Notes: generated from the sequence alone by a model not told the origin. A stretch of 64,000 bases of DNA from Thermoanaerobaculia bacterium (GCA_040879385.1 JBBDKM010000096.1:144150-208149), one strand, 5' to 3'. Positions 1 to 64,000 are shown, numbered from the stretch's first letter. Translations and numbers: made by a program.

Positions 1-118
1 AGGCCTTGTTACCCAATTCCTGCCCAGACGTGACCCGCGCGGATGCGGGACTTGCGGGCTAAACCATTGAAAATATTGGGCCGACAACGTACCTTGACGC
101 GTCGCTGGGGCAGAGAGC

Positions 119-763
119 CTATCGCTCGACCGGTTCGCTCTTCGGCGCCACGATCTCCCCCTCGAGCGGCTCCTCCTGGTCCCCTTGCGCCGGCCCCGGC
201 AGTCGGGGCATCTTGCTCTTGTCGTACGCCTGAAGGAAGGCCCGCCGCTCGAGGAGTCTTTTGGTGATCGCGTCGTCCCGGTCGCCCTCGCCGCGAGACT
301 TGCTCGTCAGCCTCATCTCGGCCCCCGTGTAACCGAGCGAATTCTGCATGTGGCGCACGGGCTCGAAGAGCGGATGCGCTTTCAGCCGGTGGCCGATCTC
401 AGTGCCGTCCTTGTCGATCAGCCCGTCGCGCACGGTCACGCCGTCCTCAAGGATCCGATCGACCGACTTCCGGCGGAGGATCTCAGTCTCAACGAACGCC
501 TGAGCCGCGATCGCGTTCACCTCGTCGAGTCCTCCATCCGTCAGCGCCTGGACGGTGGCCGCCATGAGCCCCGGCGCCTCGGGGTGAAGCTTCGCGAGCT
601 GCGCCGTCCGGCCTTCGACTACCGTCACGACGCGGGAGCGCAGGCCGTGCTTCCAGCCCTTCGTGCGGTTGGCGCGCGCGAACTTTTCCGAGGACGGGAC
701 CGGGATCCCCTTCACGCGGCCGCTGGGCTTCTTGACCTTGGGAGCGCGGCGCCTCGGCATCAT
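119..763 (-). CDS. phage terminase small subunit-like protein (P27-family-like)
   Basis: Lies inside ORF 119..1312. The upstream part is Arg/Gly/Ser-rich junk, so the real start is taken at the MMPRRRAPKVKK methionines (763/760). It has a basic N-terminus, then KAHPLFEPVRHMQNSLGYTGAEMRLTSKSRG, which resembles the conserved C-terminal block of P27-type small terminases. Its start forms an ATGA overlap with the stop of the upstream ORF. Confidence 0.5.
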   Translation of the reverse strand: MMPRRRAPKVKKPSGRVKGIPVPSSEKFARANRTKGWKHGLRSRVVTVVEGRTAQLAKLHPEAPGLMAATVQALTDGGLDEVNAIAAQAFVETEILRRKSVDRILEDGVTVRDGLIDKDGTEIGHRLKAHPLFEPVRHMQNSLGYTGAEMRLTSKSRGEGDRDDAITKRLLERRAFLQAYDKSKMPRLPGPAQGDQEEPLEGEIVAPKSEPVER

Positions 764-1014
764 CTCGAAGGTACCCCCGGGGTCAACGTTGCGCCTTCCT
801 GGCTGTGGGGGCAGGGCTGCCCGGTCGTCCTGCAACAGACGCCGGCGGCCAGGCCCGCGGCAAGGCCTCGTCGCTCCGCCCTCCTGACGAGGACCTCGAT
901 CAGCTCGAACGCCGCCTTCGGACCCTTGCGCGCGGACCTGCGGCTCCGCTTCGGATGCTGGGCGACCGCCGCCCGAATCTTGGCCTCGCGCTGATCGTAC
1001 GGGATCCGGCTCAC
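760..1014 (-). CDS. hypothetical protein (phage-like module)
   Basis: 84-codon ORF (MSRIPYDQREAKIRAAVAQHPK...). Its start and its stop both form ATGA overlaps with the neighbouring ORFs, which suggests translational coupling. No recognisable family. Confidence 0.4.
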   Translation of the reverse strand: MSRIPYDQREAKIRAAVAQHPKRSRRSARKGPKAAFELIEVLVRRAERRGLAAGLAAGVCCRTTGQPCPHSQEGATLTPGVPSR

Positions 1015-1337
1015 TCGGCGACGTCCTGGTGCTGCCTGAGGTCGTCCTCGAGCTCGTCTCCGAAGGGGGATCGGTGCCGCCGGGACTTCCGCCGCGAAGC
1101 CGCCCGGTTGCTGTCGAGCGTCCGCCGGTGCAGGGCTCTCTGCTTCGGGGTCTCGAGCCCGCCTCGGAGCTCGACGTATTGCTGAACGAGTCTTCGGAGT
1201 CGAGCCCAGACCACGGGCCCAGGCTCGTCGAGCATGTCGTAGACGCTGTCAACCGTCGCGTCCGCCCTCTCGACAAGCCGCGCCACGAGGCCGGCCCGCG
1301 TCCGCTCTTCACAGCGGGGGATAGAAAGCCCTCGCAT
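1011..1337 (-). CDS. hypothetical protein (phage-like module)
   Basis: C-terminal part of ORF 1011..1595. The first start of that ORF lies inside the tRNA-Ser gene, so an internal ATG at 1337 (MRGLSIPRCEERT...) is proposed. The start is uncertain and no family was recognised. Confidence 0.35.
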   Translation of the reverse strand: MRGLSIPRCEERTRAGLVARLVERADATVDSVYDMLDEPGPVVWARLRRLVQQYVELRGGLETPKQRALHRRTLDSNRAASRRKSRRHRSPFGDELEDDLRQHQDVAE

Positions 1338-1567
1338 CACGGCCAGGACATCCGCGATCCTGCGGGCAACTGCCGGGCCGCATGCCGTGGCGACGAGCCA
1401 TCTGCCGCGTCGGATCTCGTTTCCGACGACCTCCAGGCGAGGCTCTTTCTGAGAGTCTTTCTGGGAACGGCCTACCGGAGGCGACCTTTTTCGGATCCGC
1501 TTCCGTGGTGCGGAGACCGAGATCGCCCGTGTTTTCAGGGGCGACTTGGTAGCCCGCGGTCGAGGGA

Positions 1568-1657
1568 TGGCGGAGAGGGTGGGATTTGAACCCACGAGAC
1601 CCTTTCGGGCCTACCGGTTTTCGAGACCGGCCTGATCAACCACTCCAGCACCTCTCC
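1568..1657 (-). tRNA. tRNA-Ser (anticodon CGA), CCA encoded
   Basis: The reverse complement reads GGAGAGGTGCTGGAGTGGTTGATCAGGCCGGTCTCGAAAACCGGTAGGCCCGAAAGGGTCTCGTGGGTTCAAATCCCACCCTCTCCGCCA. It has a 7-bp acceptor stem and an anticodon stem CCGGT/ACCGG with loop CTCGAAA. It also has a long variable arm (GGCCC-GAAA-GGGTC) and a T arm GTGGG-TTCAAAT-CCCAC. Confidence 0.95.
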
Positions 1658-1802
1658 GGGCGGTCGGGACCGCGAATCCTAGCCGATTCGGCTCCTGTTG
1701 TCAGTTTGAGAGCCGAAGGGTCCGGCTCATAGGGCCATGCGAGTAAACGCTGGCCTGCGGCCAGCGTTGCCTACTGCCGGGGGTCTGCCTTCGGTGGTCG
1801 GC

Positions 1803-1840
1803 TCGAGACCGGCCTGATCAACCACTCCAGCACCTCTCCG
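1803..1840 (-). repeat. pseudo-copy of tRNA-Ser 5' half (nt 1 to anticodon), copy B
   Basis: The 38-nt string tcgagaccggcctgatcaaccactccagcacctctccg is identical to 1621..1658 of the intact gene. Identity ends exactly 3' of the CGA anticodon. Confidence 0.9.
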
Positions 1841-2033
1841 CAGTTGAACGGCGAATCCTAGCTGATTCGCTGAGTGAAGTCAGGTTCGGAGAGTCTCGCG
1901 TCGAGTCGCAGGCGAGTAAGCGCCAGCCTCCGGCCGGCGCTGCCTACTGCCGGGGGCTTGCGATACCGCCGTGCTTCGCACGGCGTTCCCTACTGCTGCG
2001 GGTCTGCCTTCGGTGGTCGGGTCAGTGGCCGGC

Positions 2034-2071
2034 TCGAGACCGGCCTGATCAACCACTCCAGCACCTCTCCG
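2034..2071 (-). repeat. pseudo-copy of tRNA-Ser 5' half (nt 1 to anticodon), copy C
   Basis: The same 38-nt string as 1621..1658 and 1803..1840. As with the other copies, it is followed at higher coordinates by a (g/c)(a/c)atcctagcYgattc box. Confidence 0.9.
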
Positions 2072-2166
2072 CAGGGGTGGAACCGCGCATCCTAGCCGAT
2101 TCCGTCCGCTGAAGTCAGCTGCCGAAAACCGCCGCTCGACGAATCCGTAATAATGGCGAGCTCCGC

Positions 2167-3093
2167 ATGGAAAACGCGATCGAACTGACGCACGTCTCGA
2201 AATCCTTCGGCCGTTTCAAGGCCGTGGACGACCTGTCGCTCCAGGTCCCCCGGGGAACCATGTTCGGGCTGCTCGGGCCAAACGGCGCCGGCAAGACCAC
2301 GACGATCCGGATGATCATGAACATCACCGCGCCCGACAGCGGCGAAATCCGGATCCTGGGCCGCCCGATGGACCGCGCCATGCAGGACCGCATCGGCTAC
2401 CTGCCCGAGGAGCGCGGTCTTTACCGGAAGATGAAGGTGATCGATCATCTCTACTTCCTCGCCGCCATCAAGGAGGTCTCGCGCGACACCGCCAGGGAGC
2501 GCATCGCCGCGTGGCTCGACAAGATGGAGCTGCGGCCCTGGCTCAACAAGAAGGTCGACGAGCTCTCCAAGGGCATGCAGCAGAAGATCCAGTTCATCGC
2601 GACAATCGTCCACGATCCCGAAATCCTGATCCTCGACGAGCCGTTCGCGGGCCTCGATCCGATCAACGTCGCCCTGATGCGCGACTACTTCCTCGACTTC
2701 CGCGCCCGCGGCAAGACCATCATCTTCTGCACGCACGTGCTGGAGCAGGCCGAGAAGCTGTGCGATGAGATCTGTCTGATCTCACGGTCGAAGAAAATCC
2801 TCGAGGGCTCGCTGAAAGAGCTGAAGCGGCGCGACTCCGAGGGGCTCATCCGCCTCTCCGCCAACGCCACGCTGGCCGAAATCGGGGGGCTTCCCGGGGT
2901 GGCCACCGCGAAGGCCGCCGACGGCGGCTTCGTGATCAGCCTGGCGCCGGGCGTGGACCAGCGCGAGTTCCTCAAGCGCGCGCTCGACCGATTCCCGATC
3001 GAGGCCTTCTCCCGCAGAGAGCCGGACCTGGAAGAGATCTACCTCGACGCGGTCAAGGGCGCCGGTCTGGAAGAAACCCGCACCATCGAATGA
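2167..3093 (+). CDS. ABC transporter ATP-binding protein (ABC-2/NatA-like)
   Basis: Walker A GPNGAGKTT, ABC signature LSKGMQQK and Walker B ILILDEPFAGLD, with an extra C-terminal domain. The permease gene follows 8 nt downstream. Confidence 0.93.
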   Translation: MENAIELTHVSKSFGRFKAVDDLSLQVPRGTMFGLLGPNGAGKTTTIRMIMNITAPDSGEIRILGRPMDRAMQDRIGYLPEERGLYRKMKVIDHLYFLAAIKEVSRDTARERIAAWLDKMELRPWLNKKVDELSKGMQQKIQFIATIVHDPEILILDEPFAGLDPINVALMRDYFLDFRARGKTIIFCTHVLEQAEKLCDEICLISRSKKILEGSLKELKRRDSEGLIRLSANATLAEIGGLPGVATAKAADGGFVISLAPGVDQREFLKRALDRFPIEAFSRREPDLEEIYLDAVKGAGLEETRTIE

Positions 3094-3100
3094 GGCGCGC

Positions 3101-4432
3101 ATGAACTGGAAGAAGATCTTCGCCATCGTCCGCCGGGAGTACCTCGAGCGGGTGCGCACCAAGGCTTTCTGGTTCGCGACGCTCCTGATCCCGGTGCTCT
3201 TCCTCGGGTACATTGCCATCCAGGTCGCGATCTCGCGGAAGACGGGAGGCGAGCGCAAGCTCGTCGTTCTGGACCCGACCGGCTCCCTCTACGCGCCGCT
3301 GGCCCGGGAGCTCGCGGAGACCGAAGCGCGCCAGAAGAAGGAAGCCTCCGGCTCCCGCGGCCCCCACTGGGAGCTCGAGCAGCACCCCGTCGCGGGCAGC
3401 CTGGCCGAGACCAAGGAGGCTCTGCGCAAGCAGGTCCTCGAAAAGACGATCAACGGCTATCTGGTCCTCGATCCCGCGCTCCTCCAGAAGGAAGAGGTCG
3501 AGTACTACTCGACGACCGTTTCAGACTTCATCGCTCTCAACCAGCTTCAGTCGGCGGTGAATCGCGTCTGGATGCGTCAGAAGATGGCCGCGCGGGGGTT
3601 GCCCCCCGACCTGACGGCGGAGCTCGAGAAGAGCATCAATCTCCGGCCCTTCAAGGTGACGGAGAAGGGCACGTCGGAAGAGAAGGGCGCCGGCATCCTG
3701 GCGGCCCTCATCTTTCTCGTCCTCATGTATTCGACCTTCTTCATGTACGGCTACCAGGTCATGCGGGGAGTCATCGAAGAGAAGAGCAGCCGCATCGTCG
3801 AGATCATCATCGCGTCGGTGCGGCCGACCGAGCTCATGCTCGGGAAGATCATCGGGATCGGCCTCGTCGGCCTCACACAGTATTTTGCCTGGTCGCTCGT
3901 CGCGATGAACCTGTCGCTGCCCGCCATCGCCACTCTCCTTTCCGGGGGCGGCGACCTGGGCGTGCCGCGCATCCCCCTCTCCATGCTCGGCTATTTCATG
4001 CTGTTCTTCCTGCTCGGCTATTTCCTGTACGCCAGCATCTACACGACGATCGCCGCGCCCTTCAACACCGATCAGGAAGCCCAGCAGCTGGCCATGATCC
4101 CCATGATGCTCATCCTCAGCGGGTTTCTCTTTTACCCGGCCGTCATGAACAATCCCAATGGCGATGTGGCCGTGTTCTTCTCGATTTTTCCGTTCACCGC
4201 CTCGCTCGTGATGTTCTTCCGCACGGCTCTCTCGGAGCCGCCTCTCTGGCAGATCGCCCTGTCGATCGCGCTGCTGCTCACGACGACGGTCGCCCTCGCC
4301 TGGTTCGCCGGCCGCATTTACCGGGTGGGCATCCTGATGTACGGCAAGAAGCCCACGATCCCCGAGATCCTGCGCTGGGCCCGCTACTCGCCCGGAAAGG
4401 CCGCGCAGCCAGAGGCCAAGCGGGCGTCTTAG
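3101..4432 (+). CDS. ABC-2 type transporter permease (NatB-like)
   Basis: 443 aa. It has an N-terminal TM helix, then a long soluble loop, then a cluster of about 5-6 hydrophobic helices. It sits immediately after the ATPase gene. Confidence 0.8.
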   Translation: MNWKKIFAIVRREYLERVRTKAFWFATLLIPVLFLGYIAIQVAISRKTGGERKLVVLDPTGSLYAPLARELAETEARQKKEASGSRGPHWELEQHPVAGSLAETKEALRKQVLEKTINGYLVLDPALLQKEEVEYYSTTVSDFIALNQLQSAVNRVWMRQKMAARGLPPDLTAELEKSINLRPFKVTEKGTSEEKGAGILAALIFLVLMYSTFFMYGYQVMRGVIEEKSSRIVEIIIASVRPTELMLGKIIGIGLVGLTQYFAWSLVAMNLSLPAIATLLSGGGDLGVPRIPLSMLGYFMLFFLLGYFLYASIYTTIAAPFNTDQEAQQLAMIPMMLILSGFLFYPAVMNNPNGDVAVFFSIFPFTASLVMFFRTALSEPPLWQIALSIALLLTTTVALAWFAGRIYRVGILMYGKKPTIPEILRWARYSPGKAAQPEAKRAS

Positions 4433-4499
4433 TCCGGCTCGGTAACCGGGAGGAGGGTTGCCGGCCCTCACTCCCTGTGCTACTTTTCCCGCCCCGTTC

Positions 4500-4574
4500 G
4501 GCCCATTCGTCTAACGGTTAGGACGCGGCCCTCTCAAGGCCGAAATACGGGTTCGATTCCCGTATGGGCTACCA
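4500..4574 (+). tRNA. tRNA-Glu (anticodon CTC), CCA encoded
   Basis: GGCCCATTCGTCTAACGGTTAGGACGCGGCCCTCTCAAGGCCGAAATACGGGTTCGATTCCCGTATGGGCTACCA. The anticodon stem is CGGCC/GGCCG with loop CTCTCAA, and the T arm is ACGGG-TTCGATT-CCCGT. Confidence 0.93.
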
Positions 4575-4708
4575 GTTCCCGCGACCTTCTCAGGCACATG
4601 CCGCGTCCCGGACGTCCAGTTCGGATGAGCGGCACGCACGCGAGGGGTACGGCACCCGCATCGGGGTCATTTTGAGCATAGAATCAGCGCCAAATTGAGG
4701 AGGAAAGC

Positions 4709-5200
4709 ATGAAGACTCGATTCGTCTCACTCTTGCTCTTGGGCGTGTTGGTGGCAGTCGGTTTATCCGCGCAGACGAAGACATCCGGTACGGCCACGTG
4801 CAAATCGGATCCCGCTTCCCCGCCCCCGGTTGCCCTCACCGACAAGCCCAACCACTCCTTCGTGGTCGGCAAGGCCCAGTGCACCTGGACCAATTTTGCG
4901 GTGGCGGGCCTGCAGTATAAGGATGGCACCTCCACCTCTCTGAATGAGATCACCGGGGACACGAGTTCGTTCAACGGCTATCACGTGGCCACGATGACCA
5001 ACGGCGACACGACGGTCTCCAAGTTTCAGGGCTCGGGCAAGGTGAAGGACGGAAAGCCCCTGAGCGGCGAGGGCACCTGGAGCTTCACGAGCGGCACCGG
5101 GAAGCTGAAGGGCATCAAAGGCAAGGGCACCTTCAAGGGCACGGCCAACGCGGACGGGGACGTGACGTACCAAGTCGACGGTGAGTACTCGCTGCCGTAG
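4709..5200 (+). CDS. secreted hypothetical protein
   Basis: A GAGGAGG RBS lies about 7 nt upstream of the ATG. The signal peptide is MKTRFVSLLLLGVLVAVGLSAQ, and the mature part is Gly/Thr/Lys-rich and beta-like. Confidence 0.7.
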   Translation: MKTRFVSLLLLGVLVAVGLSAQTKTSGTATCKSDPASPPPVALTDKPNHSFVVGKAQCTWTNFAVAGLQYKDGTSTSLNEITGDTSSFNGYHVATMTNGDTTVSKFQGSGKVKDGKPLSGEGTWSFTSGTGKLKGIKGKGTFKGTANADGDVTYQVDGEYSLP

Positions 5201-5413
5201 CGGCAAGGCCCCTACATCCCCGGCTTGCGCGACCCTCGCGAGCAGAATCTCCGGCGGGCGTTTGACGGAATAATCCGCCCGAGAGGAATCGCTGGACTCT
5301 CACGCTCCCTTGGTTACGCATAGCTGACGTCCGAGAGACCGGACACGGCGACGACGGCCCGGCGGCGGCTGGGCGGAACCGACTGGCAGGACAGCGCCGT
5401 AGGACCTAGGGAA

Positions 5414-5626
5414 TCAGGCCGAGGGACGACTCCCCTTTCTCGCTGGCGGGTAGCGGGAAGGTTTAGGTTTCCATCTGATTAACATCGAAGCGATCAACTC
5501 ACGCTTATCAGGCAGAACATGAATGTTCCACATCCTGTTACCTCTGACGTCATCTCCCTGTTTCCATATCCACATGGGAGGTATCGAGTAGCGTGAGAAG
5601 CCGCGATTCCAAAGGGCTTCGAACAC
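5414..5626 (-). CDS. hypothetical small protein in low-GC patch
   Basis: 70-codon ORF (MFEALWNRGFSRYSIPPMWIWKQGDDVRGNRMWNIHVLPDKRELIASML...). Its aromatic-rich composition is unlike the shadow ORFs, and it lies in a locally AT-richer stretch. No family was recognised, and it may be a gene fragment. Confidence 0.25.
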   Translation of the reverse strand: MFEALWNRGFSRYSIPPMWIWKQGDDVRGNRMWNIHVLPDKRELIASMLIRWKPKPSRYPPARKGSRPSA

Positions 5627-5738
5627 CTATCCACGCTATCGATTCACCGCCTGCCTAAGCTCTTCAGCGCTCCCGAGCCAATCTCGGATGCGGTTCCAAT
5701 TCGAGGCGGTATGGGCTACCAAGCTTCTCGCCCCTCTT

Positions 5739-7370
5739 CTACGACGGCTGCACGCACTCTTGAGGTGGAGGTGCCGCGCCATGGAGGGTCGAGCGGGTAA
5801 CCAGCGCGCGGAGCATCTGCAGCATGACGCGCACGGCGCGCGGGTCGCGGTTGGACATGACCACCACGGTGTAGCCGGTTTCGGGAAAGTGATAGACGAA
5901 CGAGGCGATGCCGAGGTCGCCACCCTGGTGGCCCACCATGGTGTGCCCGTTGCGGCTGGTCACCTCGAAGCCGAGGCCGGGCGAGGTCTCCGGCTGCTCG
6001 CCGCGCCGGCCTCCGACCGCCGGCCCCTGCGCGGAGGTCATCAGCTTCACCATCGCCGGGCTGGTCAGCTTGCCCGACCGGAAAGCAATATCGAAGGCCA
6101 TCAGATCGTCTCCCGTGGCGGAGGCGCCACCTTGGGGGCCGCCCCGCCCCCCGTGCTGCAGCACGGCGCTGCGCGGGCGGCCGAGCCGATAGATGTAGCC
6201 CGTCTCGCCCCTGTCCATGAAGTTGGTCAGCGGAGTGGCCAAGCCCGTTGCCTCGTCGTCCGCCATCGGATAGGAGCTGTGCATCATGCCGGCGGGAACG
6301 AAAATGTGGTCGTGGACGTAGTCGTAGAAATCCCGGCCGCTGAGCTTTTCGACGATGGCACCCAGCAGGATGTAGCCAGCGTTGGAGTATTCGTACTTGG
6401 CTCCGGGCTCGCTCGACAGCGGCCGTCCCACCACCAGCTCCATGTAGCCGGGCACGGTGCGGATGCGCGTGCGCAGTATCGGCCACTTCGGGTGGTCGTA
6501 GAGGTCGCCGAGCCCGGAGGTGTGGGTGAGCAGCTGGCGGATCGTGACGCGATCGCGCACCACCGGATCGGAGTAGCCGGGCAGCACTTTCCCGACCGTA
6601 TCGTCCAGCGACAGCTTGCCGGCGTCGATCAGCTGGGCGATCGCCACGGCGGTGAAGCTCTTGCCGATCGACGCCGTGCTCAGCCGGGTGGTCAGCGTCA
6701 TGGTTGCGTCATAGGCGAGGCTGGCTTTGCCGTAAGCGCGACGGAAGACAACCCGATCGTCCTTCGCGATCAAGACCACGCCGGACATGTCGCCCACCCT
6801 GTCGTAGGCCGCGGCGAGAGCCTGTGTCGCACGCACCACCTCCGCGGGGGCGGGCGTCTTCAGGCCAGGGCCGGCGGGATAGATGTCCTGAGCGGTGAAG
6901 TCGACGATGCCCTCGGCGTCACGCTTGAGGGTGAGGCAGTAGGAGATGCCGGTGAGCCGGGAGCGGCCGCGGGCCTGTTCCCATTCCGCCGAGGCCCGCA
7001 CGATCCGCTCGAAAACTAGACCGCGCGTGTCGGTGAAGATTCGCGCCAGGGAGGAGGCGTGATCCTCGGCAGGGTATTCCTCGAGCGCCGCGCGCGACCA
7101 GTGCCGCTCGATGAACCGCTCGTACGCCGCTTGGTCACCGGTCTGTAACACCGAGACCAGCTGCTCGAGCTGCCCGGTGTTCGGAGCTGGGCGGGTCTGG
7201 GCGCCGGCGTGCACGCCGACTCCGCAAACGGCCACGCAGACCATTGCCACCGCTATCACCCAAGTCCGACCTCCACCGAGAGCCATAGCGCCGCCTCCTA
7301 GAGTGCGCCCGCACGCTACCGAGACGACAAAGCCCCGTCTTGTTCCTAGTGGCACCCTTGTCAAAAGCAA
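5739..7370 (-). CDS. beta-lactamase-fold serine hydrolase (class C / PBP4*-like)
   Basis: S-x-x-K motif in ASIGKSFTAVAIAQL and Y-x-N motif in YEYSNAGYILLG. A signal-peptide-like MALGGGRTWVIAVAMVCVAVCGVGVHAGAQ suggests the true start may be the internal ATG at 7286. Confidence 0.8.
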   Translation of the reverse strand: MLLTRVPLGTRRGFVVSVACGRTLGGGAMALGGGRTWVIAVAMVCVAVCGVGVHAGAQTRPAPNTGQLEQLVSVLQTGDQAAYERFIERHWSRAALEEYPAEDHASSLARIFTDTRGLVFERIVRASAEWEQARGRSRLTGISYCLTLKRDAEGIVDFTAQDIYPAGPGLKTPAPAEVVRATQALAAAYDRVGDMSGVVLIAKDDRVVFRRAYGKASLAYDATMTLTTRLSTASIGKSFTAVAIAQLIDAGKLSLDDTVGKVLPGYSDPVVRDRVTIRQLLTHTSGLGDLYDHPKWPILRTRIRTVPGYMELVVGRPLSSEPGAKYEYSNAGYILLGAIVEKLSGRDFYDYVHDHIFVPAGMMHSSYPMADDEATGLATPLTNFMDRGETGYIYRLGRPRSAVLQHGGRGGPQGGASATGDDLMAFDIAFRSGKLTSPAMVKLMTSAQGPAVGGRRGEQPETSPGLGFEVTSRNGHTMVGHQGGDLGIASFVYHFPETGYTVVVMSNRDPRAVRVMLQMLRALVTRSTLHGAAPPPQECVQPS

Positions 7371-7403
7371 ACGCCGCCGCGGCGAGGAGAAATGCGGAGA
7401 GAG

Positions 7404-8282
7404 TCACCCGCCAGCGACTCCGGGAGCGAACAGGCGGCGGTACTGGCCCGGTGTCATCGTGGTGACTCGCTTGAAGCTCTTGGTGAGCTGAGCCTGGTCT
7501 GCGAAGCCGCTGTCGAGAGCGACCTCGGCAATCGTCGTGCCCGACCTCGCCAGCAACTCAGCAGCATGTCGGACCCGGCGCTCGCGGACCATCTCTCCTA
7601 CGGTTCGACCGTAGACTCGACGAAAGCATCGACTGAGATGGAGCGGCCCGACACCGACCGCTTCGGCGACCCCATTGACGGTGAGCTTGCGCTGGAAGCA
7701 GTCGTTGACCAGCTCGTGAGCCTGACGCAGCCAGGGCTGCAGGGGATCTTCGGACTGACGACGAGAGCGAGTCGTGCGACCGAGCAGCTCCAGAGCCAAG
7801 CCCTCGATCACCACAGGGGATAGGTCGTCGCTCGAGAGCAGCTCGCGGTACAGCTTGATCCCCAGGGCCGGGATCTCGCCCTCCGTCAATGCGGTGGCAT
7901 GGTCGATCCCCAAGGCCCGCTGGCCGCCGGCGCGCTCCACCGTCTCCGGCGCCACCGAGAGCGTCAAGAAGGTCCCTCCCCGACAGTCGGGGCGAAAGCC
8001 GTCCCGGTGGGTGGTGCCGGCCGGATTGAAGATCAGTGTGGGCGGCCCGCAGGTGTCGCCGGCGCCGCGCGCCGTGGTCACCCACCAGCCCTTCACAATC
8101 AGGCAGAAGTGCGCTGCGGCGTGAGTGTGGGTGGGTATCACCTCATGCGCGCGGTCGACGATCTCGGCGAGAGAGAACCCACAGACCTCCAGACGGCGGC
8201 GACGCTCGCCGATGAAGGTGCCGAAGGCCATCGGCTCCGCCTCACCGGGCGGGATTGGATGGTTCTTCAAGATCGGAAGCAT
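7404..8282 (-). CDS. AraC family transcriptional regulator
   Basis: Cupin-like N-terminal half plus a C-terminal double HTH (VNGVAEAVGVGPLHLSRCFRRVYG...TIAEVALDSGFADQAQLTKSFKRVTTMTPGQYRR). Confidence 0.88.
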   Translation of the reverse strand: MLPILKNHPIPPGEAEPMAFGTFIGERRRRLEVCGFSLAEIVDRAHEVIPTHTHAAAHFCLIVKGWWVTTARGAGDTCGPPTLIFNPAGTTHRDGFRPDCRGGTFLTLSVAPETVERAGGQRALGIDHATALTEGEIPALGIKLYRELLSSDDLSPVVIEGLALELLGRTTRSRRQSEDPLQPWLRQAHELVNDCFQRKLTVNGVAEAVGVGPLHLSRCFRRVYGRTVGEMVRERRVRHAAELLARSGTTIAEVALDSGFADQAQLTKSFKRVTTMTPGQYRRLFAPGVAGG

Positions 8283-8540
8283 ATTAAAGCCACGACCGGC
8301 CTCAGGACCGCGTCACGAGCACCTTGTCCACAACCGCGGCCGGGACCCTTACTGCCCTCCACAACGAGATCAAGGCGACGAGTGGCCGGTTGGGGCTACC
8401 ACACCCGCCGTCAGAGTCATCCTGGTCTTGCTGGCTCCGTTCCACCCAAGCGCGTCGGCGATTCGAGCCCATAGCTGCGGCTACTCGCGCGAGTACTCGC
8501 TCAGGGATGTCCGGGTACTCGATTCGAGCTCCGTGGCATC

Positions 8541-9365
8541 ATGGGCGGAATGCACGGTCCCTCGATTCTGGTTCGGACGATGAGCATTCCACGTCTGATG
8601 CCGAGCGGAGCTCGGTGGCAGTACCACCCCCGCAGCGACCATCACTCGAAGGTGGCGTGTTGGGGGATTCTGTTCGATCTTCTGAGAGAGAGTCCGGTCC
8701 TGCGCGAGCACGTCTCAAGTGGGGCCGTGATTTTCGGTCTGAACCACAAAATGAGCGACTTCAAGCAGGATCGACCCAAGAGGCTGGACCTGGTCTTGGC
8801 AAGGCCTCGTGGGAGGTCGACGAAGGGTCTGACTTTCCGCCAGCTCGCGGACAAGTACGGAATCTTGCTGACGCCCGAGGGCAAGGAGATCCTCGCATCA
8901 CTTCCCGACGTCGGATACGCGCAAGTGGGCGCAGTTCAGCTCGCGATGGAAGCCAAGGCGTGCATGACCGAGCATGTCAAGGCGCTGCCTCGTCTCTACG
9001 ATGAACTGAACTCAAGTCACGAGACGATCCACGCCTCGGCTGACGAGGCAGTGGCCGTTGGCTTCGTGATGGTGAATCTGGCGGAGCGCTTTCGAAGTCC
9101 TGGTCAAAGAAAGGCCACGATGCATCGGCAGCCTGCCGTGACGAAGCGTGTCGTCGAAAAGGTTCGGCAGATGCCGCGGCGTACGAAACCGGGGGAACAC
9201 GGGTTCGATGCTCTGGCGATCGGCGTCGTCCGCTGTGAGAACGACGGCTCGCCTGTTCGTCTCGTGACGGAGTCGCCGGCGCCCCAGCCGGGTGACATTT
9301 ACGAGTACGAAATGATGATCCGGCGCGCGGCTCAGCTTTACGCTTCCCGCTTCCGTCAGCTCTGA
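8541..9365 (+). CDS. candidate type II restriction endonuclease (PD-(D/E)XK-like), uncharacterised family
   Basis: It converges on and overlaps by 10 nt the 3' end of vsr, which follows a C5-methyltransferase gene. A possible nuclease motif is RLDLVL ... VQLAMEAKACM (D ... E-x-K). Its GC is lower than the flanks. The start is uncertain (Met codons at 8541, 8550, 8580 and 8751). Confidence 0.45.
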   Translation: MGGMHGPSILVRTMSIPRLMPSGARWQYHPRSDHHSKVACWGILFDLLRESPVLREHVSSGAVIFGLNHKMSDFKQDRPKRLDLVLARPRGRSTKGLTFRQLADKYGILLTPEGKEILASLPDVGYAQVGAVQLAMEAKACMTEHVKALPRLYDELNSSHETIHASADEAVAVGFVMVNLAERFRSPGQRKATMHRQPAVTKRVVEKVRQMPRRTKPGEHGFDALAIGVVRCENDGSPVRLVTESPAPQPGDIYEYEMMIRRAAQLYASRFRQL

Positions 9366-9856
9366 ACTGGCGCCGGGCCGATCCGCCGCGCGAGTCGACG
9401 GCTCACGAAACCTTCGTCACTATCGACCTGGCATTCCCAAATGACTATGGTCGTGAACCCCAGTTTGCGCAAAGCGCCCTGCACGCGCGCGTCTCGCCGC
9501 TGGTTTTGAGCGAACTTTTCCTCCCAGAAGAGACGATTGCGCTTTGGGGTCGTGGTCCGCACGCATCCCTCATGACGATGCCAGAAGCATCCGTGAACGA
9601 AGACCGCCCAGAGACGTGAGCGGTTTGCGATGTCGGGAGAGCCCGGTAGGTCGCGATTCTTCGAGCGGTAGCGATGACCGAGCCGGCCCAGGATCTGACG
9701 GACAAGCTGCTCCGCGGACGTATCGCGCTGGCGCACGCCGGCCATCCGGAGCGACGTAGCCGGATCTAGAACGAGGTCGTCGCGCCTGGGAGCGCGCGGT
9801 GAGCCACGAGCTTTGGTTCTGGACGCTGAACGGCGGCGAGAGAACGAGGATTTCAC
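9356..9856 (-). CDS. vsr: very short patch repair endonuclease Vsr
   Basis: ATSLRMAGVRQRDTSAEQLVRQIL...FVHGCFWHRHEGC...VIWECQ parallels E. coli Vsr (TRSKNMRAI..., FTHGCFWHHH, IVWECA). The proposed GTG start at 9856 forms a GTGA overlap with the methyltransferase stop. The first ATG (9745) would cut off the conserved N-terminal block. Confidence 0.85.
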   Translation of the reverse strand: MKSSFSRRRSASRTKARGSPRAPRRDDLVLDPATSLRMAGVRQRDTSAEQLVRQILGRLGHRYRSKNRDLPGSPDIANRSRLWAVFVHGCFWHRHEGCVRTTTPKRNRLFWEEKFAQNQRRDARVQGALRKLGFTTIVIWECQVDSDEGFVSRRLARRIGPAPVQS

Positions 9857-11172
9857 ACGGCCGTTGCGAGTTCCTGACGCACCCTCTCGAGATGCCTCTC
9901 GACCTTCTGGAGGAATCCCGGAGGGAAATTGAGCGAGCTCACGGCCGTACGCGAGAGGAAACCGGCCGTGGCTCTTGCCGAGAGAGGTTTGCCAGGAAAC
10001 TCGAGGAAGTCGCACAGGGGAATGCGAGGCCGTCGCTCCGGCCACGCCGAGACGTCGGCGACGAAACGTCCCTTGCCCACGTTCCACGCTGCCCGAGGCC
10101 AGGGCTGTCCCTTTGGCAAGGGTCGATCGCCGGTGGGATCGTAGGACTCCGGAGTGGCGAGCCGGCGCCCGATCCAGGCCGCCACGTCCACGGTTATGGC
10201 GTTCCCGACCAGATGCCAGCGGTGCCCCCGGCGGGCTACCCTTTCGGCTGGCTCCGTCCAGTCCGCTGGAAATCCTTGCAGCCGCTCTGCGTCGCGCAGA
10301 TCGGGCTGAATGATTTCTCCTGAGGGAAGGAGAATCGCCGGAGCCGACGGGATGCCGATCGTCGAGCCCCCCTTGAGAGTGGGCACCGCGTCGACTGCCC
10401 ACCCGAGTCCTCGAATCCCCTCCGTCCAGTAGAAGCCAAATGCGACTTCAGCCCTGGGTTCATCTCTCTCGGGCTCTCCCGCTTCGTCCGATAGGAGAAC
10501 TCGCCTCGGATCCTCATCGAGCGCTGCGAGGAGGAAGACTCGCTCTCGGCGTTGAGGTAACCCGAAGGCTCGGGTGTCGACGACTCGGTACGCCCAGGAA
10601 TAGCCGAGGCCTTCGAGCGCGCTGACGATGACCTCGAGGGCACGACCGCGAGAGAGCTGCAGCATGAACGGGACGTTCTCGAGGAGTACCAGGGGAACGC
10701 GCCTCTTCTCGAGAAGCCGAAAGACCTCCCCGATGAGCCCGGAACGGCTTCCTTCGATCCCGGCAGTTCGGCCCGCCTGACTGAGGTCCTGGCAGGGAAA
10801 ACCAGCGGCGAGAAGGTCGGTGCCCGTAGGCAACGCCTTCATCGAGCGAACGTCTTCGGTGAGTGAAATCTCGGCAAACCGAGACTGGAGAACGGTGCGC
10901 GCCCCGTCGTCGATCTCGCAGAGGAGAAGTGTGTCATGGCCAGCGCGGCCGAGCCCCAGTTCCAGTCCGCCAATCCCCGCGAACAGTCCCGAAACCTTCA
11001 GGACTCGACGTCGAGTCCTTTCTCCACCTACCGTGGGGGGCTTCTTTTGGAAGAGCTTGAGCTGCTTCCTCTGGGTCGATCTCCGCACGGGCCCTCCGGG
11101 AAACTCGTCGACAACAAGGATATCTCGGGTGAGACGGTCAAACAGTGACCGACCCGCATGGAATGGTGGCAC
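9853..11172 (-). CDS. DNA (cytosine-5)-methyltransferase
   Basis: Motif I FAGIGG, motif IV GFPCQDLS, motif VI ENVPFM, motif VIII QRRERVF and motif X GNAITV. The target-recognition region contains FYWTEGIRGLGW...PTLKGGS. Confidence 0.93.
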   Translation of the reverse strand: MPPFHAGRSLFDRLTRDILVVDEFPGGPVRRSTQRKQLKLFQKKPPTVGGERTRRRVLKVSGLFAGIGGLELGLGRAGHDTLLLCEIDDGARTVLQSRFAEISLTEDVRSMKALPTGTDLLAAGFPCQDLSQAGRTAGIEGSRSGLIGEVFRLLEKRRVPLVLLENVPFMLQLSRGRALEVIVSALEGLGYSWAYRVVDTRAFGLPQRRERVFLLAALDEDPRRVLLSDEAGEPERDEPRAEVAFGFYWTEGIRGLGWAVDAVPTLKGGSTIGIPSAPAILLPSGEIIQPDLRDAERLQGFPADWTEPAERVARRGHRWHLVGNAITVDVAAWIGRRLATPESYDPTGDRPLPKGQPWPRAAWNVGKGRFVADVSAWPERRPRIPLCDFLEFPGKPLSARATAGFLSRTAVSSLNFPPGFLQKVERHLERVRQELATAV

Positions 11173-12947
11173 GCCTCCCGTCCCGAGGACCCGAACGTCG
11201 TCTACCCACTTTCCGGACCGCGTATTTCCGGCGCGCGCGACGGCCCCGGTCGGGGTACCTTGCGCATGTGACGGAGACGCGCACCAGGAATCGCGCCCGG
11301 CTCGTCACGCTTGCCGCAGTGGCGGCCGCCGCGGCGATCCTCGCGGCTCAGCTCCTCGTTCCGCCGATCGTGGGCCTTCCCAACAACGGCCAGTTCGAGA
11401 GGGTCCTGGGATACGCCGGGCTCAACTACCAGAGCGACGCCTCCGAGGACAAGTACTTCACGCACATCGTGCGCGAGTTTCGGATCGTGCCTATCTGGTT
11501 CCGCAGCGGGTACCTTTCCTCGGAGATCGCGCTCGCGCGCCTGGCACGCGACCTCGCCGCGCCGTTCGCGAAGGACGGGCTCTTCGACCTCCGCGTGCTC
11601 GGGGCCCTGCATGCCCTGCTTTTGCTGGCGGCGCTCGCGGCTCTGGTCTGGGCGTGCGGTGTTCTGACCCCGGTCGCCCAGCTCGTCGCCGCCGCCTCCC
11701 TCACGTTTTTCTTCACCGACGTCGGCTACGCGGCCGCCCTCAACTCCTTCTTCAGCCAGACCGCGGGATTCCTCTTCCTGATGCTCACCGTCGCGATCGC
11801 CGCTCTGGCGATCCGCCGCGGCCGGCTCGGCGGAATGCTCCTGCTCGCGTACTTTCTCTGCGCGATAGCCTTCGTCGGGTCGAAGCCCCAGGAGAGCATC
11901 CAGGGACCCCTCCTCGCGCTCTTCGCCCTGCGCCTGGCGGGCGCGCGGCGGCGGAGCTGGTGGCGGCAGCCGGTCGTGTGGCTGGCGTTTCTGCTCTGCC
12001 TCTTCTCGGTCTGGTACGACCGCCGCACGGACCCCGTGATCCGTAGGGCGGCCCTGTACCAGACGGTCTTTGCCGAGATGCTCCCCGGCTCTCCCGATCC
12101 GGCGCGCGACCTCGAGACGCTCGGGCTGGATCCGGATCTGGCGCGATACTCCGGAAAGAGCGCCCACGAGATGCGCGCCACGATCCACGGGCCCGCGTTC
12201 CAGAAGGAGTTCTTCGATCGCGTCGGGTTCGGCGACATCGTCGCTTTCTACGCCGTGAGGCCGGGGCGCCTGCTCGACCGGCTCTCGCGCGCGGCGCATC
12301 ACGGAGGCCTCCGGCTGCGCCCCCGCCTGCGCGGCAACTTCGAGAGGACGGCGCCCGGCTATCGGCCCTATCTCATGACCGAGAGGTTCGCCGCCTGGAG
12401 CGATCTGCGTTTTCGGCTGGCGCCGGTCGCCCCGGCCTGGCTGATTCTGCTCCTCGGGGGAAGCCTCGCGGTCTCCGCGGCCGGATGGCGCCGCTCTTCC
12501 GGGCGCGGCCGGCTCCTGCGCGAGGCCATGATGTGCCTCGTTTTCCTGGCGGTCGTGGAGTTCCTCGTCTGCGCCTTCGCCGACCGGCTCGCCGACGTCG
12601 CGCGACACCTCTTCGTTTTTCACGCGCTCTGCGACCTGATCCTGGCCGCAAACCTGACGTGGTGCGCGCAGACGGCGGCGGTGTTGCGCCGGCCCGTCTC
12701 GACAAGAACCCCGCCAAACCATCGCGAGGGAGCATCCATGAAGAGGATCGGGATTTGCGTGCTGGTGCTGTCCGTGGGACTCGTGGCGGGCTGCCAGAAG
12801 AGCGAGGCGGAGAAAACTCGGGAGGCGGCGGAGGAGGCGCGGGAGAAGGCCGAGCAAGCCGTCCGGGACGGGGCGGGCGACAAGGCCGCCGACGCGGCGA
12901 AGAAGGCGGCCGAAGACCTCCAGAAGGCCGTGACTCCGGGACACTGA
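11145..12947 (+). CDS. polytopic membrane protein, unknown function
   Basis: It has many hydrophobic helices (VTLAAVAAAAAILAAQLLV, LHALLLLAALAALVWACGV, FLFLMLTVAIAALAI and others). Its 5' end overlaps the divergent methyltransferase start, so the real start is probably later, for example the in-frame GTG at 11268. The reading frame runs without a stop into a lipoprotein-like segment (see next feature). Confidence 0.6.
   Translation: MTDPHGMVARLPSRGPERRLPTFRTAYFRRARRPRSGYLAHVTETRTRNRARLVTLAAVAAAAAILAAQLLVPPIVGLPNNGQFERVLGYAGLNYQSDASEDKYFTHIVREFRIVPIWFRSGYLSSEIALARLARDLAAPFAKDGLFDLRVLGALHALLLLAALAALVWACGVLTPVAQLVAAASLTFFFTDVGYAAALNSFFSQTAGFLFLMLTVAIAALAIRRGRLGGMLLLAYFLCAIAFVGSKPQESIQGPLLALFALRLAGARRRSWWRQPVVWLAFLLCLFSVWYDRRTDPVIRRAALYQTVFAEMLPGSPDPARDLETLGLDPDLARYSGKSAHEMRATIHGPAFQKEFFDRVGFGDIVAFYAVRPGRLLDRLSRAAHHGGLRLRPRLRGNFERTAPGYRPYLMTERFAAWSDLRFRLAPVAPAWLILLLGGSLAVSAAGWRRSSGRGRLLREAMMCLVFLAVVEFLVCAFADRLADVARHLFVFHALCDLILAANLTWCAQTAAVLRRPVSTRTPPNHREGASMKRIGICVLVLSVGLVAGCQKSEAEKTREAAEEAREKAEQAVRDGAGDKAADAAKKAAEDLQKAVTPGH
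12738..12947 (+). CDS. possible small lipoprotein with its own start, nested in-frame in the preceding ORF
   Basis: GAGGGAG lies 6 nt upstream of the ATG at 12738. MKRIGICVLVLSVGLVAGCQK gives a lipobox LVAGC, followed by a Lys/Glu/Ala-rich helical tail. Confidence 0.4.
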   Translation: MKRIGICVLVLSVGLVAGCQKSEAEKTREAAEEAREKAEQAVRDGAGDKAADAAKKAAEDLQKAVTPGH

Positions 12948-12992
12948 GCTTCGCGCGTCGGGCTCGCGGCCTCCCTGCTAGGCTAGCGGCCC

Positions 12993-14411
12993 ATGCCGCG
13001 CACCAAGATCGTCTGCACGATCGGGCCCGCCTCGCGCTCTCCGGAGACGCTGGCGCGGCTCGTCGATGCGGGCATGGACGTCGCGCGGCTGAACTTCTCG
13101 CACGGCAACCATGCCGAGCACGCGGCGGTGATCCAGGCGTTGCGGGCGATCGCGGGGCGCGCGGGGCGCCCGATCGCCATCCTGCAGGATCTCTCCGGGA
13201 TCAAGATCCGCATCGGCGCGATCGCGGACGGCACGGTCCGCCTGGAACCGGGCTCCGTGTTCACGCTGACGACCCGGGACGTGCCCGGCGACGCGAACGA
13301 AGTCTCCGTCGGCTTCCCCGACCTGCCCCGGTGCGTGAAGCCCGGCGACCGCCTGCTTCTCGCCGATGGCGACCTCGAGCTCCGCGCCGAGTCCGGCACG
13401 GCGCAGGACGTGCGCTGCCGCGTCATCACCGGCGGCCCGCTCTCCTCCCACAAGGGGATCAGCCTCCCCTCGGGGTCGATCCCCGCGCGTGGCCTCACCG
13501 CCAAAGACCGCGAGGACCTCGCCTTCGGCCTCGCGCAGGGCGTGGACTACGTCGCCCTCTCCTTCGTGCGGTCGGCCGACGACGTGCGCGAGGCTCGGGC
13601 GCTCGCCGCGGCGCAGGGGGCGTCGGTGCCCTTCATCGCGAAGATCGAGAAGCACGAGGCTCTCGCGCGGCTCGACGAGATCCTGGCGGAGTCCGACGGT
13701 CTGATGGTGGCGCGCGGGGACCTGGGCGTCGAGACGCCTCTCGAGCACGTCCCGCTGCTGCAGAAGATGATGATCGAGAAGGCCAATCGCGCCGGAAAGC
13801 CGGTGATCACCGCCACGCAGATGCTCCTCTCGATGGTGGAGAATCCGCGCCCCACCCGCGCCGAGGTCGCCGACGTCGCCAACGCGATCCTCGACGGGAC
13901 CGACGCCCTGATGCTCTCGGAGGAGACGGCCGCCGGCCGCTACCCCGTCGAGGCCGTCGCGACGATGCGGCGCATCGCCGAGGACACGGAGGCGGCGTTT
14001 CCCTTCGAGCGCTGGATGCGGCGCTTCGAGGACACGGCCCTGCAGAGCCTTCCCGAGGCCGTCGCGGGCGCGGCCTGCGAGCTGGCCGAGCACGTCGGCG
14101 CCGCCGTGATCGTGGCGTGGACGGAATCGGGCGCCACCGCGCGGCTGGTCGCCAGGCACCGTCCCCGCCGTCCGATTCTCGCGCTGTCGCCGCGCCCCGA
14201 GAGCGCCCGGCGGCTCGCCCTCGTCTGGGGCGTCATCCCGCTCGTCGCCGACGGCGGCACCCACACGGACGCGATGCTCGAGAAGGCGCCCGCCCTGGCG
14301 CTCCAGCACGGCCTGCTCCAACCCGGCCAGATCGCCGTGATCACCGCCGGGATCCCGATGGGGGTCTCCGGCAGTACCAACCTGATCAAGGCCGCGGTGG
14401 CCCGCCCGTGA
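12993..14411 (+). CDS. pyk: pyruvate kinase
   Basis: MPRTKIVCTIGPAS...ARLNFSHG...IAKIE...MVARGDLGVE...ATQML.SM: a canonical pyruvate kinase signature over 472 aa. Confidence 0.95.
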   Translation: MPRTKIVCTIGPASRSPETLARLVDAGMDVARLNFSHGNHAEHAAVIQALRAIAGRAGRPIAILQDLSGIKIRIGAIADGTVRLEPGSVFTLTTRDVPGDANEVSVGFPDLPRCVKPGDRLLLADGDLELRAESGTAQDVRCRVITGGPLSSHKGISLPSGSIPARGLTAKDREDLAFGLAQGVDYVALSFVRSADDVREARALAAAQGASVPFIAKIEKHEALARLDEILAESDGLMVARGDLGVETPLEHVPLLQKMMIEKANRAGKPVITATQMLLSMVENPRPTRAEVADVANAILDGTDALMLSEETAAGRYPVEAVATMRRIAEDTEAAFPFERWMRRFEDTALQSLPEAVAGAACELAEHVGAAVIVAWTESGATARLVARHRPRRPILALSPRPESARRLALVWGVIPLVADGGTHTDAMLEKAPALALQHGLLQPGQIAVITAGIPMGVSGSTNLIKAAVARP

Positions 14412-14734
14412 CCGCGAAGCATCCCCCGACGCCGATCCACAAGCGCCGGACGCGCAACATCGTCCTCGGCGTCGTCTTTCTGATTCTCGGGATCGTCGGC
14501 CTGATCGTGCCGGTCATGCCGCAGTTCATCTTCTTCTTCCTGAGCGCCCTGTTCTTCTCGCTGGTCTCTCCCCAGCTGCGCCGCGCGATGCGCCGGTTCC
14601 GGCAGCGCCACCCGTCGCTCGATTCGGCGTACAAGAAGTGGCGCGAGAAAGCCCGGCGGAAGCGGCAGAATCGGATCCGGCGCAAACAGCGGCACAAGGA
14701 GGAGCCGCCGCGCTCGCGGTTCTCCCATCGCTGA
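14408..14734 (+). CDS. small inner-membrane protein, YbaN/DUF454-like
   Basis: A GTG start forms a GTGA overlap with the pyk stop. VLGVVFLILGIVGLIVPVMPQFIFFFLSALFFSLVSPQLRR resembles the YbaN-family LP.LPTTPF...SSPR pattern, followed by a basic C-terminal tail. Confidence 0.55.
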   Translation: MTAKHPPTPIHKRRTRNIVLGVVFLILGIVGLIVPVMPQFIFFFLSALFFSLVSPQLRRAMRRFRQRHPSLDSAYKKWREKARRKRQNRIRRKQRHKEEPPRSRFSHR

Positions 14735-14758
14735 GAGTGCCCGCGGTGTCGTCCGGAA

Positions 14759-15925
14759 TCAGTCCATCTGCCGCCGCAGCACCGTCGGGATGTCGAAGTC
14801 GTCCCGCGCCGAGGCGTTGGGCCCGAAGCCGCCCGAGTCGTCGCCGCGCAGGAAGGGCGGGCGCAGGGCCTTGCTGCCGACGGTCACCGGCTTGGGCTCC
14901 TCCTGAGCGTCGATCTCGGCCAGGTCCCGCTCGAGGCGATCGAAGCCCGTCGCGATCACCGTGACCTTGACGGTGCCCGCCATCTTCTCGTCGTGCACGC
15001 AGCCGAAGAGGATCTCGGCCTCGGGATCGGCGGCCTGCTGGATGATCTGCGCGGCCTCGGTGACCTCGAAGAGGGTCAGATCGGCGCCGCCCGTGATGTT
15101 GATCAGGACGCCCCGCGCGCCCTCGATCGAGGCGTCCTCGAGGAGGGGCGACGAAATCGCCGCCTGGGCCGCGTGGATCGCGCGGTTCTCGCCTTCGGCC
15201 GTCGCCGTGCCCATCAGGGCGCGTCCCATGTCGGACATGATCTTGCGGACGTCGGCGAAGTCGAGGTTGATCTCGCCCGGGCAGTTAATGAGGTCCGAGA
15301 TGCCCTGGATCGCCTGCCGGAGGACGTCGTCGGCGATCTCGAAGGACTCCTGGAGGGGGGTGTTGCGCTCGACGAAGGCGAGCAGGCGCTGGTTGGGGAT
15401 GGTGATCAGCGTGTCCACGTGGTCGCGCAGCTCGCGCGAGGCCCTCTCGGCCTGACGCATCCGCTTCTTTCCCTCGAATTCGAAGGGCTTCGTCACGACC
15501 GCGACGGCCAGGGCTCCCGCCTCGGCCGCGAGCTTGGCGATGATGGGGCCCGCGCCCGAGCCGGTCCCGCCCCCCAGGCCCATGGCCAGGAACACCATGT
15601 CGGCGCCCGAGACCGCGTGCGCGAGCTTCTCCTGATCCTCGAGCGCGGCGTTTCGCCCGACGTCGGGATCGGCGCCCGCGCCCAGTCCCTTGGTCAGCCG
15701 CCCGCCGATCTGCAGCTTGTTCGGCGCCGCGCACTTGCGCAGGGCCTGGAGGTCCGTGTTGCACGCGAAGTACTCGACGCCCTTCACGCCGGCCGAGATC
15801 ATCCGGTTGACGGCGTTGGATCCTCCGCCGCCCACCCCGATCACGCGGATCGTGGCCGGAGACGCGTCGCCCCCATCCAGCTCGATCGAGAGCTTGTGGC
15901 TGTCGTCATCCAGGAACTCGATCAT
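14759..15925 (-). CDS. ftsZ: cell division protein FtsZ
   Basis: Starts MIEFLDD (ATG at 15925) inside ORF 14759..17161. It carries [13 protein letters not shown], the tubulin signature [10 protein letters not shown] and the C-terminal peptide [12 protein letters not shown]. Confidence 0.96.
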
Positions 15926-15966
15926 GGGACCTTCCCTCCCTCGCCGTCCGCGTTTTTTCGAAACCA

Positions 15967-17190
15967 TCAAAAGAAATCCCGGATGAAGCGCGATACGGAG
16001 TTGGCCGCCTGAAAGAACGCCTTGGAGCGGCGCCGCGCCGGCTTGTAGCGGTGACCGTACAACAGAAGGCCGGTGGCCGTGGCCCATTCGGGGCGCGAGA
16101 CCACGTCGACGAGGCCCCCGACGCCCGCCGGGATCCCGCGGCGCACGGGCCCGTCGAAGATGCTCTCGGCGATCTCGATCATGCCCTCGAGCTCCGAGCC
16201 GCCGCCGGTCAGCACGACGCCCGAGCGGACTTCCTTGTCGAGGCCCAGACGCTTGATGTCCTCGTGAATCAGGCCGAGCAGCTCCTCGGCTCTGGGCTGG
16301 AGGATGTCGGACAGCGTGGTCCGCGGGCACAACTTCGGCGCCCGCCCACCCACCATCGGCACTTCCACCATCTCGTCCTCGGAGACCGCGTTGCGCAGAG
16401 CGCAGCCGTACTTCTTCTTTAGCCGCTCGGCGTCGGTGATCGGCGCCCGCAGGACGACGGCCAGGTCGTTGGTGAAGTGGTCGCCGCCGATCGGGATGAC
16501 CGCCGTGTGGATGATCGTCCCCCTCTGGTAGACGGCCACCTCGGTCGTGCCGCCGCCGATGTCGATCAGGCAGATTCCGAGCTCCTTCTCGTCGGGTGTG
16601 ACCACGGCCTCGGCGGCGGCGAACTGCTCGAGGACGAGCTGGACGACCTCGATGCCCGCCTTGTTCATGCAGGTCACGATGTTCTGGGTGACGGCGACCG
16701 GGGCCGTGACGACGTGGACGTCCACCTCGAGGCGGCTGCCGATCATACCCACCGGGTCGGCCACGCCGTCCTGCCCGTCGACCGCGAAATCCCGCGGAAG
16801 CACGTGGACGACCTCGTGGTCCTGGGGGATCTGCACGCCCCGGGCGGCGTCGATGACGCGGGCCACGTCCTCCCTGGCGATCTCCCGGTCCTTTCCGGAG
16901 ACCGCGACAACGCCCCGGCTGTTGAAGGAGCGCATGTGAGAGCCCGAGATGCCAACCCAGGCGCGGGAAATCTGGACCCCGGCCATGATCTCCGCCTCCT
17001 CGGCGGCACGCTTGATGGCCTCGATCGTGGCGTCCACGTTGATGATGTTGCCCTTGCGGGTGCCCCGGTTGGCGCACGCCCCCTTCCCGATCACGTCGAG
17101 GGCCCCGCCGGCGTTCTGTTCGCCGATGAGGACGCAGATCTTGGAGGTTCCGATGTCGCACGCGACGAGAAAGGACTCGGGCTTCGACAT
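15967..17190 (-). CDS. ftsA: cell division protein FtsA
   Basis: Starts [23 protein letters not shown] (ATG at 17190). Actin-like ATPase motifs include [11 protein letters not shown]. Positioned between ftsQ and ftsZ. Confidence 0.94.
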
Positions 17191-17242
17191 CAGCGGATCC
17201 CGAGTCGGGTGTCGGGAGTGGGGAGTCGGAAGAAGGGGCGCA

Positions 17243-18016
17243 TCAGAGACGATTTCCTGCGCCGTAGGCGCCAACGAGAATCACACGATCGGCAAAACGG
17301 AGATCGATGGCCCGTGCCTCCCATCCGCGACTTTCAATGAATCCCCGCGCCGCGAGCAGCGCCCGAATCTTGTCCGGGGCGTCTGACCGAAGAACGCGAA
17401 CCGGCCTTCGAAAGATCGCGTCCATCATACCGAATCCACCGTCGGGGAGCGAGGCGATTTCCGAAAGCGCGGAGAAATACTCCGGCCTCGCGGCGCGCAG
17501 GTCCCCGAGCAGACCCACCGCTTCGGGAAGCGCGCGGCGCTCGCCGGTCAGGATCACGTACTCGGTCAAGTCGCGCCGCGGATCGTACGGCGCGATGAGA
17601 TTGCCGTCCGCTCCGACCCACCAGAACTTCTGGCCGTCCCGATAGAGGGCGAGGGCCTTTCGCTCCGTCACGTGCACCGCGAGGCCGTCCGGAAATCGCT
17701 TCGTGAGCGTGACGCGATCGACCCAGGCGCGCGAGGCGAGCCGGGTCGCCAGCGGCGCGAGGTCGAGGCCCACGACGTTCTTCCCTCTCCATTCCTCGAG
17801 CGCGTCGAGGATCTCCTCGGTGCGCGTGCGCACGTTTCCCGAAACCTCGAACCGCCGCAGGGAAAAGTGCGGGCCGGAGAGGAACCGGAAGAGGGCGAAC
17901 GCCAGAGCCAGCCCGAGGGCCGCGAGGACGGCCAGGCGCAGAGCGCCGGACCTCCTCCTCTTCTTCGCGACCCCGCCGCCCCGGCGCAGAAAGGGGGCGT
18001 CTCTATCCGCGGCCAT
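17243..18016 (-). CDS. ftsQ: cell division protein FtsQ
   Basis: Basic N-terminus, a single TM helix (LAVLAALGLALAFALF), then a POTRA-like block (FEVSGNVRTRTEEILDAL...VDRVTLTKRFPDGLAVHVTERKA). Positioned between murC and ftsA. Confidence 0.88.
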   Translation of the reverse strand: MAADRDAPFLRRGGGVAKKRRRSGALRLAVLAALGLALAFALFRFLSGPHFSLRRFEVSGNVRTRTEEILDALEEWRGKNVVGLDLAPLATRLASRAWVDRVTLTKRFPDGLAVHVTERKALALYRDGQKFWWVGADGNLIAPYDPRRDLTEYVILTGERRALPEAVGLLGDLRAARPEYFSALSEIASLPDGGFGMMDAIFRRPVRVLRSDAPDKIRALLAARGFIESRGWEARAIDLRFADRVILVGAYGAGNRL

Positions 18017-19385
18017 GTTTGAGGTACTCCTCGCCGAACTTGACGACGTCGCCTGCTCCGAGAGTCAGAAGGAGGTCTCCCGGGCGAAGAGTCTGCTCCA
18101 GGCAATCAACAACTCTTTTATTATCATGGGTATAGATCACAGTCCGGTGTCCCGCCCGACGGGTCGCTTCGGCCACCAGCTCGCCGGTGACGCCCGGGAG
18201 GGGCTTCTCCCGCGAAGGGTAGACGTCCATCACGACGTTGACGTCGGCGGCCGCGAGCGCCCGCCCGAAGTCCTCGGCGAAGTCCCGGGTGCGCGAGAAG
18301 AGGTGCGGCTGGAAGAGAGCCACGAGGCGCCGGTCCGGGTAAACCTGGCGCGCCGCAGCGAGGGTGGCCTTGAGCTCCGTGGGGTGGTGCGCGTAGTCGT
18401 CCACGACGAGCACGCCGTCTCGCTCCCCCTTCAGCTCGAAGCGGCGGACCACGCCGGTGAAGGAGGCGAGGGCGCGCGCGATCGTCTCGAACGGAATCAG
18501 CAGCTCGCGTCCGACGGCGATCGCCGCCAGCGCGTTGGCGACGTTATGCCGGCCCGGAAGGCGCAGGCGGACGGCGCCGAGCCGACCGAGGGTTGCGTCC
18601 CAGACCTCGAAGCCCGTCACCGTCGCCTCGAGCCGGACGCTCCGCGCCGACAGCTCCGCCGTGGGCGACTCGCCGTAGGTCACGACCCGCCGTTTGATTC
18701 TCGGGATCAGGCTTGCCGCGCCGGGATCGTCCGCGCACACGACGACCGCGCCGAAGAAGGGGACGCGGTTGGCGAACGTCGCGAAGGCGTCGAGGATGTC
18801 CGGCAGGTCGCGGTACGTGTCGAGATGGTCAGCCTCGACATTGGTAATCACGGCCACCACGGGCGTGAGCTCCAGGAACGACCGGTCGTACTCGTCGGCC
18901 TCGGCGACGAGGTAGTCGCCCTTGCCCAGGCGGGCATTGGTCCCGAGGATGTGCACCTGGCCCCCGACCACGATCGTGGGATCGAAGCCGGCCTCGGTCA
19001 GCACGAGCCCCGTCAGGGACGTCGTCGTGGTCTTCCCGTGGGTCCCCGCGACGGCCACGCCCTGCTTCAGGCGCATGATCTCGCCGAGCATCTCGGCGCG
19101 CCGGATGACGGGGATGCCCCGGGCGTGCGCGGCCTCGACCTCGGCGTTCGAGTCCTTGACCGCCGACGAGATGACCAGAAGGTCCGCGGCCTCGACGTGC
19201 GCGGGGTCGTGCCCCACCGCGATCTTCGCGCCGAGCCTCTCGAGGCGCTGAGTATTCTCCGAGCGCGCGAGGTCGCAGCCCGAGATCTCGAGGGGGGTCG
19301 CGAGCAGGAGGATCTCGGCGATCCCGCTCATTCCCACGCCGCCGGCCCCCACGAAATGGAGGCGGCGCAGGCGCAGAAACCTCAT
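18003..19385 (-). CDS. murC: UDP-N-acetylmuramate--L-alanine ligase
   Basis: Starts MRFLRLRRLHFVGAGGVGMSGIAE (ATG at 19385, ATGA overlap with the murG stop). The Mur ligase P-loop is VAGTHGKTTTTS. Confidence 0.94.
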   Translation of the reverse strand: MRFLRLRRLHFVGAGGVGMSGIAEILLLATPLEISGCDLARSENTQRLERLGAKIAVGHDPAHVEAADLLVISSAVKDSNAEVEAAHARGIPVIRRAEMLGEIMRLKQGVAVAGTHGKTTTTSLTGLVLTEAGFDPTIVVGGQVHILGTNARLGKGDYLVAEADEYDRSFLELTPVVAVITNVEADHLDTYRDLPDILDAFATFANRVPFFGAVVVCADDPGAASLIPRIKRRVVTYGESPTAELSARSVRLEATVTGFEVWDATLGRLGAVRLRLPGRHNVANALAAIAVGRELLIPFETIARALASFTGVVRRFELKGERDGVLVVDDYAHHPTELKATLAAARQVYPDRRLVALFQPHLFSRTRDFAEDFGRALAAADVNVVMDVYPSREKPLPGVTGELVAEATRRAGHRTVIYTHDNKRVVDCLEQTLRPGDLLLTLGAGDVVKFGEEYLKHGRG

Positions 19386-20464
19386 CGGGCCCTCTCGGCC
19401 TCGAGCACCAGCCGCGCGAGCTCTTTGGCGGCATCCGGTTTCGCGAGGGACTTCGCCTTGAGGCCCATCGCGACGAGCCGATCGCGCGTCTCGAAGAGCT
19501 CGACCAAGGTGCCGGCGAGGTTCTCCGCCGAGAGCGCGGCCTCCGCGATGGCCACGGCCGCCTTGGCCTTCGCGAGAGCGCGCGCGTTGGCGACCTGGTG
19601 GCCCCCCGCCGCCGCTCCGAAGGGCACCAGGATCGACGGACGGCCCGCCGCGCACAGCTCGGCGACCGTCATGGCGCCGGCGCGGCAGAGCACCAGGTCC
19701 GCCCAGGCCATCTCCTCCTGGAGCTTCGGCAGGAAGCCGACGAGCTTCCAGTTCGCCGGCATCCGCGGGTACCGCTGGCGTGTCGCCACGAGGTCCTTGT
19801 CGCCCGTCTGGTGGATCACTTCGAGGTTCGACTTCTCCAGGAGCACCGCGGCACGGGCCATGCCGCGGTTGATGATGCGCGATCCCTGGCTGCCCCCGAC
19901 GACCAGGAGCCGCCGCGTCGTGCCTGCCGCCTCGAGCGCCGGGATCTCGAAGAACTCGCGGCGCACCGGCGTGCCGGTGACGATCCCCGGCTTCTGGAGC
20001 CTGGAGTTCACCGCCGCCATGCCCACGGCCGTGCGCGTCGCGAAGCGGTTGAGCAACCGGTTGGACAGGCCCGGAAGCGCGTTCGACTCGTGAATCACCG
20101 TAGGAATCCCGAGGGACCGGGCGGCGGTCAGAACCGGAACCGCCACGTAACCGCCCACCCCGACGACCACGCGCGCCCGGTGTTTCTTCAGGATCGCGCG
20201 CGCCTCCAGAAACCCCTTCGGCAGGCGCGCGAGCGAGCCGAGCTGCCGGGTCCAGGTTTTCCCCACGAAGCCCGAGGCGTCGACGAGCTCGAGCGGGTAG
20301 CCCGCGGCGGGCACGATCTGGCTCTCGAGCCCCTGCGCGGTTCCGATGAACACGATCGCGGCGTTGGGCTTCTGGGCGCGGATCTCGTTGGCCAGGGCGA
20401 TCCCGGGAATGATGTGGCCGCCCGTGCCCCCCGCGGCGATGACGTAGGCGCCGAGGTTGCTCAT
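19382..20464 (-). CDS. murG: undecaprenyldiphospho-muramoylpentapeptide beta-N-acetylglucosaminyltransferase
   Basis: N-terminus AAGGTGGHIIPGIALA and C-terminal ...CRAGAMTVAEL..., the typical MurG signature. 360 aa. Confidence 0.94.
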   Translation of the reverse strand: MSNLGAYVIAAGGTGGHIIPGIALANEIRAQKPNAAIVFIGTAQGLESQIVPAAGYPLELVDASGFVGKTWTRQLGSLARLPKGFLEARAILKKHRARVVVGVGGYVAVPVLTAARSLGIPTVIHESNALPGLSNRLLNRFATRTAVGMAAVNSRLQKPGIVTGTPVRREFFEIPALEAAGTTRRLLVVGGSQGSRIINRGMARAAVLLEKSNLEVIHQTGDKDLVATRQRYPRMPANWKLVGFLPKLQEEMAWADLVLCRAGAMTVAELCAAGRPSILVPFGAAAGGHQVANARALAKAKAAVAIAEAALSAENLAGTLVELFETRDRLVAMGLKAKSLAKPDAAKELARLVLEAERAR

Positions 20465-20501
20465 GACAGTTCGGATTTCGGATCTCGGATCTCGGAATTG
20501 C

Positions 20502-21605
20502 TCATCCGCTCTCCACCACTTCGTGCTGCGAGATGTTGAGGATGATCCCTCCGGCGATCCACGAGGCTACCAGCGAAGAACCGCCGTAGGAGACGAAGGG
20601 CAGCGGAATGCCCTTGGTCGGCACGAGCGCGAGGACCACGGAGAGATTGATGGCGGCCTGCACGACGATCATCGCCGTGGCGCCCGCCGCGAGAAAAGCC
20701 GCGAAGGCATCCGGGGCGCGCCGCGCCGCCCGCAGGCCGCGCCAGGCGACGACCGCGAAGCAGATCACGACCCCCACCGCGCCGACGAAGCCGAGCTCCT
20801 CGCCCACGATGGCATAGATGAAATCGGTGTGCGGAAACGGAAGGAAGAAGAGCTTCTGCCGGCTCCCGCCCAGTCCGTTGCCGAGCCAGCCGCCCGCCCC
20901 GACGGCGATCAGCGACTGGATGGCCTGGAACCCCGTTCCCAGCGGATCCGCCTCGGGCTTCAGGAACGACAGCAGGCGCGCCCTCCGGTAATCGGCGGAG
21001 AGCATGAGCGCGGCCAGAAGCGGGAGCATCGCCAGGCCGCCGAGCACGAACCACCGCGCCCGGACCCCGGCCAGCCACAGCAGGACCGCGCAGAGCATCA
21101 CGTAACACGCCGCCGTGCCGAGATCCGGCTGCAGGACGACGACGCCCGCCGCCGCGCCCACGAAGACGAGCACAGGCGGGAGCGCCCGCTCCGGGTCGCC
21201 GGCCTTCTGGGCCTTGCGCGAGAGCTGGTACGCGATGACGAGCACGAGCGCGACCTTGAGCAGCTCCGAGGGCTGGAGCATCGTGATGCCGAGCGGGATC
21301 CAGCGGCGGGCGCCGTTGATCGGCGACTGGAAGAGCGCGAAGACGGCCGAGAGAAGCGAGGCGCCATAGACGCCATAGACCACCCAGGGCCGGGCCAGGC
21401 GCCGGTAGTCGGTCCGATACACGGCGAACGCGGCGATCCCGCCGAGCACGAGCGCCCCGATCTGCTTGACGAGGAAGCGGTAGGGATTGCCCGACGTCTC
21501 CCCCGCCGATACCGCCGAGGCGCTGTAGATCATGACGCACCCGAAGAGCGACAGCGCCACGAGCACGCCGAAGAGGATCTTGTCGGAGGCGAGCTTACGC
21601 GCCAT
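20502..21605 (-). CDS. ftsW: SEDS-family peptidoglycan glycosyltransferase FtsW
   Basis: 367-aa polytopic protein with a SEDS-like sequence (LFGCVMIYSASAV..., PEADPLGTGFQ..QS..A...GG..G.G.G). Positioned between murD and murG. Confidence 0.92.
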   Translation of the reverse strand: MARKLASDKILFGVLVALSLFGCVMIYSASAVSAGETSGNPYRFLVKQIGALVLGGIAAFAVYRTDYRRLARPWVVYGVYGASLLSAVFALFQSPINGARRWIPLGITMLQPSELLKVALVLVIAYQLSRKAQKAGDPERALPPVLVFVGAAAGVVVLQPDLGTAACYVMLCAVLLWLAGVRARWFVLGGLAMLPLLAALMLSADYRRARLLSFLKPEADPLGTGFQAIQSLIAVGAGGWLGNGLGGSRQKLFFLPFPHTDFIYAIVGEELGFVGAVGVVICFAVVAWRGLRAARRAPDAFAAFLAAGATAMIVVQAAINLSVVLALVPTKGIPLPFVSYGGSSLVASWIAGGIILNISQHEVVESG

Positions 21606-21662
21606 GGAGACCTCCGACAGACGGGAGACGGTAGACGGGAGGCGGAAGAGGGATCGCCAGCA

Positions 21663-23080
21663 TCATTTCGTCTCCCGTCTCCCCTCTACCGTCTGCCGCG
21701 CCAGCGCGGCGAAGTGTCGCCCCCGCTCCTCGAAGCTCCGATACTGGTCGAACGAAGCGCAGGCCGGGGACAGCAGGACCGTGTCTCCGGCGCGCGCGAG
21801 CGCTGCCGCCCGCGCCACGGCCTTCTCCATCGTGCCGCACCGCTCGAGGGGTGCCGCCCCGGCCAGGGCCGCCCCGATCGTTTCCGCCGCCTCGCCGATC
21901 GTCAGCACCGCCCGCGCCTTGCGCGCCACCGGATCGCGCAGAGCCGGAAAGTCGCCGTGCTTGTCGCGGCCGCCGAGGATCAGGACGACGGAGCCGTCGA
22001 CGAGCCCTTCGAGCGACTTGGCGGCCGCATCCACGTTCGTGCCCTTCGAATCGTCGACCCAGCGCACGCCAAAGGACTCGGCCACGAGCTCGGTGCGGTG
22101 CGGCAGGCCCTGAAACCGCGTCAACGTGTCGGCGATCGCCTCCGCCGGAGCGCCCAGGCACTCGGCCGCCGCGAGCGCGGCCAGGGCGTTCTCGAGGTTG
22201 TGCGCCCCCGGCAGCGCCAGGAGCTCGGCGGGCAGGACCTCGTGGGGCGGCCCGGCCGCGTCCGACAGGATCTCGTCCACCTCGAGCCACGCGCCCCTAC
22301 CGTCCGGCTTCCCGCGGCGCGAAAAAAGCACCCGGCGCGCGCGCGTCGAGATCCCGCGCGAGGCGGGATCATCCGCGTTCAAAATCGCCACGTCTTCCGG
22401 GCCCTGCCGCGCGAAGAGCCGCGCCTTGGCCGCCGCGTACGCGGAGAAGCTCGCGTAGCGATCCAGGTGGTCCGGCGTGATGTTCGTCAGGACGGCGACG
22501 TGCGGCCGGAAGCGGTCGATCGCCTCGAGTTGGAACGAGGAGACTTCGCAGACGAAATCGCGCCCGCCGCTCTCCGACAGGAAGCCCGAGAGGGGCTCGC
22601 CGATGTTCCCGGCGAGCGCGACCCGCCGGCCCGCCCGCTTCAGGATCTCGGCGATCCACGTCGTCGTCGTGGACTTGCCGTTGGTGCCGGTGACCGCGAT
22701 CCAGCGGTTCTCCCCCGGCGCCTCGCTCTCGGCGATGCGCCAGGCGATCTCGATCTCCGCAAGAACGGGGATCCCCCGGGCGCGCGCCGCAACTACCGCG
22801 GGCGCGTCGGGGGACACGCCGGGCGAGATTGCGAGCCAGTCCGCGCCCGAGAGGAACTCTTCCGGCGGCCCGCCGAAGAAGCCGCGCGCCCCCCGCCGGC
22901 GCAGGGCGTCGAGCCCCTCGAAGTCGCCCTCGGGCCGGCTGTCTCCCACCGACACCGCGACCCCGCGGTCGAGAAGCGCCTCGGTCAGAGCGCGGCCGCT
23001 GCGAGCGAACCCGAGCACAGCGACCGATCGCGGCAGGATCGCGGGCGGCGCGGCGGCGTTGGTGGTCATCGGCAGCGCGC

Positions 23081-23084
<4 letters not shown>
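21663..23084 (-). CDS. murD: UDP-N-acetylmuramoylalanine--D-glutamate ligase
   Basis: Starts MSALPM (ATG at 23084, ATGA overlap with the mraY stop) inside ORF 21663..23717. It has a Rossmann-like VAVLGFARSGRA and the P-loop VTGTNGKSTTT. Confidence 0.93.
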
Positions 23085-24166
<1,082 letters not shown>

Positions 24167-24167
24167 G

Positions 24168-25526
24168 TCAGACCCCCGCCAGCTTCGCCACGGCGCGGTC
24201 GAGGCCGATGCCCCGCGACGCCTTGAACAGGGCGACGTCGCCGGCGGCGAGGAGGCCGGCGAGGAGCTCCGCCGCCTCTTCGGCCGAGGCCGCGTCAAAG
24301 ACGGCGGCCTTCGGCAACCCGGCCGCGACGGCGCCTTCGCCGATCCAGCGAGCGCGCTCGCCGACGCACACCAGAAGGTCGGCCCGTCCCGCCGCCTCGG
24401 CCCCCGCCGCCCGGTGCCACCGCTCCTCTTCCGGCCCGAGCTCCAGCATGTCGCCGAGCACGGCGATCCGGCGGGAGGCCGGCAGCGCTCCCAGGGTCTC
24501 GAGGGCGGCCCGCATCGAGGAGGGATTGGCGTTGTACGCGTCGTCGAAGAGGCGCGCGCCCGAGGCGTGGCGCCTCCACTCGCCGCGGTGCGCGCCGGGC
24601 TGGAAGTCCGCGGCGGCGGCCCCGCTCACGGAGGCGGGGACGCCGACGGCGAACGCGATCGCGGCGGCGGCGAGGAAGTTGACGACCTGGTGGCCGCCCG
24701 CCAGCGGCAGGCGGACCGGCGCCTCGCCCTCGGGCGTCACGAGGGTCAGGCGGGTTCCGTCGGCCTCGGGCGCCAGGTCCCGGGCGGTCACGTCGGCCGT
24801 GGCGCTTTTCCCGAAGCGCACCACGCGCCCCGGATGCCGGGCCGCGATCGCCTCGACGAGCGGATCGTCCGCGTTGGCGACGAAGGTCCCTCCGGGCTTC
24901 AAGCCCTCGAGGATCTCGGCCTTGGCCTCGGCGATCGCGTCCAGCGAGGGAAAGAACTGCAGGTGCGCCGGCGCCACGAGCAGGATCGCGGCCACGTCCG
25001 GCTCGAAGACGCGGGAGAGGTTCGAGAGATCCCCCGGCTGCGAGAGCCCCATCTCCCCCACCATCCACTCCGGATCGCGCGGCAGGTTGCAGATCGACAT
25101 GGGGAAGCCGATCTGGCTGTTCTGGTTGCCCGGGGTCTTCTCCACCGCGAGCCGGCGGGACAGGATCGCGGCCGCGAAGTCCTTGGTCGTGGTCTTCCCG
25201 GCCGAGCCCGTGATCGCCGCGAGGCGAAAGCCCATCCGCTTCTTCAGCGCCGCGGCGAGCTTCTGGAGGGCTTCGACCGGCTTCTCCACGAGCACGGCGG
25301 GGAAGCCCGCCGGAAGGGGCGGCAGGCGCTCGCCGAGAAGCGCCCGCGCGCCCCGCGCCACCGCGTCTCCCGCGAAGTCGTGGCCGTCCACCCGCGCGCC
25401 CCGGATCGCGACGAAGAGGTCGCCCGGGCGCACGTGGCGCGAGTCGACGGCCACACCGGTCAGCTCCGCGGCGCCCGCGGCGCGCGCCCCGGCGGCGGCG
25501 GCGAGCTCGGCCAGCGTGAACCTCAT
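24168..25526 (-). CDS. murF: UDP-N-acetylmuramoyl-tripeptide--D-alanyl-D-alanine ligase
   Basis: P-loop ITGSAGKTTTKD and the DAYNANPSSM motif. Positioned between murE and mraY. Confidence 0.93.
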   Translation of the reverse strand: MRFTLAELAAAAGARAAGAAELTGVAVDSRHVRPGDLFVAIRGARVDGHDFAGDAVARGARALLGERLPPLPAGFPAVLVEKPVEALQKLAAALKKRMGFRLAAITGSAGKTTTKDFAAAILSRRLAVEKTPGNQNSQIGFPMSICNLPRDPEWMVGEMGLSQPGDLSNLSRVFEPDVAAILLVAPAHLQFFPSLDAIAEAKAEILEGLKPGGTFVANADDPLVEAIAARHPGRVVRFGKSATADVTARDLAPEADGTRLTLVTPEGEAPVRLPLAGGHQVVNFLAAAAIAFAVGVPASVSGAAAADFQPGAHRGEWRRHASGARLFDDAYNANPSSMRAALETLGALPASRRIAVLGDMLELGPEEERWHRAAGAEAAGRADLLVCVGERARWIGEGAVAAGLPKAAVFDAASAEEAAELLAGLLAAGDVALFKASRGIGLDRAVAKLAGV

Positions 25527-26986
25527 GGTCTCCCCACGAGCTCGGCCGCGACTTTGCGGTCGTCGAACGGAATCTCGAGGGAACCGATCGCCTGCGTCGA
25601 CTCGTGACCCTTTCCCGCGATGACGACGACGGTCCCGGGGTTGGCGAGCTCGAGGGCCTGGCGGATGGCCTCGCGCCGTTCGACGACCTTCAGGTACTTC
25701 GTCGCGCCGGAACTGATAAGGCCCGCCTCGACGTCGCGCAGGATCGCTTCCGGGTTCTCGGAGCGCGGATTATCCGAGGTGGCGATCGCGATGTCCGCCA
25801 GCCGCCCCGCGATCTCGCCCATCGGCGCGCGCTTGCCGCGGTCGCGGTCGCCGCCGCAGCCGAAGACCAGGATCACCTTCCGGTCCGTCAGCTCGCGCAC
25901 CGCCTCGAGAAGCCGCTCCAGGGCGTCGGGCGTGTGCGCGTAGTCGACGAGAATCGGATACGTCTGGCCGGCCTCGACCCGCTCGAGGCGGCCCGGGACG
26001 TTCTCGACGCCGGCCGCGGCGGGGGCGACCTCCGCCGGCGGGATTCCGAGCCGCGCCGCCGCCGCCGCCGCCCCGAGAAGGTTGCCGACCTGGAAGCGGC
26101 CGAGGAGGGGCGAGGCGATGCGGAAGCGCCCGGCCGCGGAGACGACGTCGAAAGACGTCCCCGAGAGATCGCAAACGACGGACTCGGCTCTGTCGTCCGC
26201 GGGGCCGCCGGAGGGCGAGAAGCTCGCCACGGGGGGAGCCGCCTCCGCCAGGAGCCTCTGCCCGTAAGGGTCGTCGGCGTTGACGACTCCGAAGCCGCCC
26301 GGCTTTCTCAGCTCGAGGAGCCGCTTCTTGGCCGCGTAGTAGCTCTCCATGTCGCCGTGAAAATCGAGATGGTCCCGCGTCAGGTTCGTGAAGACCGCGA
26401 CGTCGAACCGGCAGCCCTCGACCCGATCGAGAACGAGGGCGTGCGAGGACACTTCCATCGCGGCCGCCGGCACGCCGTCCTCGACGAGCTCGGCGAGCAG
26501 CTCCTGGATGAGCGGCGCCTCCGGCGTCGTCCGGGCGGCGTCGATCTCCCGGCGCGCCGTGCGGTACCCGATCGTCCCGAGAAAGCCGGCCTTCCCGTAG
26601 TGGCGTTTCAACATCGCCTCGAGGAGCACCGCCGTGGAGGTCTTGCCGTTGGTGCCGGTCACACCGGCGAGCACGAGGCGCTCCGTCGGGTCGCCGTGAA
26701 CGCGGGCGGACAGGAGCGCCAGCGCGCGCCGCGCGGAAGGGACGCGGAACCAGGGCACCGCGGCTCCGGCGGACGCCGGCCGGTCGCAGACGATGGCGAC
26801 GGCGCCGCGGTCGAGCGCCTCGGGGACGTGCGCGAGGCCGTCGGTCTTTGCGCCCGAGACGGCCACGAAGAGATCGCCCGGGCCGACCTGCCGCGAATCG
26901 CTCACGACGCGCTCGACCTCGAGATCCTGCGCCGCGGGGGCGATGCGGACGCCCGGCAGTACGGCGGCGAGCTCCATCAATCTCAC
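25523..26986 (-). CDS. murE: UDP-N-acetylmuramoyl-L-alanyl-D-glutamate--2,6-diaminopimelate ligase
   Basis: P-loop VTGTNGKTSTA, DYAHTPDAL, and GCGGDRDRGKRP-like GCGGDRDRGKRAPMG. 487 aa. Confidence 0.93.
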   Translation of the reverse strand: MRLMELAAVLPGVRIAPAAQDLEVERVVSDSRQVGPGDLFVAVSGAKTDGLAHVPEALDRGAVAIVCDRPASAGAAVPWFRVPSARRALALLSARVHGDPTERLVLAGVTGTNGKTSTAVLLEAMLKRHYGKAGFLGTIGYRTARREIDAARTTPEAPLIQELLAELVEDGVPAAAMEVSSHALVLDRVEGCRFDVAVFTNLTRDHLDFHGDMESYYAAKKRLLELRKPGGFGVVNADDPYGQRLLAEAAPPVASFSPSGGPADDRAESVVCDLSGTSFDVVSAAGRFRIASPLLGRFQVGNLLGAAAAAARLGIPPAEVAPAAAGVENVPGRLERVEAGQTYPILVDYAHTPDALERLLEAVRELTDRKVILVFGCGGDRDRGKRAPMGEIAGRLADIAIATSDNPRSENPEAILRDVEAGLISSGATKYLKVVERREAIRQALELANPGTVVVIAGKGHESTQAIGSLEIPFDDRKVAAELVGRP

Positions 26987-29019
26987 GGACTCGGGGGAGG
27001 CGGTGCCGTCTCCTGGGCGCGGCGTCCGGCCGCCCGGACCGGCGTCGGCGCGCTGTCGGCGAGGAAGAGCGTATGCAGGGCGCTCGGCCGGACGGGCGCG
27101 CCGGCCGGCGGATCCTGTGCGACGACGAAACCGGAGCCCTGGAGGCGCGCGAGAACGCCGGCGCGCGCGAAGAGCGCGACCGCCTGGCGGGCTGAAAGCC
27201 CGACGGCGTTAGGCGTGCTTTCCGGAACCTCCGGGTCGATCTCCGCGTCCCGGGCGCGGCGCGAGACGAGAACGACCCCCGCCGGGTAGCGGATCGCCCG
27301 CGGCGAAGACCCGGCGAGCACGCTGGCGGGCACCTGCTGCTCCTGCGGCGCCACGCGGAGGATCCCGAGCGCCTGCGCCATCACGCGGGAGAAGAGCGGG
27401 GCGGCGACGTCCGCGGCGTAGTACTTGCCCTGCGGCTCCTCGAGGACCACGACCGCGACGCACCGCGGGTTCTCCGCGGGCGCAAAGCCCGCGAAGTTGG
27501 GGATGTGGCTTCCGGGCTGGTAGCCGCCGACGCCCGCCTTCTGCGCCGTGCCCGTCTTGCCGGCCACGGCGAATCCCGGAATCGAGGCGCGCGCGCCGGT
27601 GCCCCGTTCCACGACTCCGACGAGAATCCGGGCGATCGACCGCGCGGTCGCCGGAGAGAGCACGCGCTCGGGCTCCGCGGCGGGCACGGGACGCTCGGTT
27701 CCGTCCGGCTCGACGATCCGGGTCACGATTCGCGGCTGGACCAGGTAGCCGCCGTTGGCGACGACCGCGGTGATCCGTGCGAGCTGCAGGGCGTTCAACG
27801 AAACCTCCTGGCCCATCGAGATCTCCGCGTTCGAGAGTCCCGACCACTTCGACAGCGGCCGGAAGATGCCGGGGTTCTCGCCCGGCAGATCCACGCCCGT
27901 GGGCCTTCCCACGCCGAAGGCGCTCGCGCCGTCGAACAGGTGCCGCGCTCCCAGGCGCAAGCCCACGCGGATGATGCCGACGTTGGACGAGCGCTCGAAG
28001 ATTCCCGCCAGCGAGAGCGCGCCGTAGTGGTGGTGGTCCGACTCGCGGATGGTGGTGTTGGCGATGCGGATCGTCCCGTCGCCGGTCTCGATCATCTCCT
28101 CGAGCCCGACGAGGCCGTACTCGAGGCCGAGCGCGCCCGTCACGATCTTGAACGTGGAGCCGGGCTCGTAGGCGTCGGCGATGACGCGGTTGCGCCACGC
28201 CGAAGGCTCGAAGCTGCCGAACTCGTTCGGGTCGAAGTCCGGCGCCGAGGCCATCGCGAGGATCTCGCCGTTTCGCGGATCCATCACGACCACGCTGCCC
28301 GAGAGGGCCCGGTGCTCCTTCATCGACGCCGCGAGCTCGCGCTCGGCCGCGAACTGCACGCCCGAGTCGAGCGAGAGGATCAGCGACGCGCCTTCCTCGG
28401 CCGGCCGGCTGTTGGCCGTCTCCAGCTCGCCGTAGCGGCTGCGCCGCGCGTCCGTCAGCGCGACGAGCTCCCCCGGCTTTCCGCGGATCGCTTCGTCGTA
28501 CCGGTGCTCGAGGCCCGCCAGACCCTTGTCGTCCGTGCCGACGAAACCGAGAACCGCCGAGGCCAGGCGCCGCTTCGGATAGAACCGCCGGGGCTCAGTG
28601 ACCAGGTGGATGCCGGCGAGCCTTCTGGCCCGGATCCTCTCGCCGATCTCGGGCTCGATCTGGCGGCAGATCCACACGAACCCGCGGTCCGTCGCGAGCT
28701 TGTCGAGGACCTCGCTCTGGGACATTCCGAGCAGCGGCGCGAGCGCCTCAGCGGCGGCGCGCGGGTTGCCAACGTCGTCCGGGATCGCGAAGATCGACGA
28801 GGACTCGACCGACACGGCGAGCTCCCGGCCCTCGCGGTCGAGGATCGACCCTCGCTGCCCGGAGATCTCGATGCGCCGCTCCTGCTGCCGCTGCGCTTTC
28901 GCGCGGTACCGCGAGCCCTGGGCGATCTGGATCTGGACCAGACGGCCGACGACGACGATCGCCCAGATCAGGAGGATCAGCGCGAAGAGCCGCGCGCGCC
29001 CGCGCCGGACGCCGTTCAC
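26983..29019 (-). CDS. ftsI: peptidoglycan D,D-transpeptidase FtsI (class B PBP)
   Basis: A GTG start at 29019 forms a GTGA overlap with the ftsL stop. There is an N-terminal TM helix (LFALILLIWAIVVVGRLV). The transpeptidase motifs are STFK, SSN and KTGT. Confidence 0.92.
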   Translation of the reverse strand: MNGVRRGRARLFALILLIWAIVVVGRLVQIQIAQGSRYRAKAQRQQERRIEISGQRGSILDREGRELAVSVESSSIFAIPDDVGNPRAAAEALAPLLGMSQSEVLDKLATDRGFVWICRQIEPEIGERIRARRLAGIHLVTEPRRFYPKRRLASAVLGFVGTDDKGLAGLEHRYDEAIRGKPGELVALTDARRSRYGELETANSRPAEEGASLILSLDSGVQFAAERELAASMKEHRALSGSVVVMDPRNGEILAMASAPDFDPNEFGSFEPSAWRNRVIADAYEPGSTFKIVTGALGLEYGLVGLEEMIETGDGTIRIANTTIRESDHHHYGALSLAGIFERSSNVGIIRVGLRLGARHLFDGASAFGVGRPTGVDLPGENPGIFRPLSKWSGLSNAEISMGQEVSLNALQLARITAVVANGGYLVQPRIVTRIVEPDGTERPVPAAEPERVLSPATARSIARILVGVVERGTGARASIPGFAVAGKTGTAQKAGVGGYQPGSHIPNFAGFAPAENPRCVAVVVLEEPQGKYYAADVAAPLFSRVMAQALGILRVAPQEQQVPASVLAGSSPRAIRYPAGVVLVSRRARDAEIDPEVPESTPNAVGLSARQAVALFARAGVLARLQGSGFVVAQDPPAGAPVRPSALHTLFLADSAPTPVRAAGRRAQETAPPPPSP

Positions 29020-29366
29020 CGCGCCGGCTCCGGAGCCTCGACGTACTGGACCTGCCCGGGGTTGGGAGGACGCAGGCCCTTCTTCCTCGCGAGGCCGGTC
29101 ACGCGGTCGGGGGAGGACGCCCGCGCGAGCTCGACGCGCAGCCGGCGGTTGTCCTCTGTCAGCTCCGCCACGGCTTTCTGGCGCGCTTCGCGCAGGTAGC
29201 CGACCCGCACGGTCTCGATGTGGAGCGCGGCGTAGGCGAGAAGCGCGCAGGCGATCGGCAGCCCCACCAGCAGGAACGTCGCGAGCTCCCGGCCGCGCCG
29301 GCGGTCGCGCTCGCGCGTCAGGTGCAGGTTCTCGACGCGCTTGGTCTGCGCGTACGTGGTGCTCAC
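29016..29366 (-). CDS. ftsL: cell division protein FtsL
   Basis: 116 aa from the GTG at 29366 (GTGA overlap with the rsmH stop). It has a single TM helix (LATFLLVGLPIACALLAYAALHI) followed by a coiled-coil-like segment. Canonical position between rsmH and ftsI. Confidence 0.75.
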   Translation of the reverse strand: MSTTYAQTKRVENLHLTRERDRRRGRELATFLLVGLPIACALLAYAALHIETVRVGYLREARQKAVAELTEDNRRLRVELARASSPDRVTGLARKKGLRPPNPGQVQYVEAPEPAR

Positions 29367-30235
29367 AGAGCGGCAACCTCCGCCGCCAGATCGGCCGACA
29401 CTTTCTCCGCCACGCGCAGCCGCGCGCTGCGCGACCGGGGATTGCGGCGCACCTCGGCCTCGGAGGGCCGGATCGGACGGCGCGTCAGGACTCTCAAGGC
29501 GGCCCTCGCGCCGCACACGCACTGCGGCAGGCGCGGCGGGCACAGACAGACGCCCGAGTCGCGGCGGAAGGCGTCCTTCACGATCCGATCCTCGAGCGAG
29601 TGGTACGAGATGACGGCGAGGCGGCCGCCCTGGTCGAGCCTCGCGGCCGCGACCGCGAGAAATCGGGCCAGCGCCGAAAGCTCCTGGTTGACCTCGATCC
29701 GCAGCGCCTGGAACACGCGGGTGGCCGGGTCGATCTTCTCTCGACTCCCCTTCTGCTTCGCCACGATGCGGGCGAGGTGCCGAGTCGTCTGGATGGGGCC
29801 CCGAGTCCGCTCCGCTACGATTCCGCGCGCGATCTTTGCCGCCATTCGCTCCTCCCCAAAATCACGGAAAATCCGTGTGAGTTGATCGACCGAAGCCGTG
29901 GCCACGATGTCGGCCGCACTGCGGCCGGTTTTTCCCATGCGCATGTCGAGAGGCCCGTCGCGCCGGAACGAGAAGCCCCGCTCCGCCTCGTCGAGCTGCA
30001 TCGACGAGACCCCGAGGTCCGCGAGGATTCCGCCGGGCGCGGGAGAGCCGGAGAGCACGGCCTCGAGATCTCCAAAGTCGGCCTCCGCGAAGCGGACGCG
30101 GCCGACGAAAGGCGCGAGCCGCTCGCGGGCCAGCGCGAGCGCGTCGGGGTCTCGATCGATCCCGAGAAGACGCGCGTCCGGACCGCGCGCGAGCAGCGCC
30201 TCCGCATGCCCGCCCGCGCCGAGCGTCGCATCCAC
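29363..30235 (-). CDS. rsmH: 16S rRNA (cytosine1402-N4)-methyltransferase RsmH
   Basis: DATLGAGGHAE SAM motif and RsmH-like sequence throughout. The coordinates use the first canonical in-frame start (GTG at 30235). The conserved N-terminal block HTPVLLEEVVEALAPERGGFF is nevertheless encoded in-frame upstream (from 30298) with no ATG/GTG/TTG before it (see findings). Confidence 0.88.
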   Translation of the reverse strand: MDATLGAGGHAEALLARGPDARLLGIDRDPDALALARERLAPFVGRVRFAEADFGDLEAVLSGSPAPGGILADLGVSSMQLDEAERGFSFRRDGPLDMRMGKTGRSAADIVATASVDQLTRIFRDFGEERMAAKIARGIVAERTRGPIQTTRHLARIVAKQKGSREKIDPATRVFQALRIEVNQELSALARFLAVAAARLDQGGRLAVISYHSLEDRIVKDAFRRDSGVCLCPPRLPQCVCGARAALRVLTRRPIRPSEAEVRRNPRSRSARLRVAEKVSADLAAEVAAL

Positions 30236-30352
30236 GAAGAAGCCGCCGCGCTCCGGCGCGAGCGCCTCGACGACCTCCTCGAGGAGAACCGGTGTGTGCG
30301 GCCGAGTTTCAAAGCGCGTCGTCTCCCGTCTCCCGTCTTCCGTCTTCCGTCC

Positions 30353-30799
30353 TCACAGCAAGAGCTTCGACAGCTCGTCGTAGTCCTCGGGACCGAATTC
30401 CTCGGTCGCGAGCTTCTTGGCCAGCGCGCCGCGATCGGAGACGACGAGTTGATCGATGTTCCCGGTCACGACGACGTCGGCCGGGAGCTTCGCGGCGTCG
30501 CGCAGGATCTGGGGAATGAGCACGCGCCCCTGCGCGTCGATCGCGGCGTCCTGGCCGTAGTAGTTGACACGCTCGAGGAACTTGGTCTTCGCGCGATGGA
30601 TCGCGGGAAGCTCGGCGAGCTTCTCCTCGAGCGCGCGCCAGATCCCGAGCGGGTAGAGAAGGAAGTTTCTTCCGTGGAGAGACGTGACGAAGAGGTCGCG
30701 TCCAAAAGCCTCCTCGATCTGTTGACGGAAGAGATTCGGCACCTTCAGCCGGCCCTTCTCGTCGAGACGGGCCGGAGCGCTTCCACGAAAGCGATCCAT
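30353..30799 (-). CDS. mraZ: transcriptional regulator MraZ
   Basis: 148 aa with two tandem SpoVT/AbrB-like halves, each carrying a DxxGR motif (LDEKGRLKVP and IDAQGRVLIP). It is the first gene of the dcw operon. Confidence 0.93.
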   Translation of the reverse strand: MDRFRGSAPARLDEKGRLKVPNLFRQQIEEAFGRDLFVTSLHGRNFLLYPLGIWRALEEKLAELPAIHRAKTKFLERVNYYGQDAAIDAQGRVLIPQILRDAAKLPADVVVTGNIDQLVVSDRGALAKKLATEEFGPEDYDELSKLLL

Positions 30800-30830
30800 C
30801 CTTCAGTTGTCGTCCCGTCCCGAGCTCCGG

Positions 30831-30903
30831 GACCACTTTCTCCCACTTTTAGCCAGGTTTGGCCACTGGCGGGATGTTAGGAGTGCCGAGGTTTATTAGT
30901 CAA
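30831..30903 (-). promoter_or_regulatory. putative dcw (Pmra) promoter with MraZ operator repeats
   Basis: On the coding strand there is TTGACT (30903-30898), an 18-nt spacer and TAACAT (30879-30874), preceded by an A/T tract. Downstream lie three GTGG boxes at a 10-11 nt period: CAGTGGCC, AAAGTGGGA and AAAGTGGTC (30870-30831). These resemble published MraZ-box repeats. Confidence 0.5.
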
Positions 30904-31005
30904 GAGAAGAAGATTGCCTAAAAAAATTAGGAGCGCTAAACGGGCGTAAGCACTCCGCACATGAACGTGTGCAGGCAACCGCCGAACTCGGGGAGAGCCC
31001 GCCCG

Positions 31006-31857
31006 CTACGCTCCACCCTCATGCCACTCCTTCGTCAGCTCGAGCCATAGCGCCAGACCCTTGAAGCCGCCGAAACGCGCGTAGCGGCGCGCGATCGCGC
31101 GGTCCACCGTGCGCGCCGGACCCGGATACAGGCGCCGGTACTGCTTGCGCACCCAGGAGTCGAGCGCCAGAAAATCGTGGCGGCCGAGGATTCGGAGCAG
31201 GCCCTCCGCCGCGTACGGCCCGAAGCCGTGCTCGGCGAGTATGGCTTCGCGAATGTCGGCGGCCGGCGCATCCCGCGCCTCCCACCGCGAAAGGTCGAGC
31301 CGGCCGGAGGCGACGCGGCGGGAAAAGCGCGACAGCGCCTCGGCGCGGTAGCCGCAGCGGACCTTTTTGCGGAGCGCGGCGGGCGATAGCCGCGCGAGCC
31401 TGCCGGGCGTCGGAAAGGCCGCACCGCCCTCGCCGGCCACGGCGATCAGCTTCTCGACCATGCCGCGCGTCGCTTCCCAGGAGCAGTTGGTCGTCAGAAG
31501 GATCTTGACGGCGTCCTCGAAGAGCGAGGGCGCCCGCAGCATCCGGCCGCCCCCCCGCGAGAGCGCGCGGCGCAGGTCCGGCTCGCCCTCGAGCGCTCCG
31601 TCGAAGGCGGAAAGGTCCAGGTCGAGCGAGAAGACCCGGAGGGCCGCCGCGCGCAGCGCCGCGCGATCGAGGCCGTCGGAGGACGCGAGGAGGAAGCCGC
31701 CGCGCGATCGGAACGAGACCTCTCGACCGGCGAGGGCCGTGGTCAGGACGCCGCCCGCCCCGGGGTCGTACCGAAAGGGCGGCAGGTCGTACCAGCCGTG
31801 GGATCGGACGACGGCGTCGAAGGAGAAGCTCGCGGGAAGCCTGAGGCGGGTGCGCAA
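31006..31857 (-). CDS. HhH-GPD superfamily DNA glycosylase (AlkA-like)
   Basis: AlkA-like N-terminal domain (FSFDAVVRSHGW). The HhH-GPD core has LLTTNCSW..., GFGPYAAEGLLRILG and a following Asp (LALDSW). Confidence 0.7.
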   Translation of the reverse strand: MRTRLRLPASFSFDAVVRSHGWYDLPPFRYDPGAGGVLTTALAGREVSFRSRGGFLLASSDGLDRAALRAAALRVFSLDLDLSAFDGALEGEPDLRRALSRGGGRMLRAPSLFEDAVKILLTTNCSWEATRGMVEKLIAVAGEGGAAFPTPGRLARLSPAALRKKVRCGYRAEALSRFSRRVASGRLDLSRWEARDAPAADIREAILAEHGFGPYAAEGLLRILGRHDFLALDSWVRKQYRRLYPGPARTVDRAIARRYARFGGFKGLALWLELTKEWHEGGA

Positions 31858-31878
31858 GCGAGTCGGGAAGAGCCGGGA

Positions 31879-32868
31879 CTAACTTTTCTTCTCCTCCGCC
31901 TTCGCCAGCTGCTCGTCGTAGATCTTGACGAAGGCGTCGCGCCGGAGGCGGTCCATGTACTCGGTGAAGCGTTTCTCGTAGAGCTCGTCGGAGATCCGCT
32001 TGCGCAGGTCCTCTTTGACCTCGGAGAACGGCTTGTAGCCCGCGGGCTTGCGATTGGTCACATGGAAGAGGTGGATCGAGTCGGCCGTCAGGACGGGCGC
32101 GGGATACTCCGCGGGCGGGTTCGTGAAGATCCCGGCGTCGAGCGCCTCCACGAGCTCCCCCTTCGCGACGGTGCCGAGCTCGCCGCCCCGCTCCCGCGTC
32201 GTGCCTTCCGACGCCTCGCGGGCGAGGTCCGCGAACGGCGTCCCGGCCTTGATCCTGGCGCGGATCTCCTCGACCCGGGCGACGGCTCGCTGCCGCGCCT
32301 CCGAGTCGGAGGAGTCGAACTTCAGGACGATCTCCGCGACCTGGGCCTGTTCCGGGACCGCGTAGTACTTCTCTTTCTGACGCTCGTACTCGATGCGCAG
32401 GGCGTCGTCGGAGAGGTCCAGCCGCGAGGTGACGTCGCGGCCGATGACCTTCTGGAGCGTGATCGTCTCGCGCATCTGGCGCTTCAGCTCGTCGCGGGTC
32501 ATGTTGGTCTGCGCGAGCGCGGCGTCGAACTCCGCGTCCGTCGTCAGGTTGTACTGGGCCTTGACCCTCTGCACGGCCGCCTCGATCTCCTCGTCGGTGG
32601 CCGAGACGGCCATCTCGGTGGCCCGCTCCTCGAGCAGCTTCTCCTTGATCATGTCCTCGAGGACGGCCTTGCGGATCTGCTCCGGATCGGCCGAGGCCCG
32701 GAAGGCCTTCTGGGCGGCCGAGAGCCGTTTGTCGTACTCGGACTGCGTGATCAGCTTGTCGTTGACCCGCGCGACGATCCTCTCGATCAGCTCGGCGCCG
32801 GAGAGGGAGGCCGCGCAGGCCGCCGCGGCGAAGAAGGCCTGAACGCTGCGTTTCATGCGCCCTTTCAT
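31879..32868 (-). CDS. SurA-like periplasmic chaperone / peptidyl-prolyl isomerase
   Basis: Signal peptide (KRSVQAFFAAAACAASLSGAE), a SurA N-domain-like IVARVNDKLITQSEYDKRL, and a parvulin-like segment (QVAEIVLKF...ARQRAVARVEEIRARIKAGTPFADLAREASEG). Confidence 0.7.
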   Translation of the reverse strand: MKGRMKRSVQAFFAAAACAASLSGAELIERIVARVNDKLITQSEYDKRLSAAQKAFRASADPEQIRKAVLEDMIKEKLLEERATEMAVSATDEEIEAAVQRVKAQYNLTTDAEFDAALAQTNMTRDELKRQMRETITLQKVIGRDVTSRLDLSDDALRIEYERQKEKYYAVPEQAQVAEIVLKFDSSDSEARQRAVARVEEIRARIKAGTPFADLAREASEGTTRERGGELGTVAKGELVEALDAGIFTNPPAEYPAPVLTADSIHLFHVTNRKPAGYKPFSEVKEDLRKRISDELYEKRFTEYMDRLRRDAFVKIYDEQLAKAEEKKS

Positions 32869-32910
32869 AACACAGGCAGGGCGGTCGAATTCCTCCGGCC
32901 CGGGGCGCGT

Positions 32911-36105
<3,195 letters not shown>

Positions 36106-36266
36106 GATCGCGAGCGGCCGCCCGAGGTCGCGCGAGAGCGTCGCGAGCAGGACCGCCGGCAGCGCCCCAACGCCGCCGGAGACGATCAGGCGGTCTTCTC
36201 CCCCGCGAACTCTCGCGAGGAGGTTCGCATAGGAAGGCAGATCGCGAGCCAGATCGGTGAGCAGCC

Positions 36267-37484
36267 CTATCGCGCTTTCGCCAAAGGCGACTTCTCCCGT
36301 AGCCGTTCGACGGCTTTGACCGCGATCCCGGCCGCGTAGTTCACTTCCTCTTCGGTGGTCCAGCGCCCGAGGCCGAAACGGATCGAGGCGTGCGCGAGGT
36401 AGGCCGGCACGCCGAGCGCCGTCAGGACGTGGGACGGCTCGAGCGAGGCCGAGGTGCAGGCCGAGCCGGAGGAGACCGCGACGTCCTTCATGCTCACGAG
36501 AAGCGCCTCCCCCTCGACGCCGGCGAAGGAGAGGTTGAGATTGCCGGGCAGCCGCCGCTCCTGCCCGCCCGGAGGAAGAGAGCCGTCCGGCTCGATCTCG
36601 GGCAGCGGAGCGCCGTTCAACGTCACGTCCTCGAGCCGGGGAACGATCCCGTCGTGCAAGCGCTTGCGGAGCCGGCGCAGGCGGCGGCTTTCCTCGGGCA
36701 TCTCGGAGACGCCGAGTTCGGCCGCCTTCCCCAGCCCGACGATCCCCGGCACGTTCAAGGTGCCGGACCGCATCCCCCGCTCGTGCCCGCCGCCGAAGAG
36801 GATCGGCTGGAGGCGCACCCGGGGATGGCGGCCCCGCACGAACAGCGCCCCGACGCCCTTGGGGCCGTAGATCTTGTGCGCCGTGACGGAGGCCAGGTCG
36901 ACGTGCATCGCCTCGACGTCGAACGGAATCTTCACGAAGCCTTGCACCGCATCCGTGTGGAAGAGCACGCCCTTTTCGCGGCAGATCGCCCCGATCTCGG
37001 CGATCCGCTGAATCGTGCCGATCTCGTTGTTGGCGAGCATGACCGAGACCAGGATCGTCTTCTCCGTCATCGCCTCGCGGACCCGCTCGGGCGCAACCTC
37101 GCCCGTCTTCTCGGGCTTCAGGTAAGTCACCGTGAATCCCTGCCGCTCGAGCTCGCGGCAGCAGTCGAGGACCGCCGAGTGCTCGGTCGACACCGTGACG
37201 ACGTGGCCGCCTTGCTCCCCGTACAGCCGCGCCACGCCGAGGATCGCGAGGTTGTCCGACTCGGTGGCGCCGCTCGTGAAGACGATCTCTTTTTCGGAGG
37301 CGTTCATCGCCCGCGCGACCTGTTCGCGCGCCGCGTCGACGGCGGCCTCCGCTTCCCAGCCGAACACGTGCCCGCGGGAGGCCGGGTTCCCGAAGGACTT
37401 CGAGAAGTACGGCGTCATCGCCTCCAGCACCCGCGGGTCCACGGGCGTCGTGGCGTGGTAGTCGAGGTAGATCGGCAGTTGCAT
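36267..37484 (-). CDS. iscS: cysteine desulfurase IscS/NifS
   Basis: [23 protein letters not shown]..., the PLP lysine in HKIYGPKG and the active-site Cys in SSGSACTS. 405 aa. Confidence 0.93.
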
Positions 37485-37544
37485 GGGTCGTCTATTCTAT
37501 CGAGCGCCTCGGGCGGCGTCTCGGAGGACTAGAATGTCCTTTCG

Positions 37545-39134
37545 ATGTCCAGTCTTCCCCGGCCGCAGTCGAGCCCCTTCGGCTTCTCCTCGCCGCCCCC
37601 GAAAGTCCGCCTCGTGCACGCGTTCGACCGGCCCTACGAGAACGTCGTGGCGACCGCCCGGACGTGTTACTCGGCCAAGGGGATCATCACCGAGGACCAG
37701 GCCTCGGCCAGGCCCGACCGCCGCGACGCGATCGCGAAGTCCATCTACGAGGCCGGGCACCACACGACCTTCCAGCACGCGCACTTCCAGTTCTCGCTCG
37801 AGAACGTGTCGCGGCAGTTTCTCTGGACCTTTCTCCACTCGCACCCCTTCTACAACTCGGAGCAGGTGTCGCAGCGCTACGTGGAGGTCAAGAAGGGCAA
37901 CTACTCCGTGCCGCCGATGGGCCCGGCCCAACGCGAGATCTACGAGAAGACCGCGCGGCGCCAGCAGGACGCCTACGCGCGGCTGACCGAGCTCCTGACG
38001 CCGCTCGCCGCCGAGCGCTACTTCGGGCTCTTTCCGGGCCGCACGCGCGGCGATGGGCCCGCGCGCTTCGCCGGGGCGATCCAGAAGCGGGCGCAGGAGA
38101 TCGCCCGCTACGCCCTGCCGGTCGCGACTTTCTCCTATCTGTACCACACGATCTCCGGCGTCACGCTCTTCCGCTACTGGCGCCTGTGCGAATCGATGGA
38201 CGCGCCCGCCGAGCAGCGCGAGGTCGTCGGCCAGATGGTCGCGGAGGTGCTCCGGCACGATCCGCTCTACGCGACCGTCCTCCAGGATCCGCTGCCGCTC
38301 GAGGAGACCCCGGAGTACGCGGCCTTCCAGTCGCTCCCGCGCGTGCGGGCGTCCGGCCGCGAGTTCCGCGCGGAATTCGACCGGGAGCTTGCGGGGAAGG
38401 TGTCGCGCCTCGTCGACTGGAAGGCGAACAACGAAGAGGTCCTGGCCTCGGCCGTGCGCGAGATCCTGGGCGTGCCCCGCGCCTCGATCTCGGACGACGA
38501 CGCGATCCGGATGGTGCTCGACCCGTCGAAGAACCGCGTGCTCGGCGAGACGCTGACCCTGACGACGCACGACAAGCTCTCGCGCGCCATGTTCCATCCG
38601 TCGTACACGTTCCGCAAGAAGCTCTCCCACACGGCCGACAGCCAGGACCAGCGCCACCGCATGACGCCCGCGTCGCGGCCGGCGCTCCCGGCGTACCTCT
38701 CCGAGGAGCCCGACTACATCGTCCCGATGCTCGTCCCCGATGTGCCGGAGGCGGAAGAGCTCTATGGGCGGACGATGGAGGAGACCTGGGCCGCGATCGG
38801 GGAGCTGCGCGCGCGCGGCGTCTCCGACGAGTTCGCCGCGTACCTCCTCCCCAACGCCGTCGCGATCCGCTTCACCGAGTCGGCGGACCTGCTCAACCTC
38901 CACCACAAGTGCGCGATGCGCCTCTGCTACAACGCGCAGGAGGAGATCTGGCGCGCTTCGCTCGACGAGGCGCTCCAGATCCGCGACGTCAACCCGCGCA
39001 TCGGGCCCTGGCTGCTGCCGCCTTGCACGCTCCGCCATCTCGCCGAGGTGCGCCCCGTCTGCCCCGAAGGCGAGCGCTTCTGCGGTGTCGTGGTGTGGAA
39101 ACAGGACCAGAGCGAGTACACGCGGGCGCTCTAG
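37545..39134 (+). CDS. thyX: FAD-dependent thymidylate synthase ThyX family, tandem (pseudo-dimeric) form
   Basis: The N-terminal half has GHHTTFQHAHFQFSLENVSRQFLWTFLHSHPFYNSEQVSQRY, a ThyX-motif variant. The C-terminal half has KLSHTADSQDQRHRM and LPNAVAIRFTESADLLNLHHKCAMRLCYNAQEEI. Two ThyX-like halves sit in one 529-aa chain. Confidence 0.6.
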   Translation: MSSLPRPQSSPFGFSSPPPKVRLVHAFDRPYENVVATARTCYSAKGIITEDQASARPDRRDAIAKSIYEAGHHTTFQHAHFQFSLENVSRQFLWTFLHSHPFYNSEQVSQRYVEVKKGNYSVPPMGPAQREIYEKTARRQQDAYARLTELLTPLAAERYFGLFPGRTRGDGPARFAGAIQKRAQEIARYALPVATFSYLYHTISGVTLFRYWRLCESMDAPAEQREVVGQMVAEVLRHDPLYATVLQDPLPLEETPEYAAFQSLPRVRASGREFRAEFDRELAGKVSRLVDWKANNEEVLASAVREILGVPRASISDDDAIRMVLDPSKNRVLGETLTLTTHDKLSRAMFHPSYTFRKKLSHTADSQDQRHRMTPASRPALPAYLSEEPDYIVPMLVPDVPEAEELYGRTMEETWAAIGELRARGVSDEFAAYLLPNAVAIRFTESADLLNLHHKCAMRLCYNAQEEIWRASLDEALQIRDVNPRIGPWLLPPCTLRHLAEVRPVCPEGERFCGVVVWKQDQSEYTRAL

Positions 39135-39444
39135 TAGGCCCACCCGCTTAGCGATTATACGTAGCGACAGCTTACCTCACGATGAACATCCCGAGGATTT
39201 TTCGAGTCAACCCAGGGCGACCCACCAGCCTCGCCGCCCTGGACGACATCGGTGCGCCGAGCGTTGGGCTTCGATTGCCAACGGCGGAGAGCCGGTAAGA
39301 TAAAGCCTTCGCGTCGCTGCGCGTCCCTGGGCGGCTCCGCTTGGGAGACATCTTGTCCGAGGGATCAGCGATTCAATCTAGGACATCCGCAGCTTCTGCC
39401 TCGGCTTAGGACGCCTAACATGTCGACTGACGCCCCGCTCCATA

Positions 39445-41718
39445 GTGCGAAATGAGTGCCGGCGCGTCATATCCTTGCTCGACGAGATGAAAACTCCGGT
39501 TTCACATTCGTTTGCGTCGTCGGATTCTCGGCGACAGGTAAGGAAGGCCTCGTGGGCCGGCGCTCTGCTCGGGCTGGCGCTCGGTATTCCATTGAGCCGA
39601 ATCGTTTCCATGACGGCGAACGCATCACAACTGCCCGGATTCGCCGCCGCCCACGGCTTTAGCCCCTACGGTTATTTGTTGCGTCTAGTCCTGCTCGTGG
39701 CCTGCCCTCTCGTAGGCGCGTTTCTCGCAACGCTAGCCGTGAGGTTCGCACCCCGAAATCTAGGCAGGCAAACTCGCCTGGAAACCGTTGGCGGGAGGCG
39801 CCACCCGAAGCCGTCAGCATCGGAGGCACAACGTCTGGGTTTCACTTTGGCCTTGGTTGCCGCGCATGCACTTGTTGCGTGGATCTTTTTCGTGCCCGCG
39901 CTTGTCGGGCGCGGGATCTCCTCTGTGCTGCAGCTGCTCGCTCTCTTCCTGGTCTCGACGTGGTTAGCGCATTTCCTCGGGAAGGGAGACTTCGTCCGCG
40001 GGGCCCCCTTTCTTTCCTGTAGCGTCGTGGCCTTCCCCCTGGCCTTCTGGGGAAGCCGACCCGCCGTAGTCGGTGTCGCTGCGGGTTTCGCGACGCTGTT
40101 CCTACCCTGGCTCGGTCAGCTACTGCTTGAGGAGAAAGAACACCTTCGGAAGATGCTCAGGGTTCTCGCCGCCTCGGTCTTTCTTCCGGGAAGCGTCACG
40201 GCCTTGGCCGCCGCCTCTATGATGGGCAGCTCTCCAATTGCCGACATATTCGAGGACGGTCACTCTCTCTTGCCGGCGTCTGAGTATCTGCGCGGAGAAT
40301 TGCCGTACCGCGACATCGTTCCCGGCCACGGCCTCCTCAGCGACGGACTGCTACAGGCTTGCGAGCTGAGGCTTTTCGGCGACGACTATCGAGGCCTTCA
40401 GCTCGGGAACGCCGTTGTTGGCGCCGCTTTCTGGCCGTCTTTTTTCGCACTCGGATACGTGGCGACCGGGAGCCCAGCAATTGCTTTCGGCGGGTTGTTG
40501 CTCTCCTTCCTCGCCTTTCCGGAGTACTTCTACCTACGGATCATGCCCTCGATTTGGGTGCTCACGATGGCGATCCATGCCTCTCGGACCAAGAAGCGCT
40601 GGGCGTGGTTTGCCTGCGGCGCACTGGTTCCGGTCGCTCTCTGCGTCGGCGTCGAGTTCGCCGCCTACGGAGCCGTGGCGGTTCTCGTGGCGCTTTGGGT
40701 CGCGCGCGGGCCGAGACAACGATTCGCGGGCGCCTGCATCGCGGGCATTCTCGCATCGGGATCCGCGATTGCCATCGCGCTAGCCCGCAAAGGAGTTCTG
40801 GCCGGATTTGGCAGGACGACGTTTCTCTTTCTCCCGTCGCTCCTGCCCGTCTACACAATCCCATTGATCCGGCCCGCGGTTCCATGGCCGTTGACTCCGA
40901 GGAATTCCATCGCGTTCTTCTCGGATCGCACGATGTTCCTCTACCTTTTCGTAACAATTGCCATCGCGGTCGCCGCAGCTCTCCTGCCACGCGCGCCGGC
41001 TGTCGGCGGCAAGGCTCGCCCTCTGTTGCCGGTGCTGGCATGGGTTATCGCCGCGATGGTCTCCGTTGTCGAACGACGGCACATTGGATACCCTTTCTTC
41101 CTCGTTCCCCTCGCTTTGCTGCTCATGATCCAATGGTTTCGTGGCGCTCGCCCTTGGATGAGCCTACGCGGAGCTGCTGGAGCAACGATTCTCACATTCG
41201 TCGCGCTTCTCTGGCGGCCCTGGCACGTGGCGCAGGTACTGGCGTCCGGCGTAGCGCACCAACCAGTCTCCACAGAATTGGTTGCTCTCGAACAGCCGGA
41301 GCGTGCGCGAGGTGGACTTTTCCTGCCTGCAGACCTGGAGCTCGTCCGGGCGACGCAGGAGTTCATTCAAAGCGCGAAGCTGTCTCCCGAAGAAACTTGG
41401 CTCGATTTTGCGAATGCCCCTGGGCTCTACTACCTATTCAATCGAAACTGCCCGATACGCTACTATTCGGTGCCTTTCTACGAGTCGGAGACTGCCCAGG
41501 CTGAAGTTATCGCCACCCTTGAGCGGAATCCGCACGTTCGGGCCGCCCTGATTACCGGCGGGCTACCCTCCGAACCCATCGACGGAATTACAAATGCGCG
41601 ACGTGCGCCTCACGTGGCTGCCTACCTCGAAAGGAACTTTCGCCCTTTCTTTCGGCGCGGTCGCGTTGAATTCTGGATTCGTAGTGAGAATCCGGGCCCG
41701 GGCCCGCATGAGCAGTAG
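39445..41718 (+). CDS. large polytopic membrane protein, unknown function (glycosyltransferase-C-like topology?)
   Basis: It has more than 12 predicted hydrophobic helices followed by a soluble C-terminal domain of about 170 aa. Its GC is lower than the neighbourhood. The start is uncertain (ATG at 39445, 39487 or 39610). Confidence 0.6.
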   Translation: MRNECRRVISLLDEMKTPVSHSFASSDSRRQVRKASWAGALLGLALGIPLSRIVSMTANASQLPGFAAAHGFSPYGYLLRLVLLVACPLVGAFLATLAVRFAPRNLGRQTRLETVGGRRHPKPSASEAQRLGFTLALVAAHALVAWIFFVPALVGRGISSVLQLLALFLVSTWLAHFLGKGDFVRGAPFLSCSVVAFPLAFWGSRPAVVGVAAGFATLFLPWLGQLLLEEKEHLRKMLRVLAASVFLPGSVTALAAASMMGSSPIADIFEDGHSLLPASEYLRGELPYRDIVPGHGLLSDGLLQACELRLFGDDYRGLQLGNAVVGAAFWPSFFALGYVATGSPAIAFGGLLLSFLAFPEYFYLRIMPSIWVLTMAIHASRTKKRWAWFACGALVPVALCVGVEFAAYGAVAVLVALWVARGPRQRFAGACIAGILASGSAIAIALARKGVLAGFGRTTFLFLPSLLPVYTIPLIRPAVPWPLTPRNSIAFFSDRTMFLYLFVTIAIAVAAALLPRAPAVGGKARPLLPVLAWVIAAMVSVVERRHIGYPFFLVPLALLLMIQWFRGARPWMSLRGAAGATILTFVALLWRPWHVAQVLASGVAHQPVSTELVALEQPERARGGLFLPADLELVRATQEFIQSAKLSPEETWLDFANAPGLYYLFNRNCPIRYYSVPFYESETAQAEVIATLERNPHVRAALITGGLPSEPIDGITNARRAPHVAAYLERNFRPFFRRGRVEFWIRSENPGPGPHEQ

Positions 41719-41934
41719 GACACCCGCTGCCGGCCCGAGATACTGCCACGCCGAGCAAGACCGCCCACGCGAGCGTTTTGCTGATTCCGACCCGGCCGGC
41801 CGCTTCAGCCTTTCCGGCGCGGTGCGCCACGTCCTGACCGCCGGCGACCGGTTCGACGTGGAGAAGCGCAAGCCCCTCTCTCCGAGCTAGGCCGAGGGAC
41901 TTTTCTTGTAGTCTCTCCCCCTCAAAGGGGACCC

Positions 41935-43042
41935 ATGGCCGACGGCATCCGCCTTCTCGAGACGCTCGTCCTGAACGGACCGAACTACTGGTCCTATCGC
42001 CCGTGCGTCTGGATGCGGATCGATCTCGGGCCCTTCGCGGAGCACCCGTCGAGCGGGATCCCGGGGTTCGGCGAAAAGCTCGAGCGTATGCTGCCCGGTC
42101 TGCAGGAGCATCACTGCTCCGAAGGAGCGGCGGGGGGGTTCCTGAAGCGCGTCGCCGAAGGGACCTGGCTCGGCCACGTGGCCGAGCACATCGCCCTCGA
42201 GATCCAGCAGGAGGTCGGCATCTCTGTCTCCTTCGGGCGCACGCGCGAGCGCTGGGCGCTCGGCCCCTCGACGCGCTCGATCGTGACCGTCGCGGCGGCG
42301 CGCGGGATTCCGCACTTGCGCTTGAACGACCGTTCCCTCGTCATGCTCGGCACGGGCGTTCACCAGAAGCGCATCCAGGCGACGATTGCCTCGACGACCG
42401 GCCAGCTCGGCGTCGAGATCGCCGGCGACAAGAGCCTGACCAAGACTCTGCTCGGGGACAACGGCGTGCCCGTGCCGCGGGGCTCGGTCGCGGACGACGA
42501 GGACGACGCCGTCGCGCTCGCCGAGAGCCTCGGCTGGCCCGTCGTCGTCAAGCCGCTCGACGCCTCGCACGGCCGGGGCGTGCTGACGAACATCCGAAAC
42601 GAGAAGGAGCTGCGCCTCGCCTTCCGGGACGCCCTGAAGCGCCCACGGCATGGCGCTCGTCGCGCCGTTTCTGGCCTCGATCACGCGGGGCCGCCTGATC
42701 GTCGTGCTGAACGCCCCCGGCGACCGGCGCGAGGAAGACTTCGACGCCATCACGAAGGAGGCCGCGCCGCACTTCGACCACGTCATCCTGCGGGACGACG
42801 AGGACCTGCGCAGCCGCGCTCCCTGCGAAGTGACCGGGTACCTGCGCGAGTGCCTGATCCGGCACGGCATGAAGGCCGAGCAGATCTAAGAAGTGAAGAA
42901 CGAGCCGGAGGCCGTGCGGCACGGCCTGCAGATGGCGCGCCGCGACGACCTCGTCGTGGTCTTCGCCGACCGCATCTCGAAGGTCGGGGCGCAGGTCGAC
43001 TTCGAACGGCAGAAGGAGTCCCGCGTCTCCGGCAATGACTGA
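41935..43042 (+). pseudogene. cphA: cyanophycin synthetase remnant (internal deletions, frameshift, premature TAA)
   Basis: The N-terminus MADGIRLLETLVLNGPNYWSYRPCVWMRIDLG...HHCSEGAAGGFLKRVAEGTWLGHVAEHIALEIQ and the start of the ATP-grasp domain (GPSTRSIVTVAAARGIPHLRLN...VVVKPLDASHGRGV) are CphA-like. After about 42640 the frame is lost. The extreme C-terminus resumes in another frame (GRLIVVLNAPGDRREEDFDAI...ILRDDEDLRSR) and is interrupted by a TAA at 42887. It then continues as EVKNEPEAVRHGLQMARRDDLVVVFAD to the TGA at 43040-43042. In total about 370 of the roughly 900 codons expected for CphA remain. Confidence 0.75.
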
Positions 43043-46000
43043 CGAAACCCGCGGAGAGACGAAGGACGCCGCCTCGACACCCGTGCCCGCGGACCCCGCC
43101 GCGCCCTCCGGGTCGGGCAAACAGATCTTTCGTCAGCCGGGCCTGGCGCCGGACACGGTCCTCACCGATCGCTTCCGCATCGTGCGCTTCATCGCTCGCG
43201 GCGGCATGGGCGAGGTCTACGAGGCGGAGGACCGGGTGCTCAAGGAGCGGGTCGCCCTGAAGACGATCCGCCCCGACGTCGCCGGCGACGAGCGGACGAT
43301 GGAGCGCTTCCTGCGCGAGGTGCACCTGGCGCGCAGCGTCACGCACCCCAACGTGAGCCGCACCTTCGACGTGTTCCATCACGAGGGCTTCGCGTTCCTG
43401 ACGATGGAGCTGCTCGCCGGCGAGACGCTGTCGGAGCGCCTGTCGCGCGGCGGTCGTATGAAGCCGGAGGAGGCGCTGCCGCTCGTCGAGCAGATGGCCG
43501 CGGCGCTCTACGCCGCGCACGAGGCGGGGATCATCCACCGGGACTTCAAGAGCGCCAACGTGATGCTCGTTCCCGACGAGCGCCGGGGGGGCGGCGTGCG
43601 AGTCGTCGTGACCGACTTCGGCCTGGCGCGCCGCAATCGGCCGGGCCGCGGCTCGGCTGCGCCGCTGACGGAGACGGAAGCCGTGCTGGGAACACCCGAC
43701 TACATGGCGCCCGAACAGATCGAGGGGCGCGAGCTCACCCCGGCGACCGATGTCTACGCCCTCGGCATCGTGATGTACGAGATGGTCACCGGCAAGCCGC
43801 CCTTTCAGGGTGACACACCTCTGTCGGTAGCCCTCAAGAAGCTCAAGGAGGCGGCGCCCTCGCCGCGCGGGCAAGCGCCCGACCTTCCGCCGCTCTGGGA
43901 GAAGGCGATTCTGCGCTGTCTCGAGCGCAACCCGGCCGACCGTTTTCCCTCCGCCGGCGACCTCGTCCGCGCGCTCCAGGGCGAGGAAATCCCGCCCGGG
44001 CCGGGCCAGCGGGCGCGGCGCCGCCGGAGGATCGCCGTCGTGGCGGCCGCGCTCCTGCTCGCCGCGGTTGCGGGGTTCCTCGTTCCGCGAATCGGGCGCC
44101 AGTCCCCGGCCGGATCTCCCTCCGCCGCCGCGAAGGCCCCGAGGCGCGCGATCGCCGTACTCGGGTTCAAGAACCTCGCCGGCCGGCCCGAGGAGGCCTG
44201 GGTCTCCACCGCACTCGCGGAGATGCTCACGACCGAGCTCGCCGCCGGCGAGAAGCTCCGGGCGATCCCGAGCGAGGAGGTCGCTCGGATGAAGATCGAT
44301 CTGTCGCTGCCCGAGGCGGACACTCTTGGGCGCGATTCCCTCGAGCGCGTGCGCAACAACATCGGCGCCGATCTCGTCCTTCTCGGCTCGTATCTCGCCA
44401 TGTCGCCGGAGGCCGGGGGCCCGATCCGTCTCGACCTGCGGCTCCAGGACACGGGCGCCGGCGAGACGGTCGCCCTCGTATCGGAGAAGGGCACGCGGGC
44501 GGAGTTCGACGCCCTCGTGACGCGGGCGGGAGCGCAACTGCGCCAGAAGCTGGAGCTGCCCGCGGTCTCGGCCGCCGAGGCGGCCGCCGTTCGCGCCACG
44601 CTGCCCTCGCATCCCGAGGCGGCCCGGCTGTACGCCGAGGGCCTGGCGAAGCTGCGGCTCTTCGACGACATGGCGGCGCGCGACCTCCTCGAGAAGGCCG
44701 TCGCAGCGGATCCGCAGCACGCGCTGGCCCACTCGGCCCTGGCGGCGGCCTGGTCCGCGCTCGGCTACGACGGCCGCGCGCGCGAGCAGGGCAAGACGGC
44801 GTTCGACCTGTCGGGCAGCCTCGCGCGGGAAACGCGCCTCCTCGTCGAGGGGCGCTTCCGCGCGATGAACAACGAGTGGGAACGGACGATCGAGATCTAC
44901 CGCTCGCTCTTCACCTTCTTTCCCGACAACACCGACTACGGCCTGCACCTGGCCAGCGCCCAGACGCGGGCGGGCCGCGGCAACGACGCGCTCGCGACGA
45001 TCGCCGCGCTCAAGAAGGCGTTCCCGCGCGAGGACGCCCGCATCGCGCTCGCCGAGGCCGAGACGGCGCGGGCGCTGTCGGATTTCCCGCGTGTGGAGAA
45101 GGCCGCCGTCCGCGCGGTCGCGATCGGCGGCGCGCAGGGGGCGCGCCTGCTCGTCGCCGGCGCGCTGCTCCTCCAGGCGAGCGCCCTGCGGAACACCGGG
45201 GACCCGAAGCAGGCCATGGTACCGGCCGAGGAGGCCCGCCGTCTCTACGAGGCCGCGGGAGACCGCGGAGGCGTGGCCGCCGCGTTCAACTCCCTCGGCA
45301 GCAGCCGCTATGACCAGGGCGACCTGTCCGGCGCGCGCAAGGCGTACGAGGGCGTACTCTCGACGGCGCGCGCCATCGGGAACAAACGCGCGGAGGCCGG
45401 GGCGCTCGACAACATCGCCAGCGTCGTCGGCGACCAGGGCGACCTGGCGACGGCCCAGCGGCTTTCCGAGCAGGCGCTGGCGATCTTCCGCGAGATCGAC
45501 GACAAGGCCGGCGAAGCGGAAACGCTCAACAACCTCGGCGCGGGTCTGGTGGTCCAGGGGAACTTCCGCGGCGCGCGGGCGATGTTCGAGGCTGCCCTCC
45601 CCCTCTACCAGGAGACGGGCGACGAGGGAGGCCTCGCGATCGCTCTGACCAATACCGCCGAGATGCAGGCCAACGAGGGCGACCTCGCGGGCGCGGCCGC
45701 GAGCAACCAGAGGTCCCTCGAGATCTTCCGCGACTCGGGCCAGAAGTCGAAGGCCGTCTATCCGCTGGTCGGCCTCGCCGGCGCGCGCTTCGCGTCCGGC
45801 GACCTCGGGCAAGCCCGGAAGATGCTGGAGGAAGGCCTCCAGATCTGCCGCGAGGCCGACGACCGCCACGAGGAAGCGTACGTGTTGTCGGGGCTCGCCC
45901 GGATCGCGCTCGCCGAGGATCGCCCCGCCGAGGCGAGAAAGCGCCACGAGGAGGCCCTCGCGATCCGCTCGGAGATCGGCGAGGCCGGCGCCGCGGCCCA

Positions 46001-46493
46001 GAGTCGCGTGGAGATTGCGCGGGTGGCGCTCGAAGAGGGCAAACTCGACGAGGCCGCGGCGGGCGCGAACGCCGCCCTCGTCCCGATCCGGGCGCAGAAG
46101 CTCCCTGACGACGAGGTCTTCGGCCTGGCCGTTCTCGCGCGCGCCCTCGCCGGGAGCGGGCGTCTCGAGGAGGCGGGCAAGGTCGTGGACACGGCCCGCG
46201 ATCTCGCCGCGAAGAGTCAGCATGAGGGCTCCCGCCGCGAGTTCCAGCTCGCTTCGGCGGCCGTCCGGGCCGCGCGCGGCGACGCCGCCGGGGCGCGGAA
46301 GACTCTCGACGCGGCCGTTGCGCGCGCGAAGCAGCAGGGCGATCTCGCTTTCGAGCTGGAAGCGCGCCTCCTCCTCGGGAAGATCGAGGTGGCCTCGGGT
46401 GCGGCTGCGGCGGGGCGCGCGCGGCTGGACGGGGTCGCGAAGGACGCGGCCGCGAAGGGCTTCCTCCTCGTCGCGCGGAAGGCGCGGGCGTGA
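43035..46493 (+). CDS. serine/threonine protein kinase with extracytoplasmic TPR domain
   Basis: Hanks kinase motifs GGMGEVY, HRDFKSANVML, DFGLAR and GTPDYMAPE. A TM helix (IAVVAAALLLAAVAGFLV) is followed by a TolB-N/CsgG-like module (AIAVLGFKNLAG...) and many TPR-like repeats. Confidence 0.9.
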   Translation: MTDETRGETKDAASTPVPADPAAPSGSGKQIFRQPGLAPDTVLTDRFRIVRFIARGGMGEVYEAEDRVLKERVALKTIRPDVAGDERTMERFLREVHLARSVTHPNVSRTFDVFHHEGFAFLTMELLAGETLSERLSRGGRMKPEEALPLVEQMAAALYAAHEAGIIHRDFKSANVMLVPDERRGGGVRVVVTDFGLARRNRPGRGSAAPLTETEAVLGTPDYMAPEQIEGRELTPATDVYALGIVMYEMVTGKPPFQGDTPLSVALKKLKEAAPSPRGQAPDLPPLWEKAILRCLERNPADRFPSAGDLVRALQGEEIPPGPGQRARRRRRIAVVAAALLLAAVAGFLVPRIGRQSPAGSPSAAAKAPRRAIAVLGFKNLAGRPEEAWVSTALAEMLTTELAAGEKLRAIPSEEVARMKIDLSLPEADTLGRDSLERVRNNIGADLVLLGSYLAMSPEAGGPIRLDLRLQDTGAGETVALVSEKGTRAEFDALVTRAGAQLRQKLELPAVSAAEAAAVRATLPSHPEAARLYAEGLAKLRLFDDMAARDLLEKAVAADPQHALAHSALAAAWSALGYDGRAREQGKTAFDLSGSLARETRLLVEGRFRAMNNEWERTIEIYRSLFTFFPDNTDYGLHLASAQTRAGRGNDALATIAALKKAFPREDARIALAEAETARALSDFPRVEKAAVRAVAIGGAQGARLLVAGALLLQASALRNTGDPKQAMVPAEEARRLYEAAGDRGGVAAAFNSLGSSRYDQGDLSGARKAYEGVLSTARAIGNKRAEAGALDNIASVVGDQGDLATAQRLSEQALAIFREIDDKAGEAETLNNLGAGLVVQGNFRGARAMFEAALPLYQETGDEGGLAIALTNTAEMQANEGDLAGAAASNQRSLEIFRDSGQKSKAVYPLVGLAGARFASGDLGQARKMLEEGLQICREADDRHEEAYVLSGLARIALAEDRPAEARKRHEEALAIRSEIGEAGAAAQSRVEIARVALEEGKLDEAAAGANAALVPIRAQKLPDDEVFGLAVLARALAGSGRLEEAGKVVDTARDLAAKSQHEGSRREFQLASAAVRAARGDAAGARKTLDAAVARAKQQGDLAFELEARLLLGKIEVASGAAAAGRARLDGVAKDAAAKGFLLVARKARA

Positions 46494-47019
46494 AAGGCCT
46501 CCTCGACGAATGCCGCGGCCGCCAGGCCGAGATGACGGCGCTCCTGGCGGAGCTCGTCGCGATCGAGTCGCCCTCGACGGATCCCGCCGGGGTCGCGGCG
46601 CTCGCCCGCCGGATCGACGCCGAGCTCTCCCCTCTGGGATTGCGCGGCGAGCTCGTGCCGGTCGAGGGCGGGGGCCCGATCCTGCGCGCCGGCAGCGGCG
46701 AGCGGCCCGTGATGCTCCTCGGCCACCTCGACACCGTGTGGGACCCCGGTACCCTCGCCGTGCGCCCGACGCGGATCGAAGACGGCCGGCTCTTCGGGCC
46801 GGGCGCCTACGACATGAAGGGCGGCATCGTCGTGCTGCTCTTCGCGCTCAAGGCGCTGAAGGCTCGCGGCGCGCTACCTGCCGTCTCGGTGCGCCCACCA
46901 TCGACGGCCTCGGCCCCGACGGCGACGGCGCGCACGCCGAGCACGAGCACGTCCTGCTGTCCTCCCTGCCCGAACGGACGGCTAACTTTTCGGACAGGAA
47001 CGCGCGACAATGGACGTGA
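46490..47019 (+). pseudogene. M20-family metallopeptidase remnant (large internal deletion plus frameshift)
   Basis: The N-terminal about 130 aa are M20-like (LVAIESPS..., MLLGHLDTVW, GPGAYDMKGG). Homology stops at ALPAVSV (about 46885). The family C-terminus (PTIDGLGPDGDGAHAEHEHVLLSSLPERTA) follows immediately but in a different frame, ending at 47019. About 220 central codons are missing. Confidence 0.7.
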
Positions 47020-47047
47020 AGTGTCTGCAGTTACAGGAGGTATCCGG

Positions 47048-49618
47048 ATGCGCCTGGCTCCGAGGCTTCTCGCGGCTTTCGTCATTGTGTCCGCGGCGTC
47101 GACAGAGGCGGCGTCCGCGGCGGTCATCTATGTCGATGCCGCCGCGACCGGGTCGAACAACGGGTCGAGCTGGGCCAACGCCTACACGAGCCTCCAGGCC
47201 GGCCTCGCCGCCGCCGTGTCGCCCGACGAGATTTGGGTCGCCGCCGCGACCTACCGCCCGACGGGGACGGCTAACCGCACGATCAGCTTCCCCATGAAGA
47301 ACGGCGTCGGCGTCTACGGCGGCTTCGACGGCACCGAGACGCTGCGCACCGAGCGGGACCCCGAGGCCAACGTGACCATCCTGTCGGGCGACATCGGGAC
47401 CGCCGGCGCCCCCGACAACAGCTACCACGTCGTGACCGCCGGCGCCACCGTCACGCTGAGCGGCGTACTCGACGGGTTCACGATCACGGGGGGACAGGCC
47501 GACGGCGCGCCGCCGCCAACGAGCAACGACGACCGCGGCGCCGGGATTTGGATCAACGGCGGTTCGCCCACGCTTGCGCAGCTGACGGTCACCGGCAACT
47601 TCGCCCTGGGTCAGGGCGGGGGGCTGCGAATCACAAGCGGATCCGCAATCGTCCTGAACTCCCAGTTCGTCTCCAACACGGTTGCCTTCAACGTGGACAC
47701 GAACCTCAACGGTGGTGGCGGAGTGTTCGTCGGAGGCGGCAGCAGCCTCACCGCCCAGAACTGTGTTTTCCGGTCGAACTCGATATCCGGCACCACGACG
47801 GGCGGCGGCGGTATCCAGACCAGCGGCGCACCCGTGACGCTGGTCAACTGCATCATCGCGCAGAATAGCCCCAACGGCCTCCAGGTCTCGACCGTCGACG
47901 GCAGCGTCATCGACAACTGCACCTTCACCGCCAACAACGGCTACGGCGCGGCTTTCATCGTCAGCAACAGCAACTCGATCGCGAACACGATCTTCTGGGG
48001 CGACTTCATCCCGGAGATCTTCCTCTCGAGCGCGACGATCTCCATCTCTTACTCCGACATCCAGGGCGGGGGCTTTCCCGGCACGGGGAACATCAACGCC
48101 GACCCGCTCTTCCTCGGAGCCCCGGGCGATCTGCGTCCCGGTGTGCTCTCCCCCGTCGTCGACGCGGGAAACAACTTGGCGGTGCCGGGGGGCGTGACCA
48201 CGGACGTGGTAGGCCTGCCTCGCTTCTTCGACGACCCGGATGTTCCGGACACCGGCGCGGGGCTGACTCCCCCCTATGTCGACATGGGCGCGTACGAGCG
48301 GATCCCGATCACAGTCTCGACCCCGGTCAACCTGGTCGTCTGCTCCGGAAGCTCCGCCAGCTTCTCGGTGACCGCGGCCGGCCAGCCGACCCTTACGTAC
48401 CAGTGGCGCAAGAACGGGGTCAACCTCGGAAACGGCGGCACGGTCTCCGGAGCGCTCACCGACACGCTGACCATCAACCCGACCGCGGCGGGCGACACCG
48501 GCAGCTACGACATCGTCGTCACCGACGGGTTCGGCCAGACCATCACGTCGGCGGCCGCCAGCCTGACGGTGAACACGCGCCCCACGGCCGCGGCCTCCGG
48601 CACAGCGACGATCTGCAACGGCGACTCCGTCCCGCTGACCGGCTCGGGCGGCGTGTCCTGCGCGTGGCTGCCGGTGACCGACCTCTCGGATGCCGGGAGC
48701 TGCACGCCCACGGCCACGCCCCTGTCGACGACGAGCTATGCCCTCACCGTCACGGCCGCCAACGGTTGCACCTCGACCAACGTGGCGAGCGTGACGGTCA
48801 CCGTCAACATCACGCCGGCGTTGCCGGTCATCACGGCCCCGCTCTCGGTGCCCGTCGGCGCCTCCGGGGCCTCGGCCAGCGTCGTCAACCACGCGGGAGC
48901 GAGCTGGACCTGGACGCTGTCGGGCGGCGGGGTCATCACGGCCGGCCAGGGCTCCCGCCAGATCGTGTTCGACGCGGGCCCGCCGGGAAGCACGATGCAC
49001 GTCACCGTCATCGAGTCGGCGAGCGGCTGCACGTCCCCGATGGCCGAGACGGACATCCAGGTGGACTTCCTGGACGTGCCCCCCACGAACCTCTTTCACG
49101 ACTTCGTCAACACCGTCGCGCGCAACGGCGTGACCGCCGGCTGCGGCGGCGGCAACTACTGCGGCGTATCGAACGTCACGCGGTCGCAGATGGCCGTCTT
49201 CCTGCTGAAGGCCAAGTTCGGCCCCACTCACGTCCCGCCCGCCGCGACGGGAACCGTGTTCCTCGACGTGCCGTCGAACGGCTTCGCCGCGGCCTGGATC
49301 GAGGAACTGGCGGCGCTCGGTGTGACCGGCGGCTGCGGCGGCGGCAACTACTGCCCCACAAGCCCCGTCACGCGCGCGCAGATGGCCGTCTTCCTGCTGA
49401 AGGCGTCGATCGACGCGGCCTACGTGCCGCCCCCTGCCACGGGGGGCGTGTTCACCGACGTCGCGGCGGGGTCCTTCGCCGCGGACTGGATCGAGGACCT
49501 CTTCGCCCGCGCGATCACGGGCGGCTGCCTGACCAATCCGCTCCGCTACTGCCCGAGCAACAACAACAACCGGCAGCAGATGGCGGTGTTCATTGTGAAG
49601 GCGTTCGCGCTGCAATAG
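47048..49618 (+). CDS. secreted right-handed beta-helix (Pmp-like / choice-of-anchor-Q-like) protein with Ig-like domains and C-terminal 3x SLH-like module
   Basis: AGGAGG lies 7 nt upstream of the ATG at 47048, and the signal peptide is [24 protein letters not shown]. The beta-helix rungs contain GGG/FxxN-type repeats, and there is an Ig-like segment ([13 protein letters not shown]...GSYDIVVTD). It ends in the triple SLH-like module. Confidence 0.85.
49067..49615 (+). other. triple SLH-like C-terminal module, copy 1 (183 aa)
   Basis: Three F.DV...(F/W)...(I/V)..L...G(V/I)T.GC.....YCP...(V)TR.QMAVFL.K repeats, joined by (H/Y)VPP.ATG linkers. Confidence 0.75.
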
Positions 49619-49679
49619 GGGCAACGTGTGCCGTAAACCTTCCGGCGCCTCCGTCGTCCGGACGTTGAGGAGGCTCCCC

Positions 49680-51488
49680 ATGAACGTCGAGGTCGGGTGG
49701 CTCCGGGCGCTCGCGGTCTGCGGGCTGCTCGGGTTGAGCGCGTCGCTCCAGGCGCAGAGCACGGGCCTGACCCCGTTGACGGAGATGGGCCCCGCGACCT
49801 ACCTCGCGTTCTCGGGCGGTCTCTACCCGGCGCAGTCCAACACGATGCCCGAGGCCCATGCCGCGGCCGGTGCCGTGCGAGCCGCGGCGATTCAGCCTCT
49901 CGACGGGAACGGCAGTCCGAGCGCGGCCGGCAAGATCGCCCTTCTCTCGATCGGCATGTCGAACACGACGCAGGAGTTCTGCTCGCAGAACGGCCTGCAG
50001 CCCTGCGCCTCCTGGACCTTCGCCGGGCAGGCTCTCGCCGACCCCGAGGTCAATCACACGACCCTCGCGCTCGTCAACGGCGCCCGCGGCGGCCAGACCG
50101 CCATGACCTGGGACGATCCCGCCGATCCAAACTACGACCGGGTTCGCGACGTCGACCTGGCCGGGCAGGGCCTGACCGAGGCGCAGGTGCAGGCCGCGTG
50201 GGTGAAAGTGGCCGACGCCACACCGACGGTGTCGTTGCCGAACGCCGGCGCCGACGCCTATGCGCTGGAGACCTCCATCGGCAACATCGCGCGGGCGCTG
50301 CGAGTCAGGTACCCCAACCTCCAGCTCGTCTTTCTCTCGAGTCGCATCTACGCGGGCTGGGCGACCACACAGCTTAACCCGGAGCCTTACGCCTACGAAT
50401 CCGGCTTCTCGGTCAAGTGGGCGATCCAGGCGCAGATCGACCAGATGGCAAACGGCGGAACGATCGTCGACCCGCTCGCGGGCGATCTGAACTACGGAAC
50501 CGTGGCGCCGTGGATCGGATGGGCGGCGTACCTGTGGGGCGACGGCCTCATTCCGCGCTGCGACGGCCTGGTGTGGGAGCAGGCGGATTTGCAGGCTGAC
50601 GGCACGCATCCGTCGCAGTCCGGCGAGACGAAGGTCGGCGCGATGCTCCTGTCTTTCTTCAAGACCGACCCGCGCACTCGCGCATGGTTCCTCGCGCTCG
50701 GCGACACAGCCGTCGCGCCGACCTCCGGCTCCGCGGCCGGGGCCGGCGTCACGATCTCGGGCGTCGGGTTCCAGAGCGGCGCGGCCGTCACCGTCGGCGC
50801 GCTCAACGCCACCGGAATTGCCGTGACGAATACTTCGATCATCGCGACGACGCCGGCGCTCGCGGCCGGCACTCTCCACGATGTCGTCGTCACCAACCCC
50901 GACGCTTCCGCCGGCACGATTCCGGAGGGTTTCTTTGCGGATTTCACCGACGTTCCGGAAGCGCACGCGTTTCACGACTTCGTCGAGAAGATCTTCCGCG
51001 CCGCCGTCACGGCCGGCTGCGGCGACGGCATCTACTGCCCCGACGATGCCATCACCCGCGAGCAGATGGCGGTGTTCCTTCTCAAGGCCCGTTACGGCGA
51101 CTGTTTCGCCCCGCCGGCGGCGACCGGCGCGGTCTTCGGGGACGTCTCCGCGAGCGATCCCTTCGCCGACTGGATCGAACAGCTCGCCGGGCTCGGCGTC
51201 ACCTCCGGGTGCGGCGGCGGCAACTACTGCCCCGGCGCCGCCGTGACCCGCGCCCAGATGGCCGTGTTCCTCCTGAAGACGCTCCTCGGCTCGGGCTATG
51301 TCCCGCCCGTCGTCGCGCAGATCTTCGACGACGTGCCGCCGGGCGCGTTCGCCTACGACTGGATCAACGACCTGTACGGCCGCGGCGTCACGGGCGGCTG
51401 CAGCGCCTCGCCGCTCCTGTACTGCCCCGCCAACTCCAATACCCGCGGGCAGATGGCGGTGTTCCTGGTCAGAGCGTTCTCGCTCTAA
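49680..51488 (+). CDS. secreted SGNH/GDSL-like hydrolase with IPT/TIG domain and C-terminal 3x SLH-like module
   Basis: GGAGG lies upstream of the ATG at 49680, and the signal peptide is [27 protein letters not shown]. The SGNH-like blocks are LLSIGMSNT (block I variant), GARGGQ and DGTHPS (block V D-x-x-H). An IPT/TIG-like segment ([28 protein letters not shown]...) precedes the SLH-like module. Confidence 0.8.
50943..51485 (+). other. triple SLH-like C-terminal module, copy 2 (181 aa)
   Basis: Same architecture. The third repeat, [24 protein letters not shown]..., is nearly identical to copy 3. Confidence 0.75.
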
Positions 51489-51623
51489 AGACATCCAAGT
51501 CAGCGTCGCCTGCTGCCGTGGCCCTGCCCCCAGGTAGCCGGCTTCTCGCCCGAACGATCCTGCTAGGCCCTAGCTCCGCGATCGCGGATAATCTTCCGAC
51601 GATGGCACTTTGACGGGCTCCGC

Positions 51624-54242
51624 ATGCGATACCTGATCTGCGTCTTCGTCGCGCTCCTGCTGCTCGGCGGCGTCGCCCTCCACGCCGAAGACCATGACCA
51701 GAAGGTCGACCCCTGGGTGCTCGCCACGGCGTCCCAAGGCGATACGGAGTTCCTGGTGTTCCTCCAGGAGCAAAGCGACCTTCGCGGAGCCGTAGCGATG
51801 CAGGAGAAGAAGCGCAAGGGGGTTTTCGTGGTCGATTCTCTGCGGTCGATCGCGGAGGCGACGCAGAAACCACTGCTCGCTCTTCTCTCCGAGCGTGGCG
51901 CCGCGCATCGCCCCTTCTGGGTCGCCAACATGATCTGGGTGCGCGGGAATCGCCGACTCATCGGTGAGCTGGCGGCTCGCGAGGATGTCTTCCACATCTA
52001 CGCGAACCCGAGAGTCCGCTTCGAAAGCCCCGCCCTGCACGGGGACGCAGCCAGTATTCCGCTGGGAGTGGAGTGGAACGTTTTGCAGGTGAGCGCGCCG
52101 GACGTCTGGGCGCTGGGGTTCTCGGGACAAGGAGTCGTTGTGGGCGGCGCCGACACCGGATATCAGTGGGACCACCCCGCCTTGAAGAACGCGTACCGGG
52201 GTTGGAATGGGATGAACGTCGATCACAACTACAGCTGGCACGACGCGATCCACTCCGGTGGCGGCTCCTGCGGCGCCGACTCCCCGGCTCCGTGCGACGA
52301 CACAAACCACGGCACGCACACGATGGGCACGGCCGTCGGAGATGACGGCACTGGAAACCAGATCGGCGTGGCGCCGGGCGCGAAGTGGATCGGCTGCCGC
52401 AACATGGACCAGGGCGTCGGAACGCCGACGACCTATTCCGAGTGCTTCCAGTGGTTCATCGCTCCAACCGACCTCAGCGACGCGAACCCGGACCCGTCCA
52501 AGGCGCCTGACGTCATCAACAACTCCTGGATCTGCGCCCCCGAGGAGGGATGCACCGATCCGACCATATTACGCACCATCGTCGAGAACACGCGCGCCGC
52601 AGGCATCGAGGTCGTTGCCTGTGCCGGCAACGGCGGGGGTTGCGGCACAGTCGGGATCCCGGCGCTGTTCGACGCGACCTTTGCCGTGGGAGCCACGGAC
52701 AATCTCGACCTCATCGCCAAGCTCTCCCGACGCGGGCCCGCCGAGTTCGACGGCAGCGGACGCGTCAAGCCCGATGTCTGTGCCCCTGGCGTCAACGTGC
52801 GGTCGAGTGTGCCGCCAAACGACTACGCATACAACAGCGGCACGAGCATGGCGTCTCCTCACGTTGCAGGGCTGACGGCGCTTCTGATTTCGGCCGATCC
52901 GCGGCTTTCAGGGAATCCGGACGCGCTCGAGCAGCTCATGACGTCGGCCGCGATTCATTCCACGACGGACGAGAACTGCGGCGGGCTCCCCGGCACCACG
53001 ATCCCGAACAACACGTACGGCTGGGGGCGGGTCGACGCGCTGGCGGCGGTCCAAGCCGCGAGCGCGGACCTCGCGCTGGTCCAGACAGGGGCGCCCGATC
53101 CATCGGTACCGGGGCACGCGGTGACGTTTGTCCTCACGGCTTCGAACGCCGGCCCCGCTACCGCCGACCCGGTCACTCTGCAGGTCAACCTCAGCTCCAC
53201 GGCAACGGGCGTGACAGCTGCGACGAGCCAGGGAACGTGCGTCGCTTCCGATACTTCCGTCATCTGCGATCTCGGCTCCATCGCCGCGGGCGCGGCGGTC
53301 GTCGTCGCGATCCGCGCGACACCGACGCAATCCGGCCCGCTCGTGAGCGCGGCCTCGCTTTCCCACCCTGGATTGGATCTCCAACCCGGAAACGAGATTT
53401 CGACGCTCCAAACAGCGGTCCTCGCGTGTCCCCTACCCGCTCCCGTCGTGACGGCTCCCACTTCCGTCCCTCCGCTCACCGACGGCCTACAGGCCTCGAT
53501 GCCTCTCGACCCCTGGCTCGAAGTTTTTTGGTCGCTTTTCCAGGCTTTCCCGTCGTCGTTTGATCCACCGGGCACGCTGACGTTTCGATCCGGACAGCCT
53601 GGCAGAACGATCACCCTGAATGCCTCAACGCTCGTACGTGACGGCGACGAAGCGATCTGCACGTCACCGAACTCGACGATGCTGATTTCGATCGATTTCT
53701 TCGACACGCCTCCCTCGCATGCCTTCCACGACTTCGTCAACACTCTCTCGCGCAACTGGCTAACGAACGGCTGCGGCGAAGGCAATTTCTGTCCAGACGC
53801 ACCGGTCACGCGCGCGCAGATGGCGGTGTTCCTCCTGCGGGCAGAGCACGGGATTATCTACACACCTCCTTTCTGCACCGGTATCTTTCTCGATACGCCC
53901 TGCCCCGGCCCCTTCACCGACTGGATCGAGCAGCTCGCGGCCGAGGGCGTGACTTCCGGCTGCGGCAATGGCAACTACTGCCCCGACAATGCCGTGACGC
54001 GCGCGCAGATGGCGGTGTTCCTCCTGAGGACGCTGCTCGGTTCAGGCTACGTTCCGCCCGTCGTCGCCCAGATCTTCGACGACGTGCCGCCTGGCGCATT
54101 TGCCTACGACTGGATCAACGACCTCTCCGGCCGCGGCGTCACAGGCGGCTGCAGCTCCTCGCCGCTCCTGTACTGCCCCGGCAACTCCAATACCCGCGGG
54201 CAGATGGCGGTGTTTATAGTCAAGATATTCGATCTTCAGTGA
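51624..54242 (+). CDS. secreted subtilisin-like (S8) serine protease with DUF11-like repeat and C-terminal 3x SLH-like module
   Basis: Signal peptide MRYLICVFVALLLLGGVALHA and an I9-like propeptide. The catalytic residues are D in GGADTGY, H in HGTHTMGT and S in SGTSMASPHVAG. A DUF11-like repeat (ADLALVQTGAPDPSVPGHAVTFVLTASNAGP) is followed by the SLH-like module. Confidence 0.9.
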   Translation: MRYLICVFVALLLLGGVALHAEDHDQKVDPWVLATASQGDTEFLVFLQEQSDLRGAVAMQEKKRKGVFVVDSLRSIAEATQKPLLALLSERGAAHRPFWVANMIWVRGNRRLIGELAAREDVFHIYANPRVRFESPALHGDAASIPLGVEWNVLQVSAPDVWALGFSGQGVVVGGADTGYQWDHPALKNAYRGWNGMNVDHNYSWHDAIHSGGGSCGADSPAPCDDTNHGTHTMGTAVGDDGTGNQIGVAPGAKWIGCRNMDQGVGTPTTYSECFQWFIAPTDLSDANPDPSKAPDVINNSWICAPEEGCTDPTILRTIVENTRAAGIEVVACAGNGGGCGTVGIPALFDATFAVGATDNLDLIAKLSRRGPAEFDGSGRVKPDVCAPGVNVRSSVPPNDYAYNSGTSMASPHVAGLTALLISADPRLSGNPDALEQLMTSAAIHSTTDENCGGLPGTTIPNNTYGWGRVDALAAVQAASADLALVQTGAPDPSVPGHAVTFVLTASNAGPATADPVTLQVNLSSTATGVTAATSQGTCVASDTSVICDLGSIAAGAAVVVAIRATPTQSGPLVSAASLSHPGLDLQPGNEISTLQTAVLACPLPAPVVTAPTSVPPLTDGLQASMPLDPWLEVFWSLFQAFPSSFDPPGTLTFRSGQPGRTITLNASTLVRDGDEAICTSPNSTMLISIDFFDTPPSHAFHDFVNTLSRNWLTNGCGEGNFCPDAPVTRAQMAVFLLRAEHGIIYTPPFCTGIFLDTPCPGPFTDWIEQLAAEGVTSGCGNGNYCPDNAVTRAQMAVFLLRTLLGSGYVPPVVAQIFDDVPPGAFAYDWINDLSGRGVTGGCSSSPLLYCPGNSNTRGQMAVFIVKIFDLQ
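53697..54239 (+). other. triple SLH-like C-terminal module, copy 3 (181 aa)
   Basis: Same architecture. The last about 30 nt switch to low-GC codons and are shared with copy 4. Confidence 0.75.
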
Positions 54243-54249
54243 GAGCAAG

Positions 54250-54337
54250 CAGCGCCTCGCCGTTCCTCTACTGCCCCGCCAACTCCAACACCCGCGGTCA
54301 GATGGCGGTGTTCCTGACGAAGACGTTCGGGCTGTAA
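54250..54337 (+). pseudogene. orphan 3' fragment of an SLH-like module
   Basis: It encodes ...[28 protein letters not shown]-stop with no start codon, 8 nt after the stop of the S8 protease gene. It is nearly identical at nucleotide level to the last about 85 nt of gene 49680..51488. Confidence 0.8.
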
Positions 54338-54428
54338 CGGGCTGGTGGTTCGCTCCTACCGGGAGGCTCCCCTTGGGGACTGCCTTCCGGCATAATCCCC
54401 CGTTACTCACGGAAGGAAGGACCATCTG

Positions 54429-57021
54429 ATGCGATCCCGCGCGACTCTCGCCTCGTGCTTCGTGCTCGCCCTGGCGGCCGCCTCCGGAACGGCCCGTGGA
54501 GAGGAGCTCTCGCAGAAGGTCGACTCCTGGGTGCTCGACACCGCTTCGCGCGGCGACACGGAGTTCCTCGTGATGCTGCGCGAGCAGGGCGACCTGCGCG
54601 GCGCCCGCGCCCTCTCCTCGAAGGTCGAAAAAGGCGCCTTCGTCATGGACGCGCTTCGGTCCACGGCGGACCGGACCCAGAGACCCCTTCTCGACTTTCT
54701 CGTTGAACGCGGCGCGGCGTACCGGCCCTTCTGGGTCGCCAACATGGTCTGGGTCCGCGGGAGTCTCAGCCTCGTCGAGGAGCTCGCGGCGCGAAGCGAC
54801 GTCTTCCACATCTACGCCAATCCACGCGCAGCAACCGTCGCTCGACGCCCCTAACGCGATCGAGTGGGGCGTGATGAAGATCCGCGCGCCAGACGTCTGG
54901 GCCCTCGGCTTCACCGGCCAGGGCGTCGTCGTTGCGGGCGCAGACACGGGCTACCAGTGGGACCACCCTGCGCTCAAGGGCAAGTACAGAGGCTGGACCG
55001 GCCTCGGCGCGAACCACAACTACAACTGGCACGACGCGATCCACTCGGGAGGCGGCGTCTGCGGGGCCGACGCGATCGCTCCGTGCGACGACCACTTCCA
55101 TGGCACTCACACGATGGGCACGATGGTCGGCGACGATGGGGGCAGCAATCAGATCGGCGTGGCGCCCGGCGCGAAGTGGATCGGCTGTCGCAACATGGAT
55201 CAAGGCGACGGAACGCCGACGACCTACTCCGAGTGCTTCCAGTGGTTCATCGCACCGACGAACCTTGCGGGCCAGAACCCGGACCCCTCCAAGGCGCCGC
55301 ACGTCATCAATAACTCCTGGGCATGTCTCCCGAATGAAGGGTGCACCGACCCAACAATTCTCCAGACCGTCGTCGAGAACACGCGCGCGGCCGGCATCGA
55401 GGTCGTGGTCTCCGCGGGCAATAGCGGTCCTTCATGCAACACGGTCGAGGACCCGCCCCCGATCTACGCCGCGTCGTTCTCTGTCGGAGCGACCGACAGC
55501 AGCGACAACATCGCCAGCTTCTCTAGCCGGGGCCCTGTCACGGTCGACGGCAGCAACCGGCCCAAGCCGGACATCAGCGCTCCGGGCGTCGACGTGCGCT
55601 CGAGCGTCCCCGGCGGGGGCTACTCCAACTTCAGCGGCACGAGCATGGCCGGGCCGCACGTCGTGGGCGTCGTCGTACTGGTCCTTTCGGCGAGCCCCGC
55701 GATCATCGGCGATCCCGACGCGATCGAGCCCGTCATCACCTCCTCGGCCGTGCCGCGCACCTCGGGCGAGACCTGCGGCGGCGTGCCGGGCAGCGAGATT
55801 CCCAACAACACCTACGGCTGGGGCCGGGCCGACGCGCTCGCCGCCGTCGCCGCCACCGGAGTGGACCTCGCGATCTCGCAGACGGATTCTCCGGATCCCG
55901 CCATCCCGGGCGCCGCCGTGACTTATCTGGTCACCGTCTCGAACTTGGGCCCGGCGCAGGCGAGCGCCGTCCACGTGGACGACGTGTTCTCGCTCTCGGT
56001 CGCGATCGACTCGGCGACCCCGAGCCAGGGAAGCTGCGTAGTCGGGGCAAACTCCGCCTCCTGCGATCTCGGCTCGATCGCCAGCGGCGCGGGCGCGACG
56101 ATCACGGTCGTGACGACGCCCTCGGCGCCCGGCACCGGGACGGCGGCCTCGAGCGTGTCCTCACCCGAGCTCGACGTCAACTCCGCGAACAACGCGTTCC
56201 CGGTCCAGACGACCGTAGAAGCCTGCCCCCCGCCCGCGCCGACGATCACGGCGCCCTCTTCGGTGCCGCCTGCGACCAGCGGCCTGTCGGCCTCCGCCTC
56301 CTCGGGGGCAGGCCACACCGACACGTGGACTCTGACGGGCGGAACGATCGACTCCGGGCAGGGCACCAACCAGATCACCTTTACGTCGGGCAGCCCGGGG
56401 ACGTCGATGCTCCTCGAGGTCGTCGATTCGATCCTCGGCTGCGACGCGCCGCTCGCCAGTACGTCGATCTCCGTCGACTTTCTCGACGTTCCTCCGGCGC
56501 ATCCGTTTCACGACGCCGTGAACACGGTGGCGCGCAACGGCGTGACGGCTGGCTGCGGCGGCGGCAACTACTGCCCCGGCACCTCCGTGACCCGCGCCCA
56601 GATGGCCGTCTTCCTCTTGAAGAGCAAGCTCGGCGCCGCCCACGTCCCTCCCCCGGCGACGGGCACCGTCTTTCTCGACGTGCCCCAGGGCTCCTTCGCC
56701 GCCGACTGGATCGAGGAGCTCGCTTCCCTCGGCGTCACCGGCGGCTGCGGCGGCGGCAACTACTGCCCCGACTCCCCCGTCACACGGGCCCAGATGGCCG
56801 TTCTCCTCTTGAAGACCCTGCTCGGCTCGGCTTACGCGCCCCCGGTCGTGGCCCAGATCTTCAACGACGTGCCCCCAGGCGCCTTCGCCTACGACTTCAT
56901 CAACGACCTCGCCAATCGAGGCATCACCGGGGGGTGCGGCGGCGGAAATTACTGCCCCAATGCCCCCAACACGCGCGGGCAGATGGCGGTGTCTATCGTC
57001 AAGACTTTCGATCTTCAGTGA
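54429..57021 (+). pseudogene. second S8 serine protease with 3x SLH-like module, reading frame broken near 54825 (pseudogene or assembly error)
   Basis: It is a paralog of 51624..54242. ORF 54429..54854 encodes the signal peptide and propeptide up to FHIYANPR, then hits TAA. The catalytic domain (NAIEWGVMKIRAPDVWALGFTGQGVVVAGADTGY, HGTHTMGT, GTSMAGPHVVG) continues in the frame of ORF 54703..57021. Confidence 0.6.
56479..57018 (+). other. triple SLH-like C-terminal module, copy 4 (180 aa)
   Basis: Same architecture. All three repeats carry GCGGGNYCP. Confidence 0.75.
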
Positions 57022-57278
57022 GAGCAAGGCCCATTCGGCGGTACTCCAGTCTAGCTTCATTCGGAAGTTACCGCTGACATTCGGTCTCTAGCAGTCCCCC
57101 ACGACCGCCCGGGGTCAGGCCGTATCTCCAACCTGCCCCACCGGACAGGTTTTCCTTGACCCAACGGCCAGGCTCCGGCGATACTCTTTCCTCCAATTTA
57201 CAAGGGGTCTTCGTCAGACGAGCCGACAGGGGGGCTGTGCCGTTGGTTTACATTCAGGCAGACCGCCGACGCCGGGCG

Positions 57279-60200
57279 ATGGCGTCCTTCCTCGTCGGCC
57301 TCGCGATGGCGAGCGCCGCCTCGGCGGCCAGCTACAAGCAGCAGGGGTTCTCCGAGTCCGTCGTCTTCAGCGGGCTGACCAATCCGACCGTGGTCCGCTT
57401 CCTGCCGGACGGACGGGTTCTCGTCGCCGAAAAGAGCGGCCTGATCAAGATCTTTCCCAACCTCACGACCAACACGTACACGGTCGTTGCCGATCTGCGC
57501 ACCGTGACGCACAACTTCTGGGACCGCGGCCTGCTCGGCCTGGCGGTGCCGCCCGGCTTCGACCCCGCTTCCCCCGAGGACTGGCGCCGTTACATCTACG
57601 TCCTCTACACGCACGACGCGCTGATCGGCGGCGTCGCCCCGAAGTGGGGTGTCGTCAATGGGACCTCCGATCCCTGCCCCGCTCCGCCTCTGGGACCGGG
57701 GGCCACGACGGACGGCTGCATGGTCAGCGGCCGTCTCTCGCGGCTCCTGGCCGTCGGAGCCAACTGGACGGCGAGCGAGCAGGTGCTGCTCGAGGACTGG
57801 TGCCAGCAGTTCCCCAGCCACGCCACCGGGTCGCTCGACTTCGGCGCCGACGAGAAGCTCTACGTTTCCGGCGGCGACGGGGCGAGTTTCACCAACTCGG
57901 ACTGGGGCCAGTACGGCGGCACGGTCCAGGTGCAGGGCGCTCCCGGCACCTACTACACCCCCGCCAATCCGTGCGGCGATCCTCCTTTTCCTCTCGGCAC
58001 GCCGCAGACCAAGCCAACCGCCGAAGGCGGCGCGCTCCGCAGCCAGAGCCCTCGACGCACGGCGGGTGAGCCGCGCCTGTTGAACGGCGCTCTCCTGCGG
58101 GTCGATCCCTCGACCGGCAACGCCCTGCCGGATAACCCGCTCTTCGCGAGCGCGGACGAGAACGAGCGGCGGATCATCGCCTACGGCCTGCGCAACCCCT
58201 TCCGAATGATCGTCAAGCCGGGCTCCAACGAGGCCTGGATCGCGGACGTGGGCTGGGGCACCTGGGAGGAGCTCAACCGGGCTCCCGATCTCTCGACCGC
58301 GCGCAATTTCGGCTGGCCCTGCTTCGAGGGCAACGCCACGCAATACACGGGCCTGAACATCTGCCCCCCGCAAGCGCAGACCGTCGCCCCGTTCTTCACG
58401 TACAACCACAGCGCGTCCGTCATCCCCGGCGACGGCTGCACGACGGGCAGCTCCTCGGTCGCGGGGATGGCGTTCTACCAGGGCGGCAGCAACTACCCCT
58501 CGAGCTATGAGAACGCCCTCTTCTTTTCGGACTACTCACGCAAGTGCCTCTGGGTGATGTTCCCGGGGGGCGGCGGCGACCCCGACCCGAGCCTGCGCGC
58601 CGCCTTCGCCTCCCAAGCTTCCGGCCCCGTCGACCTCCAGATCGGCCCCGACCGGAATCTCTACTACGTCAACTTCGACACGGGCACCATCAACCGGGTC
58701 AAGTACGGCCTGAACGCCGTCGCCACGGCCAGCCCCACCGCGGGGAGCGCCCCGCTCTTAGTCGACTTCAGCGGCGCCTCCTCCCAGCCGGCACAGGTCG
58801 GAGACACCCTGACCTACGCCTGGGACCTCGACGGCGACGGGGAGTATGACGACTCGACGGCGCTCGCCCCGTCGTACACCTACGACACGCCCGGCACCTA
58901 CGTCGTGCGGCTGAAGGTCACCGACCAGCGCGACGCCTCCGACATCAGCGATCCCATCACGATCTCGGCCGACAACACGGCACCCACGGCGATCATCGAC
59001 ATGCCCGCTCCGTCGCTCACCTGGAAGGTCAACGACACGATTGCCTTCAGCGGCCACGCGACCGATCCGCAGGAAGGGACGCTTCCGGCGACCCGGCTCG
59101 ATTGGGCGATCCTCATCCAGCACTGCCCCTCCACCTGTCACGCCCACACGTACCAGACGTTCGACGGTGTCGCGAGCGGCAGCTTCCCGGCTCCCGACCA
59201 TGAGTACCCGTCCCACATCGAGATCCGGCTGACGGCCACCGACACGCAGGGCCTCACACACACGGCCTCGGTCCTCCTCCAGCCCCAGACGTCGAACCTG
59301 ACGTTTCAGACGACGCCCGCGGGCCTGCAGTTGACCGTGGGCACCGCGCCCCCGCAGACGACTCCGTTCACGCGAACCGTCATCGTCGGCTCACTGAACT
59401 CGGTGGAAGCCCTCACCCCCCAGGGCTCCTTTCCGGACGTCTGGGACTTCTCCGCCTGGTCGGACGGGGGCGCGCAGACCCACAACGTGACGGCACCCGC
59501 CGCGGCGACGACCTACACGGCGACGTACGCCACGCATGCCGACCTCAGCCTCGGCGCGACGGGCTCGTCCGAGCCGGCGGGCGCCGGCGCGACCATCACG
59601 TACACGCTGAACGTCTCGAACGCCGGCCCCTCGCAGGCCAACGGGCTGTCGGTCACCGACACCCTTGCGCCCGGGACGACCTTCGTTTCGGCGGGCGGCG
59701 CGGGCTGGTCCTGCGCGGGGACCGGCCCCGTCACGTGCACGCTCCCCGCGCTCGGAATCGCCTCGGCGGCGCCGCTCGCGATCAGCGTCACCGCTCCCCC
59801 GGACGCGGGTGCCATTCTCAACAACGCGTCCGTCGCCTCCTCGACGAACGACCCGGCAATCGCGAACAACAGCGCCGCGACGACGACCAACGTCTTCGCG
59901 CAGGCGGACGTGTCGATCACGCAGAACGGCTCCCCGGCCGCGGTTTGCCCCGGCCAGCCCGTCACGTACACGCTCAACGTCTCGAACGCGGGCCCCTCCG
60001 CGGCGACCTCCGTGACGGTGACCGACACCATTCCCGCGGGAGCGTCGTTCGAGTCGGTTTCGGGCTCCGGCTGGTCGTGCAGCGGCACGGCGACGGTCAC
60101 CTGCACGCGCGCCTCGCTCGCCGTCGGCGCGGCGCCGCCCATCGCGATCACGGTGAACGCGCCGGCGTCGGCCGGCACGGCCACGAACGCCGCGTCCGTC

Positions 60201-61562
60201 TCCTCGCCGACGAACGATCCGGGCCCGGGCCTGAACTCCTCGAACGCGTCGACGACGGTCAACGCGATTCCTCCGCCGCCCGCGGCCTCGAATGTCGGGC
60301 CGGTCTGCGCGGGCGACACGCTGCAGCTGTCGGCTTCGACGGTTGCCGGCGCGACGTACGCCTGGACGGGGCCGAACGGGTTCGTCTCCTCGCAGCAGAA
60401 TCCCGCGATTCCGAACGTCACGCCGGCGGCTGCCGGCGTCTATTCCGTCACGGTCACCGTCAACGGGTGCGCCTCGGCGGCCGCCACGACGGCCGTGGTC
60501 GTTCGATCCCAGCCCGCCGCCGCCGTCTCGGGCGGCGCGGAGATCTGCCAGGGCGGCTCGACGCAGATCTCCGCGGCTCTGACGGGCACGGGACCCTGGA
60601 ACATCAGCTGGTCCGACGGCCTGGCGCAGAGCGCCGGCGTCTCTCCCGCGACGAGAACCGTGAGCCCGTCCACGACGACGGTCTACACCGTGATCGCCGT
60701 CCTGGACGCGCACTGCTCCGGCGCGGGAGTGGGGAGCGCGACGGTCACGGTCGGTCTGCCCGTCGCGGCTCCGACGATCGTGGCGCCGGTCTCCGTTGGC
60801 GCCGGCGCCACGGGCCTCGCGGCGAGCGTGGCCGGCCACGCGGGCTCGACCTACCAGTGGGCGCTGACGGGCGGCACGATCACGTCCGGCTTGGGGACGG
60901 CCCAGATCACGTTCGACGCCGGCGCCCCCGGAACGACCATGGTCCTCTCGGTCACCGAGACCAATACCGCGTGCGTTTCGCCGGCGGCGTCGGCCCGCGT
61001 GCAGGTCGACTTCCTCGACGTGCCTCCCGCGCATGCCTTCCATGACTTCGTCAACACCATCGCCCGAAACGGCGTCACGGCGGGGTGCGGCAACGGGACG
61101 ACGTTCTGCCCGGACAATCCGAACACGCGCGCGCAGATGGCTGTGTTCCTCCTGAAGTCGAAATACGGCGCCGAGCATGTCCCTCCCGCGGCCACGGGAA
61201 CGGTCTTCCTCGACGTTCCGGCGGCGGACCCGTTCGCTCCATGGATCGAGGAGCTCGCGGCCCTCGGCGTCACGGTCGGCTGCGGAGGCGGCAACTACTG
61301 CCCGGGCGCGTCGGTCACGCGGGCTCAGATGGCGGTCTTTCTGCTGAAAACCTTCCTCGGAAGCGCGTACGTCCCGCCGGCCGTCGCCCAGATCTTCGAT
61401 GATGTGCCGCCCGGCGCGTTCGCCGCGAACTGGATCAATGACCTCTACGGGCGCGAGATCTCCGGAGGCTGTCAGCAGAGCCCGCCCCTCTATTGCCCGA
61501 CCAACCCGGTCACGCGCGGCCAGATGGCGGTGTTCCTGGTCAAGACGTTCAGTCTTCAATAA
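57279..61562 (+). CDS. giant secreted multidomain protein: PQQ-dependent sugar dehydrogenase-like propeller, PKD, DUF11 and Ig-like repeats, C-terminal 3x SLH-like module
   Basis: The signal peptide MASFLVGLAMASAASAAS starts at the ATG at 57279 (the ORF is open from the TTG at 57156). A GSDH-like segment (VVFSGLTNPTVVRFLPDGRVLVAEKSGLIKIF, AYGLRNPFR) comes first. It is followed by PKD (YAWDLDGDGEYDD...GTYVVRLKVTD), two DUF11-like repeats, Ig-like repeats (GATYAWTGPNGF...) and the SLH-like module. Confidence 0.85.
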   Translation: MASFLVGLAMASAASAASYKQQGFSESVVFSGLTNPTVVRFLPDGRVLVAEKSGLIKIFPNLTTNTYTVVADLRTVTHNFWDRGLLGLAVPPGFDPASPEDWRRYIYVLYTHDALIGGVAPKWGVVNGTSDPCPAPPLGPGATTDGCMVSGRLSRLLAVGANWTASEQVLLEDWCQQFPSHATGSLDFGADEKLYVSGGDGASFTNSDWGQYGGTVQVQGAPGTYYTPANPCGDPPFPLGTPQTKPTAEGGALRSQSPRRTAGEPRLLNGALLRVDPSTGNALPDNPLFASADENERRIIAYGLRNPFRMIVKPGSNEAWIADVGWGTWEELNRAPDLSTARNFGWPCFEGNATQYTGLNICPPQAQTVAPFFTYNHSASVIPGDGCTTGSSSVAGMAFYQGGSNYPSSYENALFFSDYSRKCLWVMFPGGGGDPDPSLRAAFASQASGPVDLQIGPDRNLYYVNFDTGTINRVKYGLNAVATASPTAGSAPLLVDFSGASSQPAQVGDTLTYAWDLDGDGEYDDSTALAPSYTYDTPGTYVVRLKVTDQRDASDISDPITISADNTAPTAIIDMPAPSLTWKVNDTIAFSGHATDPQEGTLPATRLDWAILIQHCPSTCHAHTYQTFDGVASGSFPAPDHEYPSHIEIRLTATDTQGLTHTASVLLQPQTSNLTFQTTPAGLQLTVGTAPPQTTPFTRTVIVGSLNSVEALTPQGSFPDVWDFSAWSDGGAQTHNVTAPAAATTYTATYATHADLSLGATGSSEPAGAGATITYTLNVSNAGPSQANGLSVTDTLAPGTTFVSAGGAGWSCAGTGPVTCTLPALGIASAAPLAISVTAPPDAGAILNNASVASSTNDPAIANNSAATTTNVFAQADVSITQNGSPAAVCPGQPVTYTLNVSNAGPSAATSVTVTDTIPAGASFESVSGSGWSCSGTATVTCTRASLAVGAAPPIAITVNAPASAGTATNAASVSSPTNDPGPGLNSSNASTTVNAIPPPPAASNVGPVCAGDTLQLSASTVAGATYAWTGPNGFVSSQQNPAIPNVTPAAAGVYSVTVTVNGCASAAATTAVVVRSQPAAAVSGGAEICQGGSTQISAALTGTGPWNISWSDGLAQSAGVSPATRTVSPSTTTVYTVIAVLDAHCSGAGVGSATVTVGLPVAAPTIVAPVSVGAGATGLAASVAGHAGSTYQWALTGGTITSGLGTAQITFDAGAPGTTMVLSVTETNTACVSPAASARVQVDFLDVPPAHAFHDFVNTIARNGVTAGCGNGTTFCPDNPNTRAQMAVFLLKSKYGAEHVPPAATGTVFLDVPAADPFAPWIEELAALGVTVGCGGGNYCPGASVTRAQMAVFLLKTFLGSAYVPPAVAQIFDDVPPGAFAANWINDLYGREISGGCQQSPPLYCPTNPVTRGQMAVFLVKTFSLQ
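61011..61559 (+). other. triple SLH-like C-terminal module, copy 5 (183 aa)
   Basis: Same architecture. Confidence 0.75.
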
Positions 61563-61621
61563 GGGGGTCAGGTCTTGATTCTTCGGATTTTGAAACTCCG
61601 AAGTTCTGAGACCTGACCCCC
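61563..61621 (+). terminator. long GC-rich hairpin after the giant gene (putative intrinsic terminator, no U-tract)
   Basis: The outer 13-bp stem GGGGGTCAGGTCT pairs with AGACCTGACCCCC. It encloses a second inner stem, CTTCGGA...TCCGAAG. Confidence 0.45.
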
Positions 61622-61671
61622 TGTGACCCTGTGACCCGGGTCACTCGCCCGGCGCTCCGGCGGCGCTCAGA

Positions 61672-63906
61672 ATGCGCGCTATGGTCCGCCGTCTCGCGCT
61701 CTTCCTGATTCTCTGCGCCGCGGCCGGCCGCGCCGCCGGTCAGCCCTGCGAATACTGGGTGGCGCCGGCTCCGGTCGGGAACGACGGCAGCCCCGGAACT
61801 CTGGCACAGCCCTGGGCCACGCTCGACCATGCCTCTGCGAGCGTCCCGGACGACACGTGCACGGTGTTCTTTCAGGACGGCATCTACACGGGCACCCACA
61901 GTCTCTACGAGCGTTTCGCGACTCCCACGACCTTCAAGGCGCAAAACCGGTACCGCGCGGTCCTCCAGTACGCCGGCACGGTCGTGAAGCTCTTCGGCTC
62001 GAGAAACGTGATTCTCGAAGGGTTCGAGCTCCGGCACACGGGGCCCGGCGCCGGTGCGCTCGTCATGCAGGTCCAGCAGGCCGGCGGCCTCTGGGCCGAG
62101 AACGTCACGATCCGCGACAACGTCTTCCACGACTCGTACGACAACGACTTGCTGAAGATCAACAACGGCGCGCGCTTCGTCACGGTCGAGGGCAACGTCT
62201 TCTACAACCAGTCGGGCTCCGACGAGCACATCGACATCAACAGCGTCACCGACGTTCTCGTCCAGGACAACATCTTCTTCAACGACTTCGCCGGAAGCGG
62301 CCGTGCGAACGGAAACGACACGAGCTCCTACATCGTCATGAAGGATTCCAACGCCGGCAGCGACGGGCAGATCGGCGACGAGCGGATCACGGTCCGGCGC
62401 AACGTGTTCCTGAACTGGGAGGGCTCGAGCGGCTCCAACTTCGTCCTCGTCGGCGAGGACGGCATGGCCTATTTCGAGGGGCGGGCGATCCTCGTCGAGA
62501 ACAACCTGATGATCGGCAACTCCGGCAACGACATGCGCGCGGCCTTCGGCGTCAAGGGCGGGAAAGACGTCACGTTTCGCGCCAACACGGTCGTCGGCGA
62601 CCTGCCGTCTCTGGCCTACGCGTGCCGCGTCAACCAGGAGGGGGGCAACCCGATCAACGAGAACGTGACGCTGCGCAACAACATCTGGTCGGATCCGACC
62701 GGGACCATGGGCGCGGAGGCCGGCGGAGGCACCAACGAGTTCTCCGACGGCTCCCCGGCGGAGGCCACCGGCCTCGCCCTGGACAACAACCTCTACTGGA
62801 ACGGCGGCGCGGCGATCCCTCCCGGCGACCTCGTGAGCCCGCTGTCCGACGACGCCCGGAGAACGGTGGCCGATCCGCTGCTTCCCGCCGACCAGTCCGG
62901 CATCGTTCTGCCGCGCTGGACGGGGGCCGCGTTCGTGAGTGGCAGCGCGACCATTCGCGAGGAGTTCGAGAGGCTCGTCGGCCTCTACGGAACGATCTCG
63001 GGGGCAGGTCCGGCGGCCGAGGCGGCCGACCCCGCTTTCGCGCCCGCCGACGACATCCTGGGGCGGCCGCGCGGAAGCGGCCCCGACCTCGGCGCGTACG
63101 AGGCGGGGGCCGCGGGCATGGCGATCGCGCCGACCTCGGGCCATTCCTCCGGGGGGACCGGCGTCGCGATCACCGGCGCGGGCTTTGCGGCCGGCGCATC
63201 CGTGACCGTCGGCGGCGTCGACGCGACCGGCGCTTCGGTGTCGAGCGCCGCGTTCCTGACCGCGACTTTTCCCGCCCTGTCGCCGGGAACGCTGAACGAC
63301 GTGGTCGTGAGCAACCCGGATACGAGCTCGGCGACTCTGCTACAAGGTTGGTTCTCGGATTTCCTGGACGTGCCGCAGCCGGATCCCTTCCACCCCTTCG
63401 TCGAGACGCTCTTCCGAGCCGGCATCACCGCCGGATGCCATGGCGGCAATTTCTGCCGCGATGCGGCGCTGCCCCGCAAACAGATGGCCGTGCTGCTGCT
63501 TCGGTCGAAGTACGGCGCCGGACACGTTCCCCCGCCGGCCTCGGGGACGCTGTTCGGGGACGTGCCGGCGAGCGATCCTTACGCCGCGTGGATCGAGGAG
63601 CTGGCCGGTCTCGGAATCACGGGCGGGTGCGGCGGCGGAAACTTCTGCCCGGAGAGCCCCGTGACCCGCCGCCAGATGGCGGCCTTTCTCCTTAAGACCC
63701 GCGAAGGAAGCGCGCACGTCCCGCCCCCGGCCGCGGGCCTCTTCGGCGACGTGCCCGCGGCCGACCCCTTCGCCCCCTGGGTCGAGGAGCTCTATGGGGA
63801 GGGAATCACCGGGGGCTGCCAGGCTTCGCCTCTCCTCTACTGCCCGCACAACCCCAACACCCGCGGGCAGATGGCGGTGTTCCTGGTGAAGGCTTTCGGG
63901 CTGTAA
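61672..63906 (+). CDS. secreted right-handed parallel beta-helix protein (putative polysaccharide lyase/hydrolase) with IPT/TIG domain and C-terminal 3x SLH-like module
   Basis: Signal peptide [24 protein letters not shown]. Beta-helix rungs appear as repeated N-x-(I/V)-x-x-N segments ([49 protein letters not shown]). An IPT/TIG-like segment ([30 protein letters not shown]) precedes the SLH-like module. Confidence 0.85.
63361..63903 (+). other. triple SLH-like C-terminal module, copy 6 (181 aa)
   Basis: Same architecture ([28 protein letters not shown]). Confidence 0.75.
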
Positions 63907-64000
63907 CGCCCGCCCATCGGGCCCGTCACCCAGGGCGCGGCGGCATGCTCCGCGGCATAACGCTTCACTTTCTGAAGGATCGCCACCTGCGTCGAGAGCC

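Follow-up and report, generated by a model that had tools for sequence, protein, structure and literature searches.

Six adjacent genes of a Thermoanaerobaculia bacterium encode secreted multidomain proteins that end in a common cysteine-bearing SLH trimer, a likely SLH/CsaB-type envelope anchor

Six consecutive genes (g1 to g6), spanning positions 47045-63906 of the + strand, are located within a 64 kb window, the whole stretch of DNA analysed here, from a bacterium of the Thermoanaerobaculia (Acidobacteriota) (Table 1). An alignment of the translations revealed the same triple repeat of about 195 aa at the C-terminal end of all six ORFs, composed of three tandem repeats of about 60 aa each. 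Across the six copies of this module the column identity averages 74%, with 69 invariant columns, among them those of six cysteines that are arranged as three C-x5-7-C pairs. When all six reading frames of the whole window were translated and searched with a module profile (hmmsearch --max, E ≤ 10), six full copies with 348-379 bits and one partial copy of 29 aa (54248-54334) were obtained, and no further copies in the 64 kb. With the module being present in 6 of 6 adjacent genes and in 0 of about 40 others in the window, its distribution is far beyond chance. The initial annotation had described six consecutive + strand genes with one common C-terminal module which is confined to them within the 64 kb, and both statements hold, the partial copy being the only addition. 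Mis-assembly, which had been considered as a source of artefactual modules and signal peptides, is unlikely, as g1-g2, g5-g6 and g1..g4..g5-g6 are contiguous in independent MAGs at 80-94% nucleotide identity.

Table 1. Genes and gene remnants of the array and its upstream flank, with the position of the C-terminal module.
Feature	Position	Strand	Composition	Module
M20 peptidase stump	46490..46891	+	about 134 codons; PF01546 E 3e-11	
g1	47045..49618	+	signal peptide, right-handed beta-helix, three Ig/PKD-like domains, SLH x3	49019-49615 (362.7 bits)
g2	49680..51488	+	signal peptide, SGNH-like hydrolase head, TIG, SLH x3	50883-51485
g3	51624..54242	+	signal peptide, propeptide, subtilase S8, DUF11, PKD-like linker, SLH x3	53649-54239
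orphan SLH relic	54245..54337	+	last 30 codons and stop of repeat 3; 34.8 bits, E 6e-10	
g4, 5' part	54429..54854	+	signal peptide and propeptide; translation collinear with g3 N-terminus	
g4, 3' part, other frame	54703..57021	+	S8, DUF11, PKD-like linker, SLH x3	56434-57018
g5	57243..61562	+	signal peptide, GSDH-type beta-propeller, PKD, two DUF11, Ig-like domains, SLH x3	60963-61559
g6 (last gene of the array)	61672..63906	+	signal peptide, parallel beta-helix-like head, TIG, SLH x3	63301-63903

The array is preceded by the stump of an M20 peptidase gene, which covers only positions 1-61 of the 206 profile positions of PF01546 and whose start overlaps the stop codon of the Ser/Thr kinase gene upstream. 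From this stump the reading frame continues into g1 without an intervening stop codon, the long ORF opening at 46490; the true start of g1 is the ATG at 47045. The stump region comprises 474 nt in the window versus 193 nt in the closest relative (L012). Together with a broken cyanophycin synthetase gene, the stump confirms the decayed genes noted earlier in the flanks. A SurA encoded within the window and a gene for an LpxL-type acyltransferase (Lip_A_acyltrans) just downstream of g6 fit the high-GC diderm genome that had been proposed. No SLH domain was found in the genes downstream of g6, as seen in another assembly of the same organism.

The protein encoded by g1, whose orthologue in L012 is 88% identical at the nucleotide level, matches the generic model Beta_helix (PF13229, E 7e-11) as well as I-set, Ig_7, PKD_6 and SLH. 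No match to Chlam_PMP (PF02415) was obtained in Pfam at E ≤ 0.01, and its former label "Pmp-like" is replaced here by a beta-helix with Ig/PKD domains. For g2, which starts with the ATG at 49680 (its orthologue P0121 has 602 aa), TIG and SLH were the only Pfam matches. Its head belongs to a family with more than 6000 homologues and gave neither a Pfam or NCBIfam domain match nor a sequence match in the PDB. The top Foldseek matches of its AF2 model (pLDDT 85) were all SGNH/GDSL esterases (E about 1e-4), with modest TM-scores of 0.3-0.4 by query and about 0.5 by target, and the motifs GMSN and DGTHP of the head are invariant in 43 homologues. The previous assignment of g2 as SGNH esterase is thus backed by predicted fold and motifs, not by a Pfam or NCBIfam profile.

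As had been stated, g3 and g4 encode two S8 proteases (PF00082, E 7e-41 and 1e-40), both with DUF11 and SLH matches (the latter with 79.5 bits in three stretches for g4) and both with the motifs DTG, HGTH and GTSMA in their translations. The two share 60% amino-acid identity over 730 aa, and g3 is, judged from this similarity, a paralogue of g4. No g3 orthologue was found among the relatives fetched, which yielded only nucleotide matches of about 72%, all to g4 orthologues, and the GC3 of g3 is 0.80 versus about 0.90 in its neighbours. The orphan SLH relic begins 3 nt past the g3 stop codon and aligns with the tails of g2 and g3. Upstream of its catalytic domain, g4 contains a frameshift at about 54826-54855. 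Relative to its orthologues in L002 (89%) and L003 (84%) it exhibits a net deletion of 32 nt, and therefore its signal peptide and propeptide are out of frame with the ORF 54703-57021. As assembled, g4 thus reads as a disrupted gene. The claim of a signal peptide at each gene start stands for the other genes, while that of g4, as assembled, lies in another ORF.

The ORF of g5 is open from 57156 and its start is probably at 57237/57243; the N-terminal region is kept in L005 and L003, and the orthologues are 91% and 86% identical. In line with the earlier description of a propeller with PKD and DUF11 repeats, g5 matches GSDH (PF07995, 82.2 bits versus a cut-off of 25, in two stretches), PKD, DUF11 (two domains, 131 bits) and SLH. 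In the head of g6 about nine "hxhxxNxh" (PbH1-like) repeats are visible in the translation, and its Pfam matches are TIG and SLH, with pectate lyase remaining sub-threshold (E 0.009). The general picture of Sec-type secreted multidomain enzymes was borne out.

All six proteins match PF00395 (SLH) above its gathering score of 20.8, with 32-80 bits. Searched against the PDB, the module profile retrieved Sap (3pyw/6bt4; E 1.7e-10) and SbsB (E 7e-7). The AlphaFold (AF2) model of the module (pLDDT 93, pTM 0.87) consists of six helices, and 15 of its 15 significant Foldseek matches were SLH trimers of Sap/SpaA, with TM-scores of 0.62-0.72 by query and 0.75-0.82 by target. The family, profile and structural comparisons thus agree with the triple SLH-like module initially suspected, which according to the predicted structure is a genuine SLH trimer in the form of a three-prong spindle.

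Among 44 sequences, all six cysteines, the glycine preceding the first cysteine of each repeat and the arginine of the TRxQ motif are invariant in all three repeats (G41/G106/G169 and R56/R120/R185 in the numbering of the g5 module); in the window copies the motif reads TR[ASEG]Q. In SpaA, Gly29, the backbone-flip glycine, and Arg43, which belongs to a TRAE-type motif, are pyruvate-ketal contacts and mark active grooves, and TRAQ is a functional motif there (PMC6081394). The SLH-Trp13 of the grooves is not conserved in the module, being replaced by Ala in repeat 1, by Pro in repeat 2, where the HMM alignment places it opposite the Trp of Sap, and by Phe in repeat 3; aromatic residues are present 1-4 positions past this site. 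As Trp13 is replaced in all three repeats, the ligand or the binding mode may differ. The two invariant cysteines of each repeat flank the hairpin loop directly after the ligand-gating Gly and probably form one disulfide per repeat, which would arise during oxidative folding outside the cytoplasm.

A CsaB-type pyruvyltransferase was looked for, as the initial annotation had suggested, and the outcome was positive in related genomes. PS_pyruv_trans domains are encoded 2-8 kb from a reprolysin-SLHx3 gene in nine related loci. CsaB candidates of related MAGs match PF04230 with E 1e-34 to 1e-47 and reach 213.4, 205.8 and 188.1 bits with TIGR03609 (S_layer_CsaB), two of the three falling slightly under the curated cut-off of 213.1; the 213.4-bit domain is fused to GT2 and a TuaH-like GT1. 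A Cys-SLH gene is present within 10 kb of csaB in 12 of 18 Acidobacteriota csaB loci, and five MAGs contain the syntenic array together with csaB. No csaB was found in the 64 kb window plus 8 kb downstream, and for the closest relative JBKJWL there is none among the matches listed.

As related MAGs encode CsaB-type pyruvyltransferases, usually less than 10 kb from module-bearing genes, classical SLH/CsaB anchoring to a pyruvylated glycan is the best reading. We consider it likely that the host, an LPS-type diderm, uses this anchoring with repeats that are each probably stapled by a disulfide, and that the locus is a chromosomal cluster of six genes, five of them intact and one frameshifted, whose Sec-exported multidomain products are anchored in this way. 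The heads (subtilases in g3 and g4, an SGNH-like hydrolase in g2, a GSDH-type propeller in g5 and beta-helix proteins in g1 and g6) would then be carried on Ig, PKD, DUF11 or TIG spacers, followed by the SLH trimer, whose mode of action is most likely that known from Firmicutes. Each of its three grooves contains the conserved Gly and the Arg of TRxQ, and through these grooves the trimer would non-covalently bind an envelope glycan, presumably pyruvylated by the CsaB-type enzyme, and the enzymes would be retained on or in the cell envelope, at either its periplasmic face or the cell surface. The initial annotation could not assign the locus to any described system. SLH/CsaB anchoring does fit, the unusual features being the phylum and the cysteine pairs.

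It appears rather unlikely that the module binds not a pyruvylated polymer but, for instance, plain peptidoglycan, polyamine-modified peptidoglycan (as OmpM of Negativicutes does) or an epitope of LPS or capsule, with the CsaB homologues then serving exopolysaccharide synthesis. The loss of Trp13 and the Q in place of E in every TRAE-like motif would be in line with this, as would the fusion of the CsaB domain to generic glycosyltransferases and the fact that PS_pyruv_trans enzymes such as WcaK also pyruvylate exopolysaccharides. However, among the NCBIfam models the CsaB equivalog scores best (213 versus 74 bits for WcaK), csaB is frequently linked to module-bearing genes, and both pyruvate-ketal contacts of SpaA are invariant in the module, with TRAQ being functional in SpaA.

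The module is not a peculiarity of this locus. Thousands of proteins carry it, falling into at least 7609 clusters at 50% identity; most are from Thermoanaerobaculia/Acidobacteriota, and some are from Chloroflexota. Related MAGs contain at least 5-12 copies each, distributed over 2-5 unlinked places and including tandem arrays. Two or more module matches were found in 52 of 80 loci, some of these being split matches of a single module. In this lineage tandem arrays are the rule, and the clustering that had seemed notable is not exceptional. The initial annotation had itself named a scatter of the module over very many unlinked genes as a ground for calling the clustering unremarkable, and this is largely the case.

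This distribution also bears on the idea that the array is a dedicated system of recombining display cassettes, in which the common module would be the homology block for swapping heads between expression sites. The last 90 nt or so of repeat 3 exist in three copies (g2, g3 and the orphan relic) with similarities of 88-97%, which also match the g2 tail of a relative; the relic shares 97% identity with the end of the g2 orthologue from L012. Furthermore, the slot between g2 and g4 varies, with g3 in the window versus DUF4082 and RHS genes in L012, and decayed genes flank the locus. Yet, apart from repeat 3 of g2 and g3 (88%), all module pairs are only 61-78% identical at the nucleotide level, with third-position identities of 38-69% (near saturation), and the paralogous modules are old. 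Orthologous head-plus-module units are collinear across species at 80-94%, and for 78 of 101 modules the best match sits on the same head class (6.8 ± 2.5 expected by chance), by which heads and modules co-diverge. Neither near-identical blocks flanking variable cassettes, as in an antigenic-variation locus, nor a reassortment of heads and modules was seen, and silent or promoterless cassettes are absent from the locus. The proposed cassette system is thus improbable. The tandem layout would rather derive from whole-gene duplication (g3/g4) and from insertion or loss in the variable slot than from programmed exchange, with a single footprint of rearrangement, at g2/g3.

A role of the module primarily as a tag for export or sorting, read by a dedicated machine and perhaps removed, is very improbable. 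It does sit at the extreme C-terminus of 125 of 147 top representatives with very diverse heads, which parallels known sorting tags of Gram-negatives, but it is a folded SLH trimer of 195 aa in the AF2 model with conserved binding residues, is N-terminal in some family members, and no T9SS-CTD, PEP-CTERM or other sorting model matched the six proteins (NCBIfam, E ≤ 0.01).

Returning to SLH/CsaB anchoring, a wider reading is that an LPS-bearing class of the Gracilicutes, the Thermoanaerobaculia and perhaps other Acidobacteriota too, took up this system and made a disulfide-stapled SLH trimer its general holder for dozens of exoenzymes on a pyruvylated glycan. We put this forward tentatively, at slightly less than even chances. 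The source may have been the Chloroflexota; outside the phylum, theirs are the closest CsaB and Cys-SLH modules. If true, this would imply a polymer attached to the wall or surface and a way of displaying enzymes which are not described for classical Gram-negative envelopes. SLH/CsaB has been reported to be practically absent from Gracilicutes (bioRxiv 10.1101/2021.05.31.446380), and the Cys-SLH anchor, common as it is in this lineage, has been little noticed because the system was believed to be all but missing in this Gram-negative branch.

Like the T9SS CTD and the PEP-CTERM/exosortase tags, the module is one C-terminal element on dozens of unrelated secreted proteins per genome; unlike them, it is a large SLH trimer with predicted ligand binding and not a short signal or a beta-sandwich CTD. 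With the OmpM/SlpA/Omp-alpha tethers of diderm Terrabacteria, whose SLH domain binds pyruvylated SCWP in Thermus, Deinococcus and cyanobacteria, it shares the occurrence of SLH in a diderm envelope. Those proteins, however, begin with one SLH and end in a porin beta-barrel, with a coiled coil in between, whereas the array encodes soluble enzymes with three SLH at the extreme C-terminus, S8, GSDH, beta-helix and SGNH-like N-terminal parts and no barrel, which does not fit a tether of this type. SLH-triplet enzymes of Clostridia, Thermoanaerobacterium, Caldicellulosiruptor and Paenibacillus (xylanases, pullulanases, proteases) consist of a head, Ig-like spacers and an SLH triplet and hold hydrolases at the envelope of monoderm hosts with an exposed wall polymer. 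The architecture is the same here, with the differences of an outer membrane and of S8/DUF11, GSDH propeller and SGNH-like heads, the latter without a Pfam model. The closest counterpart is the SLH/CsaB system of Firmicutes (Sap, EA1 and BSLs of B. anthracis; SpaA and SlhA of Paenibacillus alvei), with which the array has in common the three-prong spindle built from three repeats, the conserved Gly29 and Arg of a TRAE/TRAQ-type motif, an anchor common to many different proteins per genome and, in relatives, a CsaB-type pyruvyltransferase near SLH genes. In contrast to Firmicutes, no S-layer protein was identified here, Trp13 is not conserved and all motifs are TRxQ, the host is an LPS-type diderm of a Gracilicutes phylum, and every repeat carries an invariant cysteine pair around its hairpin loop.

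The window is ordinary chromosome with a G+C content of ~69%, and its six genes g1 to g6 follow one after another with short gaps (see table). The C-terminal ~195 residues of the six encoded proteins align with a mean column identity of 74% and 69 invariant columns, among them six cysteines forming one C-x5-7-C pair per repeat. Searching the 64 kb in all six frames with a profile of this module, all filters being off, yielded six full copies (348–379 bits) and a 29-residue fragment within the relic, an orphan module tail behind g3; besides these, no further module was found in the window by this permissive six-frame search. As only six copies and the fragment were retrieved, the clustering of the module is real and far from chance, and the claim of the initial annotation that it occurs on six adjacent genes and nowhere else in the 64 kb stands, with corrections. 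Scanning the locus for promoters and terminators gave counts equal to the shuffled expectation and is therefore uninformative on operon structure. Rfam and tRNA scans returned only two tRNAs, both far from the locus. In a short-read assembly of this organism the array stops at g6. Logan short-read contigs carrying g6 start 150 nt upstream of it, within the g5 module, so assemblies break at the repeated module; downstream of g6, these contigs contain two genes for radical SAM proteins, of which one has a SPASM domain, and genes for an LpxL-type acyltransferase and an M64 peptidase.

Features of the window and of related loci (positions are those of the window unless a locus number, L, is given)
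Feature	Position	Content
Lower-GC patch	7404-11172	AraC-type regulator, Vsr mismatch endonuclease, C-5 cytosine DNA methylase
thyX	37545-39134	529 aa, two Thy1 (PF02511) stretches
Lower-GC segment	39445-43035	GC 0.62; 757-aa polytopic membrane ORF (no Pfam match); broken cyanophycin synthetase (N-terminal domain, partial ATP-grasp domain, Mur_ligase_C scrap)
dcw cluster		mraW, ftsI, murE, murF, mraY, ftsW, murG, ftsA
Other window genes		pyruvate kinase, mfd, surA, IscS-like aminotransferase, thyX
M20 stump	46490-46891	first ~134 codons of an M20 peptidase gene (PF01546, profile positions 1-61 of 206 only)
g1-g6 array	47045-63906, + strand	six genes with C-terminal module
g1	start ATG 47045; longer ORF opens at 46490	head: Beta_helix + Ig/PKD
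g2	start ATG 49680; head 49680-50720	head: putative SGNH esterase
g3		head: S8 + DUF11
Relic	54245-54337; profile match 54248-54334	30-codon SLH repeat 3 tail with own stop codon, beginning 3 nt past the g3 stop
g4	ORFs 54429-54854 and 54703-57021	head: S8 + DUF11
g5	start likely 57237/57243	head: GSDH propeller, PKD, two DUF11
g6		head: parallel beta-helix-type repeats, TIG
After g6, short-read assembly		amidohydrolase fragment, SnoaL-like gene, radical SAM genes, LpxL-type lipid A acyltransferase
Logan contigs with g6	L280:1-10610	
g2-g4 slot, closest relative	L012:13068-20195	DUF11+DUF4082 protein (644 aa), RHS-repeat protein (1727 aa)
g4 orthologue, closest relative	L002:10001-10777 (also L213)	apparently four Cys-loop SLH repeats
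csaB loci	L042:14367-18158, L027:12749-17386 + seven others	CsaB-type pyruvyltransferase near reprolysin (M12B) with Cys-SLH triplet

Several features of the window outside the array can be mentioned here. The Dcm/Vsr-type gene pair in the lower-GC patch suggests a mobile or restriction-modification-related insertion. The usual length of ThyX is about half of that encoded in the window, which looks like a tandem-fused ThyX. The lower-GC segment behind thyX is missing in the closest relative, where the kinase gene directly follows thyX.

The description of the module as SLH-like was borne out. PF00395 exceeds its gathering score in all six proteins, the module profile matches B. anthracis Sap and SbsB in the PDB, in both cases in the SLH region, and an AlphaFold model of the module (44 sequences; pLDDT 93, pTM 0.87) has as significant PDB fold matches exclusively SLH trimers of Sap or SpaA (15 of 15). 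In the alignment with Sap the loop length is unchanged (G-C-G-G-G-N-Y-C-P versus G-N-D-K-G-M-F-E-P), the two cysteines substituting the residue after the conserved glycine and the residue before the conserved proline. The active SLH groove is marked in SpaA by SLH-Gly29, SLH-Arg43 and SLH-Trp13 (PMC6081394). In the module, SLH-Gly29 as well as SLH-Arg43, the latter within TRxQ, are invariant in all three repeats, and SLH-Trp13 is not conserved, its place being taken by Ala, Pro or Phe. All six cysteines are invariant in 44 homologues, with Cys1 immediately after the gating glycine, and the obvious reading is that a disulfide would staple each hairpin of the module. A function as sorting tag was rejected, as no model matched, and so was an OmpM-like tether, whose architecture differs. 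The g4 orthologue of the closest relative apparently contains four instead of three Cys-loop repeats, as indicated by four exact GCGGGNYCP motifs spaced ~190 nt apart.

The heads attached to the module are diverse. The longer ORF in front of g1 begins with the stump of an M20 peptidase gene, whose start overlaps the kinase stop codon and whose reading frame is open into g1; the more distant relatives L034 and L036 have ~1.35 kb of space at this site and seemingly kept the full-length gene. For g1 itself, proposed to be Pmp-like, no Pmp match was obtained. The start of g2 agrees with that of its 602-aa orthologue P0121. Its head is a member of a family that comprises more than 6000 proteins and is very conserved, with 62–80% identity across Acidobacteriota and Dehalococcoidia; the members are standalone (~340 aa) or fused to various anchors (TIG+SLH, PKD, dockerin or TSP3). 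This head had been called an SGNH esterase. The best fold matches of its AlphaFold model (pLDDT 85) are indeed SGNH/GDSL esterases (E ~1e-4, TM ~0.5 by target), and the motifs GMSN and DGTHP are invariant across the family, but the sequence had no match in Pfam, NCBIfam or the PDB, so that the assignment is plausible, not firm. PDB sequence searches with the heads of g1, g2 and g6 yielded nothing usable. As g3 and g4 share 60% identity over 730 aa, module included, they are the product of a whole-gene duplication. Both carry the S8 domain of the two proteases that had been proposed, but g4 is disrupted by a frameshift: its signal peptide and propeptide, collinear with the N-terminus of g3, lie in the first of its two ORFs, and, compared with its L002 and L003 orthologues, g4 has lost a net 32 nt, which puts the catalytic domain and the SLH module into another frame, that of the second ORF. 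Either g4 is a pseudogene or the split stems from an error in the assembly. The likely start of g5 lies upstream of a conserved RRRR-hydrophobic-AxA signal peptide. In g6 the beta-helix-type repeats are visible in the sequence, and a pectate-lyase match was only sub-threshold.

The closest DNA matches to the window are metagenome-assembled genomes (MAGs) of the Thermoanaerobaculia, a class within the Acidobacteriota. JBKJWL swi_bin.135 shares the upstream kinase, g1, g2, g4, g5 and part of g6 at 88–94% nucleotide identity, and CAWHKQ shares g1, g4, g5 and g6 at 79–86%. The proposal that the locus is a recombining cassette system with swappable heads is mostly not supported. The paralogous modules of the window are only 61–78% identical in DNA, with third-position identities of 38–69%, near saturation for the codon usage; apart from repeat 3 of g2 and g3, recent gene conversion among them was rejected. 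The units of head plus module are collinear with their orthologues at 80–94% identity (~72% in more distant MAGs). Furthermore, of 115 module-bearing genes with usable heads, 101 had a head class of at least two members and were tested, and 78 of them had their best-matching module from another locus on the same head class (chance, 6.8 ± 2.5). The linker type also goes with the module, g2 and g6 having TIG and g1, g3, g4 and g5 a PKD-like linker.

The g2–g4 region represents the one clear rearrangement footprint in the locus. Here, g3 has a lower GC3 and lacks an orthologue in the relatives that were retrieved, and repeat 3 of g3 shares 88% identity with that of g2. Between the relic and the end of g2 in the closest relative, identity reaches 97%. 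This does not single out the relic as the displaced original tail of g2, the present g2 tail being equally close to that of the relative (96–100%). Where the window has g3, the closest relative encodes two proteins without SLH (see table). Given the old modules, the stable pairing of heads and modules and this single footprint, the locus is a variable hotspot, the product of duplication, insertion and decay, rather than a dedicated exchange mechanism, with modules occasionally serving as recombination substrates.

The module is by no means confined to this locus. Its profile matched at least 7985 proteins in a word-indexed database, the named ones being annotated as "S-layer homology domain-containing protein", and an exhaustive search of 1.84 billion representatives returned 7609 clusters at E≤1e-30, 63143 at ≤1e-10 and 134306 at ≤1e-3. 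Among the 147 readable top representatives, 127 have exactly three GC...[YFWL]C loops and 125 have the last Cys loop at most 60 residues from the C-terminus. The best 80 module loci in species-representative genomes are all from Acidobacteriota; 52 of these 80 have at least two module matches within 20 kb, some being split matches of a single module, and arrays reach 6–7 genes. Single MAGs contain at least 5–12 modules in 2–5 unlinked places, these figures being lower bounds. The exact motif GCGGGNYCP is likewise present in Chloroflexota (Anaerolineales, Chloroflexia), Gemmatimonadota and a few proteobacterial MAGs, in all of which the profile confirms real Cys-SLH repeats. Based on these cluster counts and the occurrence across phyla, the Cys-bearing variant is a large SLH subfamily that is widespread and annotated automatically, and g1–g6 are one ordinary instance of a pattern found throughout the lineage. 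In the literature on SLH in Acidobacteria, Thermoanaerobaculia or Anaerolineae, no paper on the Cys-SLH module was found.

A search for CsaB, the pyruvyltransferase which makes the SLH-binding pyruvylated glycan, had been proposed as a check and was positive in related genomes. With E. coli WcaK as PF04230 seed, 1.4 Mb of related loci were searched locally, and pyruvyltransferase domains were found in nine of them, each 2–8 kb from a ~665-aa reprolysin-type metalloprotease with this same SLH module. Among NCBIfam models, the CsaB equivalog TIGR03609 fits these domains best (213.4, 205.8 and 188.1 bits; cut-off 213.1), the WcaK model scoring only 54–74 bits. In several loci the CsaB-type domain is fused to GT2 and a TuaH-like GT1; the fusion in L027 has an added methyltransferase domain, and a response-regulator-like ORF lies between its CsaB and reprolysin-SLH genes. 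Among the matches listed in a scan of a genome collection with these CsaB domains, many Thermoanaerobaculia MAGs come first, followed by Anaerolineae, with Firmicutes predominating lower. A Cys-SLH gene lies at most 10 kb from csaB in 12 of 18 acidobacterial loci, compared with 5 of 9 in Chloroflexota and 5 of 53 in the rest, and five MAGs have both a window-syntenic array and csaB. As csaB is present in relatives and adjoins Cys-SLH genes there, comparison of their genomes gives good support to the classical model of SLH trimers binding a pyruvylated glycan. The view that the locus could not be assigned to any described system thus no longer holds, as an SLH trimer with linked csaB in relatives corresponds to SLH/CsaB anchoring. 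The closest non-acidobacterial CsaB sequences, at ~40% identity, are from Anaerolineae (Chloroflexota csaB loci L088-L101, and L183, L203 and L227), and the same MAGs carry Cys-SLH triplets very similar to the acidobacterial ones. There are hints that the whole SLH/CsaB system was transferred between Chloroflexota and Acidobacteriota.

With SurA encoded in the window and an LpxL-like gene downstream, the organism is a diderm that has LPS-type functions; it belongs to a Gracilicutes lineage abundant in soil and sediment. Should the anchoring be real, the envelopes of Thermoanaerobaculia would contain a pyruvylated polymer, and proteases, esterases and other exoenzymes would remain cell-bound, which bears on polymer degradation. 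The Cys pairs next to the ligand-gating glycine would then also offer a natural, probably disulfide-locked variant for studies of SLH binding. SLH/CsaB anchoring is textbook knowledge in the case of Firmicutes, as it is for outer-membrane tethers in diderm Terrabacteria. According to a phylum-wide survey, it is practically absent from Gracilicutes (bioRxiv 10.1101/2021.05.31.446380). The Thermoanaerobaculia belong to a Gracilicutes lineage with thousands of SLH-trimer proteins and adjoining csaB genes, and the locus is a typical member of this lineage-wide, uncharacterised expansion of Cys-pair SLH proteins coupled to CsaB in Acidobacteriota.
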